Assembly (NCBI GenBank): GCA_002269645.1
Contig: NIVC01001755.1
Location: 1-64,000, forward strand
Direction: 5' to 3'
DNA: 64,000 nt
From: Macrostomum lignano
Taxonomy: Eukaryota
Shown in pieces: positions 1 through 64,000 of the stretch (the stretch's first letter is position 1; every line of letters starts with the position of its first letter). The notes below the pieces were generated by a model. The model did not search any database and was not told where the DNA came from. It saw nothing but the letters and a program-made list of their open reading frames with translations. Both the position numbers and the translations under genes were made by a program.

Positions 1-68
1 GGAGTCAACTGAGGGATCTGGAAGGGGGTCAACTGACCTATTCGAGTCAGATAGCTGCTCAAAGAAAT

Positions 69-1706
<1,638 letters not shown>

Positions 1707-2710
1707 TTCTTTCGGTTATTTTATCACGGATTTTGTGCGTCTAATGAGACTTGAAGCTTTCAGCAGACAGAATTGAAACTGGAGCCAGCAGCTTCAGAAA
1801 CCTGCTCTCTCTTACAAGCCAAAAATGCGGTACCCAGAACTAACGGATGACAAGAGCCAGGGGCACAAACGAAGTTGAGGATGCAAATTGGAAGGCTTGA
1901 GACACTCAAGCTGTAACTTGTTTGCAGCAACAGAATGGTTAATGCTTAAATCAGTCCATTCTGCTTGGAATGGGAGAATGGGTAAGATGGGAAATTTTAA
2001 TTTTAAGAGAAGGAGGAGTTGACAAACCTTGGCTATACTGCATTAACCTTTCATAGCCACTAACAAGCTGCAGGAAGACATTCTGGAGATACGGTTGGCG
2101 GTTGCCTCTGTAAACTCAGGAATCCGGCACTAACCAATGCGCTGCGCCTGTAAAAAGTACAAATGCAAAGACTTCCCAGTACAGGAATATTGCAAAGGTA
2201 AGCAAAGGTAAAGCAATTTCTTGTTCTTTTTTTCACGTCTTCCACTGCCTTATGCAGAGTTAAATTGACATCTTTTTTATCTCATTTATTTTCAGATAGT
2301 TGAATGAAAAATACGCAAACGAAACATTTATTTCTACTTAGGGAGTAGACAAATCGAAATAGTTGTTCCATAATTTTCAACACCTTTCAAGTCAATCGTG
2401 GTAAATGGGTTTTTGGAAATGCCCCGTACCCCACACCGCCCCACATATTTGGTGTACATTCAATGCTTCTATTTTAAGCTAAGCTTTTTAGCCAAGGAAT
2501 TTTCTAGAAACTTCCATAGCTTGGTCATATGAATTAAATCGTGTGTGACAGCCCATGGAAATCACAGTTCACAGAGTGTAAATGACGCTATTTGTCAGTA
2601 ATGCCTTAAAATAGAATAAAAAGTGTTGGATGCTGAGTAATGTATGTACTTTTACAGAAAACAGAAGGTTAAAATTATCAGAAAAACATCTCAATAAAAA
2701 GAGGAATGCT

Positions 2711-5371
2711 TTAACAAACGTAAGCTCTGATGGAGGCCAAAATAGTCTCATTGCACCCTGGGCAGCGGCTGTGGTTTCGGCAGCATCCTTCGCACAGCAG
2801 AAAGTGAGCACAGGGCAGGGTTACCCTGTCCCTGATCCGGCTTCTGCACTGCAAGCACCGGTCATCGGGCACGTCTCGGCTGTCTTGCTGCTGCAGTTGT
2901 TGTTGCTGCTGTTGCTGCTGCTGCTGCTGCGGTTCCATTGATGCTGCTGTTGTCGTCGGAGCGAACGATGGTGGATTGCTGGCCGGTCCAGCAGTTCTCG
3001 ACTCTTCCCTATTAAGAGATAATTGCAGCAATTCTCTGAAGAAGTCAATTAGGGAGTGACATAAAAATAGTTAGTTTTTAGAGTCTCCTACACTGCAAGC
3101 GATGAATACGCATTCGCCGAGGAGAGTTGCTAGCACCCTGACGCAACGCCTTCAACGATACTGTTACGTAGCAAGCACACAATCATACACATGCTCACAC
3201 GGGGTGTACAGCGGCCCTGACTTTCTAATCGTGTCAGGCATCGCCCCTGACTAAGCCATTTAACCCTGATGCTCTTTTCAAAAAAGATTTCATGACAGAT
3301 GGAAATAACAAGTCGAAATATCCCGAGCTTTTGTGAAGACAAAAGACATATTATATGTAAGACGTCTTACCTGACGTTAACTTGCTCCATCAAGGTGGCC
3401 GAGTCCTCAAACTCTTCCTCGCCGCTGTGCACCAGCTGAATGGCATCGCCAGGCCTGTTCACCGCCGCGCCCTGGTGCCGCATAAAGTATCGCGCGGCGC
3501 AGAAGTCCAACTTTTGCTGCTGGATGCCGAAGCTGGCGGCCCGAGACAGCACGGGACTGTCCAGCACCTGGCCGAGTCGGGTCAGAGATCGCTGCAGTTT
3601 GGACAGCTCGCCAGCATCCAGCGCGCTGCGGCGTGTCTGCGGCGTCAGAACGAGTCTGTGAGCCAGTCGCTGCAGGTAGCAACCCGGACTGGCCTGTCGG
3701 TGTCGCGACCAGCTATCAGCCTCAGCCAAACTGCTACTGCCAGGACATGCGGCACCGCAGTGAAAACAGACGATCTTTCCACTCCCCGAGACCTCAGCAA
3801 CCATCCAGTCGGGTGTTCCACTCGGCAGACGCTGGTTTTGGCGAGCAGTGGTACTGGTGAAGCTGGGTTTCACCGAAGAGGTCAGAATGAGAATGGCGCC
3901 GGCTATAAGAAATTAAGACATATTTTGCATTAGTTTTGGTAAACAAAATTTAAATGTAGCTGAAAGAAAGAGAAGAACTTTTAATTCCTTAGAAGGTCAT
4001 CACACAGTTTTAACAAACTTATGAGTACATTTCACTGACTTGGATTTCGCACTGACCAGACAATTTCAGAATAGATTCAGAATCTTACTTTAACTATAAA
4101 ATTCAAAGTGTTTTACACTCTAACTTGATTTATGAACTTTTGATTTTATAGAAACATGATTTTTATGTTTCAATCTTTCACAGGTGCGTACGTCGAACAC
4201 TATTCAGTATAGGTGAGCAATGCCAGGCAAATCAATCCTCAGACCATGGGCTCGGAACCTTGCAAGGGGTAAAAATTCAAAAGGGATCTTAAACATTGAG
4301 AGTGTCGAGTTTTTCTGGTTAAGCTGTTAAAAGCCTCATCGTAATCCAGTGGTGTAACAGCACAGTGACACAACTGACTAGAAGTGACACAGTCTAACAG
4401 CGCACAGTGACACAACTGACTAGAAGTGACACAGTCTAACAGTACACAGTGACACAACTGACTAGAAGTGACACAGTCTAACAGCGCACAGTGACACAAC
4501 TGACTAGAAGTGACACAGTCTAACAGCACACAGTGACACAACTGACTAGAAGTGACACAGTCTAACAGTACACAATGACACAACTGACTAGAAGTGACAC
4601 AGTCTAACAGTACACAATGACACAACTGACTAGAAGTGACACAGTCTAACAGCGCACAGTGACACAACTGACTAGAAGTGACACAGTCTAACAGTACACA
4701 ATGACACAACTGACTAGAACTGACCCAGTCTAACAGCGCACAGTGACACAACTGATTAGAAGTGACAGTCTAACAGCGCACAGTGACACAACTGACTAGA
4801 AGTGACCCAGTCTAACAGCGCACAGTGACACAACTGACTAGAAGTGACACAGTCTAACAGTACACAGTGACACAACTGACTAGAAGTGACACAGTCTAAC
4901 AGTACACAGTGACACAACTGACTAGAAGTGACACAGTCTAACAGCGCACAGTGACACAACTGATTAGAAGTGACACAGTCTAACAGTACACAGTGACACA
5001 ACTGATTAGAAGTGACCCAGTCTAACAGCGCACAGTGACACAACTGATTAGAAGTGACCCAGTCTAACAGCGCACAGTGACACAACTGATTAGAAGTGAC
5101 CCAGTCTAACAGCGCACAGTGACACAACTGATTAGAAGTGACCCAGTCTAACAGCGCACAGTGACACAACTGACTAGAACTGACGCATGCAGTGCCATTT
5201 ATACAATTAGCTACATGTACGTTATATAATTGACTCACCTCCAACGAACAGGGACTCGCTGGCGTCATCAGCCAGCAGTGCTTCAGCCGCCTTATCCGCA
5301 ATTTGTCGCGGTAAAAAGCTGGCCAAAATCCCAACCAGTCGGCTTTGTAAGTTTTGTTGCTGCCGTTGCAT
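2711..5371 (-). CDS. Inhibitor-of-apoptosis-like protein: degenerate BIR + UBA-like + polyQ + C-terminal RING, about 320-330 aa
   Basis: Exons 5371-5239 (phase 1), 3902-3371 (phase 2), 3035 (or 3008)-2711; phases match. BIR-like CFHC-x18-H-x6-C. UBA-like SPVLSRAASFGIQQQKL..GDAIQLV. IAP-type RING CLQC..LPCAHFLLCEGC..CPGC..IRAYVC*. Exon 1 is assigned from donor sequence and phase only. Confidence 0.82.
4362..5185. repeat. 42-bp minisatellite, about 19 copies, in IAP intron 1
   Basis: Unit ACAGCGCACAGTGACACAACTGACTAGAAGTGACACAGTCTA; 14-aa periodic ORFs. Confidence 0.96.
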
Positions 5372-8300
5372 TCTTGCTGAAATGCCATGTGACTGTGTTG
5401 TCAGGGATTTTAGAGGCGCTTTGGCGTGTTCAACTTTGGTTTGCAAATTGCAATAAACAACTTGAGGGGGTTCCAGCTCCAGGTTTGGAGTATTTTTATA
5501 TTTTCTTCTAGCTATGTAAAAGCCCGTCATTTTGCTAAAAATAGCTCGTACGCTCGTACTTGGCAATAGAATGACAAAGTTTCTATTTTTAGAAATAATC
5601 CACTCTGTGCTTTCTATAGAGCCAATTTTAAATGAAGGAGAATCCTGCACTTGCAGGTTTTACTGCGCGTCTCACGTTACTATGCAATTGTTATACCTTT
5701 CATCGACTCGTTTTTCTGGCCTTTTAACACTAAAAACAAGCGAGTTATTACGTATACTCGTATAGGCAAAGTTAATTTGTATGACTGTTTTGCCTTGGTT
5801 GCATTTGAGCGATTTCGGGAGGTGTTGGAGTCAACCGCCTCACTCGTCTCGCGAAGTTTGATCTGTAATGAGACAGGGGGGCTCGCTGCTGTTTTTGTAT
5901 TAGCTGCCGCACTTTAAGGCTTTTTTAGTTCATTGCCTCAGCCACTTTTCTTGTGTCTTTGTATTTGCCTCGCCTAAGTCATGCTTTCGAATGGCCCTCT
6001 CTACTGCCGAGTTTCCCCACCCTATAATACTGTCATGGTTTGCAGCGGTTGGGGGGTATTTAATTCATTGACTCCTGCAAGCTGTCCAAATTTATTGTGC
6101 AACAAAGTGAATGTGAAATTACCTTGGAGCTGAGTTGGACTGTTCCGATCAAAGGTTTTAGAAGGCCGAACTATCAGTAGATTGTCTAGTGTGCATATCT
6201 TAAGTTATAAACAATGGCAGAAAAGCATACTAAACGAGTGCATTGCATTTGTACCAGCATATATATCATTATTCCATAAATTGTGGCATCATTTGACACT
6301 TTCACGTCAATGCAATTGCGGAGGGATATGGATTGGTACATCACATGTAAAAGTGGCAAATCAGTCACATGATGAAGTGCGTACATGGGATGGATAACCT
6401 TTTTGTTTAAGTCCTTTCCCTCTTCTTAGGAGCTTTCTGTATGAGCTTCTATTAATGTAGGTGTAGCGATGATTGCAAACTGCGGCTTTCAATTCTATAC
6501 TAGAATTTCAACGGTCTCAAGCGAGTCTGAGCCGCTTTCGATAGTCAAGCCAAATCAACGACTTAACAAACGGAATATATTTTTATTTATTATATTTATT
6601 TTATTTATTTTATTTATTTATTTTTATTTAAATATTTTCAACGGAGTCTTCACGGAGCTCCATAGCAAAACTTAACTAAACTAAACTAAACTTAAAGAGC
6701 AGATTTCTTTTATTATTACCCCTTCTCAACAGTACGTATTTGGTATGCTCTGAGTGTTCTGCCTTAGAAAGTCCTGCCAAAAGCTCAAGTTTTGAAACTT
6801 AGAAGCAAACTATGGCTCTTAGTGGGAATTTAACGTAGTGGGCATACGTTTCTCTTCATTCCTTAACCTCTATTCCTAATCGTATTTTCATTCTCTTCCG
6901 ATTTATGGGTGTACATGTAGCTCGGGCCTTCCACATCTCCGTCAAAGCTGTCCCACCGCTCCGGATTCAGCCGTCCATTGCACTATTGTCTCTTCTCTTC
7001 GCTTCTTCGAGCGGATATGTTTTCCTTAAGTTGATCTTAACCTCTTTAAATTGCTTTTAGCTACTCGCAGATTTCTAAATCCTATGGGGTAAATGTACAT
7101 TCATTGAGTAAATATATACATTGTAGAAAGCAACAGCGTACTAATATGATTTCCGTTATTGTGTCTGGGTGAAAGTATGTATATTTTACAATGCTATCTG
7201 TTCTGATTAGGAAAAACTACTCATATATTAAGAAGGACAGAAACTTTCAAAACAGGCATTGCATTTCGAAGAAAACAATAACCAGGCGTCATGTGCAGAG
7301 GAACCATAGGAAACAATGACCGTAGACAGTGCTTAGTGCTTATTGCGGAGCAAAATTAACTTGTAATTTCCAAGTTAATTTCACCAGAGTTCATCCGGCA
7401 TGCATAAAATCCAATGCCACCACAAGGACAACTAAAGCAACGTATATTCAGGACGCGACACTTGAAATCTATGGGAAATGTTTTGAGGGCCACTTTTCGC
7501 CGAAAAATATACTACGGAGATAGGAAATTTTCAGCACAAAAACTGTTATTGTTTTCGATAGGAGGTAGCTAACCGGTGTTCATCTTTTGATATACTGTGC
7601 CTTTCTGATTCGTTCAGAAAATAAGGATTCTATATGTGAATTTCTTATTCTATGTACAATTACACATGTCCTGTGCCAAAAATCATTGAAATGGCACGAC
7701 TCAGCTCATTGGTTTTATAAATCTATTTTTGTCATTCTTAGCAGACTGTGAACAATATGTATGACAGAGATGATACAATAGATTCATAAAACCAAAGCTT
7801 CGAACTTTGCCATGCATTTTTATAACTTTTTAGGTACAGGAAGTGTACGTAGAATTATAAATTAACATAAATCCTAATTTTCTGAACAAAAAACTTAAAA
7901 AATATCAATAGAGCTATAAAAAAGGAACAACATATTAAAAGATAAACACTGGGTCCGCCTCCTATCAAAAATATTTTTGTGCTATAAAAATGAAAACTTC
8001 GAATCTCCGTAGTGTATTTTTCAGCGAAAAGTGGCCTTCAAAACATTTTCCATAGATTTCGAGTGTCGCGTCGTTCTACGAGTACTTTAGTAGTTCTTTT
8101 GCCGATAATTAAATCAGAGATGCAATGGTGATGGATGGCTGGAGTAGCAGCTGCTCCGCCCGTGGAGACCCTGGCAACTCCTCCTGCGGTGGCCACGCAG
8201 GCGACCCAGACGGTGTTGCAGCCCAGATACGGACAGCACAGCAGTGGTGGCAAAGCTGGTTGCTGAATTAGCAGAGCCAATGGTTATTGTTATCGCAATC

Positions 8301-8939
8301 GACAGGGAGTTAATGTTTGTACTTCATCCTGTATTTTAACTCACCCATAGTGTATGAATTAAGCAATTCTGATGGGAGTTGGAGCTAAAATTGGCTTGGA
8401 AATTTAGAGAAGGCTTTGGCGTGTGGGAAGAGTAGAAAAGAGAGACGCATATTTTATAGTACTGCTGCAGACCTCTGTACCAGCTTCTAGCTTTTAAATG
8501 TATAGAAAGTTTTTTACCTACTACCGCCAACCACTGTGAGCTTTGGCTTAAGACGCACTACATAGAATCGTATTATGTACCGTTATCTGAAAAAAACAAA
8601 GTGTCCAAGACTCTGATTTCTTTAAAAATAGCCAAATTGAAAACCGAAAATGAAAACGAAGAACCTAAAATCGTAAACGAAGAACGAAAACGAAAAACGA
8701 AGAACGAAAACGAAAACTTCAAACAGGGATGACCCGGTACCGTGTACCTGATTGTGAGTTTAATAGCAGTTTTTTTAAGAGAAACTTTGGTTTAGAGTCC
8801 CACCGGTAGCTTTTCCTATCCGTACGCGTACTTCGCACTCAGCAACTGACAAACCGCCACTTTAGTCTAAAGCACTGTTTTCTGTTTCTGAAAGTTTTTT
8901 TTGTTACCCAAACCCAAACAAGATCTACAACCCGCTTAA

Positions 8940-9850
8940 ACCGAATAGCGAAGCGTTTGATCCAGCACACGGAGCAGCCAGCTGTTCCTGTGCCATTTGA
9001 CGAGGCCTCGCAGCGGATCTGCATCGTTGACGCATCGAATGAGCTGCTGCGCTACACGTACCCGGCCCCACCGGCATCCTTTTGGGTGGCGCCGAAAGTT
9101 GGCATGGATAACCTGTCGCAGGCCACTGCTCATGTAGCCTGTTTCATCCACGACCTCATCGTCACCGGTAGAAGCGAGAACTACCTGTGCTTACTGAAAC
9201 TGGTCCTTACAGCGCCTGAAACAGAGCGGCCTGAAGTGTGCGGGCGGAACAAGCGCAGCTCTATGCAGGAGAGCGTGAGCTGCCTGGAATACTGCATTGA
9301 TGCTGCTGGCCTGCGAGCCATTGTGGACGCTCTCGCCCCCGGATAATAATGCTGCATGAGTCGAAGCCAATTCCTGTCATGACTACCAGAAGAATCTAGC
9401 AGTGGGCACTGATTTTGGCCGGATTAGTTGGACAAAGGTGCCGTGACTGCTAGGCATATCCGGGCTTGGTCGAGGACGGGATCCCTTGCCGTCCAATGTC
9501 CTGTGTTTTCTGAGTCTGGTCAGTGGCAGGCGAGACCGCCACCAAATCTGCAGCCGTACAGGTTACGCACGCAACAGCTGAGAGCGGAAGACGCAGGGGC
9601 TGTTTCTTCTGGTAGCCCGGACTGGATGCAGAAATTAAGCAGCTCCTCATCGTTTGCCCCGACTGCCAGGAGCTGCAGAAGTCGCCAGCACCCGTCGCAC
9701 TGCATCCTTGGGCTAGGCCAGACAGACCATGGTCCCGCCTTCACATCGACTTTGTCGATGCTGTGAAAGGGAAGATGCGACTAGTCATTGTGGATGAGCG
9801 CTCAAAGTGAATGGATGTCCACGCGATAACTACGGCATAACTACCGCAGC
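8940..9850 (+). mobile_element. Decayed, internally deleted Ty3/gypsy LTR-retrotransposon pol remnant
   Basis: RT-like ACFIHDLIVTGRSE..SVSCLEYCIDAAGL; linker VTARHIRAWSR..NLQPY; zinc-finger remnant ARSCRS; integrase start PWSRLHIDFVDAVKGKMRLVIVDERSK*MDV. Stops and frameshifts present; no LTRs found. Confidence 0.75.
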
Positions 9851-10879
9851 CGGTGGTGTAGTACGCAAGCCGATTAGGTACGCAAGCCGGCGGTGCCAGA
9901 GAGGCTGCTCTACAAGTGACTGGTTTGACAATGTTCTATTGACAATTAGAATGATCTTTCCGTGGTCGTGACCTTAGTTGAAGGGATATATATGATTGGT
10001 GTACAGTAAGAATTGCCTTGTGTAAGTGAGGCTGGGAGGAGTTCGGGACAATTTTGGTAGGTTTTTCATGATGCGTCATCTCGTTCATTCTCTCCTTTCA
10101 GTTTCTTTTCTCCCTGCTCGTGCAGGAGGGACGTCTCAATCACCATTTGGTAGCTGGCTTTTTGGAGACACTTTCTATGATTGGGAGCATCTTTTTATCT
10201 TATGAGCAGCAGTCAGTGTCTATGGCCCTAAACCCTGGGTTTTTGGGGCTTCAAAGACGGCCGCTGAATGCACTAGCGAATGCTGGACCACAGATACTAC
10301 GATTAAATACCCTAGATTATTCATTTAACTTATGTTTAACAAAACTACTCTCTGTTCAGTAGTATGAGTGTAAAAAAGCATCATTAACTTGGCCAAGCTT
10401 GGCCATAGATAAAATAATTAAAAGCGGCAAATTTGCTCGCGTTTGACCAAAAGCAGCTAGCCATCATTTGACAAGAATTAAAGCAAATATACGTTTATGC
10501 TACTGGACACAGAGTAGCAAGTCAAATTGACACATACAAAATAGGGTTGAGTAAACCATATTGAGTGTTCAGAATCTGTAGCTCGTATTTAGGTCTTGAA
10601 ACACAATAAACAAATATAGACTAAAGTGGGATTGTCCCTAATTAATCTGAGATATCTTGACCGAATAAATTTTACTCAACCGAAATTTACGGAAATATAT
10701 TTTTTGAAAAGAGATGAAAATGGCATATACTACTACAAGCATTACACCAAGTATGCAGAGCAATAAAAAATCTTTAAAATATTCCGTCGCATTATTATTG
10801 GGCAAAATAAGAGAAAAAACTAGGGATTGTCTTTTCAATTTGCAAAAAAATTTAAACAAAGGACAAACATAGCGTACGA

Positions 10880-11050
10880 CTAATGACTAACTTCCCTAAA
10901 ACTCAGACTAAAGACTAAAACTAATGACCTACATGTAAGACGGAACTAAGAACGAATGACTATAATCAAGGACCTAAGACTAAAGCTAAGGACCTAAGAC
11001 TAAAACTAAAGACCTAAAACTAAAACTAAGGACTAAGACTAAGGACACAC
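10880..11050. repeat. Degenerate (ACTAAR) short-period repeat downstream of the Islet-like gene
   Basis: Repeated gactaa/aactaa/gacctaa units. Confidence 0.7.
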
Positions 11051-11155
11051 AGTAAGCACAATATAAGATACTTCAGTCCAATTTTAAAAACTGTTTTGCA
11101 ACTTCAATCAGATCCCGCGGTTGCCTTCCCAGCTCCATCCTCAGCCTCAGTTTGC

Positions 11156-12209
11156 CTAATGTTGACCGGACTCATCAGCCGCGATGGGGAGCCTCAGCTT
11201 GCGCTTCTTCTCCTTGCAGCGCCGGTTCTGGAACCAGACTCGAACCACCCGGAGGGGCAGACCGGACAGCTCGGCCAGACGAACTTTGGTCAAAGTGTCC
11301 GGCCTCGAGCATTGCGAGTAGGCGTTGAGCAGCATCTGCTGCTGACTAAAAGTTAGAGTGGTACGAGGTCGTCTTGCGATCGGGCCAACAGTTGAGAATA
11401 GTAGCGTCGGGTTGCTATGGAAACCTGGCACATTTTGGTTTGACTGGTTTCCATGACAACCCATAACGTCTTGGGTTGGCTGCTTGCTATGCCAACCATT
11501 GTCGCCTCGGACTGCCGCGTCACCAACGTGAGCGCCATCGGTTTGGTTGCTAGGGTAGTCCTGATCCTGCGATATGTCCTCGTATTGGGCTATGTGCAGC
11601 GGCTGCTCCACCGGGCTACTTGTTGTATCCTGGTTGCCATGGTAACCCGGGCCAAATAGATCGCTTGGCCCCCGGTTGTCTAAATCTGAAATTAGTGCAT
11701 AAGATGTGTTTTGAATACTCGTAAACTCGTTACCAAGGCAACGGGGTTGGCTCGCTCACCAATAGTCTCCTCGCTGTCGACTCCATCATCGGCGGCCACT
11801 ACTGGGTGGTCGGCGGCGCTGATCTGGTCGGCGGAGGCCCCGCAGGTCAGGGCGAAGTGGGCGAGGCAGAGCGGGCCGCGGCCGCAGGACAGGCCGAACA
11901 GCTCGCCAGTCTGCAGCCTGCGGTTGCAGTCGCCGCAGCGGAGACAATCGGCGTGGAAGATAAGGTCGCGAGCTCGAATCACATAGTCGTTACGGTGGAT
12001 CACCAGGTTACAGGCGTGGCACCGAGGAGAGAAAAGACTGGAGTGGGTTGGGGAAGCGGTTTGATTAGATCAATTAATCAATCAATAAACCAACCAACCA
12101 ACCAACCAACCAGCCAATCAATCAATCAATCAATCAGTCAATCAATCAGTCCATCAATCAATCAATCAATCAGTCAATCAATCAGTCAATCAATCAGTCA
12201 ATCAATCAG

Positions 12210-12260
<51 letters not shown>

Positions 12261-12382
12261 GTCAATCAATCAGTCAATCAATCAGTCAATCAATCAATCA
12301 ATCAACCAATCAATTAATCAACAAATCAATCAATCAATTGATCAATAAATGAATCAATCAACTAACCAACCAACCAACCAAC

Positions 12383-12421
<39 letters not shown>

Positions 12422-13349
12422 CTAACCAACCAACCAACCAACCAACCAACCAACCAACCAACCAACCAACCAACCAACCAACCAACCAACCAACCAACCA
12501 ACCAACCAACCAACCAACCAACCAACCAACCAATCAGTCAATCAATTAATCAATCAATCAATAAAACCAATATACAAACAATCAATCAATAAATTAATAA
12601 ACCAATCAACGAATAATACAATCAATCAACGAAAAAACAAACGATCAATTAAACAATTAATCTTTAAATCTATTAATTAAACAGTCAAACAATTGATCAC
12701 TCTATCAATCCATCCATATTTATACACCTACTTATTACTTATCTCGTATTAATAAATAATAAGTATCTAAACTGGAGCTGTGATTCCCCAGCTGCTCACC
12801 TTCGGCAATGTCGGCTGCAGAAGTTCATTTCATTCCTTGAGTGGCAGACCCGTAACTTGGCCAGCTCCTTGCCGCAGGCGCAGCACAGCAGGCAGCCGCG
12901 GTGCCAGCACTGCTGGCCGGGACTCAGCTCAATAAGAAACTGATCGAGAATGGCGAAGCCGCAGCCGGAGCAAACGGGTGGCTGCTGCGGTGTGACCGGG
13001 GACGGTCCGGCGGCTGGGAGACAATTTTGAGGATTGGCGTTGATGAAGAGGCGGGGGTTAAAGGTGGCGCCACCCATCAAATGAAATGGCGCCACCATTT
13101 GAAAGAATAGCGTCAACTCTTAAATAAAATGGCGCCAACTCTAAAATAAAATGGCGCCAACTCTAAAATAAAATGGCGCCAACTCTAAAATAAAATGGCG
13201 CCAACCCTCAAATGAAAAGGCGCCAACTCTCAAATGAAAAGGCGCCAACCCTCAAATGAAAAGGCGCTACCCCTCAAATGAAATGGCGCCAACCCTCAAA
13301 AAAATGAAATTATAATTGGCTTACCTTCATTCATTGGCGCCATTGTCAT
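11156..13349 (-). CDS. islet: Islet-class LIM-homeodomain transcription factor (2 LIM + HD), divergent, about 368-383 aa
   Basis: Exons 13349-13325 (tentative micro-exon; otherwise ATG at 13098), 13118-12800, 12037-11760, 11685-11156, all in phase. LIM1 [18 protein letters not shown]; LIM2 [15 protein letters not shown]; [43 protein letters not shown]. DQxxxxxSP, NDxVxRAR, RPD and RVWFQNxRCK are Islet-type signatures. Confidence 0.9.
11411..11646. promoter_or_regulatory. Cluster of RFX X-box-like 14-bp palindromes inside coding exon
   Basis: GTTGCTATGGAAAC 11411-11424, GTTTCCATGACAAC 11447-11460 and GTTGCCATGGTAAC 11633-11646 fit GTHNYY-AT-RRNAAC. Degenerate copies at 11483 and 11546. Function untested. 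Confidence 0.5.
12062..12660. repeat. Compound (AATC)n/(AACC)n microsatellite in Islet-like intron
   Basis: Direct reading. Confidence 0.96.
13064..13300. repeat. 23-bp tandem repeat (AAATGGCGCCAACTCTAAAATAA), about 10 copies, overlapping the 5' end of the Islet-like CDS
   Basis: GGCGCC recurs every 22-23 nt. Confidence 0.9.
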
Positions 13350-13659
13350 TGATCGAGTATTGAAGCTATTCGACATTTCTTGGGACCGAAATGAAAGTCA
13401 GAATTTGTGCAACTTTTAAACACAGAAGTGTCTTGCGTTTTGGTTTAAAAATGAAAAAGGGTTCTTTTAATTATTTTTTTGGCTTGCAGGTTATTACAAT
13501 GGTTCTGTTGGTTGGGGTTGCTGTAACCTGCGGCAGCCAATGATAGGAAGGGTTAGCCTGAAGCTGCAGGTCTCTACGAGAAGGTGAAAATGTGTGAAAA
13601 GTTTGAGCCGCATGTTTTTATGCTTACTTTTTAGCCCTATTAAAGATGGCAATCGAGTA

Positions 13660-14245
13660 GGGATTTGAGCTGGGATTTGAGCAGAAGTTTGAGCAAATAT
13701 TTGAGCAGTGATTTGAGCAGAAATTTGAGCAAAAGTTCGAGCAGGGATTTGAGCAGAAATTTGAGCAAAAGTTCGAGCAGGGATTTGAGCAGGGATTTGA
13801 GCAGGGATTTAAGCAGAGATTTGAGCAGAAGTTTGAGCAAATATTTGAGCAGGGATTTGAGCAGGGATTTGAGCAGGGATTTGAGCAGGGATTTGAGCAG
13901 GGATTTGAGCAGGGATTTGAGCAGGGATTTGAGCAGGGATTTGAGCAGGGATTTGAGCAGGGATTTGAGCAGGGATTTGAGCAGGGATTTGAGCAGGGAT
14001 TTGAGCAGGGATTTGAGCAGGGATTTGAGCAAAAGTTCGAGCAGGGATTTATGCAGGGATTTGAGCAGGGATTTGAGCAGAAGTTTGAGCAAATATTTAA
14101 GCAGGGATTTGAGCAGGGATTTGAGCAAGAAATTGAGCAAATATTTGAGCAGGGATTTATGCAGGGATTTATGCAGGGATTTATGCAGGGATTTATGCTG
14201 GAATTTGAGCATAGATTTGAGCAGAGATTTGAGCGGGGATTTGAG
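13660..14245. repeat. 12-bp minisatellite (GAGCAGGGATTT)n
   Basis: Direct reading; SRDL/LLKS periodic ORFs. Confidence 0.96.
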
Positions 14246-14741
14246 CACAGTATCTAACTAAGACTCAAAATGATTTTTTGTTCAATTTATTCTGATTTAA
14301 TAGAACCTGTGTTTATGAACGAAATATAGAAAGGTCATCGACTTAAATAATTTGAGACCTGCATTGTTCTCAGCTAATTATTGGTGGAAAGACAAAATGC
14401 AGAAAAAATCCGTGACATTTTTGAGGTGTGGATAAAGTTTTGCGTTACAGGTGAATGCAGCAGGAACTGAGCGGCGCAACCCCTGCAGCGATTTTGCTTG
14501 ACACACTCGAAATAATTTTCTTTTAGAAAGCCTTCTAATGGAGCCTTTGGTAGGCGTAGTCACGACTGACTCTTTTGTTGATGCAATTTTCTTACACTTA
14601 TCACTCTGAGTCTGCTCTGTGCCTGTGCTCGCATCAGAGTCAGCGCCTCATCAGAGTGTGAGAATAAGAGGATGACAAAGGCTTTTCAATTTCGCCTTAA
14701 AATTCATATCTCAATGATGGTAAAACTTATAATTTATCAAT

Positions 14742-15045
14742 CTCATTGCTTTTTATCAATCCCATTGCTTATCAATCCGATTGCTTATCAATATCTCATT
14801 GCTTATCAATCCCATTGCTTATCAATATCCCATTGCTTATCAATCCCATTGCTTATCAATATCTCATTGCTTATCAATCCCATTGCTTATCAATATCCCA
14901 TTGCTTATCAATCCCATTGCTTATCAATATCTCATTGCTTATCAATCCCATTGCTTATCAATATCCCATTGCTTATCAATCCCATTGCTTATCAATCTCA
15001 TTGCTTATCAATCTCATTGCTTATCAATATCTCATTGCTTTCAAT
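14742..15045. repeat. (TTGCTTATCAAT[AT]CCCA)n 16/18-bp minisatellite
   Basis: Direct reading. Confidence 0.95.
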
Positions 15046-15809
15046 CTAAAAAAGCCTATCAGCTCAGGAAAATAAAACAGTAAGTCAGGACTTCAGTTTC
15101 AATTTACCCGAAATGAATTTCTCAGAAGCTTTAATCATCACCCGCAAGCAGCTTCCAGTATGCAGGCTACCCGCATCTGAGCTGACGATGCAGCAGTCGT
15201 GAAAGAGGCTGGATGGGGGTGTCTGCCCGCCTGTGTTTATGGCGCTAATGAGTGCCCAAGAGCAATGTAGGATTAACTGCTGTGCTCAAATGACCCTCCC
15301 CCAGACTTCTCGAAGAGTCCCCAAAGAAGCTGATTATTTGAGTGGGCGGGGCTGGCAAAAACAGTGAGATGCAGGTGATCGCGTGTGTTTAATTATGGAT
15401 AAAAATTGCTTCTTACACCTTTTCATTTTCTAATAGCCAGTGGAGTGGGTGGATTTTTAAAAGTAATAGCAACAATAATATTTAAATCACGAGGGTTGCA
15501 GGCACCTCACACGCTCACACAGCGGCCCTTTGACTCTCTAATCGTCAGGAATGAGAATTTTTATCTCACATAAAGAGTTTTTTAAGCAAAAAATCTTAGT
15601 TTGCTACTTTTAGTAATGCAGTAAGCCTTTGTCGCTTTGATGCAAGATCGATGCATATTTCTGATTTATCCGTCTACAGGGGATTTTTGAGATATGATTA
15701 TTAATTTTTCTGAATTTTTCCCTCAATAGTTGAAGAATGCATTAAGCTCAGCATTTCTTCAGGTAATTTTATAACCAGGGCAGCATTAGTTAATGACTTA
15801 AATTAATGA

Positions 15810-16090
15810 GTAGTTAGAGTGTTGGACTCATGAAAAGGTCGGGGGTTCGATTCTCGACCCAATTCGGAACAATTTGTGTCTTTGAGCAAGACACTTAAAT
15901 AAACATTGCTTCAGTTCACCCAGCTGTAAAATGGGTTGCCGTGCCAGCATTAGCTGGGTTAATTGGGGTAGCGTGTGGCGGCCCTCCCTCCAGTCCTTGG
16001 ACTGAACAGCCGTACGCAGCCTTCAGATGCGCCGCGCAATAGCTGCGGCTGAGCTGTCGGTTGCACATCTGCCGACCGGTGTAATCATGA
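15810..16090 (+). mobile_element. tRNA-derived SINE with CORE-like domain (copy 1)
   Basis: B-box GGTTCGATTC, then TTGAGCAAGACACTTAA..CAGCTGTAAAATGGG; shared 3' body with copies at 21418, 22815, 26911. Confidence 0.85.
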
Positions 16091-16535
16091 ATTTATTATT
16101 AATATTAATATTATTTATACACGTTAAAACATGTGAAAATGTGCTTATGCATATGGTTTTACCATAGACACAATCTACCATCTTAATGCTTTGACGTACT
16201 AGAAAACTTCAAGTTTCAAAACTTATATTGAACCATGTGTGCGTCTTGATGCATAAATTTTATTAAACCGTTTTCCTTAGAATTTTCACCCTAGCAAGTA
16301 AAAATTTGAAGAAGTTATAAACTGTTTTTGTTCTCTTGGTTTGTCAGTCTCGTAGTCTCGAATATTGAAAAAAATTCCCAAGAAGAAAACCTCAGATAAG
16401 TGAATAAAGTATGCTATTTTTAGATAGTATATTTAATTATTGAGGTTTAAACTTCTGTCTAGAAAGTTCATAAACATGAAAAATCAGTGAGTTATTAAAT
16501 AAAGTTCACATTTGAGTTGTCAATGTTGTTCAGCA

Positions 16536-17276
16536 TTAGTTCTGCAGGCTGTACTTCACCCAGCCTGGGTTCGTCTCGATGCTCTCCTCCACTTGGGCAT
16601 CCGTGAACAGCAGCAGGCGGCAGTCGTGCAGCTTCCTGTGGTACAGCGCATGTCGGCAGGTTCTCGCTCGCATGCAGGCGGCCACGCATGCGACCGAATT
16701 TTTCACCTTCTTCAGATCGCTATAGCAGTACTCGGTGTTGCGGTTGAAGTGCCGAGCCTTGAAAGCTGCTGGTCTCAAAGTGGTTTGACTCGAAGTTTCA
16801 GTCTGCAGCGCGGCGACGTATTCACACATGAAGCCGCGCAGGTTCGAGCAGGGGAGATCAGCCAACTTGCCCGGAGCATTTTGCTGCATGATTAAACAGT
16901 CCTGGTTTTTGTCAATATTATTAGGTTCTTCGGTCCCCCACAATGTATCATTAAGCGGCAGAACTCCTTTGTTGTTGATCAAATGCCAGCTAGACCTGCT
17001 CCTGTCTCTCTCGTCAGGCAAGTCGGTGACTCCAAGCCAAAGATGATTGGGAACCGAAATTGACATGCTGCCAAGCAGGATCAGGGTGCCGTAGTTGCTG
17101 ACCAGCTCGCCTCCAATGGACATGCACTCAGCGTTCGCTTTGCACCACGTGTAACTGTTTAACTCACTAATATGGACGCACTTGCCAGCCCGGAGGCTGT
17201 AAGGCTGGGGGCACAAACTACCGAATGCCAGTGGCAGGAAATTTGCAAACCAAATATTCATTGAAAGCAAACGCAT
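16536..17276 (-). CDS. Intronless secreted C-type lectin (EPN motif) with C-terminal PAN/apple-like domain, 246 aa
   Basis: Hydrophobic N-terminus; CTLD C..GKC..WCKANAEC..GGELV..LWLG..WGTEEPNN..QDC..LADLPC..FMCEY; C-terminal C..ACVAACM..CRHALY..CRLL. Confidence 0.9.
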   Translation of the reverse strand: MRLLSMNIWFANFLPLAFGSLCPQPYSLRAGKCVHISELNSYTWCKANAECMSIGGELVSNYGTLILLGSMSISVPNHLWLGVTDLPDERDRSRSSWHLINNKGVLPLNDTLWGTEEPNNIDKNQDCLIMQQNAPGKLADLPCSNLRGFMCEYVAALQTETSSQTTLRPAAFKARHFNRNTEYCYSDLKKVKNSVACVAACMRARTCRHALYHRKLHDCRLLLFTDAQVEESIETNPGWVKYSLQN

Positions 17277-17764
17277 TTTCCAGTCACTCGGCTAAAGGTT
17301 TTGACGATTTTTAGTGGGACGAATTGTAAAGCTTTTAGGTGTCCTATCTGCTCGTTATAGGTTATCGTATTTATCTAATCAACGGGTGCTTGAAAATGCT
17401 CCATAAAATGAAAAAAATCCATCAAGCAAATCTATAAGGCAGTTCAGAAACCACTCTGACTATCATGAAAAATGGATCTGCTAGACTTCGAAAAGATGAA
17501 TGACCAAAAACAAAATCTCCAATATTTTGGATATTTCAGAAGAGGCTACAGTTGCGCCAACATGGGGAGAGAAAAACACAATGACTGATACCTAATGGCA
17601 TAAAATGATTGACAGAAACATTTTAGATACTCATAGAGTTTCTCATTTCCAAAAAATTGGCAGTTTGAAGTGCCCTTTAAACTGAATCTCTCACAGGCAA
17701 AAGCGTGAAATATTTTATCGTCATTCGTGTGATATCTGGGAGCCAAAAACGTTAAAGACTTGCG

Positions 17765-18650
17765 TCTCAGTGTTTTAGAGTCAGTATCTCAGTATCTCAG
17801 TATCTCAGTGTCTCAGTTTCACAGTGTCTCAGTATCTCAATGTCTCAGTAACTCAGTGTCTCAGTGTGTCAATGTGTCAGTGTGTCAGTGTGTCAGTGTG
17901 TCAGTGTGTCAGTGTCTCAGTGTGTCAGTGTGTCAGTGTCTCAGTGTCTCAGTGTCTCAGTGTGTCAGTGTGTCAGTGTCTCAGTGTCTCAGTGTCACAG
18001 TGTCTCAGTGTCTCAGTGTCTCAGAGTCTCAGTGTCTCAGTAACTCAGTGTCTCAGTGTGTCAATGTGTCAGTGTGTCAGTGTCTCAGTGTCTCAGTGTC
18101 ACAGTGTCTCAGTGTCTCAGTGTCTCAGTGTCTCAGTGTCTCAGTAACTCAGTGTCTCAGTGTGTCAATGTGTCAGTGTGTCAGTGTCTCAGTGTGTCAG
18201 TGTGTCAGTGTGTCAGTGTGTCAGTGTGTCAGTGTCTCAGTGTCACAGTGTCTCAGTGTCTCAGTGTCTCAGTGTCTCAGTGTCACAGTGTCTCAGTGTC
18301 TCAGTGTGTCAGTAACTCAGTGTCTCAGTGTGTCAGTGTGTCAGTGTCTCAGTGTCTCAGTGTCTCATTGTCGCAGTGTCTCAGTTTCACAGTGTCTCAG
18401 TATCTCAATGTCTCAGTAACTCAGTGTCTCAGTGTGTCAATGTGTCAGTGTGTCAGTGTCTCAGTGTGTCAGTGTCTCAGTGTCTCAGTGTCTCAGTGTC
18501 TCAGTGTCTCAGTGTCTCATTGTCTCAGTGTCTCAGTGTCTCAGTGTCTCAGTGTCTCAGTGTCTCAGTGTCTCAGTGTCTCAGTGTCTCAGTGTCTCAA
18601 TGTCTCAGTTTCTTAGTATCTCATTGTCTCAGTGTCTCAGTGTCCCAGAG
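17765..18650. repeat. 8-bp (TGTCTCAG/TGTGTCAG)n satellite
   Basis: Direct reading. Confidence 0.96.
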
Positions 18651-18883
18651 CATAGTGCTGTAAGGTTTAATAGGGATGTAAAAGTTCGCAGAGAGATATT
18701 GTATAGAAGTGGATCATTAAGCTTCGCTTGTATTTAATAACTAAGCAGACAGAACACTTTAGATTTATTTTATTTCCATTAATCAGGAACTGAAATTAAT
18801 ACCCACTCAAATTCAAAGTAAACAAATTGAGTCATAATCTTCCTGTATCAAAAATTTGTTTTGCCCAGAACCGATTTTAAAAA

Positions 18884-21800
18884 TCACTTTCTATCAACGC
18901 CTGTCAGCGGACGAGTGAGCTTCTTCTCCTCCATCAACGCCTCGACCAGCATCCGCTTGTAGGCCTCCCAATCCATGGCTGACTGCAGCCGGCGCTGCAG
19001 CTCCTCGCGACTCGGAAACTGATCGATCTGGTTGCGCAGCCTGTCCAGCAGCTTTCTGGGCGCCTGCTCGATGAAGAATTGCCGGTCGAGCAGTAGGCAT
19101 TCCGCCCCGTTGCTAACCACGCACAGGCTCGGCTGTTGGTTGCGCTGCGACGAGCCCGTCGGCTGCTGGAACAGGTGCTGAAGACCGAAGACGCCACCAC
19201 GGGTCAGGGTGCACAGGCGAACGAACTCAGGACTACCCGATGCCGGCAGTTCCTGCGTTGAAATATCTCTTTATGGTTAATGGCTTAGTAGATATGGGTT
19301 TCCTCCGCTGAAAGAGTATGTACGCAGCTTTCTACAATTGAAGTGTTTTATTTAATTAAAATTGCATCGTTTTCCTAGAAAACTTAGAAAGTGCTACAAT
19401 TGAAGTGTTTTATTTAATTAAAATTGCATCGTTTTCCTAGAAAACTTAGAAAGTGCTACAATTGAAGTGTTTTATTTAATTAAAATTGCATCGTTTTCCT
19501 AGAAAACTTAGAAAGTGCTACAATTGAAGTGTTTTATTTAATTAAAATTGCATCGTTTTCCTAGAAAACTTAGAAAGTGCTACAATTGAAGTGTTTTATT
19601 TAATTAAAATTGCATCGTTTTCCTAGAAAACTTAGAAAGTGCTACAATTGAAGTGTTTTATTTAATTAAAATTGCATCGTTTTCCTAGAAAACTTAGAAA
19701 GTGCTACAATTGAAGTGTTTTATTTAATTAAAATTGCATCGTTTTCCTAGAAAACTTAGAAAGTGCTACAATTGAAGTGTTTTATTTAATTAAAATTGCA
19801 TCGTTTTCCTAGAAAACTTAGAAAGTGCTACAATTGAAGTGTTTTATTTAATTAAAATTGCATCGTTTTCCTAGAAAACTTAGAAAGTGCTACAATTGAA
19901 GTGTTTTATTTAATTAAAATTGCATCGTTTTCCTAGAAAACTTAGAAAGTGCTACAACTGAAGTGTTTTATTTAATTAAAATTGCATCGTTTTCCTAGAA
20001 AACTTAGAAAGTGCTACAATTGAAGTGTTTTATTTAATTAAAATTGCATCGTTTTCCTAGAAAACTTAGAAAGTGCTACAATTGAAGTGTTTTATTTAAT
20101 TAAAATTGCATCGTTTTCCTAGAAAACTTAGAAAGTGCTACAATTGAAGGCGAACTATATTTTTTAACTTTTTGTGTGATAATGGTGTCTTCAATTAATT
20201 TGTTATAACTATTTGACTTTTAATCCTAAAAAATGCTATAATTGTTTCATTCTTCTCTAACCTAGATTGCTGTCTTGTTTATCCACGACGCAGGCATCCC
20301 CTTTTGAATTAAGGAGCTCAATGGTTCAAGGGTTCTCAGAAAACATGATTGTGGTCATGCAAGATGAATCAGACACAGGAAGTTAAATTTCTCAAATCAA
20401 AGCCAAAATAATTGAATTTATTCGATTCTCTTAGTACAATCACTGAGTTGGTTAGATGACGTCACTCACCAGCACTCCGTCGTCCAATTCGTCATAGAAC
20501 GTCTTTCGTCCCATTCGAACGGTTGTTGAACCGTCTTGGCCTTGAACTGGAAACGCATCAGAGTAAAGTGTATCGATGATAATGAACGCTGTTATGAAGG
20601 TAGACACATTTTTGTCAGGCGAGTTTACATGTAGCATGGAAGGCATGTAAGAGAGTGAAGATATGTACACTCTCTGTGGATCATGGCTAAAATTAAGTTA
20701 AATCAAGCCCTCTTCGATGTAAATCGCAGGTCGCAAAACGTTGGAGTTGGTGTTGGACCCATGTACCGCGAGCTTGCTTCAAACCTGTCAGTCGCAGTTA
20801 GTTTGAAAATGAACGTCCAGCTCACTCACCAGACTCCTCCTTGGAGAAAAAGTTGGCCTGAAAGTGTTTAAATGAGATAGTTTATTAAATATTTGATCTG
20901 TGTGTAAACTCTTCTAAAACAAATTCGATTAAGTCACAAATGTTCAAGCGCCCACCATTGCTTGACTCTTAGTCTCAACGCTCAACGGTCGCTGCTGCTT
21001 CAGCCTGACTCTACCGGCGGATTTAGCCGCAGAGCCGCGAGCTCTCGCGCCTCTGATACTCGCAGCATTTTGCGAAGTCAAAGTCGCGGCAGCTACCGTC
21101 AGCGGTCTGTCTGGACGGTCAACCAACTGTAGCTGTCTGCTCTCAGCGCCGGCCGGCAGTGCCGACCTGGCCAGTCGGAACATCCCAGTGCTGTCGTAGA
21201 ACTGCCACAAATATGGCGCGGCTTCTTCAATGAGGCGCCGCTGGTGGCTGGTTTGCAGCAGCTCACCGGATGCGTTGGCCACTAGCGGTTGCGTCTTTTG
21301 TAGAGCAAACAGTACTTGAGCGCTTCCCTTGATATCGGCGAAAAAAAGGCAAAATTCTGTTAATAATTAGATGATTCAGTAACGTAATAAGGTGCATTAA
21401 AACCAGCTATCCACGCAGCCTGCTCTAATGGGCAGCTGTGCAACCGACAGCTCAGCCGCAGCTATTGCGCGGCGCATCTGAAGGCATCTGAAGGCTCATC
21501 CCGTGTTGATTGACAGTCGATAAAAAGCCGATAAACGGTAGAATAAACAATCGTAAAAGACATCGTTTAAATATAAATTTTACTGCCCGAGATAAACATA
21601 CATATTATTTCCAGATAAATGTGAGCAACATTTCTGTTTCTAAGCCAAATTGTCACATTTATTATTTTTATTATTCTTTCTTTTTCAAAACGAAAACCCG
21701 GAAAACCACAGTAATATGTAAATGTTGCAAAGAGCACAATGCACTCACAGACTTGACAATGTAGATCCATCGGGATGCACGGCTGTTCTTTACCATTACA

Positions 21801-24800
21801 ACGGATCTTCTGCAACAGATTGTGTTGATTAAAGATGACTAGCCTGTCTGAAAACGGCTCAAACTTAAAAAAGAAACTGCGACGCCCTACTTAAAGTAGC
21901 AGAACATGAACTTGGCATGCTGCTTCTGCAGATGCTGAATCGGCCAGCCGCGTAGGAAATCCAGACTCCTGCAAAGTCAGTAATAAAACTTTAACTCCAA
22001 TGCTTCAATGCTTCCCCAGAGTCACTGCAGAGATCAAGTCTCCAAAAGCGTTACCTGACAAATTCTTCGTGATCCGGGTCTGTAACGGTTTTCTGCCCTC
22101 CTTGCATAAAAATTGCTTCGTAAGCCTGAAAAATTCGTTGGGAGTCGTCTTGCACAAAATTTACACCCATGAGGGCCAACCCCAAAGGAACAGAGTGTAC
22201 ATGCTTGAAGATTAGAAATTCAGAGCCGCTGTAAACCCTGAAATTAAGGGCTTCTATCGCCTTGTTTATTTAAAATAAGCAGTGTTCAACACGGCTTTTC
22301 TGCAGCGGAACCCAAACGACTATGGAACTAACCACAACACTCACTTCTGCTACCCCGGACTGATGACTTGAAATTATTTAACAAGTGCATAGGGAATTAG
22401 GTCTGATTTTAGTCTCTTTCGTTGTTACTTAATTAGGCTATAATTATGTTTCTCAGCTTATAACTCTGTACATGAAATACTGAGTGTTTCGGCACAAACT
22501 CATCCCGCTTGCATTTTCAATCTGTCCCTGTGTGACTAAACTAAACTCTTACCGGAATATCGATGGCAAGAAAGTCGCAGTCGGTCTTGCAGACAACCGT
22601 GCTCTGTCGCTGACTCTGATTGACAATCGCCAACTCGCCGAAGCTGTCGCCTTTGTTCAACTCAACCACGGTGTGAGCAGTGTCAGCTGACTGGTCCAGA
22701 ACGCACACCAGAACTGCAGGATTGTAAGATGTTATATGTTATTGTAGAAGGCGGTAAGATGTTTTGCTCGTGCTCTCCAATTGTTGCCTTTGCTCTCTCC
22801 CTCCGGCTGTTCCGCTAATTGATTATACCTGCCCTGATGGGCAGATGTGCAACCGACAGATCAGCCGCAGCTATTGCGCGGCGCATCTGAAGGCTGTGTA
22901 CGGTTGGTACGGTCCAAGGACTGGGGGGTCGCCACACACACCCTCAGTTACCCCAGCTAATGCTGGCACCCATTTTACAGCTGGTTGAACTGAAGCAATG
23001 CAGAGTTAAGTGTCTTGCTCAAGGACACAAATTGTTCCTGTGTAATGGGGAATCGAACCCACGACCTTCAAGTCGTGTGTCCGACGCTCTAACTACTAGG
23101 CTACAGCCCCCTAGAGTACTAACCAACAAACTATGAACAACTGCAAGCAACAATGACCACGAGCAAGGTAATTAAATTTCTACCTAAAATGTTGCCCGTA
23201 GAGGCTTTAGTACAATGTAGAAAAGTCAAGTAGTGTAAATTCTTGCTAGTAAAGTTTCCGTGATACAAATAACACTCAAAATATCGCTTCCGCAGGACAA
23301 AAGCAACTCACCAATTGGACCCTCCAACGTTTTTACAAAATATCTCTTTACAATCTGCATAGAAAGTTTACTCACCAACACCATAGGTGATGAAGTAGAA
23401 CGCGTGAGCCGGGTCATTCTGCCGCACAATAACTCGACCAGATTCATAGCTGTCAACGGCCGATCAATTTCTAATAAGCTAAATGAAAGTTCGAATGGAA
23501 TCAAGCCACCGCGAGTTTACCTTTCCAGCACTCCCATTCGCGCTAGATTCCGCTGCATCCGCACCGGATAGTCAGCCAGCTGCTGAATGCCTCTGAGCGC
23601 AATCACCGCCTGGAATCGAGCAGTTCACGGATTTACAAATTGATTTGACTTACTGGCAGAAAATGAGTGTGGCCGCAGACGGAATTGAATATCCCTGAGT
23701 TGGCTATGAATGTCGGGGTTTAGCCAGTACGCTCGTACTGCCTCCTGTTAATACGGTCTCATATTTTTATTACAGACATAAAAGCTAGCACTTTTGTTGA
23801 TTGAATTTTTCACACAAGTTTTTCTTAACTTTGGGCCTTGAAGTAACATTCATTTTTTAATTAAGTAGTACATACAAACTCACCAAAGGTCCTTTCATTT
23901 TGCTGAATTCATTTGTAAGCCTTTTAGAGTAGCAATATACGCCCCCCGTTGAAGAGAACAAAAAGAATGTAATAAAAGAATTAATTTTAAGTAAACTACA
24001 TGTATCTCCTGACTTCAGCCTTTATATCTCAGCAATTCCCCCAGCAAGCCTTGACATCTCAGCAATTCCCCCGAGCAAGCCTTGACTTCTGAGCAATTCC
24101 CCCGTTAGCCTTGACATCTCAGCAATTCCCCGCAGCAAGTCTTGACATCTCAGCAATTCCCCCAGCAAGCCTTGACATCTCAGCAATTCCCCCCGTAAGC
24201 CTTGACATCTCAGCAATTCCCCCAGCAAGGCTTGACATCTCAGCAATTCCCCCAGCAAGCCTTGACAACTCAGCAATTCCTCAGCAAGTCTTGACATCTC
24301 AGCAATTCTCCCCAGCAAGCCTTGGCATCTCAGCAATTCCCCCAGCAAGCCTTGAAATCTCAGCAATTCCCCCAGTAATTCTTGACATCTCAGCAATTCC
24401 CCCAGCAAGCCTTGACATCTCAGCAATTCCTCAGCAAGTCTTGACATCTCAGCAATTCTCTCCACCAAGCCTTGGCATCTCAGCAATTCCCCCAGCAAGC
24501 CTTGAAATCTCAGCAATTCCCCCAGTAATTCTTGACATCTCAGCAATTCCCCCAGCGAGCCTTGAGATCTCAGCAATTCCTCAGCAAGTCTTGACATCTC
24601 AGCAATTCCCCAGTAAGCCCTGACATCTTAGCAATTCCCTCCCAGACTTGACACAGCTATTCCCCCGAGCAAAGCATCCCCCGATAGCAATAAGCTTTTT
24701 AGATTTGCCAAAAAACATCCTGCACTTTTGATTTGCATTAACTCCGCCCGATGTCACTAACATAGTTAATCTCTTCCTCACTGCGCTCCTCCGGACACTT

Positions 24801-26392
24801 GGCCAAAACTCTTCGCGTCTCAGCTGACAGCCGCATCTGCCGGTTGGCTTTGAACTCGGCCTTGTTGAACACCGAGTAGCGACCGCCGCCGAAGCTACTG
24901 TTGCTGCTGCGGCTCAAGTCTATGGTCTGCTGCTGCGAGCGGAACGTGTTGCCCAATCTGCGGCTGCAACGAGGGGATTGGCGACAGCTCTTTTATAAAG
25001 ACTACCCTGAGCAGGCACACGAGCGGGCGGATACGTACGCAGTCATACGAACAGGCACACACTCACACAGGAGTGTACAGTGGCACAAACTTTATTTATC
25101 GTTTGGCATGTACACTTCACTGTACCTTGGGGGTTGGCCCTCAAGGCCGTTAATTGCACGAGCAGAGCCAAGCCGATATTCCAATTCAGCTCCAAATTAA
25201 TGTGAATGCACTTGGAATCGAGCCTGGGCCGCTGGCAAATACGCATATAGAGATCTACGCTAGACCACGGGGCTACGGTCTGACTTTCTGTTTCATACAG
25301 AGCAAGAAAATTCAATTTGAAGATGGTATAAATCGACACGATTATGAACAAGATAGATTTCTCACCAAGTCAGACGGTGTTGACAGCACAGCCTGAACAC
25401 GGCAATCACTAGACGATAGTAAAAGTTCAACTGAAGCCGCAGCTGCTTCTGAAAAATGCAAAATGACGAGGTGTAGGCTATGGAAAATGTCTGCATTCAA
25501 AAGATACCTTCGAATGGCCAGTTATGACGAATAATAAAAGAGGGCTGTAGACACCCTAGCGCAACGCCTTTTGGTGACATCTTCACAATTGACTGGTGAC
25601 AATCAATCAGCGTTGAAGGCAATTCTGCGTCGATCGTCAGACGTGTACACTCTCTGTGCCTTGGGTAGTTGGCTTTCATGGCTGTCAATTTCGTGCACGA
25701 CCACCCCCCCCCCCAAAATAAATTAAAAATAAAAGGCTTAGCAGGTAAAATTCGTATCAAACTGCATTACCATTCGCTGCCTCTTTGCTTCCAATTCTTC
25801 GCTGTCGCAGCCCAGCTCTTCCCGAATTGAGTCGCCGGGTTTCTGCCTGGCAACCATCGCTGACAGGCTGTTCTCGCGTCTGTAAGCCGAAGATCGCCTC
25901 CGTCGCAGAGAGCAGGAGAGCTGGCGCTCCTGCATCAGGTAGCCAAGCCGCGCCCGCTGCAGGCTGTCACTCAGCAGCGTACCGCCGCCTGCGGACGACG
26001 ACAGGGAAGCCGTCAGAGAGGCCTGCCGCTGAAGCAGGTAGGCCTGGACTAAATTATCCCCAGACGACTGTCGAGAGTTGCTGCTCAGTTGAAGCCGAAG
26101 GTTCTCCAGGACACCGGCCCGGCTGACCGACTGGCGACTTGAGCGCCTGACGGTTGACATCTGCTGAGGCCTGTCATCCAGATCGACTGCATTGAGCGAC
26201 TCGTCAAACGTGACGAGGCCAGCGAGGCGTCTGCAAGCGAATGGTCGCTAGCGAATTCAAATTAAGAAAACTTTGCGTACAACCAGAGGTATCACCAGAT
26301 TTTCATGAAATTCACCTGTTAAAGTTTCTACGATTTCCGTTGTCCTCAGCGCGTTGTTGGTCTGATTCATGTTTGCTGCTATAGTCGTCCAT
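18884..26392 (-). CDS. Cyclic nucleotide-binding-domain protein (CNBD2-like), 14 exons, 747 aa
   Basis: Exons 26392-26316, 26230-25771, 25448-25366, 24963-24762, 23609-23521, 23449-23376, 22713-22553, 22125-22055, 21968-21891, 21809-21749, 21327-20956, 20857-20830, 20588-20470, 19252-18884. Every junction is GT-AG and phase-consistent (2244 nt). Motifs LAKCPEERSEEE, GRVIVRQNDPAHAFYFI, KGDSFGELAIVNQSQRQSTV, FLRGWPI, SRWIYIVKSG, GGVFG, VVSNGAECLLL, DWEAYKRMLV. Confidence 0.9.
19333..20148. repeat. 62-bp tandem array, 13 near-identical copies, in last CNBD intron
   Basis: Unit TACAATTGAAGTGTTTTATTTAATTAAAATTGCATCGTTTTCCTAGAAAACTTAGAAAGTGC; period 62 (19333, 19395 ... 20139). Confidence 0.97.
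21418..21496 (-). mobile_element. 3' fragment of the same SINE (copy 2)
   Basis: GCAACCGACAGCTCAGCCGCAGCTATTGCGCGGCGCATCTGAAGG matches the other copies. Confidence 0.8.
22815..23110 (-). mobile_element. Full-length tRNA-derived CORE-type SINE (copy 3)
   Basis: Reverse strand: GGGGCTGTAGCCTAGTAGTT (A-box)..GGTTCGATTCC (B-box)..TGTGTCCTTGAGCAAGACACTTAACTCTGCATTGCTTCAGTTCAACCAGCTGTAAAATGGG, closely resembling the MIR/CORE consensus. Confidence 0.88.
24025..24640. repeat. 29-30-bp minisatellite (CAGCAATTCCCCCAGCAAGCCTTGACATCT)n in CNBD intron
   Basis: Direct reading; a solo unit also occurs near 48027. Confidence 0.95.
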
Positions 26393-26910
26393 TTCTTGCC
26401 GTCAAGGCCTCCCAGCGTTTGAATTAGGATGCGCGGAAAGCCCGGGTATTTCTCTAAGTCTATAGAGACTTCCCAGCCTTGTGAGTCTAGTGGAAACTGG
26501 GAAACTCAAATTGGGCAGGACAGGACAGGATACTTTAACTTGTCCTAAATTCAGGTCCAACATCCTGCATCGCATATCGACTTCATCCTAACAAAAACTG
26601 TTTTCAGTTCAAGCTCTGCCAAGACAGATCCAAGCGGCTGACTCATAAATATTTCAGCGATCGCCAAAACTTTGTGATGGAATGGGCGGATTTTTTAATT
26701 TTACGCGATTATATATGTAAAGCAATGCTCGCGCTCGTCTTAAACTTCATTGCAGATGAACAGAATGCATTTAAATTATTTAGCACTCAAAGGCTGTAGT
26801 TCTAAAAAAATTTATATTAGTAGACTCTGACTAGCAGCACATAGCTTTTTTACAGTTGTTACTTCAAGTAGCTTGCATAAAATCTTAATTGCCTAAAAGA
26901 ATTGCTCTAA

Positions 26911-27190
26911 GTGTTGCAGCCTAGTGTTTAGAGCGTCGGACTCACGACTGAAAGGTCGGGGGTTCGATTCTCGACCCAATCAGGAACAATTTGTGTCCTT
27001 GAGCAAGAAACTTTACTCTGCATTGCTTCAGTTCATCCAGCTGTAAAATTGGTGCCAGCATTAGCTGGGGTAATTGTGGGTGTCTGCGCCCCCCCCCCCC
27101 CCCAGTCCTTGGACTGAACAGCCGTACGCAGCTGCGGCTGAGCTGTCGCCGTTGCAAATCTGCCCATTGGAGCAGGTGTAATCAATTAAT
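26911..27190 (+). mobile_element. tRNA-derived CORE-type SINE (copy 4), small internal deletion
   Basis: Same head, B-box, core and 3' body as copy 3. Confidence 0.85.
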
Positions 27191-27796
27191 AATTATTTTC
27201 ATTGCAGAAAATTTGTGGTTTTCAAACTTCGCAAACCCCCCTCCCCTGACCTTCAGTTGCATCGATCAGCTGCCATTTTCCTGCCGATTATTAGCCACAA
27301 TCTGCCTCAAGTCGGAGTTTTTACCTAAGACGGAAACCCAGTTGACTAAATTTGAAACGCTATGTATCAATCTTTCCAGACAGAATGTGCGATCTAAGAA
27401 CCACAACTTCATTATGAGCTTTGACAGCCTCGAATGCATTTGATAGTTTTTTCTTGAAAAACATGTTAGTGCACCTCGGATAAACATACGCATGAATGGA
27501 CTTGCTGAATTTTGCAATTACTAAATCGAAAATTTTATAGCTTGTACAATGATAATTCAAGCTTCCAATATCGCTAATAGAGTTTGAGGCGAAAAGCAGC
27601 GTAGAAAATTGCACGATATAGCCAGTGCAGCGTCCTTTTGTATTACTATTATGCATCTATTTATGACTGGGCACTATATGGCGTCAGGGATGTCATGAAG
27701 CCATGCAAGCATCAGCAGCCAATGAAATTCACGTGTTTTTTCAGGTATATTGTATTATCTCAGCAGGCAGATAAATGCCTGTTGAAATACACTCTG

Positions 27797-28981
27797 ATGC
27801 TGGAGTTTTCAACTGAAATCCAACACATCAGACTCATGACCCGCTTTAGTTTACACCGACTGACTGCGTCTCTCATTCTCTGGCTTACTCTGCTGTCGGT
27901 AGCCAGAATTGTGCTCAACCCGGATGTACTTTTCCCTTCACACCGGCCGCTCTCCAACTCAAGCGGCGGTCCCAAGCTGCGCGATCGAGCACCCGTCAGC
28001 GCTCCGGCTCTGCCATGCGAGAACCGGCTGGTGTTCAAGGACTTGTCCTCAAATCTGAAGATTCCCAGAATCATTCACTTCACCGCCAAGAGCGAGTTCA
28101 TGCTCAACAACTACAAGCGCTACCTGAAGCGGTGGTACGAAAGCTACTCTAACTTTACGTTCTACCTGTGGCGAGATGCAGACGCTCTGTGCCTTTTGCG
28201 ACTTCACTATCCGGAGCTGCTTGAAGAGTTCGAGAGCGAGCTGCAGACACCGTTGGAGCGGTCAGACTTCATCCGAGCACTGGCGCTGTACCACTTCGGA
28301 GGACTGTACGTGGACATGGACACTCTCCCAGTCAGGAGCATGGAGCACTTGTTCGACAATCCGATGAGAGGCGCCATGGTCGCACAGGAGCCGGCAGAGC
28401 ACGCCGTCTTCCTGTACAACTTGAAGTCGCTGGTGTCGAACGCCGTGATGTTCGGCATTCCGAAGCACCCATTTTATTACTACTACGTGTGCAAGATGCT
28501 CGCCAAGATCCGCAACCTCTCACCGAGTCCCAACCGCATGAGGACCAACTTCGAAGCCACTCACATCACGGGTCCGATTCTGATGAAGCAGGTGCACGAG
28601 AACTACACCCAGCTCGGTCTGTGCCCAGCCGAACAGGTCAACTGCTCAGTGCACCTGTTTAAGCCGGACGAATTCAGTCCGAACTACGACACGATCCAGA
28701 AGCGTCGCATCGAAAACATCTGCGTGCGGTACTTCAAGCTGCTCAATAGAGAACAGAGACGGCTCTGTAACAGTCTATTAGAGCGTCGGTTTATTCACAG
28801 AAGGCTCAGTCTGCCGACGCTCGCAGTGCACGAATTTCAGCACTTAAGCGGGTACCGACGAAAGCCAAAATCTTTAGATGTGAAGAAGAATCAGAGCCAG
28901 GTGTTGGTCAGTGATTACTTTAATATATTGACGGTCATTCCGCCGATAAAATGGTACGATTCTACACAGAATCAGTGCTGA
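27797..28981 (+). CDS. Intronless GT32-family (alpha-1,4/mannosyltransferase-like) type II membrane glycosyltransferase, copy A
   Basis: TM LTASLILWLTLLSVARIVL; IPRIIHFT; RSDFIRALALYHFGGLYVDMD (DXD); SNAVMFGIPKHPF; TGPILM. Start is 27797 or 27836, not the track's 27638. Confidence 0.9.
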   Translation: MLEFSTEIQHIRLMTRFSLHRLTASLILWLTLLSVARIVLNPDVLFPSHRPLSNSSGGPKLRDRAPVSAPALPCENRLVFKDLSSNLKIPRIIHFTAKSEFMLNNYKRYLKRWYESYSNFTFYLWRDADALCLLRLHYPELLEEFESELQTPLERSDFIRALALYHFGGLYVDMDTLPVRSMEHLFDNPMRGAMVAQEPAEHAVFLYNLKSLVSNAVMFGIPKHPFYYYYVCKMLAKIRNLSPSPNRMRTNFEATHITGPILMKQVHENYTQLGLCPAEQVNCSVHLFKPDEFSPNYDTIQKRRIENICVRYFKLLNREQRRLCNSLLERRFIHRRLSLPTLAVHEFQHLSGYRRKPKSLDVKKNQSQVLVSDYFNILTVIPPIKWYDSTQNQC

Positions 28982-30054
28982 TTTCCTAACTGTGATTCAA
29001 TTAATCTTTCGTTCATTGCTTAGAAGAGACAATTCTGAGTATGAGTACATTTGTAATCTAATGAAGTACTATATTTTCTTTTCTGTGAATGCAATAGTTT
29101 AATTGGTGTCTTGTGGCTGGTGTCTTCGAGTGGAACGGTCGTGAATTGCAAACAGGATGTCTCTAAACTGCCTCACTGCATATGCATGCTTCAGATATCT
29201 TCTCATTTTTTATATTGATAGCGAATACAAAATGACAATCGTCCAAAATCTTCAGTCTTACTGGATTCCTTATTTGATACGTGCTTTTCTGCCTATCTTC
29301 AACTTTTTTCATTGAGACACTATTTGAGCTGCTGGACAATTTATTTTAATACCAATTTAGATAGAAAAAACTGTATTGATAATGAGAAACGCCTTCACCC
29401 GTCTACACACCCGGCTAAATGCTCAGAGCAAAACTCATTTTCAGAGTTGTTTTTGAGATCACCTGACAGCCTAGCAGGAGGCTTTACAATACCGCAGACA
29501 ATTAGGCAAGCACACGTGTGTGAGCCGTCATGCTGGTCTGACTTTCTGAGTCTGTATATCTGAGTCTATCCCAGAATTCAAGCTATATAATTTAATCTAT
29601 CGTTTTCACGTTCAGAACTGAATTTATAGGTCTGGAAAATGTCTCCTTCATACACGTAAAAGTACTTGCAGTTGCAAGTGCTAGTGTTGTATTTTTTGCT
29701 TCCGTCCGTGTGGGCCGCAGACGGGGTGATCGGGGGTTCGGGGGTCGGACTGCCCAGAGCTTGCCGGGTGTGATAGGCGAGAGAGTGGCGACCCCCGAGG
29801 CGTACGGACACTTCGAGGTGGAAGTGGAGAGCCTGGGAGCGTACAGACACTCGTCCAGCATGGAATATTGTAGGAATACATGTCGACCCTTGTAGTACAT
29901 AAACGAGTTGAAAATTGCTCATGCCTCTTAGCTGCATGGCGGTCCGAAGACGCAGCGTGGAGGCGAGCGTCGCCCATTCCGCAATGCTCATGCCTCACGC
30001 TGCTCAAACTGCTTTTGAAGCGCCAGCTCGATGAAAATTCGATGAAGATCTGAG

Positions 30055-30458
30055 CCAGCACCAAGGGGCGCCAGCACCAAGGGGCGCCAGCACCAAGGGG
30101 CGCCAGCACCAAGGGGCGCCAGCACCAAGGGGCGCCAGCACCAAGGGGCGCCAGCACCAAGGGGCGCCAGCACCAAGGGGCGCCAGCACCAAGGGGCGCC
30201 AGCACCAAGGGGCGCCAGCACCAAGGGGCGCCAGCACCAAGGGGCGCCAGCACCAAGGGGCGCCAGCACCAAGGGGCGCCAGCACCAAGGGGCGCCAGCA
30301 CCAAGGGGCGCCAGCACCAAGGGGCGCCAGCACCAAGGGGCGCCAGCACCAAGGGGCGCCAGCACCAAGGGGCGCCAGCACCAAGGGGCGCCAGCACCAA
30401 GGGGCGCCAGCACCAAGGGGCGCCAGCACCAAGGGGCGCCAGCACCAAGGGGCGCCAG
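30055..30458. repeat. GC-rich 16-bp minisatellite (CCAGCACCAAGGGGCG)n, about 25 perfect copies
   Basis: Direct reading; 16-aa (48-nt) periodic ORFs. Confidence 0.97.
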
Positions 30459-32483
30459 AGTAGGTGCTGAGGTGTGAAATCATTTTGTCAGCTTACTAGG
30501 GGAGGGGGCGTGTTGCGCCCCTCTGCCACTGTGGCTTACGCTTTAGTAAAATATGTCTCCATAAAACGTTTCCTACTACTTGCATTTGTAGCATGTACAG
30601 TAGTACTTTAAGTTTACAATTTTTCAGTATAAAGGTTATCCAAACTGGAGGTGCTTGAAGCTGAAAATGTAATATGGAGAATAAAGCCAGAATTTTTAAA
30701 GCATTCTACCAACTCAATGTTTGATTAGTAAACAAGTCGTTATAAGGTGAACAAATGCATTGATCTGGTTCATCTTGTGCACTGGATAATTGGCATGCAG
30801 TGGCACTGAGCAGGTGCCAAAAGTTCACCTCTAAATTGGCAATGATGAACGCAGGTTTACTGGCAGTAAGAACTGTAATTCAGTCCATTTACATGTACAC
30901 TAAATAATAAGAAAGGTGATTTCTACCCAGATTAAACACTAGCACAAAGGTTTTCTACACTTGCTTAGCTACCCTGCATGCAAGATACTGCAGGATGCCT
31001 ACATTCTGGCATTAATTATTCAGTTGCTACAGGAGAGGGTAAACTCATACTCGCTGAGCGAGTATTTGGGCAGCAGGTCATACTGAGCAGCGGTGGGACA
31101 CCCTACAGCAGACGGATCGACTCTGTAGAAAATTTCTTCTTGCTCTATCATCCGTGGATTCTGCATATATCCGGTAGAACCTATTCTCATGCTTGTACCA
31201 AAGCTGTCAACCGCAGGGTATTAAGGCAAAGACTACTCAAGCAGAAGGACAGGAAATAACTATGTTTCTTGAGAAATTTCTAGGAATCGTTTTTTTACCG
31301 AAAAACTACATTCGAAATTATATCCTAAGTGCATGTTGTATGCCTAAAAATCATTAAAAATGGCACAACATTAAGATTCATTAGTTTTGTGAATCTATTT
31401 TTATTATTAGCTGTTACACATATTTATACCGCAATGAAACTAAAAATCATAAAATCGATAATGACTACATGTACGGTGCAGTACATGTAAGATTGTACGC
31501 AGCATATAAAGTTAACATAGGATCCTAATTTCATAAATGAAAAGCTATAATAAAGACAATTGACATCAAAAGATGAACAATGAGTCTGTTTCCAATCAAA
31601 AGCGATAGCCAACATTTTTTGTACTGAATTAAAAATAAAAAACCTCTTATCTTGATCCGTAATGCTTTTTCGGTGAAACCTACCTCCTAAAATATTCCCA
31701 GAAACGTAGTTTTCCCTCAGATTTGAGTAGTCCAATTGTATTTTTTAGCTAATTTTATATTTTTGCAGACGAAGGAGAAACTGTTAAAATTATGCATGTA
31801 TTTTTTAGAAATTCCTGCTTGATTCCAATATTCTGATTTTATTTGCAAGACAATGGTTTTTAGCTTTTATGACATTGAGCATTGATTATCTATTTTTAAC
31901 TCTTCATATTTATCTTATTGCTCAATGGAAAAATACATATTTAATTTCCAATTTTCAGTATTGCAAAGTTGAGAAAAAGGAAGTGGAACAAAGCAAAGGA
32001 AAAAAAACCTAGTTTTCTTGGAGAACAAGTCTCCTCAGTGAACCAGAAAAGTACATAAGTGGCGAGGCGGATAAACAATAAAAATGAGTTGAATTCTCAA
32101 GCAGTTTATCGCAGTAACCTATAAATAATTTACTGCACGGCTGACCAACTATCAAGTAGAATGTGAACGACTTTTCAAGATCTTTACTTGTCAGGCAAAC
32201 TCATCTTTAACTTGGCTAATAAGATGAACTCTCACTTTAATTGTAGCATTCAGCCTTCATGAATAAACTATCTGCCAAACTGCAGTTCTCAAGCCAGTAA
32301 GTGCCTGTTTTACTTCCTTAAATTATTTGATTTAACGTTGTTGCGTTTCAGCCCTTGAAAGGCACTACACTGAATGGTGCGCCAGAGCCAATGGAATTCA
32401 AGCCAGTGTTAGTTAAGCTTGGTTTAGCTTAGGTTAAATGTCTGTCAGATGCAAGCTATGCTCGCTGCTTGCCACTTAACGGA

Positions 32484-33641
32484 ATGAAACCGAGACGACT
32501 AACCTGCCTTATCGTTCAACGCAGACTGGCTGCGTCCCTGATGCTCTGGGTTACTCTGCTGTCGGTAGCCAGAATTGTGCTCAACCCGGATGTACTTTTT
32601 CCTTCACATCGGCCGCTCTCCAACTCAAGCGGCGGTCCCAAGCTGCGCGATCGAGCACCCGTCAGCGCTCCGGCTCTGCCATGCGAGAACCGGCTGGTGT
32701 TCAAGGACTTGTCCTCAAATCTGAAGATTCCAGAATCATTCACTTCACCGCCAAGAGCGAGTTCATGCTCAACAACTACAAGCGCTACCTGAAGCGGTGG
32801 TACGAAAGCTACTCGAACTTTACGTTCTACCTGTGGCGAGATGCAGACGCTCTGTGCCTTTTGCGACTTCACTATCCGGAGCTGCTTGAAGAGTTCGAGA
32901 GCGAGCTGCAGACACCGTTGGAGCGGTCAGACTTCATCCGAGCACTGGCGCTGTACCACTTCGGAGGACTGTACGTGGACATGGACACTCTCCCAGTCAG
33001 GAGCATGGAGCACTTGTTCGACAATCCGATGAGAGGCGCCATGGTCGCACAGGAGCCGGAAGAGCACGCCGTCTTCCTGTACAACTTGAAGTCGCTGGTG
33101 TCGAACGCCGTGATGTTCGGCATTCCAAAGCACCCGTTTTATTACTACTACGTGTGCAAGATGCTCGCCAAGATCCGCAACCTCTCACGAGTCCCAACCG
33201 CATGAGGACCAACTTCGAAGCCACTCACATCACGGGTCCGATTCTGATGAAGCAGGTGCACGAGAACTACACCAGCTCGGTCTGTGCCCAGCCGAACAGC
33301 TCAACTGCTCAGTGCACCTGTTTAAGCCGGACGAATTCAGTCCGAACTACGACACGAGCCAGAAGCGTCGCATCCGGTACACCTGTATTCGGCGCTACAG
33401 GACTTTAAAAAACCAACAGCGGCGACTCTGCAACAGTCTGCTTTACCGCAGGTTTGCAAACAGAAGGCTCACACAGAAAACATTTGCGGTCCACGATTTC
33501 CGGCACTTCAGCACCAATAAGCAGAAGAGAAAGTCGTCTAAGAACAGACAGAAGGGTTTAGTTCTGCATGGGCCTTTGTTTAATGCTTTCACAGTTATTC
33601 CTAGTCTGAAACAGTTTAATTCCACTGAGGAGCAGTGCTAA
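32484..33641 (+). CDS. GT32 glycosyltransferase copy B, three single-C deletions (assembly error or young pseudogene)
   Basis: Near-identical to copy A over 32551-33373. Frameshifts at about 32730 (TTCCAGA vs TTCCCAGA), 33188 (TCACGA vs TCACCGA) and 33272 (ACACCAG vs ACACCCAG). Confidence 0.85.
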
Positions 33642-34496
33642 TTTAGTGAAGTACTCTCGTTGCTACCTCCGAATTCACCAAAAGGAATTGAAGATTTATG
33701 ACAAAAAATTAGCTAACCCTTCGCAGTGCAATCTTAGCTGATGCAATACCGCTATTTGCAGACTAGCTTATATTCTTGCAGTGTTCTCAAATATAGATCT
33801 GATTTATGAAACCATTAATAACGTGCGAGATTTATGAATCGTCTATCTGGGCGACGCTTGGGTTTTGAAGTTTGATTTGCACTTTTCATATAATTTACTT
33901 TTTACCCTCTTCATCTTCTTTCGTGTTGCCAAAAGACAAGGCAAAAGACAACCGAAAGACAACTAAAAGACAAGGCAAATAGTGCGTTAGCCTTGGAATG
34001 GATGCTTCAAAAATTCATGCATGATTCCAGGGGCTAAGAGTCTGAATGCTTGATTGACAGCTGCAGTATAGAACACTTTTTATTGCTCTCTGCTGGTTTT
34101 CAGCGTGAGTCTCATCCTTTTTATGGAATCCCAATGCAACCGTTCTTGCTGGCTCATCTTGAAGATTTTGAGCTCGATATTGCAGCTGGGGTCTGAGATA
34201 AACGTGACAAAGTGAGTAACGTCCATCACACTGGCTCTTTGAATTCTATCGATTGAGCGTTTAAAAAATCGATATTGTTATTCATTAATAAAATTTTGTG
34301 TAAAGTTAGCAATAGTTTGATTGCAAATGCTTTAGACTTATAGCTTTTTCCATTGAAAAATTCTGGAAGCAAGAATGTTCCAGAAAAAGTTCCAAATTCA
34401 ACTAACTATAGTTGGAGTACTACACCTGCAACATTCACGCTTCTATAAACATTGCTGCGATTTCACGTAAGCCTTTAACGTAAGGCAACGAGCGAG

Positions 34497-34820
34497 TCAC
34501 CAACACGGCGCTCTATCATCGCGCCGGCCTGGCCCGTCCTAGCGATCTGCTGCGCCGTCGGCGACTCCAGCTGGCAGGCCACGTCATCCGCGCGAGGCCT
34601 ACTGTCCGGAGCCGGTGCAGGAGGTGCTGCTACTTACGTTGCAGGCACCCTACCGGCGGGGACAAGCGAGGACACGGCGCTACGTCGACTGTCTGCTGGC
34701 TGACGCCGGCGCCCCGGACTCTACCGGCGGTGCGGCCTTTGTTCGCGCCCAAGCTTCGAAGCGTGCCATCTGACGTTGCTTTTGCGATCCGGCAGCGTAC
34801 TCTGTTGTTGTTGTTGTTAG
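34497..34820 (+). mobile_element. 5'-truncated non-LTR retrotransposon 3' end (RTE-like)
   Basis: LYHRAGLARPSDLLRRRRLQLAGHVIRA (RLxxxGHVxR end-of-RT motif), then a (TTG)n tail at 34803-34818. Confidence 0.7.
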
Positions 34821-37458
34821 TGCGTTTTACTGCTTTGGCACTCGTGCATGAACTCTTAATTTAGAATAATTGTATCAGGACTTATTTTCAATCTAATTTT
34901 ATCATTCTTCAGATTGTCTGGAAATTGAGTACGTCAGCCTAATAATGGGACTTCTAATTTCAACGTGAATAGAAATTTTTTGAAGCTTTCTATTTTTATA
35001 GATTTTTTGTTTTTTAACGTGTCGGACACGCTTCTGAAACTCGTCGGTACTTGAGCGTATTTGGTTTTTCATTCAAATTGGTGCGTGATCTTCGGCAGGA
35101 CTGACGTGGCAGTTGGTAGAGATCTTGCGGTACGCAGACAGAACAGAGAAAGCCATAGACAACGGAAATCTGTTTGGTTTTAACTGCAAGAGCAATTTAG
35201 GCCAAAGCTGGAAGCCATGGCTAAAGTAGAGAAATGGCACAGAGAGGACCATGCGCTAAAATCAGTCTGTTGTACAGAGAGAGAGAGAGAGCAGAGTGAA
35301 TGCATGCGTGACCGGTACTATTGAGTTTGATGTTTGTGAAATAAACCGAATCGATAGCAGAAAACCTATTTGCTGGGTAATTTCAGTTCTTAGCCTATGG
35401 TGAATGAAAACCTTTTCGGACCAAAAACCAAAGCCGCGATATCGAGGCTGCTTCCCGTTCCCCAGGCGATGGTTTTGCTTCTCAATTTCTGCTTGAAGAA
35501 ACTCTAGATCATGTGCTAGTAGTGCATGCACCTTTGGACTAATGTTGAAGTTTTGAGTTTAAGTTGTGTTGATGTAATGCTGGTTGGGAAATTCCGAAAT
35601 AGCTTGCTTCAATCCAGGCAGTATGGCTCATTGCCAAAGCACATGCGCTTCACATTAGGCAACGCATGGAATGGAGAACTGTTCCGTCATGTTGCTTTGG
35701 CCGGCAAGATGTTCAGCTGTCTTGTCCAGGATGCTGCCGTCAGTAGTATATGCTGCAAAAGAATCCGCCGCCATCGATTCCAATGGTTGCTATGCAGTCT
35801 CAGAAGGATCCATCCGTCTGTCTTCCATTATTACCAACATCTGTGCAGTACGCAACGATTCGCAGCTCTTGCTGGGTCTCTCTTAATTTGCAACGAAATC
35901 TGTGCAACTTCGAAAAACTCCAGGGTAATGATGTCAATCTCTCGGAGTCTCTGCTCAAGATGTCGGCTCAATTGAATAGCGTCCTTGTCATTCGCGTATC
36001 TTCTGCGCCGCCTGCTTAGTTTAACGCTGGCTTAGCCTCAGCTTGCTGATCCGCTCTACAGAAATAGGATCCGCAAAGTGTGTTCGGCGCCAGGATCTCA
36101 GCTCCACGCTTGTCCATTGACAGCTGCTCAGAAAGATTGGCACGCCTTTATGTGATTATGCAGATGTGACCTTTTCCTCTGTTGAGTTCAGAACGACAGC
36201 GTCAGCAAAAGGTGACCGGATCGGCAGGTGACAGTGGGTCTGAATTATCAGTCAGTGGGCGCCCGACGGGCCGATGCTTTGCTGTTTCCTGCAGTCCTTC
36301 GCCGATTGGAAGTTCGCGCGAAAATCAATCAAACAGATTTTGCGCTCACACCGAAGACTTTGTTGCGTTAGTGGTGCTAGCAAAACAGAATTTTGATGTA
36401 AGCTGGACAACTTAACAACGCGCTTGGCTACAGCCTCCTTTGAAAACATATCTTTCTCGTACAACGTAGAGTCGAGGTAAGGTACATCTCGTTTGAGGAA
36501 AGCCAAGAAAACGAAAGCAAACACGAACATTCGCATTTTTCTTTAATAATACGAAATTACAATTTATTAATCTTAAATTAATCTTATATAATCTTATCTT
36601 ATATACTAATCTTATAATAATCTTACAATTCATTAATATTATTGTTGTTTTTGTCTTATTTTAAAACAACGCAAACTACTTTAGTAAGTACTAGTGTTTG
36701 TGAATCTTGAACTCAATTCATTTATAATTTACTACATGTACAATCTTTAAGTTTTCAGCCACCAGTGTTACGTATTTGCAGATTTAGATTGTGTGAGAAC
36801 GTATGGGTTCAGAATGCAAAAAAATGCATTCATTAAATTGATTAGACGTAGGAAATTATATATTTTACTGATCTGAAGTCAATGAAATCACTTACATACA
36901 GCTACTCTGCCAGTGGCATGCAGTTAAAAAATAAATTTCGGCCATTTGCACGCTTGTATTTAATAGGACAAAATATTTAGAATTCGCTGGAAATCCATAA
37001 AACACCTCGTAAATGTCATTTTGAATGATAGCGTGCTTTTTAAAACTATTTAAAATAGATAGAAAAGTATTTTATTTACGTTTTTTATATCAGTAAAGGA
37101 AATATTCCTTCCGTCTGAATAACTTTAGTTTCAAGCAGTATTACTAACGTGAAAAAAACTAACCAAATGCCAACCAGGATCTAACGTTACTCGTAACGTT
37201 ACTTTGGACTGAAGGAAATGGTAACTATTAATTGGAAGACTGTTATACTTAGCTAGTTATATAAGTTATAAATTAAAATTATTTTGATTATTAGTCCGAG
37301 AGGCAGCTCGTAGTTTTTAATCTCTGGAAGAATTTTAAAAGGAAGTGCTTGTTTCAAGTATCCATTTATTCAGAGGTAAAATATTAATAGATACCATATA
37401 TATTACGCACTTCAAATACATACATACTATCTGTGAGTTCTGGCCTCCATCGTCAAGT

Positions 37459-38990
37459 TCACAAGTTGGCCCGCCGCAAAGAAATTGTATAGTAGGAGAA
37501 GCAAACGATGGACACAAGCTGGCACACAGTGCTTGCCACGCCTCCGTACATGTAGCAGACGTAGCCAAAGCACTCCGGTATGCTAGCAGCAGTCCCAGGG
37601 GCCGTGGAATTGAACGCGACGCCGCCTGTCTTATCACCGGAAGTTGTTCGAATTTGAGCGTCGTACAGAGCGCCGAATTGCAGAATAAGAAGCAGGCCAG
37701 TTGTTGAAGCTAAAAGAAGACAGGAAGAGTAGAGCCGTCCGAACAGGTGCGGCTTTTCAGTCATAGAGATGATCACGGGTGGAATGGTGAATAGGGTGGC
37801 GTTGTTGATACTATCAAAAACGTAGGCCGTAATCGTAATACCAAAAGCTGACACGCCTGGAAGCAGTGGGACGCTAAGAAGCAGCGTCGAAGGAGCGCCG
37901 AAGCAGACCACGCTGGCAAGCAAAACAGCAGATCGATGACTTGCCTTCGGTAGGTGTCTGTCAGTAAGAAGCCCAATCAGACAGCGCCAAGCTATGCCCA
38001 CCAGAGTTGGAAACCAAAAATAGTAAACGTCGTATTGAGTCAGCGACAAACTTCGAGTGACGCTAGTCAGGTTTAGAAAGGTTGTCAGGTTTGCTCCGAT
38101 GGACAGAGCAACGCCCAGCATGAGAGGCATGAAGCGATCTGAGCAGCACACGGTAAAAAAGTATTGTGTCTGCGTCAGGAAACCGTCCTGCGGTCGAGTG
38201 TCGATCGTCTCAGCCGTCGCAGTATGCGTTTCGTTCATGTTAGAGTTGAATGCATCCTGTAGTTTCTGTCGATCCTGTTCCGGTGGCTGTTTGTCTAGAA
38301 TAGGGCTCGATTCGCTAGGTTTTTCTTTATCCAAAGAATCATCGAACGGTGTTAGAAAGATAAAAGCGAACACATGAATAGTGGCATTTAAAACTAGGAG
38401 CACGATCCGGGTGCCTACAGGTCTCTGGTCGGTGTTACTTCTGTGCATATTGTCGAAGACCACGTAGTAGATGAAGGCCACAACTGGGGGACCCAGACTG
38501 AAGAAGTTGTCCGCCAGCGTCATGACAAAGACACGTTGACTCGATGAGAAACTTTTCATGCAGCAACCAATCGCAGCCACGTAGCTGTAGTTGAAGCTGT
38601 GACCGTACAGGAACAGCAGAATGAACAGCAGCCATAAGTTCTGGCGCAGCGGCTCTGGATACGCCATTGCGACGGCAACAAAAGTCATGGACAGCGTGGA
38701 GAGGACGCCACTGAAGACGACCGAAGCTCTCGTACCAAAACGGTCGTAAAAGAGTCCGCTGAGAAAGATTAGCACTGTTCCCAGGTACAGTAGAGCAACG
38801 CTAAAGTCCAGTTGTCTCTGGTTTAGTCCATAGCTGAACTTTATGAAATTGGCAAATATAGGGCCTGAGACACACTGGCCAGCCATCATCAGAATTAAAC
38901 AGGCGCTCATTAGCAGAAGGCATTTTCGCCGAGAAGTCTCCGTCATGCAGACATTTTTCACCGTTTCCGGTTGCTGCTTAGTATCATCCA
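37459..38990 (-). CDS. Intronless MFS transporter, nodulin-like/Mch1-type, about 510 aa
   Basis: Multiple hydrophobic helices in two halves with a hydrophilic central loop; GLFYDRFGTR and GLLTDRHLP loop motifs; N-terminal KFSYGLNQRQLD and CCMKSFSSSQR resemble the nodulin-like (PF06813) pattern. First ATG at 38990. Confidence 0.85.
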
Positions 38991-39984
38991 TTAGTGAAGA
39001 AAACACTGCGCCGGAAACTTAGTTTCTAATTAGTTTTATAGATGTGTAGATCGGTAAAATACCTGGTATGTGGCGTCTTAAGCGAGAAATGTTCAGTTTA
39101 GGAGCTTGTGGATCTTGCTCTGGGTTTTTTATGGCACCCTAACTATAGCTTTTTTGAATTCTTCTCCGCCTTGTCCTGCACTGCTCTATATAATCGGAGG
39201 AAATTATTGGGTGCGCGATCTGTTACGCAAAAATATTATAGGCGATTAAAACTGTAAGCTCAACCCCGGATCGAGAGTTAACCAGCTGTACCGGGAGTTC
39301 ACATTCTCATATTAAATGACTTCGATCCCTTCTTTTCAATTGCTCAACTATAATTCACATTGGTACATTATTAAGCTCAAGCATTTCATAACCACCCTGA
39401 GTAAATACAGCACTATATCATGCCAGAATTATTTAATGCAAACTCATGTGGACTGAGAATGCTCACTCTGAAAAAAACCCGTGGCCTTGCAGTTGCTTTG
39501 ACTCAATGCAGCGCCCCCCCCCCCCTGTATCTTATTTCGGACTCAATACGAGCTAATCTACATGCATGAGCAACTGGGCTCAAAATGGGATCCGAAATAA
39601 GCAAACTATATATTGCATGTTAATATATAGCGAAGACACCCCTACGCAGGCAGGCAATTCTCGTGGACAGAATTGAACTCCTGACATAAATTTCCGCTCG
39701 CGTATACTAATAAACAGCGAAATTAAGTCGCTTAGCTATATACTGTGCGTTCAATTATTCAGCCAATGTAGTTCAATTCAAAGGCGGCTCGAGTTTCTAT
39801 TCAGAAACCTATGAACAAGCATGTGGGTAACGTGATCTACAATATTGGGTGTGGTTACGTGCATACATGTACGAGTATATCCGATACATGTATGCACTAT
39901 AGCTATAGCTATAGCTATAACTAGATATTTGAAGGGCGAGGGCCTTTCAAAACCGCAAAGCTCACGTTACCCTCATACGGTGGA

Positions 39985-41971
39985 TCATGTACATGATCTC
40001 TAACCGTACGGTCACTGCCCAACTTCTCGGGCAAACTGCCTCCGCCAGAGTCTGTAAGGGCGGACCCCAAGGCGGAGTCCACACCCCGACGCTCTGGAAC
40101 CTGGTCATGGACGCTCTTCTGGGCGACTCCCGACCTGATCCCGTCCTAAAGTCGGGTATGCTGACGACGTCACTGCCATTGTGGCAGGGCCATCCCCCAG
40201 CACGCTCAGGGATCTGATGCAGAGCTTTATCCGCAAAGCAGAATCCTGGGCCAATGACAACGGTCTGGAACTATCTGAGCCCAAAACTGTTGCCATATGT
40301 TCACCCACAGAATACGCTGGAACATACGACCTCTGCAGCTATACGGCAGAGATATTGCCTTCGCGCACCAGACCAGATGTCTCGGGGTCACACTTGACCA
40401 CCGGCTCAACTGGTCCTTCCACGTGAAAGCAAATGCCAAGCGTGCCTCAGCCATCCTGGCCCAGCTCCGACGAGCACTTGGCACCTCTTGGGGTCTATCC
40501 ACAAAGCGACTTTGGTGGATCTACACTTCCGTAGTTAGACCTGCCATTACGTACGCCTCGGTTGTCTGGGTCAGCGCTACCCAGGTCAAAAGTCATGCAG
40601 ATTTGCTCAACACGATCCAGGGCAGAGCGTGTAGGCTTATCTGCAACGCCACCAGGTCCACGCCCTTTGCCGGCATGGGGGCCTTCCTTAATCTACCGCC
40701 TCTCGACCTCTTCGTCAGGGGTGAGGCGGCTAGAACGACGCGGCGTTTACTCGATGCCGGTGTCAAATTCCTTTACATGAGGGCACCTGCTAAGCGGAAC
40801 CTCGTCCCGCATAGCGACCTGTGCCTCAACATTCTCAACGAGTGTCAGGCCAATCGCGTCTTCACCGATGGCATTGCCTCAACGCTCAACCTGAGACAAC
40901 GCTACTCTGTAGCTATCGACTCATGCGATACCATCAATGACCACTGGAACCCTGGTGAGCTTCATTGCTACACCGACGGTTCTAAACAGTCAGCCAACAC
41001 CGGCTTTGGTGTTGGAATCTTCCTGAACGGAAGGGTCATCGCAACCCACGCTCAGTACACTGGGGTCAACTCCAGTGTCTTCCAAAATGAAGTTCTCGCC
41101 ATCAGCTCCCGCATCGCAGAGGTCCTCGCCACTGGCGTTACCGGTAAGAACATCATTTTCCATTCGGACAGCAAAGCTGCCTTGCACGCCATCAGTGGCT
41201 GCAGCACCAATTCTGATACAGTCCTCGACTGTATCAAACTCCTCAACGTGTTGATCTCCACCAACAAAATCACCCTTAAACGGATTCCGGGGCATATGGG
41301 GATCCGAGGAAATGAGTTGGCTGACGCCCTTGCAAAAGTTGGCGCCTCCGGCTCCTCTCTCGGTCCCGAACCCCTTGTCCCGATTCCTGGCTGTGTCATT
41401 GACTCGCGAATCAAAACGTGGATCAGGACCCAGCACCGCTCGACTTGGGCGAACTGCACTACCTGCAGGCAATCCAGAGGCGCTGTCCCTCAGCCCTCTC
41501 ACCAGCTCCGGAAGCTCCTCTTGAGCCTCTCGCGCAGAGACATCCGGGCTGCCACCATGACCCTCTCAGGTCACGGCTGCTTCTCTAGGCACCAGTACCT
41601 GCAGGGCAACGCCACCAACGCCACCTGAAGCTTCTGTAACTCAGGTGACGAAACCGCTGAGCATTTCGTCAGCATCTGTCCCGCCTTTACGCGAGCCAGA
41701 CTCACTTACCTCGGGTCACACACATCTATTACTGAAGCGTGCAAACCCGAAAACTTTAATCAGCTCATGCGCTGCCTTCGGGCCACCCGCAGGGCTGAAC
41801 TCTCATTTCCAGAGAGCACTATAGCTGCTTGCGACACTGGGGGACCTCCCTGGGCGGCGCCAACCCTTCATCTATAGCGACGCGTCGGCCATTCAGGGAT
41901 TAGCAGAATGGGTGTTCGCGCCTTCCCGCTGTGTCCCTCTGGGACAGCCAAGTAAGTCAAGTAAGTCAAGC
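39985..41971 (+). mobile_element. 5'-truncated LINE with RT, RNase H and CCHC finger (I-group: Loa/R1/Tad-like)
   Basis: GGPQGG..LWNLVMD, GYADD (frameshifted), WIYTSVVRPAITYASVVW, RNase H YTDGSK..HSDSKAAL..IPGHMGIRGNELADALAK, then *SFC..ETAEHFVSIC; (CAAGTAAGT) tail at 41949-41971. Confidence 0.9.
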
Positions 41972-42579
41972 CGATACATATGCATCAAGAGAGGTATATA
42001 TATATCCAGCAATACCAAACACCTCTCTTGATACCAAACGTGTGCTATAATCGTATAAGTCTTTGGAGTGTGACCACTGACCACATTTAATTGTTGGGTA
42101 GGACCGCGAACCGCCGAGGACCGCCGAGGGGGGGGGGAATATTTGGTGTCCCATCCCTGCCTCTTGGTGGGCGCCCCTGTCTATGCATAGCAAAACGAGG
42201 GGGGGTAGAGCCACAGAGGGGCGGCAGCTGCCCTTTTACATGATATAGGCACTGTCCGTGGCCCTTTGTTCTTTTGCGGTGATTGTCTGCAGCAATTAAT
42301 TCACGGAAGCCTTCAGAGGTCTGGGGTTGGTCAGCTGGCATGACCTTATTACGGAATGCTCGATTTTAACAGAAATTTGCGCTTTCAGTTTTGCACTAGC
42401 AATCTAGTGTCCCCCTTCGGAGCGCCCAAAAAGTAAGGAGCAAAAATTATTCATGAAAAAAATTAAAAGGCACATTTTCTTAAGAACCAATTCCTTCTTC
42501 AGTTTTAAAAATCACCTTATTAAATTAAAAATTGTCACGGACAAAGATGTTTGCTATGAATCTCTTTTTTATTTAGCCA

Positions 42580-42920
42580 AAAAGCAACAAAATAAATTAG
42601 CTTTCATAAAGATAGCAGACTTCCCCGTAAATAGAAAACATCCCCAAGACAGCAAGCATCCCCAGACAGCAAGCACCCCACCCTCCAAGAGTAAGCAACC
42701 GCAGATAGCAAGCATCCCCCCAGGTAGTAAGCATCCCCCCAGATAGCAAGCATCCACCAGATAGCAAGAATCCTGCAGATGGCAAGCATCCCTGGACAGA
42801 AAGAATCTCATACATATAGACACATGCAGCTAGTACCCCTCTCTGTCAAATAACAAATACCCCCACCCCCCCTCGAGAGAAAGCACCCCCGACTCCAAAT
42901 ACAATATTAAGCACCCCCCC
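42580..42920. repeat. Degenerate ~20-bp repeat (CCCCAGATAGCAAGCATC)
   Basis: Direct reading; resembles the flank of the 24-kb array (24661-24690). Confidence 0.8.
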
Positions 42921-43029
42921 CCCCAGATTTAATAGAAAGCATACACCACACAGCAAGTATGAATAGCTAGTGCAAATATTTCCTCCGCTAATGCGCAAAT
43001 CGCTTTCTCAGGTTGTACAATAATCCTCT

Positions 43030-43815
43030 TCTCAGCTAGTGCAATAATTATTTTCTTATCGAATGCAATAATCCTTAACTCATCAAGTGCAAAAATCGGT
43101 CTCAGCTAGTGCAATAATCCCTCTCTAAGCTACGCTTTCTCAGGCTGTGCAATACATCAATGTCTCAGCTAGCGCAATATTAATAATTCCTTTTTTCAGC
43201 TGACAGCGCAATAATCAATTCTCTTCTGAGCTCAGGCGCATCGCCATGGATTTTATGGTGGCGGGACAAAGCCAACAATTATTTTTAACATGTATAACAT
43301 GTAACTTAACTTAACATGTATCTTTAACATGTAACTACCATGTACATGTACGCTCGTACATAGCTAAAATTCCTGCATGTACATTATTTTCAGAATCGGT
43401 GCTGTTAGCGCTCATTTTAGCGCCGCCGCACGCACTCATTTTGGCGCCCCAGGCACTTATTTTAGCACCAAAGGCGCTATGTTTTGTCGCCCTGCAGCAA
43501 AATTATTAATTTCCATAACGGGTCATAAGGTATGGGGTGGGGGGAGGGGGACAAAGCATTGGCATGCCCCCCAGATCTTTTACAAGTGGGGACATGTTCG
43601 TTGGCGACGCCCCTGTCTGAGCTAGTGCAATAATCCTTGCATGGCTTATCAAGTGCAATAATCCTTGCATGGCTTATCAAGTGCAATAATCCTTGCATGG
43701 CTTATCAAGTGCAATAACCCTTGGCTTATCAAGTGCAATAACCCTTGGCTTATCAAGTGCAATAATCCTCCGTTTATCAAGTGCAATAATCCTCGGCTTA
43801 TCAAGTGCAATAATT
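43030..43815. repeat. Degenerate (CTCAGCTAGTGCAATAATCC / GGCTTATCAAGTGCAATAATCC) array interrupted by a hAT MITE
   Basis: Units on both sides of 43233-43615. Confidence 0.8.
43233..43615. mobile_element. Non-autonomous hAT element (MITE), 383 bp
   Basis: Perfect 8-bp TSD TCTGAGCT (43225-43232 and 43616-43623); imperfect TIRs CAGGCGCATCGCCA / TGGCGACGCCCCTG. Confidence 0.88.
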
Positions 43816-43841
43816 CTGGTCTTTTTAATTAGTTCGAATTA

Positions 43842-43899
43842 AGATTCGAACCCAGATCGCTGCATTAGCAGTCTAGTCTGTTCGCATCTAGGCTAGCTC
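43842..43899 (-). other. Degenerate tRNA-like fragment (pseudo-tRNA or SINE head)
   Basis: TAGCCTAGATG..GACTGCTAAT (Ser-GCT-like loop)..GGGTTCGAATC; acceptor stem does not close. Confidence 0.35.
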
Positions 43900-44631
43900 T
43901 CATCGAATTTATAAATGAATGTGTAGCACTTTATAATTTAACTTAACACTCACACCAAGTCAGTTATGGGACATAATCAGTTTCGCAGCCAGTCAATATC
44001 AGTCTCAGTTAAAGTTAACAATATCGTTCCGCTATATAAATCAGGTCTTTAGGTATGCTTTCACGCTGCGTTTTCACTACTGTGACGCAATTCAATTCAG
44101 TGTAAAAAGTCAGCCAGTACACAGACTGAATAGATAAAAGCCTATTGTGATGCAATCTATTTCAGAATCAGAATTTAACCAGTCATTTTTTCTCTAGCAT
44201 TCTTACAATGCATGCAAGTCGAAAGAGCTGCTTGACTTCCGCAAAAAGCATGTTTTTTCTAATGTTTAATCCATTTTACATTTAGCAATTTAAGATTAGT
44301 ATATTTAGATTTTGGCGAAAACGCGATCAAAATTGGTCAAGAATTGCAATCTCTAGAGCGTTATGGACAAGCATACAAACCTTAGAGATTTAGTATATTT
44401 AGATTAGCCCCGGTGGTCACGGGAAAACTTCTGATCGAATGGTGCAAGTTTTAACAAAATCGGTTAAGCCGTTTATTCTGAAATCTATCTTACACATACA
44501 GAAAACTCCTTTTTAGCATATGGGAAGAATGCTCGGAATAGGAAATTCATTTAACGTGTGTATAGTGTATAGAGTTCGTTGAGACTACTGTTTACCACTT
44601 CAACGACTACCAGTTCCGAGATTATTTTAGA

Positions 44632-45099
44632 TTGCCTCGAACTGCTGTCCAGTCGTTAGTTCTGCAACTAGCAACGTTCCTAACTCTGCATTCGCCAAAA
44701 GGAACGACCGCTATTTCAATGGTCTTGGTTTTTCTTCGCTATTTAGCAACCCAGGAGTCCTACGAATCTATTGGAACAGTTTTTGACTTATCTAAGAGCA
44801 CGGTTTGTCTTATAATCCGAAGGGTTCTAAGTGCAATGTCCGAGAGTGGATTTTGCAGAGATCTGGTTCGATTTCCATCCTATGAAGAGTGCCACAAGCA
44901 TGCTCAGTTATTCAGTCAGCGATCTAGAAGTTTCTTTACAGCAAGTATTATTGGTGCCATTGACGTAACGGAAGTCAAAATAAGATGTCCGTCTGACAAT
45001 GGCGAGTCATATTACAACAGGAAGCAATTTCATTCCGTCAAGTTACAGGTAATTAGCACCAGTTCGACCTACATCATTGACTATTGCAAAAGGACGTGA
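44632..45099 (+). mobile_element. PIF/Harbinger transposase (HARBI1-type DDE nuclease) fragment
   Basis: FLRYLATQESY..FDLSKSTV..RFP..IIGAIDVTEVKIRCP..YYNRKQFHSVKLQ; C-terminal DDE part not found. Confidence 0.85.
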
Positions 45100-46894
45100 A
45101 AGCAAATGATAGAACAAAGGTGAAGAATACAAAATATTCAATTACGATTAAATGTGGTAATTGCGAGCGAAGTTAAAACGGTGCCTAGGCGTTCAGGTTG
45201 AGTTGGAAGAAGTATAGGCGACGTTTTTTAATCTTAGACCGGTTTTAGAAATTGAATTAATTCTTAATTGTAATTTAAATATCATTTACCTAGATTATTT
45301 TTACATTTAGTCTGCTTAACATTTGTTTTACTAAGGACGTTAAAATGGCAGTTTAAGTCATTTTAAGTCACTCGAACGCACCCATAGAATCAAGCGTTTC
45401 TAAGAATTTTTATTTCCGCGATTAGACTTTCTTAGATAAAAACTGTGCTGATCTGAAAAAGAAAATGAATCACTAGGCAGGCATGAGAGTTATTCTATCT
45501 GATGATTAGGTTAGGCTAAGAATAGGGCTTGTTCATGTTTTTAAATAATAATATTTTGTTTATCCACAATTGAGGATACTATCTGGACATAAATTCTAAC
45601 TTGATATGAAACCAACAATAGTCGCAACTCTTTAAGAGGCTAGGATAGGACTAAGTTTACTAAAAGAACCAAACTAGGAAACCAGCAAATGCCACACTAA
45701 AACAAAGAAAGACGCACCAAGGGTGCCAAGTGCCAAACTGATAAAATATCAAATTCTTATAATTTAATTAAACTTTTAAATGCTAAAAATTAGGCCTAAC
45801 TAATTAAATTGGCAAATATCTAAGACTTGTTACTATTACTTAGGCAATCTTCTAAGTTACTGTGTTAAATTATTCACAAGATACCAATATTGATGGGCCA
45901 CAGAGGGCAGAAACGAGCTATAACGCCGAGGAGTATCAGCTCGTTTCTGCCTAATGCAGCCTATCCATATTAGTGTTATATTTAGCAGGCCCACTGAGAC
46001 TGTCTATGGTAAAATCCCATTTATTCCTATGTATTCAGTAGGCTTCACGGCCCACTGGAAATGTCTATAGCAAAGTCAAAAGAGAGCGGGGTCAAAGGGG
46101 CCCTTTTTGGGGTGTAGGGGCAGAGCCCCCATATTAGGCCTAGCACATGCATACAAGTTTTTTACTTATTGAAGTCAGCCTGTTTCAACATGCCTAGGCT
46201 AACTAAAATATGTATATACCATGCATTATACATTAGGTCTATATGTTTATAAAATTATCTGTATACATTTTAGTTATAAATATAGTATAAGCCTTGGCTT
46301 TATATACAATATACAATGATATTGGGGTTACTTCTGCCTTCTAGAACAATCCCACTGATGCTACCAAAGTTGTGACAGTGCTGTTCCCCCTGTCTTTAAA
46401 CTTAAAAAATAGTCTAATTGTAATACCAAGTTGTAATAATAGTTTTGCTTTTGTGTTTGTAAATAGGCCTATCCTTAAAGCTGCCACCAACTGTTCTAGA
46501 TCTAATTCTCTACTTTCTTAGAATTGGTCTGTGAACTGTTCTTAGTATATATCTAAGTCTGATTATCTGAGTATCTGTGAATCTAAGTATTGCTTTGAAT
46601 ATATATATATATATATTTGCAGATTCCATTCTTACTAATGGCATTTTCACTCTGTATTTTTAATAGCATTCTTACTTAGATCTGGTAGCATTATATGTAA
46701 AACTCTGGCCTGAGTGGTATATATTCTACTGGTATATGTATTGCATATCATCTTTTTAGTCCTAGGCATTCTCAAGATTAGAGAATCAGGAAAGGGATAG
46801 CAGCAATTTGTATAGGTATAAATAAAGCTTTTTATATTTAATCTGTGCTTGCAATATAGGAGTATGTAACTCTCAGTTAATTTTATTACTAATT

Positions 46895-47425
46895 CCCATT
46901 GAAAAAGTTATGCAACTGCATAGGCATAAAAGGTGAGCAAGGTGCACAAGAGGCACTTATATTTACTGGCCTATTTCGTGTGTGTTTTGGAAATGCATAT
47001 GTATGCACTAATTTATGCTGTGACTAAATTCTTTTTTGAAAAAAATAGTTTAATTAGAAATATATATACCCACCTCTCAAATTCATCTTTCATATATTTT
47101 CTGTGCCCCTACTGCACCTCCCATGCACCTGCTTTGCCTCACTTGTGAGCCTACTGTTCATGTTTTATACATTTCCAGTGCCCCTTATGCACCTTTACTG
47201 CCTCTACCGCCTTAACCAATCAAATAGAGAATTCCCCTAATGCCTGACAACTTCACCAATTGTACACCTTTCATGCCTCTTTTCAAAAATATTGGTGAAA
47301 TTTAGGCATAAAAGGTGCACTCAGGTACATTTCCACAACATGCATAAAATAGGCCACTAATGTGCCTCTTTTGTGCATCTCGCTCACCTTTTATGCCTAT
47401 ATAGGTGCATAACTTTTCTAATGGG
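46895..47425. mobile_element. MITE with ~100-bp imperfect TIRs starting CCCATT, 2-bp TT flanks (CMC/EnSpm-like)
   Basis: Left CCCATTGAAAAAGTTATGCAACTGCATAGGCATAAAAGGTGAGC..; right end is its reverse complement (..GCTCACCTTTTATGCCTATATAGGTGCATAACTTTTCTAATGGG). Superfamily assignment is inference. Confidence 0.8.
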
Positions 47426-48153
47426 TTCAGTGTATTCCCTAAATTTAAGTGAAAGAGATGTAACTTTTATCTTGCCTTTTTTAATGATAATATTTTTGGT
47501 TATATAAGAAATCTAACAATTTAAATCTTTATTTGTCTACTTTCTTAATAGTACTTAGTAGGCCTATAAATTTAATTTCCATTGGCAATATCTAGTGGGC
47601 TCCTTTAGACAACTATAGGCAAAACTATGGCTTTTTATCACAATATCTTCATAATTATAGAGGGTCAAATTCCTTTTAGTTAGCTATTTTCATAAATATG
47701 TATCTATAATATTATTGTTGCTATAATAGTCATTATCATTAGCAAGGCAATTTTTTCCAAAGGATCAACTCTCTTACTTATTAACACTACCATTTTAAAA
47801 CAAATTTGTTTTTAATTTATATTGTTTTATAATAAACTTAAAATTCAAAACTGACTATAAGAATCTAATAGGATTATTGGGTTTCATAACCTGCATTTAA
47901 ATTTTACTTGTTACTACCAGCAATCAGTGCCCTACTTGTGAGGCATGCATTAACTCATGCCTTAACCCCAACTGTCCTGTGATCTAACTTTGGCTTTGCC
48001 TACCAACAACTTCCAAATGATCCTTACCATCTCAGCAATTCCCCCATAAGTCTAGATATCTCAGTGATAGTTTAATGTTTTATTGAATAAATATTTGCAA
48101 AAAATTATCTTCATTATATATCACCTTCAGTAGTAAAGTCTGTTAATAACTGC

Positions 48154-51100
48154 ATGGCAGCCAGACAGGCGGTCACCCCAGCTCTGGTCAGCAGTTCATG
48201 GCTGGCCAGCAGACTATCCAATGCCGCTAATAACAAAATTCGAATACTTGATGCCGGCGGCTACCCGGCCCCAGTGGAAACCTCATTCGCCGCGGCGCCA
48301 AGAATTCCCGGTGCCAGACATTTCAGCGTGCCAGAATGCAGCGCCAGAGAAACTGGCTTCTCAAACACTTTGCCCAGCTCTGCTCAGTTTGCCGAGTACG
48401 TTGGCAAACGCCTATATCGGCAATGATAGCCATGTTATTGTCTACGATAATTGCATGTTTGCGCCAAGGGTCTGGTGGATGTTTCGCATGTTTGGCCACG
48501 AGGCTGTCAGCGTGTTAGATGGAGGCCTGGCTGCCTGGGTTGCCGAGGGTCGGCGAGTGACCAGCGGCCCATTAAAAACCGTTTATCAGTCGGTTGAATT
48601 TCAAGCTAGCGAAGATAAGAAAAGTGCTCTGTATCGGTCTTTTGAAGAGTTTTGCAAGGCGTTGCAGTCTGCGTCTGTGCAGGTGAGGAAAATAAGGTGC
48701 ATGGCGTAAATTGGGTACGGGAGATGTACACGGTGCTGATAGATATGCTACAGTCGAACTGTGTGACTCAAAAGATTAGATTTGGTATTAGATTAGCTAG
48801 ATATATGCAGGCTAGATAGGAGATAAAATGGTTAGATGGTAGATAGACACGGGATAGAGATGATAGATAGACTAGAGATGGTTGATAGGCACGGGATAGA
48901 GAGTAGTAGATAGACACACGATAAAAGGAGTAGATAGACACGGGATAGAGATGGTAGATAGACACGGGATAGGGATGGTAGATAGAGTAGAGATGGTAGA
49001 CAGACACACGATAGAAGGGGTAGATAGACACGGGATAGAGATGGCAGATAGACACACGATAGAAGGGGTAGATAGACACGGGATAGAGATGGTAGATAGA
49101 CACACGATAGAAGGAGTAGATATACACGGGATAGAGATGGTAGATAGACACGGGATAGGGATGGTAGATAGAGTAGAGATGGTAGATGGACACACGATAG
49201 AAGGGGTAGATAGACACGGAATAGAGATGGTAGATAGACACACGATAGAAGGGGTAGATAGACACGGGATAGAGATGGTAGATAGACACGGGATAGAGAT
49301 GGTAGATAGACACACGATAGAAGGAGTAGATATACACGGGATAGAGATGGTAGATAGACACGGGATAGGGATGGTAGATAGACACACGATAGAAGGGGTA
49401 GATAGACACGGAATAGAGATGGTAGATAGACACACGATAGAAGGGGTAGATAGACACGGGATAGAGATGGTAGATAGACACGGGATAGAGATGGTAGATA
49501 GACACACGATAGAAGGGGTAGATAGACACGGGATGGAGATGGTAGATAGACACGGGATAGGGATGGTAGATAGACACACGATAGAAGGGGTAGATAGACA
49601 CGGAATAGAGATGGTAGATAGACACACGATAGAAGGGGTAGATAGACACGGGATAGAGATGGTAGATAGACACGGGATAGAGATGGTAGATAGACACACG
49701 ATAGAAGGAGTAGATATACACGGGATAGAGATGGTAGATAGACACGGGATAGAGATGGTAGATAGACACACGATAGAAGGAGTAGATATACACGGGATAG
49801 AGATGGTAGATAGACACGGGATAGGGATGGTAGATAGAGTAGAGATGGTAGATGGACACACGATAGAAGGGGTAGATAGACACGGGATAGAGATGGTAGA
49901 TAGACACGGGATAGAGATGGTAGATAGACACACGATAGAAGGGGTAGATAGACACGGGATAGAGATGGTAGATAGACACACGATAGAAGGGGTAGATAGA
50001 CACGGGATAGAGATGGTAGATAGACACACGATAGAAGGGGTAGATAGACACGGGATAGAGATGGTAGATAGACACACGATAGAAGGGGTAGATAGACACG
50101 GGATAGAGATGGTAGATAGACACACGATAGAAGGAGTAGATATACACGGGATAGAGATGGTAGATAGACACGGGATAGGGATGGTAGATAGAGTAGAGAT
50201 GGTAGATGGACACACGATAGAAGGGGTAGATAGACACGGGATAGAGATGGTAGATAGACACGGGATAGAGATGGTAGATAGACACACGATAGAAGGGGTA
50301 GATAGACACGGGATAGAGATGGTAGATAGACACGGGATAGAGATGGTAGATAGACACACGATAGAAGGAGTAGATATACACGGGATAGAGATGGTAGATA
50401 GACACGGGATAGGGATGGTAGATAGAGTAGAGATGGTAGATGGACACACGATAGAAGGGGTAGATAGACACGGGATAGAGATGGTAGATAGACACGGGAT
50501 AGAGATGGTAGATAGACACGGGATAGAGATGGTAGATAGACACGGGATAGAGATGGTAGATAGACACACGATAGAAGGGGTAGATAGACACGGGATAGAG
50601 ATGGTAGATAGACACACGATAGAAGGGGTAGATAGACACGGGATAGAGATGGTAGATAGACACACGATAGAAGGGGTAGATAGACACGGGATAGAGATGG
50701 TAGATAGACACACGATAGAAGGAGTAGATATACACGGGATAGAGATGGTAGATAGACACGGGATAGTGATGGTAGATAGACACACGATAGAAGGAGTAGA
50801 TAGACACGGGATAGAGATGGTAGATAGACACACGATAGAAGGAGTAGATATACACGGGATAGAGATGGTAGATAGACACGGGATAGAGTTGGTAGATAAA
50901 CACACGATAGAAGGAGTAGATATACACGGGATAGAGATGGTAGATAGACACGGGATAGTGATGGTAGATAGACACACGATAGAAGGGGTAGATAGGCACG
51001 GGATAGAGATGGTAGATAGACACACGATAGAAGGGGTAGATAGACACGAGCTACAGTGGGTAGGCCGGTCAGTAGATGTACAAGAGAAAAAATTGAAAAA

Positions 51101-51525
51101 CCCAGAGCCAGCAAGGCCGGACACAGCAGCCTTATCTCCCACCCGTCGCCACCACTCCGCAGGTGGCGGACGCCCGCTCCCCAGCGAGATTCCGCGGAGA
51201 GGAGCCGGAGCCCCGAGCCGGCCTCCCCGCTGGCCACCCGCTAGGCGCAGCCAACCTGTTCTTCCGCAGCCTGTACGACTCCGAGAGCGGCCGGATGCTC
51301 ACCGAGGATCAGCTTAGAAAGAAATTCTTAGCCAGCGGGTTAGATCCCAGCCGGCCATTGGTGACCACCTGCGGCTCGGGTATCACGGCCTGTCACGTGG
51401 CTCTGGCTGCTCACGTGCTTGGCAACTCCGATGCGGCTGTCTACGATGGCAGCTGGGAGGAGTTCGCTACCAGGGGACCATCGGATCTGAAAGCCGTGGG
51501 CTCCGGACCTGAGCGAGGCGCTTGA
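48154..51525 (+). CDS. MPST: 3-mercaptopyruvate sulfurtransferase (two-domain rhodanese), 2 exons
   Basis: Exon 1 48154-48682 (ALVSSSWL, RIPGARHF, LPS..QFAEYV; frameshift near 48415; HVIVYD, APRVWWMFRMFGH, VSVLDGGL..W). Exon 2 51163-51525 (DARS..RFRGEEPEPR..GH, TCGSGITAC, AVYDGSWEE). The CGSG active-site loop is MPST-type rather than CRKG (TST). Confidence 0.92.
48830..51048. repeat. 2.2-kb higher-order purine-rich minisatellite (24- and 18-nt units) filling the MPST intron
   Basis: Units ATGGTAGATAGACACGGGATAGAG, ..ACACACGATAGAA.. and ATGGTAGATAGAGTAGAG. Confidence 0.97.
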
Positions 51526-52059
51526 TTTGACTTGATTTCAAACTTTTGATTTTTTCACTTCCAATAATCGAATTCTAAACCATCATCACGAGCCCCGGCA
51601 TACAATGTCACAACCAGCGCTGGGATCATTCTGCCTATCTCCTGACTCCCGAGCAATCCCAAGTGTCTTCGGGATGGCCATCATGGCCGAACGTGATTTC
51701 GTGTTTGCATTGAAAACATCCCGGATATCCCATTTTCTAATGTCATTATTTTGTTGCTGTGCAAGAAATTTCATGAAATGATTCGTTGATTAATACTGGT
51801 AGCTTTGTTGTGCTCTACTAATAAATCAATATATTCTACTAGCTTGGTTTAGAAAAGGTTTATTGACAGTTTTGTTTATTTATAATTGTAATAATTAATT
51901 AAGAGTAAACTAATTTTGGCATTATTTTTTACTTTTAATTCTAATTTTCGTCTGACTTTATAAAATTATAAATTATTATTGTTCGCAAGTTTTCAGTTAT
52001 AAAAATATCTAATTGTTTCAGATACTTCACCTGTCAACTTTTAAAGTCATAAATTAAAA

Positions 52060-52839
52060 ATGTCCTACCTGTTAATTAGCTGTCAAGTTCGTCTGGTAAG
52101 TTCTTAATAGTTTGCCATGATTGAAGTATTTTAATGCTGTTGAGAATTTGATACAGAGATTGATTCGTATATGAAAAATTTGCGTTCACTTTGTTAGGAA
52201 AGCGGACCCACTCTTGTTGGGGACGAGTGGAGCGACCCTGTGCTCATGCAGTTCTTGGAGGCCAAAAAGGAGAAGAAGGATGGCAATAACTTGTGAGCCG
52301 TTTTATTGTTTTGTCTTGGGCAGTGCAGGCATTAATCCTTAATTAAAACCTAACTCCCAGATCCCCAGTTGCTGTGCCAGCCTCCCAGATCCCCAGTTGC
52401 TGGGCCAGCCTCCCAGATACCCAGTTGCTGGGCCAGCCTCCCAAATCCCCAGTTGCTGTGCCAGCCTCCCAGATCCCCAGTTGCTTGGCCAGCCTCCCAG
52501 ATCCCCAGTTGCTGTGCCAGCCTCCCAGAGTGTCAGTTGCTGGGCCAGCCTCCCAGATCCTCATATCTACAGATCCCAGATCCTCAACTGCAGGTACTAA
52601 TCCTCAGTTGCTGAGGAATTCTAAAAGCCTTAACCAAAGCCCCCATACACCACCGCAGCTACCAATGGACAACCCTGATGTGCCCCCGCCAAGTGCTGGA
52701 CCGTCTGCACCTGCTGGGCTACCGGGTGTCGGCCATGACCGGAGTCGGCCAGACCTGCATCTGGACGCTGCACACCGAGAATGATGGACAAGCGTTGAAA
52801 TCCATCATTGAAAGTCGAGTCGCATCTTCATCTACCTAA
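52060..52839 (+). CDS. GCHFR: GTP cyclohydrolase I feedback regulatory protein (GFRP), 3 exons, 103 aa; not called by the ORF track
   Basis: Exons 52060-52095 (MSYLLISCQVRL), 52198-52292 (ESGPTLVGDEWSDPVLMQFLEAKKEKKDGNN), 52659-52839 (FYQWTTLMCPRQVLDRLHLLGYRVSAMTGVGQTCIWTLH..*). Matches GFRP motifs MPYLLISTQIR, GPTMVGDE.SDP.LM and SMTGVGQT..W.LH. Confidence 0.95.
52355..52585. repeat. 28-bp minisatellite (CCTCCCAGATCCCCAGTTGCTGGGCCAG) in GCHFR intron 2
   Basis: Direct reading. Confidence 0.93.
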
Positions 52840-53339
52840 TTGATGCAGTATAACTGAATTGTTTGTTTGGCGAATTGCTTGAATTTAGACTGCTAACAAA
52901 ATTCAAATTTATTTATTCATTTCTCTGGCTTTGGTGTGTTGTAGAATCCGCTAGTCATTTTTTATAGATCTTGTAAGAATCTCAGTATTGGACAATGAAG
53001 TAACTTCCTAGATTTTTCCATGATTTTTTTAAAATAATTTGGTGGCAGATTGGCTATATTTAGTCTTTTAAATTAGTTATTGATATTATACATTTTTACC
53101 TAGTTCTTTTGGTGCTTAAAGTTTTCATTACATTCTCTGTTATTATTGATGCGTTTCCTTCCTCAGTGTAACTTCACATGTGTCTTTGATAAGAATATAT
53201 ATTAATAGATAATAGATATGCATCAGTGTCAGTTTTTTGGATTACTCTATCAAATGATTAACCTATCAATAGTTTAGTTGATCAGTTTTACTGAAGGTCA
53301 GTCAGCTTCACTGATCCTTAGTTGTTGGGTCAGCTTCCC

Positions 53340-53825
53340 AAATCCTCAGTTGCTGGGCCAGCCTCCCAGATCCTCAGTCGCTGGGCCAGCCTCCCAGAGT
53401 GTCAGTTGCTGGGCCAGCCTCCCAGATCCTCAGTTGCTGAGCCAGCCTCCCAGATCCTCAGTCGCTGGGCCAGCCTCCCAGATCCTCAGTTGCTGAGCCA
53501 GCCTCCCAGATCCTCAGTCGCTGGGCCAGCCTCCCAGATCCTCAGTTGCTGAGCCAGCCTCCCAGATCCTCAGTCGCTGGGCCAGCCTCCCAGATCCTCA
53601 GTTGCTGGGCCAGCCTCCCAGATCCTCAGTCGCTGGGCCAGCCTCCCAGATCCTCAGTTGCTGGGCCAGCCTCCCAGATCCCCAGCCGCTGGGCCAGCCT
53701 CCCAGATCCTCAGTTGCTGGGTCAGCCTCCCAGATCCCCAGTCGCTGGGCCAGCCTCCCAGATCCTCAGTTGCTGGGTCAGCCTCCCAGATATCCAGTCG
53801 CTGGGCCAGCCTCCAAGATCCTCAA
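53340..53825. repeat. Same 28-bp minisatellite family, between GCHFR and RFT1
   Basis: Direct reading. Confidence 0.93.
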
Positions 53826-53966
53826 GCTTGTCGGCCAAAAAAGCATTGTAATTGAAAGACAATGAACTCATAAATTTATTGCATGATGCAATTGAAAACA
53901 GTTCAATTGTCAAAAGCACGGCTTCTATTACTGTAACTAAATACAGTTGCACCAAGCAAGCGCAAG

Positions 53967-56900
53967 ATGAAGCCAGCCGAGTTTGCAGCCTCCTCCCCTA
54001 CCAGCAACTTGTTCAGTTCAGCCTTGCAGCACACCGTGTTCAATGCCGCTCTGAATGCCTTATTCCGATTGTCAACCTTCATTTTGAATGCATGGGTATT
54101 GCATCACGTGACCAAGTCGGTACTGGGCCAGGCGGCTCAGCTGACATTGCTGTATTCCACTGTGACATTCTTTGCCAGGGAACCGTTTCGCAAGGCCTGC
54201 GTCAGCGCTCCAAGTACTCAAAGTCAATTGCGCTCGTTGATAGATTTACTCTGGCTGGCACCTTGGTTCGGTTTAGCCTGGTCTGTAGTCTTGATCCCGC
54301 TGTGGTCTTTGTCTCTGCCAACTATGGAAGTGTGTCTGTACGCCGGGTCAGCTATGGTCGAACTGTTAACAGAGCCGTTACAGATTCTGTTACAGATTCA
54401 CTTGGTGATGGGTAGACGCGTAGCTGCTGAGGGCTGGGCTCAGTTAGCCAGGTGCGTCTTTGTCGGCGTAGGCGTGACATTGTCCCACTCGCCGGATTGG
54501 TCAATCAGGGTCTATTCTGTTGGTCAGCTGATCTATGGCTGCGTGTTGCTGGCGGTGATGTGGGCAGGCGCTCGAAGGATGATTCGGCCGGGTGCCGAGG
54601 GCGGAGAGAGACGTCTTGCCGGCTTGCTTGGGGTGCCTCTTGTGTCGCCTAATCTGCTCCGTTTGCCTTGGCATTTTGCCAGATCGGCACTCACGGTTGG
54701 TTCGGCGTCTTCGATTGAAACGGCTTCGCCGGATTCGAACTCGGAACCGTTGGACCCGGCTCAGACGGCGTTAGTGCGATCTTTTCTAGGCCAATGTGCG
54801 GTGAAACAGTTGCTAACAGAGGGTGAAAAGTACGTGTTGACGTTTACTAATTTGTTAAGTCTGGCCGAGCAAGGACTACTGGACAGTGTGTCCAATTTGG
54901 GGTCCTTGGCTGCACGACTGCTGTTTCAGGTGAGAGTTTAAGCTGCTGGCCATTGACCGTTGAGTGAAGAATCTGCCGTGTCGTGCATTTTCCTGACAAT
55001 AAAATAAGTTAAAATAAGGCCACAGATACAGTTAGCCACTGGTACTGGATGTGCGAGCGAAGGGAGAGAGGAGAGAGATTGAGAGATGAGAGATTGAGAT
55101 CGGGGTGAGGGAGAGATAGAGAGGGAACAAGGGAGAGAGGAGAGAGAGATTGAGAGATGAGAGATTGACATCGGAGAGAGGGAGAGATAGAGAGAGAGAG
55201 CAAGGGAGAGAGGAGAGAGATTGAGAGATGAGAGATTGAGATCGGGGAGAGGGAGAGATAGAGAGAGAGGAGAGAGATTGAGAGATGAGAGATTGAGATC
55301 GGGGTGAGGGAGAGATAGAGAGAGAACAAGGGAGAGAGGAGAGAGAGATTGAGAGATGAGAGATTGAGATTGGGGTGAGGGAGAGATAGAGAGAGAACAA
55401 GGGAGAGAGGAGAGAGATTGAGATCGGGGGGAGGGAGAGATAGAGAGAGAGGAGAGAGATTGAGAGATGAGAGATTGAGATCGGGGAGAGGGAGAGATAG
55501 AGAGAGAGGAAAGAGATTGAGAGATGAGAGATTGAGATTGGGGTGAGGGAGAGATAGAGAGAGAACAAGGGAGAGAGGAGAGAGAGATTGAGAGATGAGA
55601 GATTGACATCGGAGAGAGGGAGAGATAGAGAGAGAGAGCAAGGGAGAGAGGAGAGAGATTGAGATCGGGTTGAGGGAGAGATAGAGAGAGAGGAGAGAGA
55701 TTGAGAGATTGAGATCGGGGAGAGGGAGAGATAGAGAGAGAACAAGGGAGAGAGGAGAGAGAGATTGAGATGGGGAGAGGGAGAGAATGAGAAAGAGAGG
55801 GAGAGGGAGAGACGCTCGTATCTAATGAGGAAAGAGAGAGAGAGTGATAGAGAGGAGAGGTCACGACGGCGTATTGAGTTCTATTTTGAGTTTTCACATT
55901 CAATATTTAACATATTGAAACAATTCATCGATTCCAAAATCTAAAGCGAAATTGTTAGGGAATTCGTGACAGATTCTTTAAAAATGCAAATTGCGAGTCT
56001 TCTTGCTTGTCGTCTTGATTTTCGGCAGTGACTGTCTGACTATCAGCAGCGCCAACACCATCAAATAATTTTATTGCAGCCTGTCGAAGAGGGCGCCTAT
56101 CATTTCTTTGGCAAGTCGCTGCGTCGAGGTCAAGCGCCGGAGCAGCAGGACCCGGACCGGGTCACGCTGGCTGGGATCTACTTGCGTGGCGCGCTAAGAT
56201 TAGTGTCCCTGATTGGCTGGTCGGTAGCTCTGTTCTCCGTGCCCTATTCCACTCAGCTGCTTCATTTGTACAGCGGCGCCACTTTGAGCGAAGGCGAGGG
56301 CCCGAATTTGCTTCGGTTGTTTAGTTGCTACGTGCTGCTGTTGGCTTGGAATGGCGTTTCTGAGGCATTCATGTTTGCTACAATGTCCCGAGTTGAGGTG
56401 CGTTACTTGGCTTTAGCGTATTTTTATATTGCTGAAGGCCCAAAAACTTCTTCCCATTGAAGTGACAAGAATCGCTAAAGAGTCATTTCAAAACAGTCGC
56501 TAGTTACTCTAGCAACTCTGCATGGGGCGACTCTTGTGACTTTTTAACGACTCAAGTAGACTAAATAGAGTTGTTATACGGGCGTAACTGCGAAACGCGC
56601 TTCTTATTCCTAAAGCAGGGATCGGCAATCTTTCTTACCTCAAGGGCCAGATGAAACAGCAGAGGAGAGGGAATACATCAGAGAGAGAGAAGAGCAGATG
56701 TGAGACGAGAGAAAAGAGGGAGGGCAAGAGAGGAGAAAGGAGAGAAGAGGAGAGAAAGGAGGTAAGAGAGTTGAGAAGAGACGTTGAGCGGGCCGGATTG
56801 CTACTGTAAAGTTTCAAAGAATCCGAGGGCCGGATAGAGAGGCTTTACGGGCCGCATGTGGCCCGCGCGCCGGAGTTTACCGACCGTTGTCATAAATTGA

Positions 56901-58262
56901 CTCAGATGCGCTTTAGAGGCAACTCAGTGATTCTCCAGCACTTTAGCACGCCTCAGATACGATTCTACGGCCCCAGAGTCATTATATTAGCGCCCCAGAG
57001 TCGTTTTAGAGTCGCAGACAAAAAAACTCCTCAAATTGACTCTTGATTGGCTTAGCAGTGTGGTGGGCGATGCGGTAGCTCAATATAATCCATAGAAATA
57101 AAGACTTTCCGTGACAATATTTGCGTTCCCCGGGATTTTATTTGGTAATATTCAATAATATCCCGTCAAGTCTTTATGTCTATGGTTTATACGAGATTAC
57201 ACATGCCTTTTTCGGGAGTCAGGCCTCAGGCCCTCGTGATTTATACAAATAACTCCATCAAAAGGCATGTTTAATCTGATACATAACAGACAGCGCTAAT
57301 GCACCCTAGGTTTGGGCCATAGACTATTGATAAGAGCAACAGCTAGCAACCGCCTACGCACATACTCTCAGGTGGACTCGCACAACCGCAGACTGGTCGG
57401 GTATTCCGTAGCCTTCTTAGCTACCGCGGTGGCTGCCACCACCGCAATACGTCGAATTGGCCCGGCTCTGTTTGGCGTTGGAGAGGAATTAGCTTGCGCA
57501 GGTTTTGTGCTGGCTAACTGCGTTAACATTGGATTGAGAGCTGCTTCTAGTCTAGTGTTTGCCGGCAGATACGTTCTAGGGAAAGATGATGTTGATGGAG
57601 TTGTTGGTTGGCTGCTGCCGTGTCGGCAAGTTCGTCTGGTGATGATTGGAGCTTTTGTGGTTACCTGCTACTCTAATTTGGTGAGTGGTTTCTGACCTGA
57701 TTTTCTAATAAATTTAACCAAAAATCCGATCTTTTAAATCAATTAATAACTTTAAAATATGTGTTCTAATAAACACGATTAGCTTTCTGGTAAATCTGTT
57801 TCTAGGAAAATATATCCTACTTTCATTTAGAGAATCATTATAGGTCTACTGATTTCTAAGAATTATCATAGGTCTACTGATTTCTAAGAATGTCCACAAA
57901 AAACTCAGTTTCTAAAAAGCCCCTGTTGAGTCGCTTTCAATAGAACCTTATCGAAATATCTCATCTTCCATCTATGACGTCACTGTCCCTCTCCCATCTC
58001 AGGCCTTCACCGGTGACCACCGACCATCCAGTCAGCTGTGCCACCTGACCATGGTGCCAACGCTTTTCTCCTGGTGGTGACGGCCTGCTTGGCTTTCGAG
58101 TCCGACTTGTCAACCCTGGCCTCGCAGCTGCCAGCAATAAACAGATTGAAGTCGTCTGTGATTGGTCGCCATGCCAACAGGTTGCTGCTAGCTGTACACA
58201 GCTTGGCTGCTGTTGGCCTGCTTCTCTGCCTGTTGCTAAGAAGTTTTAGTTCAAAATTTTAA
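53967..58262 (+). CDS. RFT1: RFT1 (Man5GlcNAc2-PP-dolichol translocation protein), 4 exons
   Basis: Exons 53967-54929, 56080-56397, 57372-57680, 58003-58262. Motifs FRLSTFILNA, AREPFRKAC, KQLLTEGEKYV, NLGSLAARLLFQPVEE, LYSG, YVLLLAWNGVSEAF, GFVLANCVNIGLR. The last exon needs one extra C near 58050 (CHLT-HGA) or an in-frame acceptor at 58031. Confidence 0.93.
55062..55860. repeat. (GA)-rich complex minisatellite in RFT1 intron 1
   Basis: Direct reading. Confidence 0.95.
56616..56889. mobile_element. hAT-Charlie-like MITE in RFT1 intron 2
   Basis: Ends CAGGGATCGGCAA / TTACCGACCGTTG; subterminal CGGGCCGCATGTGGCCCGC typical of Charlie-type elements; TSD only approximate. Confidence 0.7.
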
Positions 58263-58817
58263 GATTTGTAGGTGCCAAAGCAAAACTAAGTTTTTTAATT
58301 GCTTCTTCAATTGAACTGAAGCCCTTGGTGTTCTTAGTGCGTTAGAGTTTTATCGGCATTTTTTGCACCAATAATAATGCTAACTGTTTATGAACAAATC
58401 AATTTGATAAATGCTCTTTTGAAAACTTTCTTTCTTTACGTGTGTATCTGCTGGTTATGACATTTTCTATTATATTATAGCTATTCACAATATAACTGTA
58501 CTAAAGCGGTGTCAATAGCCTAAATGTTCAATGAAGAAGTGTCTTCATAAATGTGCTTTTAATTTTAAAAAAAGTATAACAAAGTAGTTACAAGCGTATT
58601 TTGCAAAAACATTTTTATTTAAAATAGCTCTGCATTAGTATTAATTAATGTTACAGATAGGCTTACTCATATAAATTATAATTATGTGTAAAAGTATTTA
58701 TTTTATTGTGCTCTAGTGACAGGCGCACATACAGGGCATATCTATCCAAACTACTATGTGGATCCAGTTCGTTTTACAAGTACTTTTGTATTTGTGAGAT
58801 CGTTGCATGCGGAAGAG

Positions 58818-59968
58818 CAGTGCTCGTAGCATTGTAGAGGTGGGTGTGACTGCAGTGCTCATAGCATTGTAGAGGTGGGTGTGAGCAAGGGCTCATAGCA
58901 TTGTAGAGGTGGGTGTGAGCAAGGGCTCATAGCATTGTAGAGGTGGGTGTGAGCAAGGGCTCATAGCATTGTAGAGGTGGGTGTGAGCAAGGGCTCATAG
59001 CATTGTAGAAGTGGGTGTTGAGCTAGGGCTCATAGCATTGTAGAGGTGGGTGTGATCAGTGCTCATAGCAATGTAGAGGTGGGTGTGAGCAAGGGCTCAT
59101 AGCATTGTAGAGGTGGGTGTGACTGCAGTGCTCATAGCATTGTAGAGGTGGGTGTGAGCAAGGGCTCATAGCATTGTAGAGGTGGGTGTGAGCAAGGGCT
59201 CATAGCATTGTAGAGGTGGGTGTGAGCAAGGGCTCATAGCATTGTAGAGGTGGGTGTGAGCAAGGGCTCATAGCATTGTAGAAGTGGGTGTTGAGCTAGG
59301 GCTCATAGCATTGTAGAGGTGGGTGTGATCAGTGCTCATAGCAATGTAGAGGTGGGTGTGAGCAAGGGCTCATAGCATTGTAGAGGTGGGTGTGAGCAAG
59401 GGCTCATAGCATTGTAGAGGTGGGTGTGAGCAAGGGCTCATAGCATTGTAGAGGTGGGTGTGAGCAGTGCTCATAGCATTGTAGAGGTGGGTGTGAGCAG
59501 TGCTCATAGCATTGTAGAGGTGTGGAGTTTTCCCTGTGGCAGCGTGCTTTGCATTCCGATACTGTAGCAAGAATCGATCTATGTTGGCCGGGTGTGATCA
59601 GTGCTCATAGCAATGTAGAGGTGGGTGTGAGCAAGGGCTTATAGCATTGTAGAGGTGGGTGTGAGCAAGGGCTCATAGCATTGTAGAGGTGGGTGTGAGC
59701 AAGGGCTCATAGCATTGTAGAGGTGGGTGAGAGCAGTGCTCATAGCATTATAGAGGTGGGTGTGAGCAGTGCTCATAGCATTGTAGAGGTGTGGAGTTTT
59801 CCCTGTGGCAGCGTGCTTTGCATTCCGATACTGCAGCAAGAATCGATCTATGTTGGCCGGGTGTGAGCAGTGCTCATAGCATTGTAGAGGTGGGTGTGAG
59901 CAGTGCTCATAGCATTGTAGAGGTGGGTGTGAGCAGTGCTCATAGCATTGTAGAGGTGGGTGTGAGCA
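58818..59968. repeat. 33-34-bp minisatellite (GCATTGTAGAGGTGGGTGTGAGCAAGGGCTCATA) with ~270-bp higher-order duplications
   Basis: Variant patterns recur at 273-nt (58848/59121) and 269-nt (59522/59791) offsets. Confidence 0.95.
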
Positions 59969-60141
59969 GGGGACTCAATGCTTGAAAATCAGTTATCAGC
60001 CACAAGAGGCGTTAGTCATTGTTTAAAAAAGATAAGGATTAATCTTCTTTCTATCTGCAAACTGTGAGTGATAAATTAAAACAGGCATTCATTAGTAATT
60101 TCTCATTACTGACGAAGAATCATTCGTGTGCCAAATCGACA

Positions 60142-63100
60142 TCAATTTTGCGTTGACAAAATTCTCGCCTGACGCTCCTGTCTGGCCTGACGATTTTTAG
60201 CGGCCATGCGTTGCACAAAAGCCGCCCTGAACATCTCCCAGTCCTCCTTGGCCTCGATGCTTTCGCTTGCTTCCGATTTGCTGGCAAAGTCTCTGGCCTG
60301 CAGTTGAGGATTGGGATGGCAGAGATGGCTGAGGATTGGAGTGCTCATTCTCTAGGATTGAAGTGCTCACCCTCTCTATAGGATTGAAGTGCTCACTCTC
60401 TAGGATTGAAGTGCTCACTCTTGCACTGGGGTGCTAAATCTATAACTGGAGTGCTCACTCTAGGATAGGAGTGCTCACTCTCTAGGATTGTACTGCTCAC
60501 TCTAGGATTGGTTTGCTCACTCTCTAGGATTGTTACTGCTCACTCTAGGATTGGAGTGCTCACTCTTGCACTGGGGTGCTCAATCTATAACCGGAGTGTT
60601 CACTCTAGGATTGGAGTGCTCACTCTAGGATTGAAGTGCTCACTCTAGGATTGAAGTGCTCACTCTAGGATTGGGGTGCTCACTCTAGGATTAGAGTGCT
60701 CACTCTAGGATTAGAGTGCTCACTCTAGGATTGGGGTGCTCACTCTAGGATTAGAGTGCTCACTCTAGGATTGGAGTACTCACTCTCTAGGATTGTACTG
60801 CTCACTCTAGGATTGGAGTGCTCACTCTTGCACTGGGGTGCTCAATCTATAACCGGAGTGTTCACTCTAGGATTGGGGTGCTCACTCTCTAGGATTGTAC
60901 TGCTCACTCTAGGATTAGAGTGCTCACTCTTGCACTGGGGTGCTCAATCTATAACTGGAGTGCTCACTCTAGGATAGGAGTGCTCACTCTCTAGGATTGT
61001 ACTGCTCACTCTAGGTTTGGTTTGCTCACTCTCTAGGATTGTACTGCTCACTCTAGGATTGAATTGCTCACTCTAGGATTAGAGTGCTCACTCTAGGATT
61101 AGAGTGCTCACTCTAGGATTGTACTGCTCACTCTAGGATTAGAGTGCTCACTCTTGCACTGGGGTGCTTAATCTATAACAGGAGTGTTCACTCTAGGATT
61201 GGAGTGCTCACTCTAGGATTGGAGTGCTCACTCTAGGATTGGAGTGCTCACTCTAGGATTGAATTGCTCACTCTTGGATTAGAGTGCTCACTCTAGGATT
61301 AGAGTGCTCACTCTAGGATTAGAGTGCTCACTCTAGGATTAGAGTGCTCACTCTAGGATTGCAGTGCTCACTGTAGGATTAGAGTACTAAATCTAGGATG
61401 GAGTGCTCACTCTAGGATTGCAGTGCTCACTTAAGATCTGCGTGCTCAGTTAAAGAACGAATGCTCACTTTATGACCAGGGTGCTCAGTGCAAGAGAGCA
61501 GTTACTATATGAGCGTATACCTCCTCATGTTAGGAGTGGAATGGCACAAGCGTACTAACAACTCACCATGGTCTCAGCCTTCAGCAGGGTGTTGTTCGCT
61601 GCGTTTTGAACAAAGAATCTCTTGTTGATGAGGATTATCTCTGCGCCGTCGCTCAAGAGGCTCAGGACATTTTTCTTGTCCTAGAATAGTTTTTATTCAA
61701 GATGTTTTACATTATACGAGTATGTTTGGTGTTTTTTACACAGGTTTAATTTCAGCCAGAGGTCGATGTCTTACCCGAACAATGCGCTTCCCCTCAATAA
61801 GTGTGGTGATGTTTTTGAAGCCCTGAAAATCAAATCAATATTAAATCAATAATAAATCAACATAATCAAGATTTGTTTACCGCGCACATGTACATAACTG
61901 AGTGACAGTGACTTGTACCTTTTTCCTGTCTGAGCGCCTCGTCCTAGTTCCTGTCTTAGTGTCTTGTCTTAGTTCCTGTCTTAGTGTCTTGTCTTAGTTC
62001 CGGTCTTAGTGTTTTGTCTTAGCTCCTGTCTTAGTGTTTTTTTTCTGTTTTCCTGTCTAAGCGCCTCGTCCTAGTTCCTGTTTCTGTGTCTTGTCTTAGT
62101 TCCTGTCTTAGTGTATTTTTCCCGTCTTAACACGTCGTCCTAGTTCCTGTCTTAGTGTTTTGTCTTAGCTCCTGTCTTAGTGTATTTTTCCCGTCTTAAC
62201 ACGTCGTCCTAGTTCCTGTCTTAGTGTTTTGTCTTAGCTCCTGTCTTAGTGTATTTTTCCCGTCTTAACACGTCGTCCTAGTTCCTGTCTTAGTGTTTTG
62301 TCTTAGCTCCTGTCTTAGTGTATTTTTCCCGTCTTAACACGTCGTCCTAGTTCCTGTCTTAGTGTTTTGTCTTAGCTCCTGTCTTAGTGTTTTGTCTTAG
62401 CTCCTGTCTTAGTGTTTTGTCTTAGCTCCTGTCTTAGTGTTTTGTCTTAGCTCCTGTCTTAGTGTTTTGTCTTAGCTCCTGTCTTAGTGTTTTGTCTTAG
62501 CTCCTGTCTTAGTGTTTTTTTCTGTTTTCCTGTCTAAGCGCCTCGTCCTAGTTCCTGTCTGAGTCTTAGTTCCTGCCTTGTCTTAGTTCGTGTCTGAGTC
62601 TTAGTTCCTGCCTTGTCTTAGTTCCTGTCTGAGTCTTACTTCCTGCCTTGTCTTAGTTCCTGTCTTGTCTTAGTTCCTGTCTGAGTCTTAGTTCCTGCCT
62701 TGTCTTAGTTCCTGTCTTTTCTTAGTTCCTGTCTGAGTCTTAGTTCCTGTCTGAGTCTTAGTTCCTGCCTTGTCTTAGTTCCTGTCTTTTCTTAGTTCCT
62801 GTCTGAGTCTTAGTTCCTGTCTGAGTCTTAGTTCCTGCCTTGTCTTAGTTCCTGTCTGAGTCTTAGTTCTTGCCTTGTCTTAGTTCCTGTCTTTTCTTAG
62901 TTCCTGCCTGTGTCTTAGTTCATGTCTTTGTCCTTCTTCCTGTCTTGTGTCTCTTCCTAGGTCCCGCTTCTGTGTCTTAGATCATGCCTTGGCGTCTTGT
63001 CTGTCTGCCCGCCCGCTGCTCACCAGAAAGTCGCCATTCCTCAGCGTGTCCAGCACCACGTAGGCCTCTCTTTGCGGCCTCTCTGGTGGGAAGCCCTCCG

Positions 63101-64000
63101 GCCCAAGGAGCACCCGGGCCGCCGCGGCGGCTCTCCGACGGCTCTGCGGCCGGACGGCCGTCTCGACGCTGGCCGGGCCGGTTCGGATGGAGCCCGCGCT
63201 GCGCAGCGGAATCTTCAGCTCCCGGGCTGTCATGTTCATCGGCCGGCTGCGCCGCTGGAGAGTGGCGGGGATGGGATTTGGATGGGATTTGGATGGGATT
63301 CGGGTGGGATTCAGGGGGGGATATTCAGATGAAATTTGGATGAGATTCGGATGGGATTCGGATGGAATATGAATGAATTTCGAATTGGATTCTAATGAGA
63401 TTTTATGGGATTCGGATGGGATCTGAATGAATTTCGAATGGGATCCGGATGAGATTTTATGGGATTCGGATGGAATATGAATGAATTTCGAATTGGATTC
63501 TAATGAGATTTTATGGGATTCGGATGGAATCTGAATGAATTTGGAATGGGATTCTAATGAATTTCGAATGGGATTCTAATGAATTTCGAATGGGATTCTA
63601 ATGAATTTCGAATGGGATTCTAATGAATTTCGAATGGGATTCTAATGAATTTCGAATGGGATTCTAATGAATTTCGAATGGGATTCTAATGAGATTTTTA
63701 TGGGATTCTAATGAGATTTTATGGGATTCGGATGGAATCTGGTGGAATTCGGATGGGATTTGGGTGAGATTTAGATGGGATTTGGATGGGATTCGGATGA
63801 GACTCGGATGGTATGGGAATTTGATTCAGATGGTGTTGAGTCAGTTAGTCAGTCAGTCGCTCACCAGTTTAGCTCCATCACCGGGTGCCGCCGTAGACGT
63901 CTCATTGCTGAGCGCCGAGGTTGCTGACGGCATCGCTGCTGTCTGCAGTTTCGGCAGTCTTTGCTGCTGCTGTTGCCTCCGCTTTTCAGCGTCTTCTTCA
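60142..64000 (-). CDS. 3' part of a second CNBD2-like gene (runs off the window)
   Basis: Exons >64000-63865, 63254-63024, 61822-61775, 61680-61567, 60297-60142, all phase 0. LDTLRNGDFLGF, LSLLSDGAEIILINKRFF and DWEMFRAAFV parallel the C-terminus of the 18.9-26.4 kb gene. Confidence 0.82.
60335..61430. repeat. 19-21-bp minisatellite (GAGTGCTCACTCTAGGATT) in last intron of second CNBD gene
   Basis: Direct reading. Confidence 0.95.
61925..62960. repeat. (TCTTAGTTCCTG)-based complex minisatellite, intronic
   Basis: Direct reading. Confidence 0.94.
63270..63810. repeat. (GGGATTC..ATG / GAATTTCGAATGGGATTCTAAT) minisatellite, intronic
   Basis: Direct reading. Confidence 0.92.

What the first reader, a model, noticed from the sequence alone, without database searches (positions are those of the whole stretch)
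11411..11646. RFX X-box palindromes written into the coding linker of an Islet-like gene (candidate dual-coding regulatory exon)
Seen: three perfect matches to the 14-bp X-box GTHNYY-AT-RRNAAC within 236 bp, plus two degenerate ones. All five sit in the same codon phase and encode a recurring peptide (YHGN, YPSN, WHSK, CHGN, FHSN) between LIM2 and the homeodomain. My estimate at equal base frequencies is about 3e-6 per position, so three by chance is implausible. Established: X-boxes are the RFX/DAF-19 sites that control ciliary genes, and canonical Islet linkers have no such repeat. Inference: either an exonic RFX enhancer or sink coupling this TF to the ciliogenesis programme, or a mobile palindromic motif that colonises coding DNA.
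Basis: partly seen in the sequence, partly recalled or inferred. Interest (0 to 1): 0.75.

Follow-up and report, generated by a model that had tools for sequence, protein, structure and literature searches.

The report
X-box palindrome cluster in Islet-like gene
Six copies of a 14-base palindrome that reads like the binding site of the cilia regulator RFX sit in the last exon and adjacent intron of an Islet-type transcription-factor gene; they are not chance, probably spread by local duplication and inverted copying, and whether RFX uses them is untested.

Summary
Three perfect GTHNYYATRRNAAC matches (11411, 11447, 11633) and two decayed ones (11483, 11546) lie in one codon phase. They sit in the LIM2-homeodomain linker of a minus-strand, three-exon, Islet-class LIM-homeodomain gene. 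I found a sixth copy in the 74-nt intron just upstream (11729-11742).

Four copies score 17.9-22.2 bits on a matrix built from 30 validated C. elegans X-boxes. They are the only sites of at least 16.7 bits in the 64 kb (0.12 expected). Two are letter-identical to validated nematode X-boxes and one to a human X-box shown to bind RFX1 and RFX2.

The peptide alone does not explain this: the chance of three or more X-boxes given the peptide is about 1e-4, and one copy is non-coding. Adjacent copies (R0:R1, R4:R5) are reverse complements of each other even at the two free motif positions. That points to in-frame duplication plus short inverted, template-switch-like copying of one quasi-palindrome in a tolerant linker.

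Selection for RFX binding is hinted at (p about 0.05) but not shown. No orthologue exists in any collection searched, so the decisive cross-species test could not be run. There is no sign of a dispersed mobile motif.

The parts
11729..11742 (-). R0: intronic X-box copy GTTGCCTTGGTAAC (plus strand GTTACCAAGGCAAC). Both half-sites are perfect and the centre is TT.
   Evidence: family D1, inverted pair I5. Scores 17.9 bits and is letter-identical to the validated dyf-2 X-box. In register with the exon-3 frame.
11633..11646 (-). R1: perfect X-box GTTACCATGGCAAC, encoding (G)YHGN.
   Evidence: Scores 22.2 bits, above all 30 validated sites. 13 of 14 bases are complementary to R0.
11546..11559 (-). 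R2: decayed copy ACTACCCTAGCAAC (3 mismatches), encoding DYPSN.
   Evidence: Scores 8.2 bits.
11483..11496 (-). R3: decayed copy GTTGGCATAGCAAG (2 mismatches), encoding GWHSK. Its 36-nt unit is homologous to the R4 unit.
   Evidence: flank identity 9-10 of 18, against 1-7 for other pairs except the overlapping R4-R5 upstream comparison. Scores 10.4 bits.
11447..11460 (-). R4: perfect X-box GTTGTCATGGAAAC (plus strand GTTTCCATGACAAC), encoding GCHGN.
   Evidence: Scores 20.9 bits and is identical to the validated bbs-9 X-box.
11411..11424 (-). R5: perfect X-box GTTTCCATAGCAAC, encoding GFHSN.
   Evidence: Scores 20.9 bits. Identical to the core of the human DCDC2 X-box EMSA probe.
11409..11462 (-). 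Inverted-repeat pair R4:R5: 22-nt arms, 82% complementary, 10 nt apart. Potential RNA or DNA hairpin.
   Evidence: I1; I4. RNA fold of 11403-11468: -26.4 kcal/mol, z = -4.76.
11156..11685 (-). Exon 3: linker (about 98 aa, 79% polar or small residues), homeodomain (about 11204-11374), short tail, stop codon TAG at 11156-11158.
   Evidence: Stop-free run of 199 codons in this frame only.
11686..11759 (-). Intron 2: 74 nt, donor GTGAGC, branch-like CTAAT, acceptor TTTCAG. Contains R0.
   Evidence: Sequence. The splice joins restore the frame.
11760..12037 (-). Exon 2 (end of LIM1, LIM2, start of the linker).
12038..12799 (-). Intron 1, almost entirely an (ATCA)n microsatellite.
12800..13098 (-). 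Exon 1 (N-terminus and LIM1). The 5' end runs into a 22-nt minisatellite, so the start codon is uncertain.

Best explanation
The cluster is a young, lineage-specific family of six copies of one quasi-palindromic 14-18-mer (G-GTTNCC-AT-RGNAAC-CAG). It grew inside the unconstrained LIM2-homeodomain linker of an Islet-class gene. Growth was by in-frame local duplication (shown: one shared phase, and the 36-nt R3/R4 units). It was followed by short inverted, template-switch-like copying or homogenisation between neighbouring copies (inferred: R0 is the reverse complement of R1, and R5 of R4). The ancestral unit happened to spell a top-quality RFX X-box, and the copies inherited it. The GxHGN peptide repeat is a passenger of the DNA repeat rather than its cause. 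On this reading the X-boxes are a by-product: RFX proteins would very probably bind such DNA in vitro, but the sites were not built or kept for regulation.
For: (1) All spacings (96, 87, 63, 36, 36 nt) are multiples of 3 and the phase is identical, which means descent by in-frame copying. (2) Flank homology appears only in the R3/R4 36-nt units (9-10 of 18). All other comparisons share only the core, with flanks at random level (1-7 of 18), apart from R4-R5 upstream, which rereads those same tails. Short-tract copying would give this pattern. (3) Adjacent copies are mutual reverse complements: R0:R1 has 13 of 14 Watson-Crick pairs, and R4:R5 has 12 plus 1 G-U. Both free N positions pair in both couples. 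Column permutation gives P = 0.011 for all adjacent pairs and 0.0013 for the best two. Read as codons, the variable residue (Y, C, F, C) is the complement of the wobble base of the Gly/Ser codon in the partner copy. Nucleic-acid pairing therefore sets that residue, not protein function. (4) The intronic copy matches only over the 14-mer. (5) R2 and R3 have lost X-box-critical bases, so there is no uniform maintenance. (6) The locus sits in exceptionally repeat-prone DNA: 36 tandem-repeat rows in 64 kb, intron 1 is (ATCA)n, and a minisatellite abuts exon 1. (7) The mechanism has precedent. Template switching homogenises short inverted repeats inside coding genes (PMC8604942) and creates hairpins (PMC8794818). 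(8) The repeat is absent from 140 related LIM-homeodomain proteins, and the linker is 79% polar or small residues.
Against: The four strong copies differ from one another at five positions (4, 5, 7, 9, 11), all tolerated by validated X-boxes, and at none of the critical ones. The rare codons GGT (17% outside the repeats) and CAT (25%) are used 4 of 4 times each. Meanwhile the X-box-free wobble positions do vary (GGC/GGA/GGT, TGT/TGC). My hand counts give p of about 0.05-0.07 for this asymmetry. By the same kind of count, 7 of 12 minimal changes are X-box-tolerated against 31% expected (p about 0.05). All five disallowed changes fall in just two copies. These are hints of purifying selection on the X-box itself. 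No outgroup is available to show an actual template-switch event, and an ancestral unit scoring 22 bits is itself a rare coincidence.
Confidence: 0.45

Rival explanations
1. A selected homotypic cluster of RFX sites inside the gene: an intragenic enhancer, silencer or RFX sink. Four high-affinity X-boxes in intron 2 and exon 3 are bound by RFX dimers and couple the Islet-like gene to the RFX programme. The sites were amplified in frame, and the peptide repeat is the price paid.
For: The sites are as good as or better than validated ones: 22.2, 20.9, 20.9 and 17.9 bits against a validated median of 17.8. They are the only such sites in 64 kb, with 0.12 expected. Three are letter-identical to the bbs-9, dyf-2 and DCDC2 X-boxes; RFX1 and RFX2 bind the DCDC2 probe in EMSA. 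One copy is non-coding, so it is not held by the peptide. Rare codons are retained, and variation is confined to X-box-tolerated positions (and hand counts, p about 0.05). Precedents exist: genes with several X-boxes, and two X-boxes in MAP1A exon 1 bound by RFX1/RFX3 as a repressor element (PMC3245922).
Against: Validated X-boxes lie mostly within about 250-500 bp upstream of the ATG (PMC1794439; PMC3245922). These lie about 1.4-1.7 kb downstream of the putative ATG, in the last intron and exon. RFX binding does not require adjacent sites to be complementary at the N positions, yet they are. Two copies have decayed. There is no orthologue, expression or binding data. The first-stage scan had a large look-elsewhere effect.
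Confidence: 0.3
2. RNA-level helices are the selected feature. R0 (intron) pairs with R1 (exon 3), looping out the branch point and 3' splice site. R4 pairs with R5 to form a 17-22-bp hairpin in the coding region. Possible roles are splicing control, an editing duplex, small-RNA production or ribosome pausing.
For: The minimum-free-energy fold uses exactly these two helices. The R4:R5 hairpin folds at -26.4 kcal/mol with z = -4.76. The R0-R1 segment has z = -2.86. Complementarity at free positions looks like covariation. Only six close-range inverted repeats of this size occur in the 64 kb.
Against: Any inverted copying produces these helices automatically. The 391-nt region as a whole is only z = -1.69. 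The helices are short (14-17 bp). There is no Rfam match. There is no transcript or cross-species covariation data.
Confidence: 0.1
3. A protein-level short linear motif, G-aromatic-H-G/S-N-Q, repeated in a disordered activation or linker region. Codon identity is simply inherited from recent duplication.
For: Exonic copies are conserved beyond the 14-mer: leading G in 4 of 5 and a following Gln codon in 4 of 5. The decayed copies keep an aromatic residue and the polar pattern (DYPSNQ, GWHSKQ). The linker is polar and probably disordered.
Against: The chance of three or more X-boxes given the peptide is about 1e-4. There is a copy in the intron. Cys sits at the 'aromatic' position, and that residue tracks the partner copy's wobble base. 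The motif is absent from 140 homologues. Flanks are at random-level identity while the core wobble bases are unchanged.
Confidence: 0.1
4. A mobile palindromic motif that colonises coding DNA.
For: Short palindromic core with unrelated flanks. Copies in both exon and intron.
Against: There are no further copies in the other 63.7 kb. Sites with 1 mismatch or fewer outside the cluster are at or below the shuffle expectation. No other site reaches 16.7 bits. All copies share one reading phase. 14-18 nt is too short for any known element.
Confidence: 0.02
5. Chance occurrence of X-box-like strings.
For: None beyond the look-elsewhere effect of the scan.
Against: 0 of 100 shuffles reach the observed count. 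Four sites of at least 16.7 bits against 0.12 expected, with a maximum of 2 in 300 shuffles, and all lie within 332 bp.
Confidence: 0.005

Closest known systems
X-box promoter motifs of RFX/DAF-19 target (ciliary) genes
   Same: Same 14-bp imperfect palindrome. R4 and R0 are identical to the validated bbs-9 and dyf-2 X-boxes, R5 to the human DCDC2 X-box, and scores are within or above the validated range.
   Different: Validated sites are single or double and lie about 60-285 bp upstream of the ATG (one at -767). Here four strong sites lie in the last intron and coding exon of a transcription-factor gene, and no binding or expression data exist.
Exonic X-box pair in human MAP1A exon 1 bound by RFX1/RFX3 as a repressor (as cited in PMC3245922)
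   Same: More than one X-box inside an exon of a neuron-related gene, proposed to act on that gene.
   Different: MAP1A's sites are in the first exon, next to the transcription start. Here they are in the last exon and intron, in frame within coding sequence, in greater number, and untested.
Template-switch (quasi-palindrome) mutations that homogenise short inverted repeats in coding DNA and create hairpins (PMC8604942, PMC8794818)
   Same: Short arms (14-22 nt), short spacers (10-82 nt), complementarity restored at otherwise free positions, multi-base changes that rewrite adjacent codons, and no flank homology.
   Different: No ancestral state is available here, so the event itself is inferred. 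Here the arms are themselves palindromes and number six.
In-frame coding mini-repeats in disordered regions of transcription factors
   Same: One phase, spacings in multiples of 3, a 36-nt (12-aa) R3/R4 unit, a polar linker, and a repeat-rich genome.
   Different: Tandem Repeats Finder sees no array. Most copies share only the 18-nt core. One copy is outside the coding sequence.
Rickettsia palindromic elements and other in-frame palindromic insertions (from my own knowledge, not tested)
   Same: Palindromic DNA tolerated in frame within coding sequence.
   Different: Those are 100-150-bp dispersed bacterial elements. Here the core is 14-18 nt, confined to one gene, with no dispersed copies.

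Membership tests
X-box (RFX binding site) | Match to the 13-15-bp imperfect palindrome consensus or matrix | tested here: met
   Three exact GTHNYYATRRNAAC matches. Four sites of 17.9-22.2 bits on a matrix from 30 validated sites.
X-box (RFX binding site) | Bound by an RFX protein (EMSA, ChIP or DAP-seq) | not testable with these tools
   Indirect only: identical sequences are validated elsewhere.
X-box (RFX binding site) | Gene expression depends on the motif or on RFX | not testable with these tools
   No expression data. The source organism is unknown.
X-box (RFX binding site) | Located in the proximal promoter (typically within 500 bp upstream of the ATG or TSS) | tested here: not met
   The sites lie in intron 2 and exon 3, 1.36-1.69 kb downstream of the putative ATG at 13098. 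Typical positions are given.
X-box (RFX binding site) | Conserved in orthologues | not testable with these tools
   No close orthologue in 5.8 billion or 1.84 billion proteins, or in metagenome contigs.
Islet-class LIM-homeodomain gene | Two N-terminal LIM domains followed by a homeodomain | tested here: met
   Pfam LIM (2 stretches, E = 4.5e-15) and Homeodomain (E = 2.5e-14).
Islet-class LIM-homeodomain gene | Islet-type homeodomain signature (WFQN-K-R-C-K) and best similarity to Islet/LIM-7 | tested here: inconclusive
   The query has WFQNRRCK. 47 of 140 homologues have KRC and none has RRC. Best hits are Caenorhabditis LIM-7 and an Islet-type protein at 32-37% identity. It is divergent.
Islet-class LIM-homeodomain gene | C-terminal Islet-specific (Lhx3-binding) region | tested here: not met
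   In this gene model the reading frame stops 14 residues after the homeodomain. A further exon cannot be excluded.
Template-switch-derived inverted repeat | Neighbouring arms complementary beyond what their composition predicts, without flank homology | tested here: met
   (P = 0.0013-0.011). Flanks are at random identity.
Template-switch-derived inverted repeat | A multinucleotide change relative to an ancestral or outgroup sequence that creates the complementarity | not testable with these tools
   No outgroup sequence is available.
Coding tandem repeat | Head-to-tail units homologous over their whole length | tested here: inconclusive
   Only R3/R4 (36 nt) show it. TRF finds nothing at score 30.
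Mobile palindromic element | Dispersed copies elsewhere in the genome | tested here: not met
   None in the rest of the window. The genome-wide test was not possible.
microRNA precursor or other known RNA family | Match to a curated RNA family | tested here: not met
   No Rfam hit at gathering score. Only chance-level hits with E above 0.07.

The most novel reading that the evidence does not exclude
The cluster is a selected, homotypic RFX element built into the gene body by in-frame amplification of a binding site. RFX occupancy of four high-affinity X-boxes in intron 2 and exon 3 would either switch the Islet-like gene on or off in ciliated cells, or drive an internal promoter. That promoter would yield a LIM-less homeodomain isoform starting at the in-frame ATG at 11464-11462, which lies about 170 and 265 bp downstream of R1 and R0, the usual X-box-to-ATG distances. 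The GxHGN peptide repeat would then be a passenger of regulatory DNA. This would be a clean natural case of transcription-factor sites dictating protein sequence.
Probability: 0.27. Interest if true: 0.75.

Novelty: new variant of a known kind. Interest (0 to 1): 0.5.

Why it matters
If RFX uses these sites, this is an unusually clean case of dual-use codons. A high-information palindromic site would have been amplified in frame, so that the DNA motif dictates a peptide repeat in a developmental regulator. It is directly testable, because three synonymous changes per copy (GGT to GGC, CAT to CAC, AAC to AAT) destroy the site without touching the protein.

If it is a by-product, it is a useful warning. 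Palindromic transcription-factor motifs can multiply locally by duplication and template switching, producing site clusters that look like enhancers and would be called RFX targets by motif-based screens. It would also show nucleic-acid pairing rules, rather than protein function, choosing amino acids in a linker: Y, C or F is set by the partner copy's wobble base.

Tried and rejected
**Searches that found no usable relative**
- A word-indexed search of the full protein found only Caenorhabditis LIM-7.
- An exhaustive HMMER search of 1.84 billion representatives gave a best full-length hit of 32% identity.
- The metagenome scan found only homeodomain-level matches at 43-73% identity and no linker homology.
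- As a result, the synonymous-site test across species could not be done.

**Attempts to identify the source**
- Exact-product look-ups of two single-exon ORFs in the window found nothing.
- The RFT1 fragment is only about 35% identical to any animal RFT1. This looks like a long-branch animal lineage that the collections do not hold.

**Other negative results**
- Rfam returned nothing at gathering score or by E-value.
- Tandem Repeats Finder found no array in the exon.
- The peptide motif occurs only singly, and in unrelated positions, in 140 homologues.

**Readings rejected**
- Chance.
- A dispersed mobile motif.
- The whole linker being an intron: a 199-codon open frame exists only in the coding phase, and the splice phases fit.
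- An acceptor at the CATAG of R5: it would be out of frame with the homeodomain (reasoned from the sequence).
- A known pre-miRNA.

Full report
**What is there**

The region lies on the minus strand of a three-exon gene.
- Exon 1 is 12800-13098, exon 2 is 11760-12037, and exon 3 is 11156-11685.
- Intron 2 (11686-11759) is 74 nt, with donor GTGAGC, a CTAAT branch-like site and acceptor TTTCAG.
- Intron 1 is almost entirely an (ATCA)n microsatellite.
- The joined 1107-nt reading frame encodes 368 residues with two LIM domains and a homeodomain (Pfam).
- The closest proteins are Caenorhabditis LIM-7 and Islet-type proteins at 32-37% identity.
- The homeodomain carries WFQNRRCK. The Cys is the Islet hallmark: 47 of 140 homologues have KRC and none has RRC.
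- 'Islet-like' is therefore fair, but the gene is very divergent and, in this model, ends 14 residues after the homeodomain.
- The linker is coding. Only this frame is open, for 199 codons, and GC at third positions (0.56) lies between the other exons (about 0.7) and the intron (0.35).

**The observation**

Three exact matches to GTHNYYATRRNAAC lie at 11411, 11447 and 11633.
- Each counts on both strands, giving 6 strand-matches against 0.30 expected; 0 of 100 shuffles reach 6.
- Two decayed copies lie at 11483 (2 mismatches) and 11546 (3 mismatches).
- All five start at codon position 2 and encode GFHSN, GCHGN, GWHSK, DYPSN and GYHGN.

**Extension**

A scan allowing one mismatch found a sixth copy at 11729-11742, inside intron 2.
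- On the minus strand it reads GTTGCCTTGGTAAC. Both half-sites are perfect and the centre is TT.
- The repeat finder independently groups it with the exonic copies (family D1).
- It is 96 nt from R1, so it is in register with the exon-3 frame, but an in-frame TGA in the donor precedes it (and the sequence).

I built a matrix from the 30 fourteen-base validated C. elegans X-boxes in Table 1 of PMC3245922.
- R1 scores 22.2 bits, R4 20.9, R5 20.9 and R0 17.9. The leave-one-out median of validated sites is 17.8.
- R2 and R3 score 8.2 and 10.4.
- The four strong copies are the only sites of at least 16.7 bits in the 64 kb. Shuffles expect 0.12, with a maximum of 2 in 300.
- R4 is letter-identical to the bbs-9 X-box and R0 to the dyf-2 X-box.
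- R5 is identical to the core of the human DCDC2 X-box probe, which binds RFX1 and RFX2 in supershift assays.
- Twenty Islet-type homeodomain loci from other animals (64.6 kb) contain no such site.

**Is the peptide the cause?**

No.
- Holding the protein fixed and permuting synonymous codons within the gene gives three or more X-boxes in 2 of 20,000 trials.
- With codon usage taken from outside the repeats, the three perfect sites have a joint probability of about 1e-5.
- The repeats use GGT 4 of 4 times and CAT 4 of 4 times. Elsewhere in the gene these codons make up 17% and 25% of Gly and His codons.
- One strong copy is non-coding.
- None of the 140 closest homologues has more than a single, unrelated occurrence of the peptide.

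**How the copies are related**

- All spacings are multiples of three.
- Flank homology appears only in the 36-nt R3 and R4 units: 9-10 of 18 identical on either side.
- All other comparisons are at 1-7 of 18, apart from R4-R5 upstream, which rereads those same unit tails.
- So most copies share only the 14-18-nt core.

Neighbouring copies are reverse complements of each other rather than plain direct copies.
- R0:R1 form 13 of 14 Watson-Crick pairs.
- R4:R5 form 12 Watson-Crick pairs plus one G-U.
- In both couples the two free 'N' positions of the motif pair perfectly.
- Permuting letters within motif columns gives P = 0.011 for all three adjacent pairs and 0.0013 for the best two. The test is post hoc.

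In codon terms, the variable residue is the complement of the partner's Gly/Ser wobble base.
- TAC in R1 matches GGT in R0.
- TGC in R0 matches GGC in R1.
- TTC in R5 matches GGA in R4.
- TGT in R4 matches AGC in R5, with a wobble pair.

Nucleic-acid pairing therefore decides Y, C or F, not protein chemistry. This is the signature expected from short inverted (template-switch) copying or arm homogenisation. That process is documented inside coding genes, with arms of 7 bp or more and spacers of 70 nt or less (PMC8604942), and as a source of hairpins (PMC8794818). The surrounding DNA is extraordinarily repeat-prone.

**Hints of selection on the X-box**

- The four strong copies differ at positions 4, 5, 7, 9 and 11 only. 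Validated X-boxes tolerate variation at all of these.
- Synonymous variation appears at X-box-free wobble sites (GGC/GGA/GGT, TGT/TGC, CAG/CAA) but never at the three X-box-critical wobble sites.
- My hand counts give about p = 0.07 for this contrast (0 of 13 against 4 of 15).
- They give about p = 0.05 for 7 of 12 minimal changes being tolerated against 31% expected.
- The five disallowed changes are confined to R2 and R3.
- These figures are borderline and are partly affected by how the copies were ascertained. They do not decide the matter.

**RNA level**

- The 66-nt segment around R4 and R5 folds into a hairpin of -26.4 kcal/mol (z = -4.76).
- The R0-R1 segment (z = -2.86) encloses the branch site and 3' splice site.
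- The full 391 nt gives only z = -1.69.
- Such helices follow automatically from inverted copies.
- Rfam has no match.

**Verdict**

The cluster is real, far beyond chance, and nucleic-acid-driven.
- What is shown: the origin by in-frame duplication, and the inverted relationship of neighbouring copies.
- What is inferred: that this happened by template switching.
- Whether the sites are kept for RFX remains open.

My weights are:
- neutral by-product of local amplification of a quasi-palindrome: 0.45
- selected RFX element: 0.30
- selected RNA helices: 0.10
- protein motif: 0.10
- mobile motif: 0.02

An exonic X-box pair acting through RFX1/RFX3 is already known in MAP1A (cited in PMC3245922), as are multi-X-box genes. 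The RFX reading would therefore be a new variant of a known kind, not a new category.

The decisive test is conservation of the critical wobble bases and of the intronic copy in relatives. It could not be run because no relative of this gene, or of this genome, is present in any collection searched.

Noticed in passing
window 12069-12714: Intron 1 of the Islet-like gene is almost wholly an (ATCA)n microsatellite: about 160 copies at 81% match.
   Followed up: partly
window 13065-13300: A 22-nt minisatellite (TGGCGCCAACCCTCAAATGAAA, about 11 copies) runs into the 5' end of exon 1. The putative start codon at 13098 and the first residues are made of repeat units, so the true N-terminus or an upstream exon is uncertain.
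   Followed up: no
window, whole: The window has an extreme load of micro- and minisatellites: 36 TRF rows with score of at least 200. Examples are 933-1370 (ACAG)n, 4360-5184 (42-mer), 13655-14247 (12-mer), 17781-18648 (8-mer), 19332-20149 (62-mer at 99% identity), 30054-30458 (16-mer at 100%), 48834-51048 (24-mer) and 58815-61431. Many create long spurious ORFs.
   Followed up: partly
window 11721-11726: A forkhead-like core GTTTAC (minus strand) lies 2 nt downstream of the intronic X-box R0. Fox and RFX sites co-occur in some cilia genes (title of PMC3414849). This single 6-mer could easily be chance.
   Followed up: no
window 11453-11659 (+): A 68-aa antisense ORF starts at the ATG inside the R4 palindrome (GCC/TCC-ATG-A/G context) and stops just after R1. 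Each CCATGG core also supplies an out-of-frame sense ATG in a strong Kozak-like context. This is probably a side effect of the palindromes.
   Followed up: no
window 11462-11464: An in-frame ATG lies immediately before R4, about 170 bp and 265 bp downstream of R1 and R0. It could in principle start a LIM-less homeodomain-only isoform. No transcript evidence is available.
   Followed up: no
window 27638-28981 and 32681-33205: Two ORFs share a nearly identical stretch of about 165 aa: a local duplication of a DXD glycosyltransferase gene. Pfam gives Gly_transf_sug, E = 4e-11. A short 27-residue match to the TcdA/TcdB glycosyltransferase-domain family covers only the shared DXD region. It looks like an ordinary animal-type sugar transferase, not a toxin.
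   Followed up: partly
window 53967-54941: An RFT1 (oligosaccharide flippase) homologue is encoded as one 324-aa open stretch. It is only 26-35% identical over most of its length to any animal RFT1 in 5.8 billion proteins; the best named hits are hemichordates, an annelid, a scorpion and bivalves. The source appears to be a fast-evolving, intron-poor animal lineage that is not in the collections.
   Followed up: partly
window 40297-41628 and 44632-45099: Transposon remnants: an ORF with an RNase H domain (the C-terminal part of a retrotransposon pol-like ORF), and a Harbinger/PIF-type DDE_Tnp_4 transposase fragment.
   Followed up: partly
window 37459-39006 and 16536-17276: Single-exon genes: an MFS/Nodulin-like transporter (515 aa) and a C-type lectin plus PAN-domain protein (246 aa). 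A rhodanese-domain ORF lies at 48221-48709.
   Followed up: partly
window 11173-11255 (+): A weak Rfam hit to HOXB13-AS1_2 (19 bits, E = 0.076, gathering score 40) lies antisense to the homeodomain-coding part. It most likely reflects homeobox sequence similarity, not an RNA gene.
   Followed up: no
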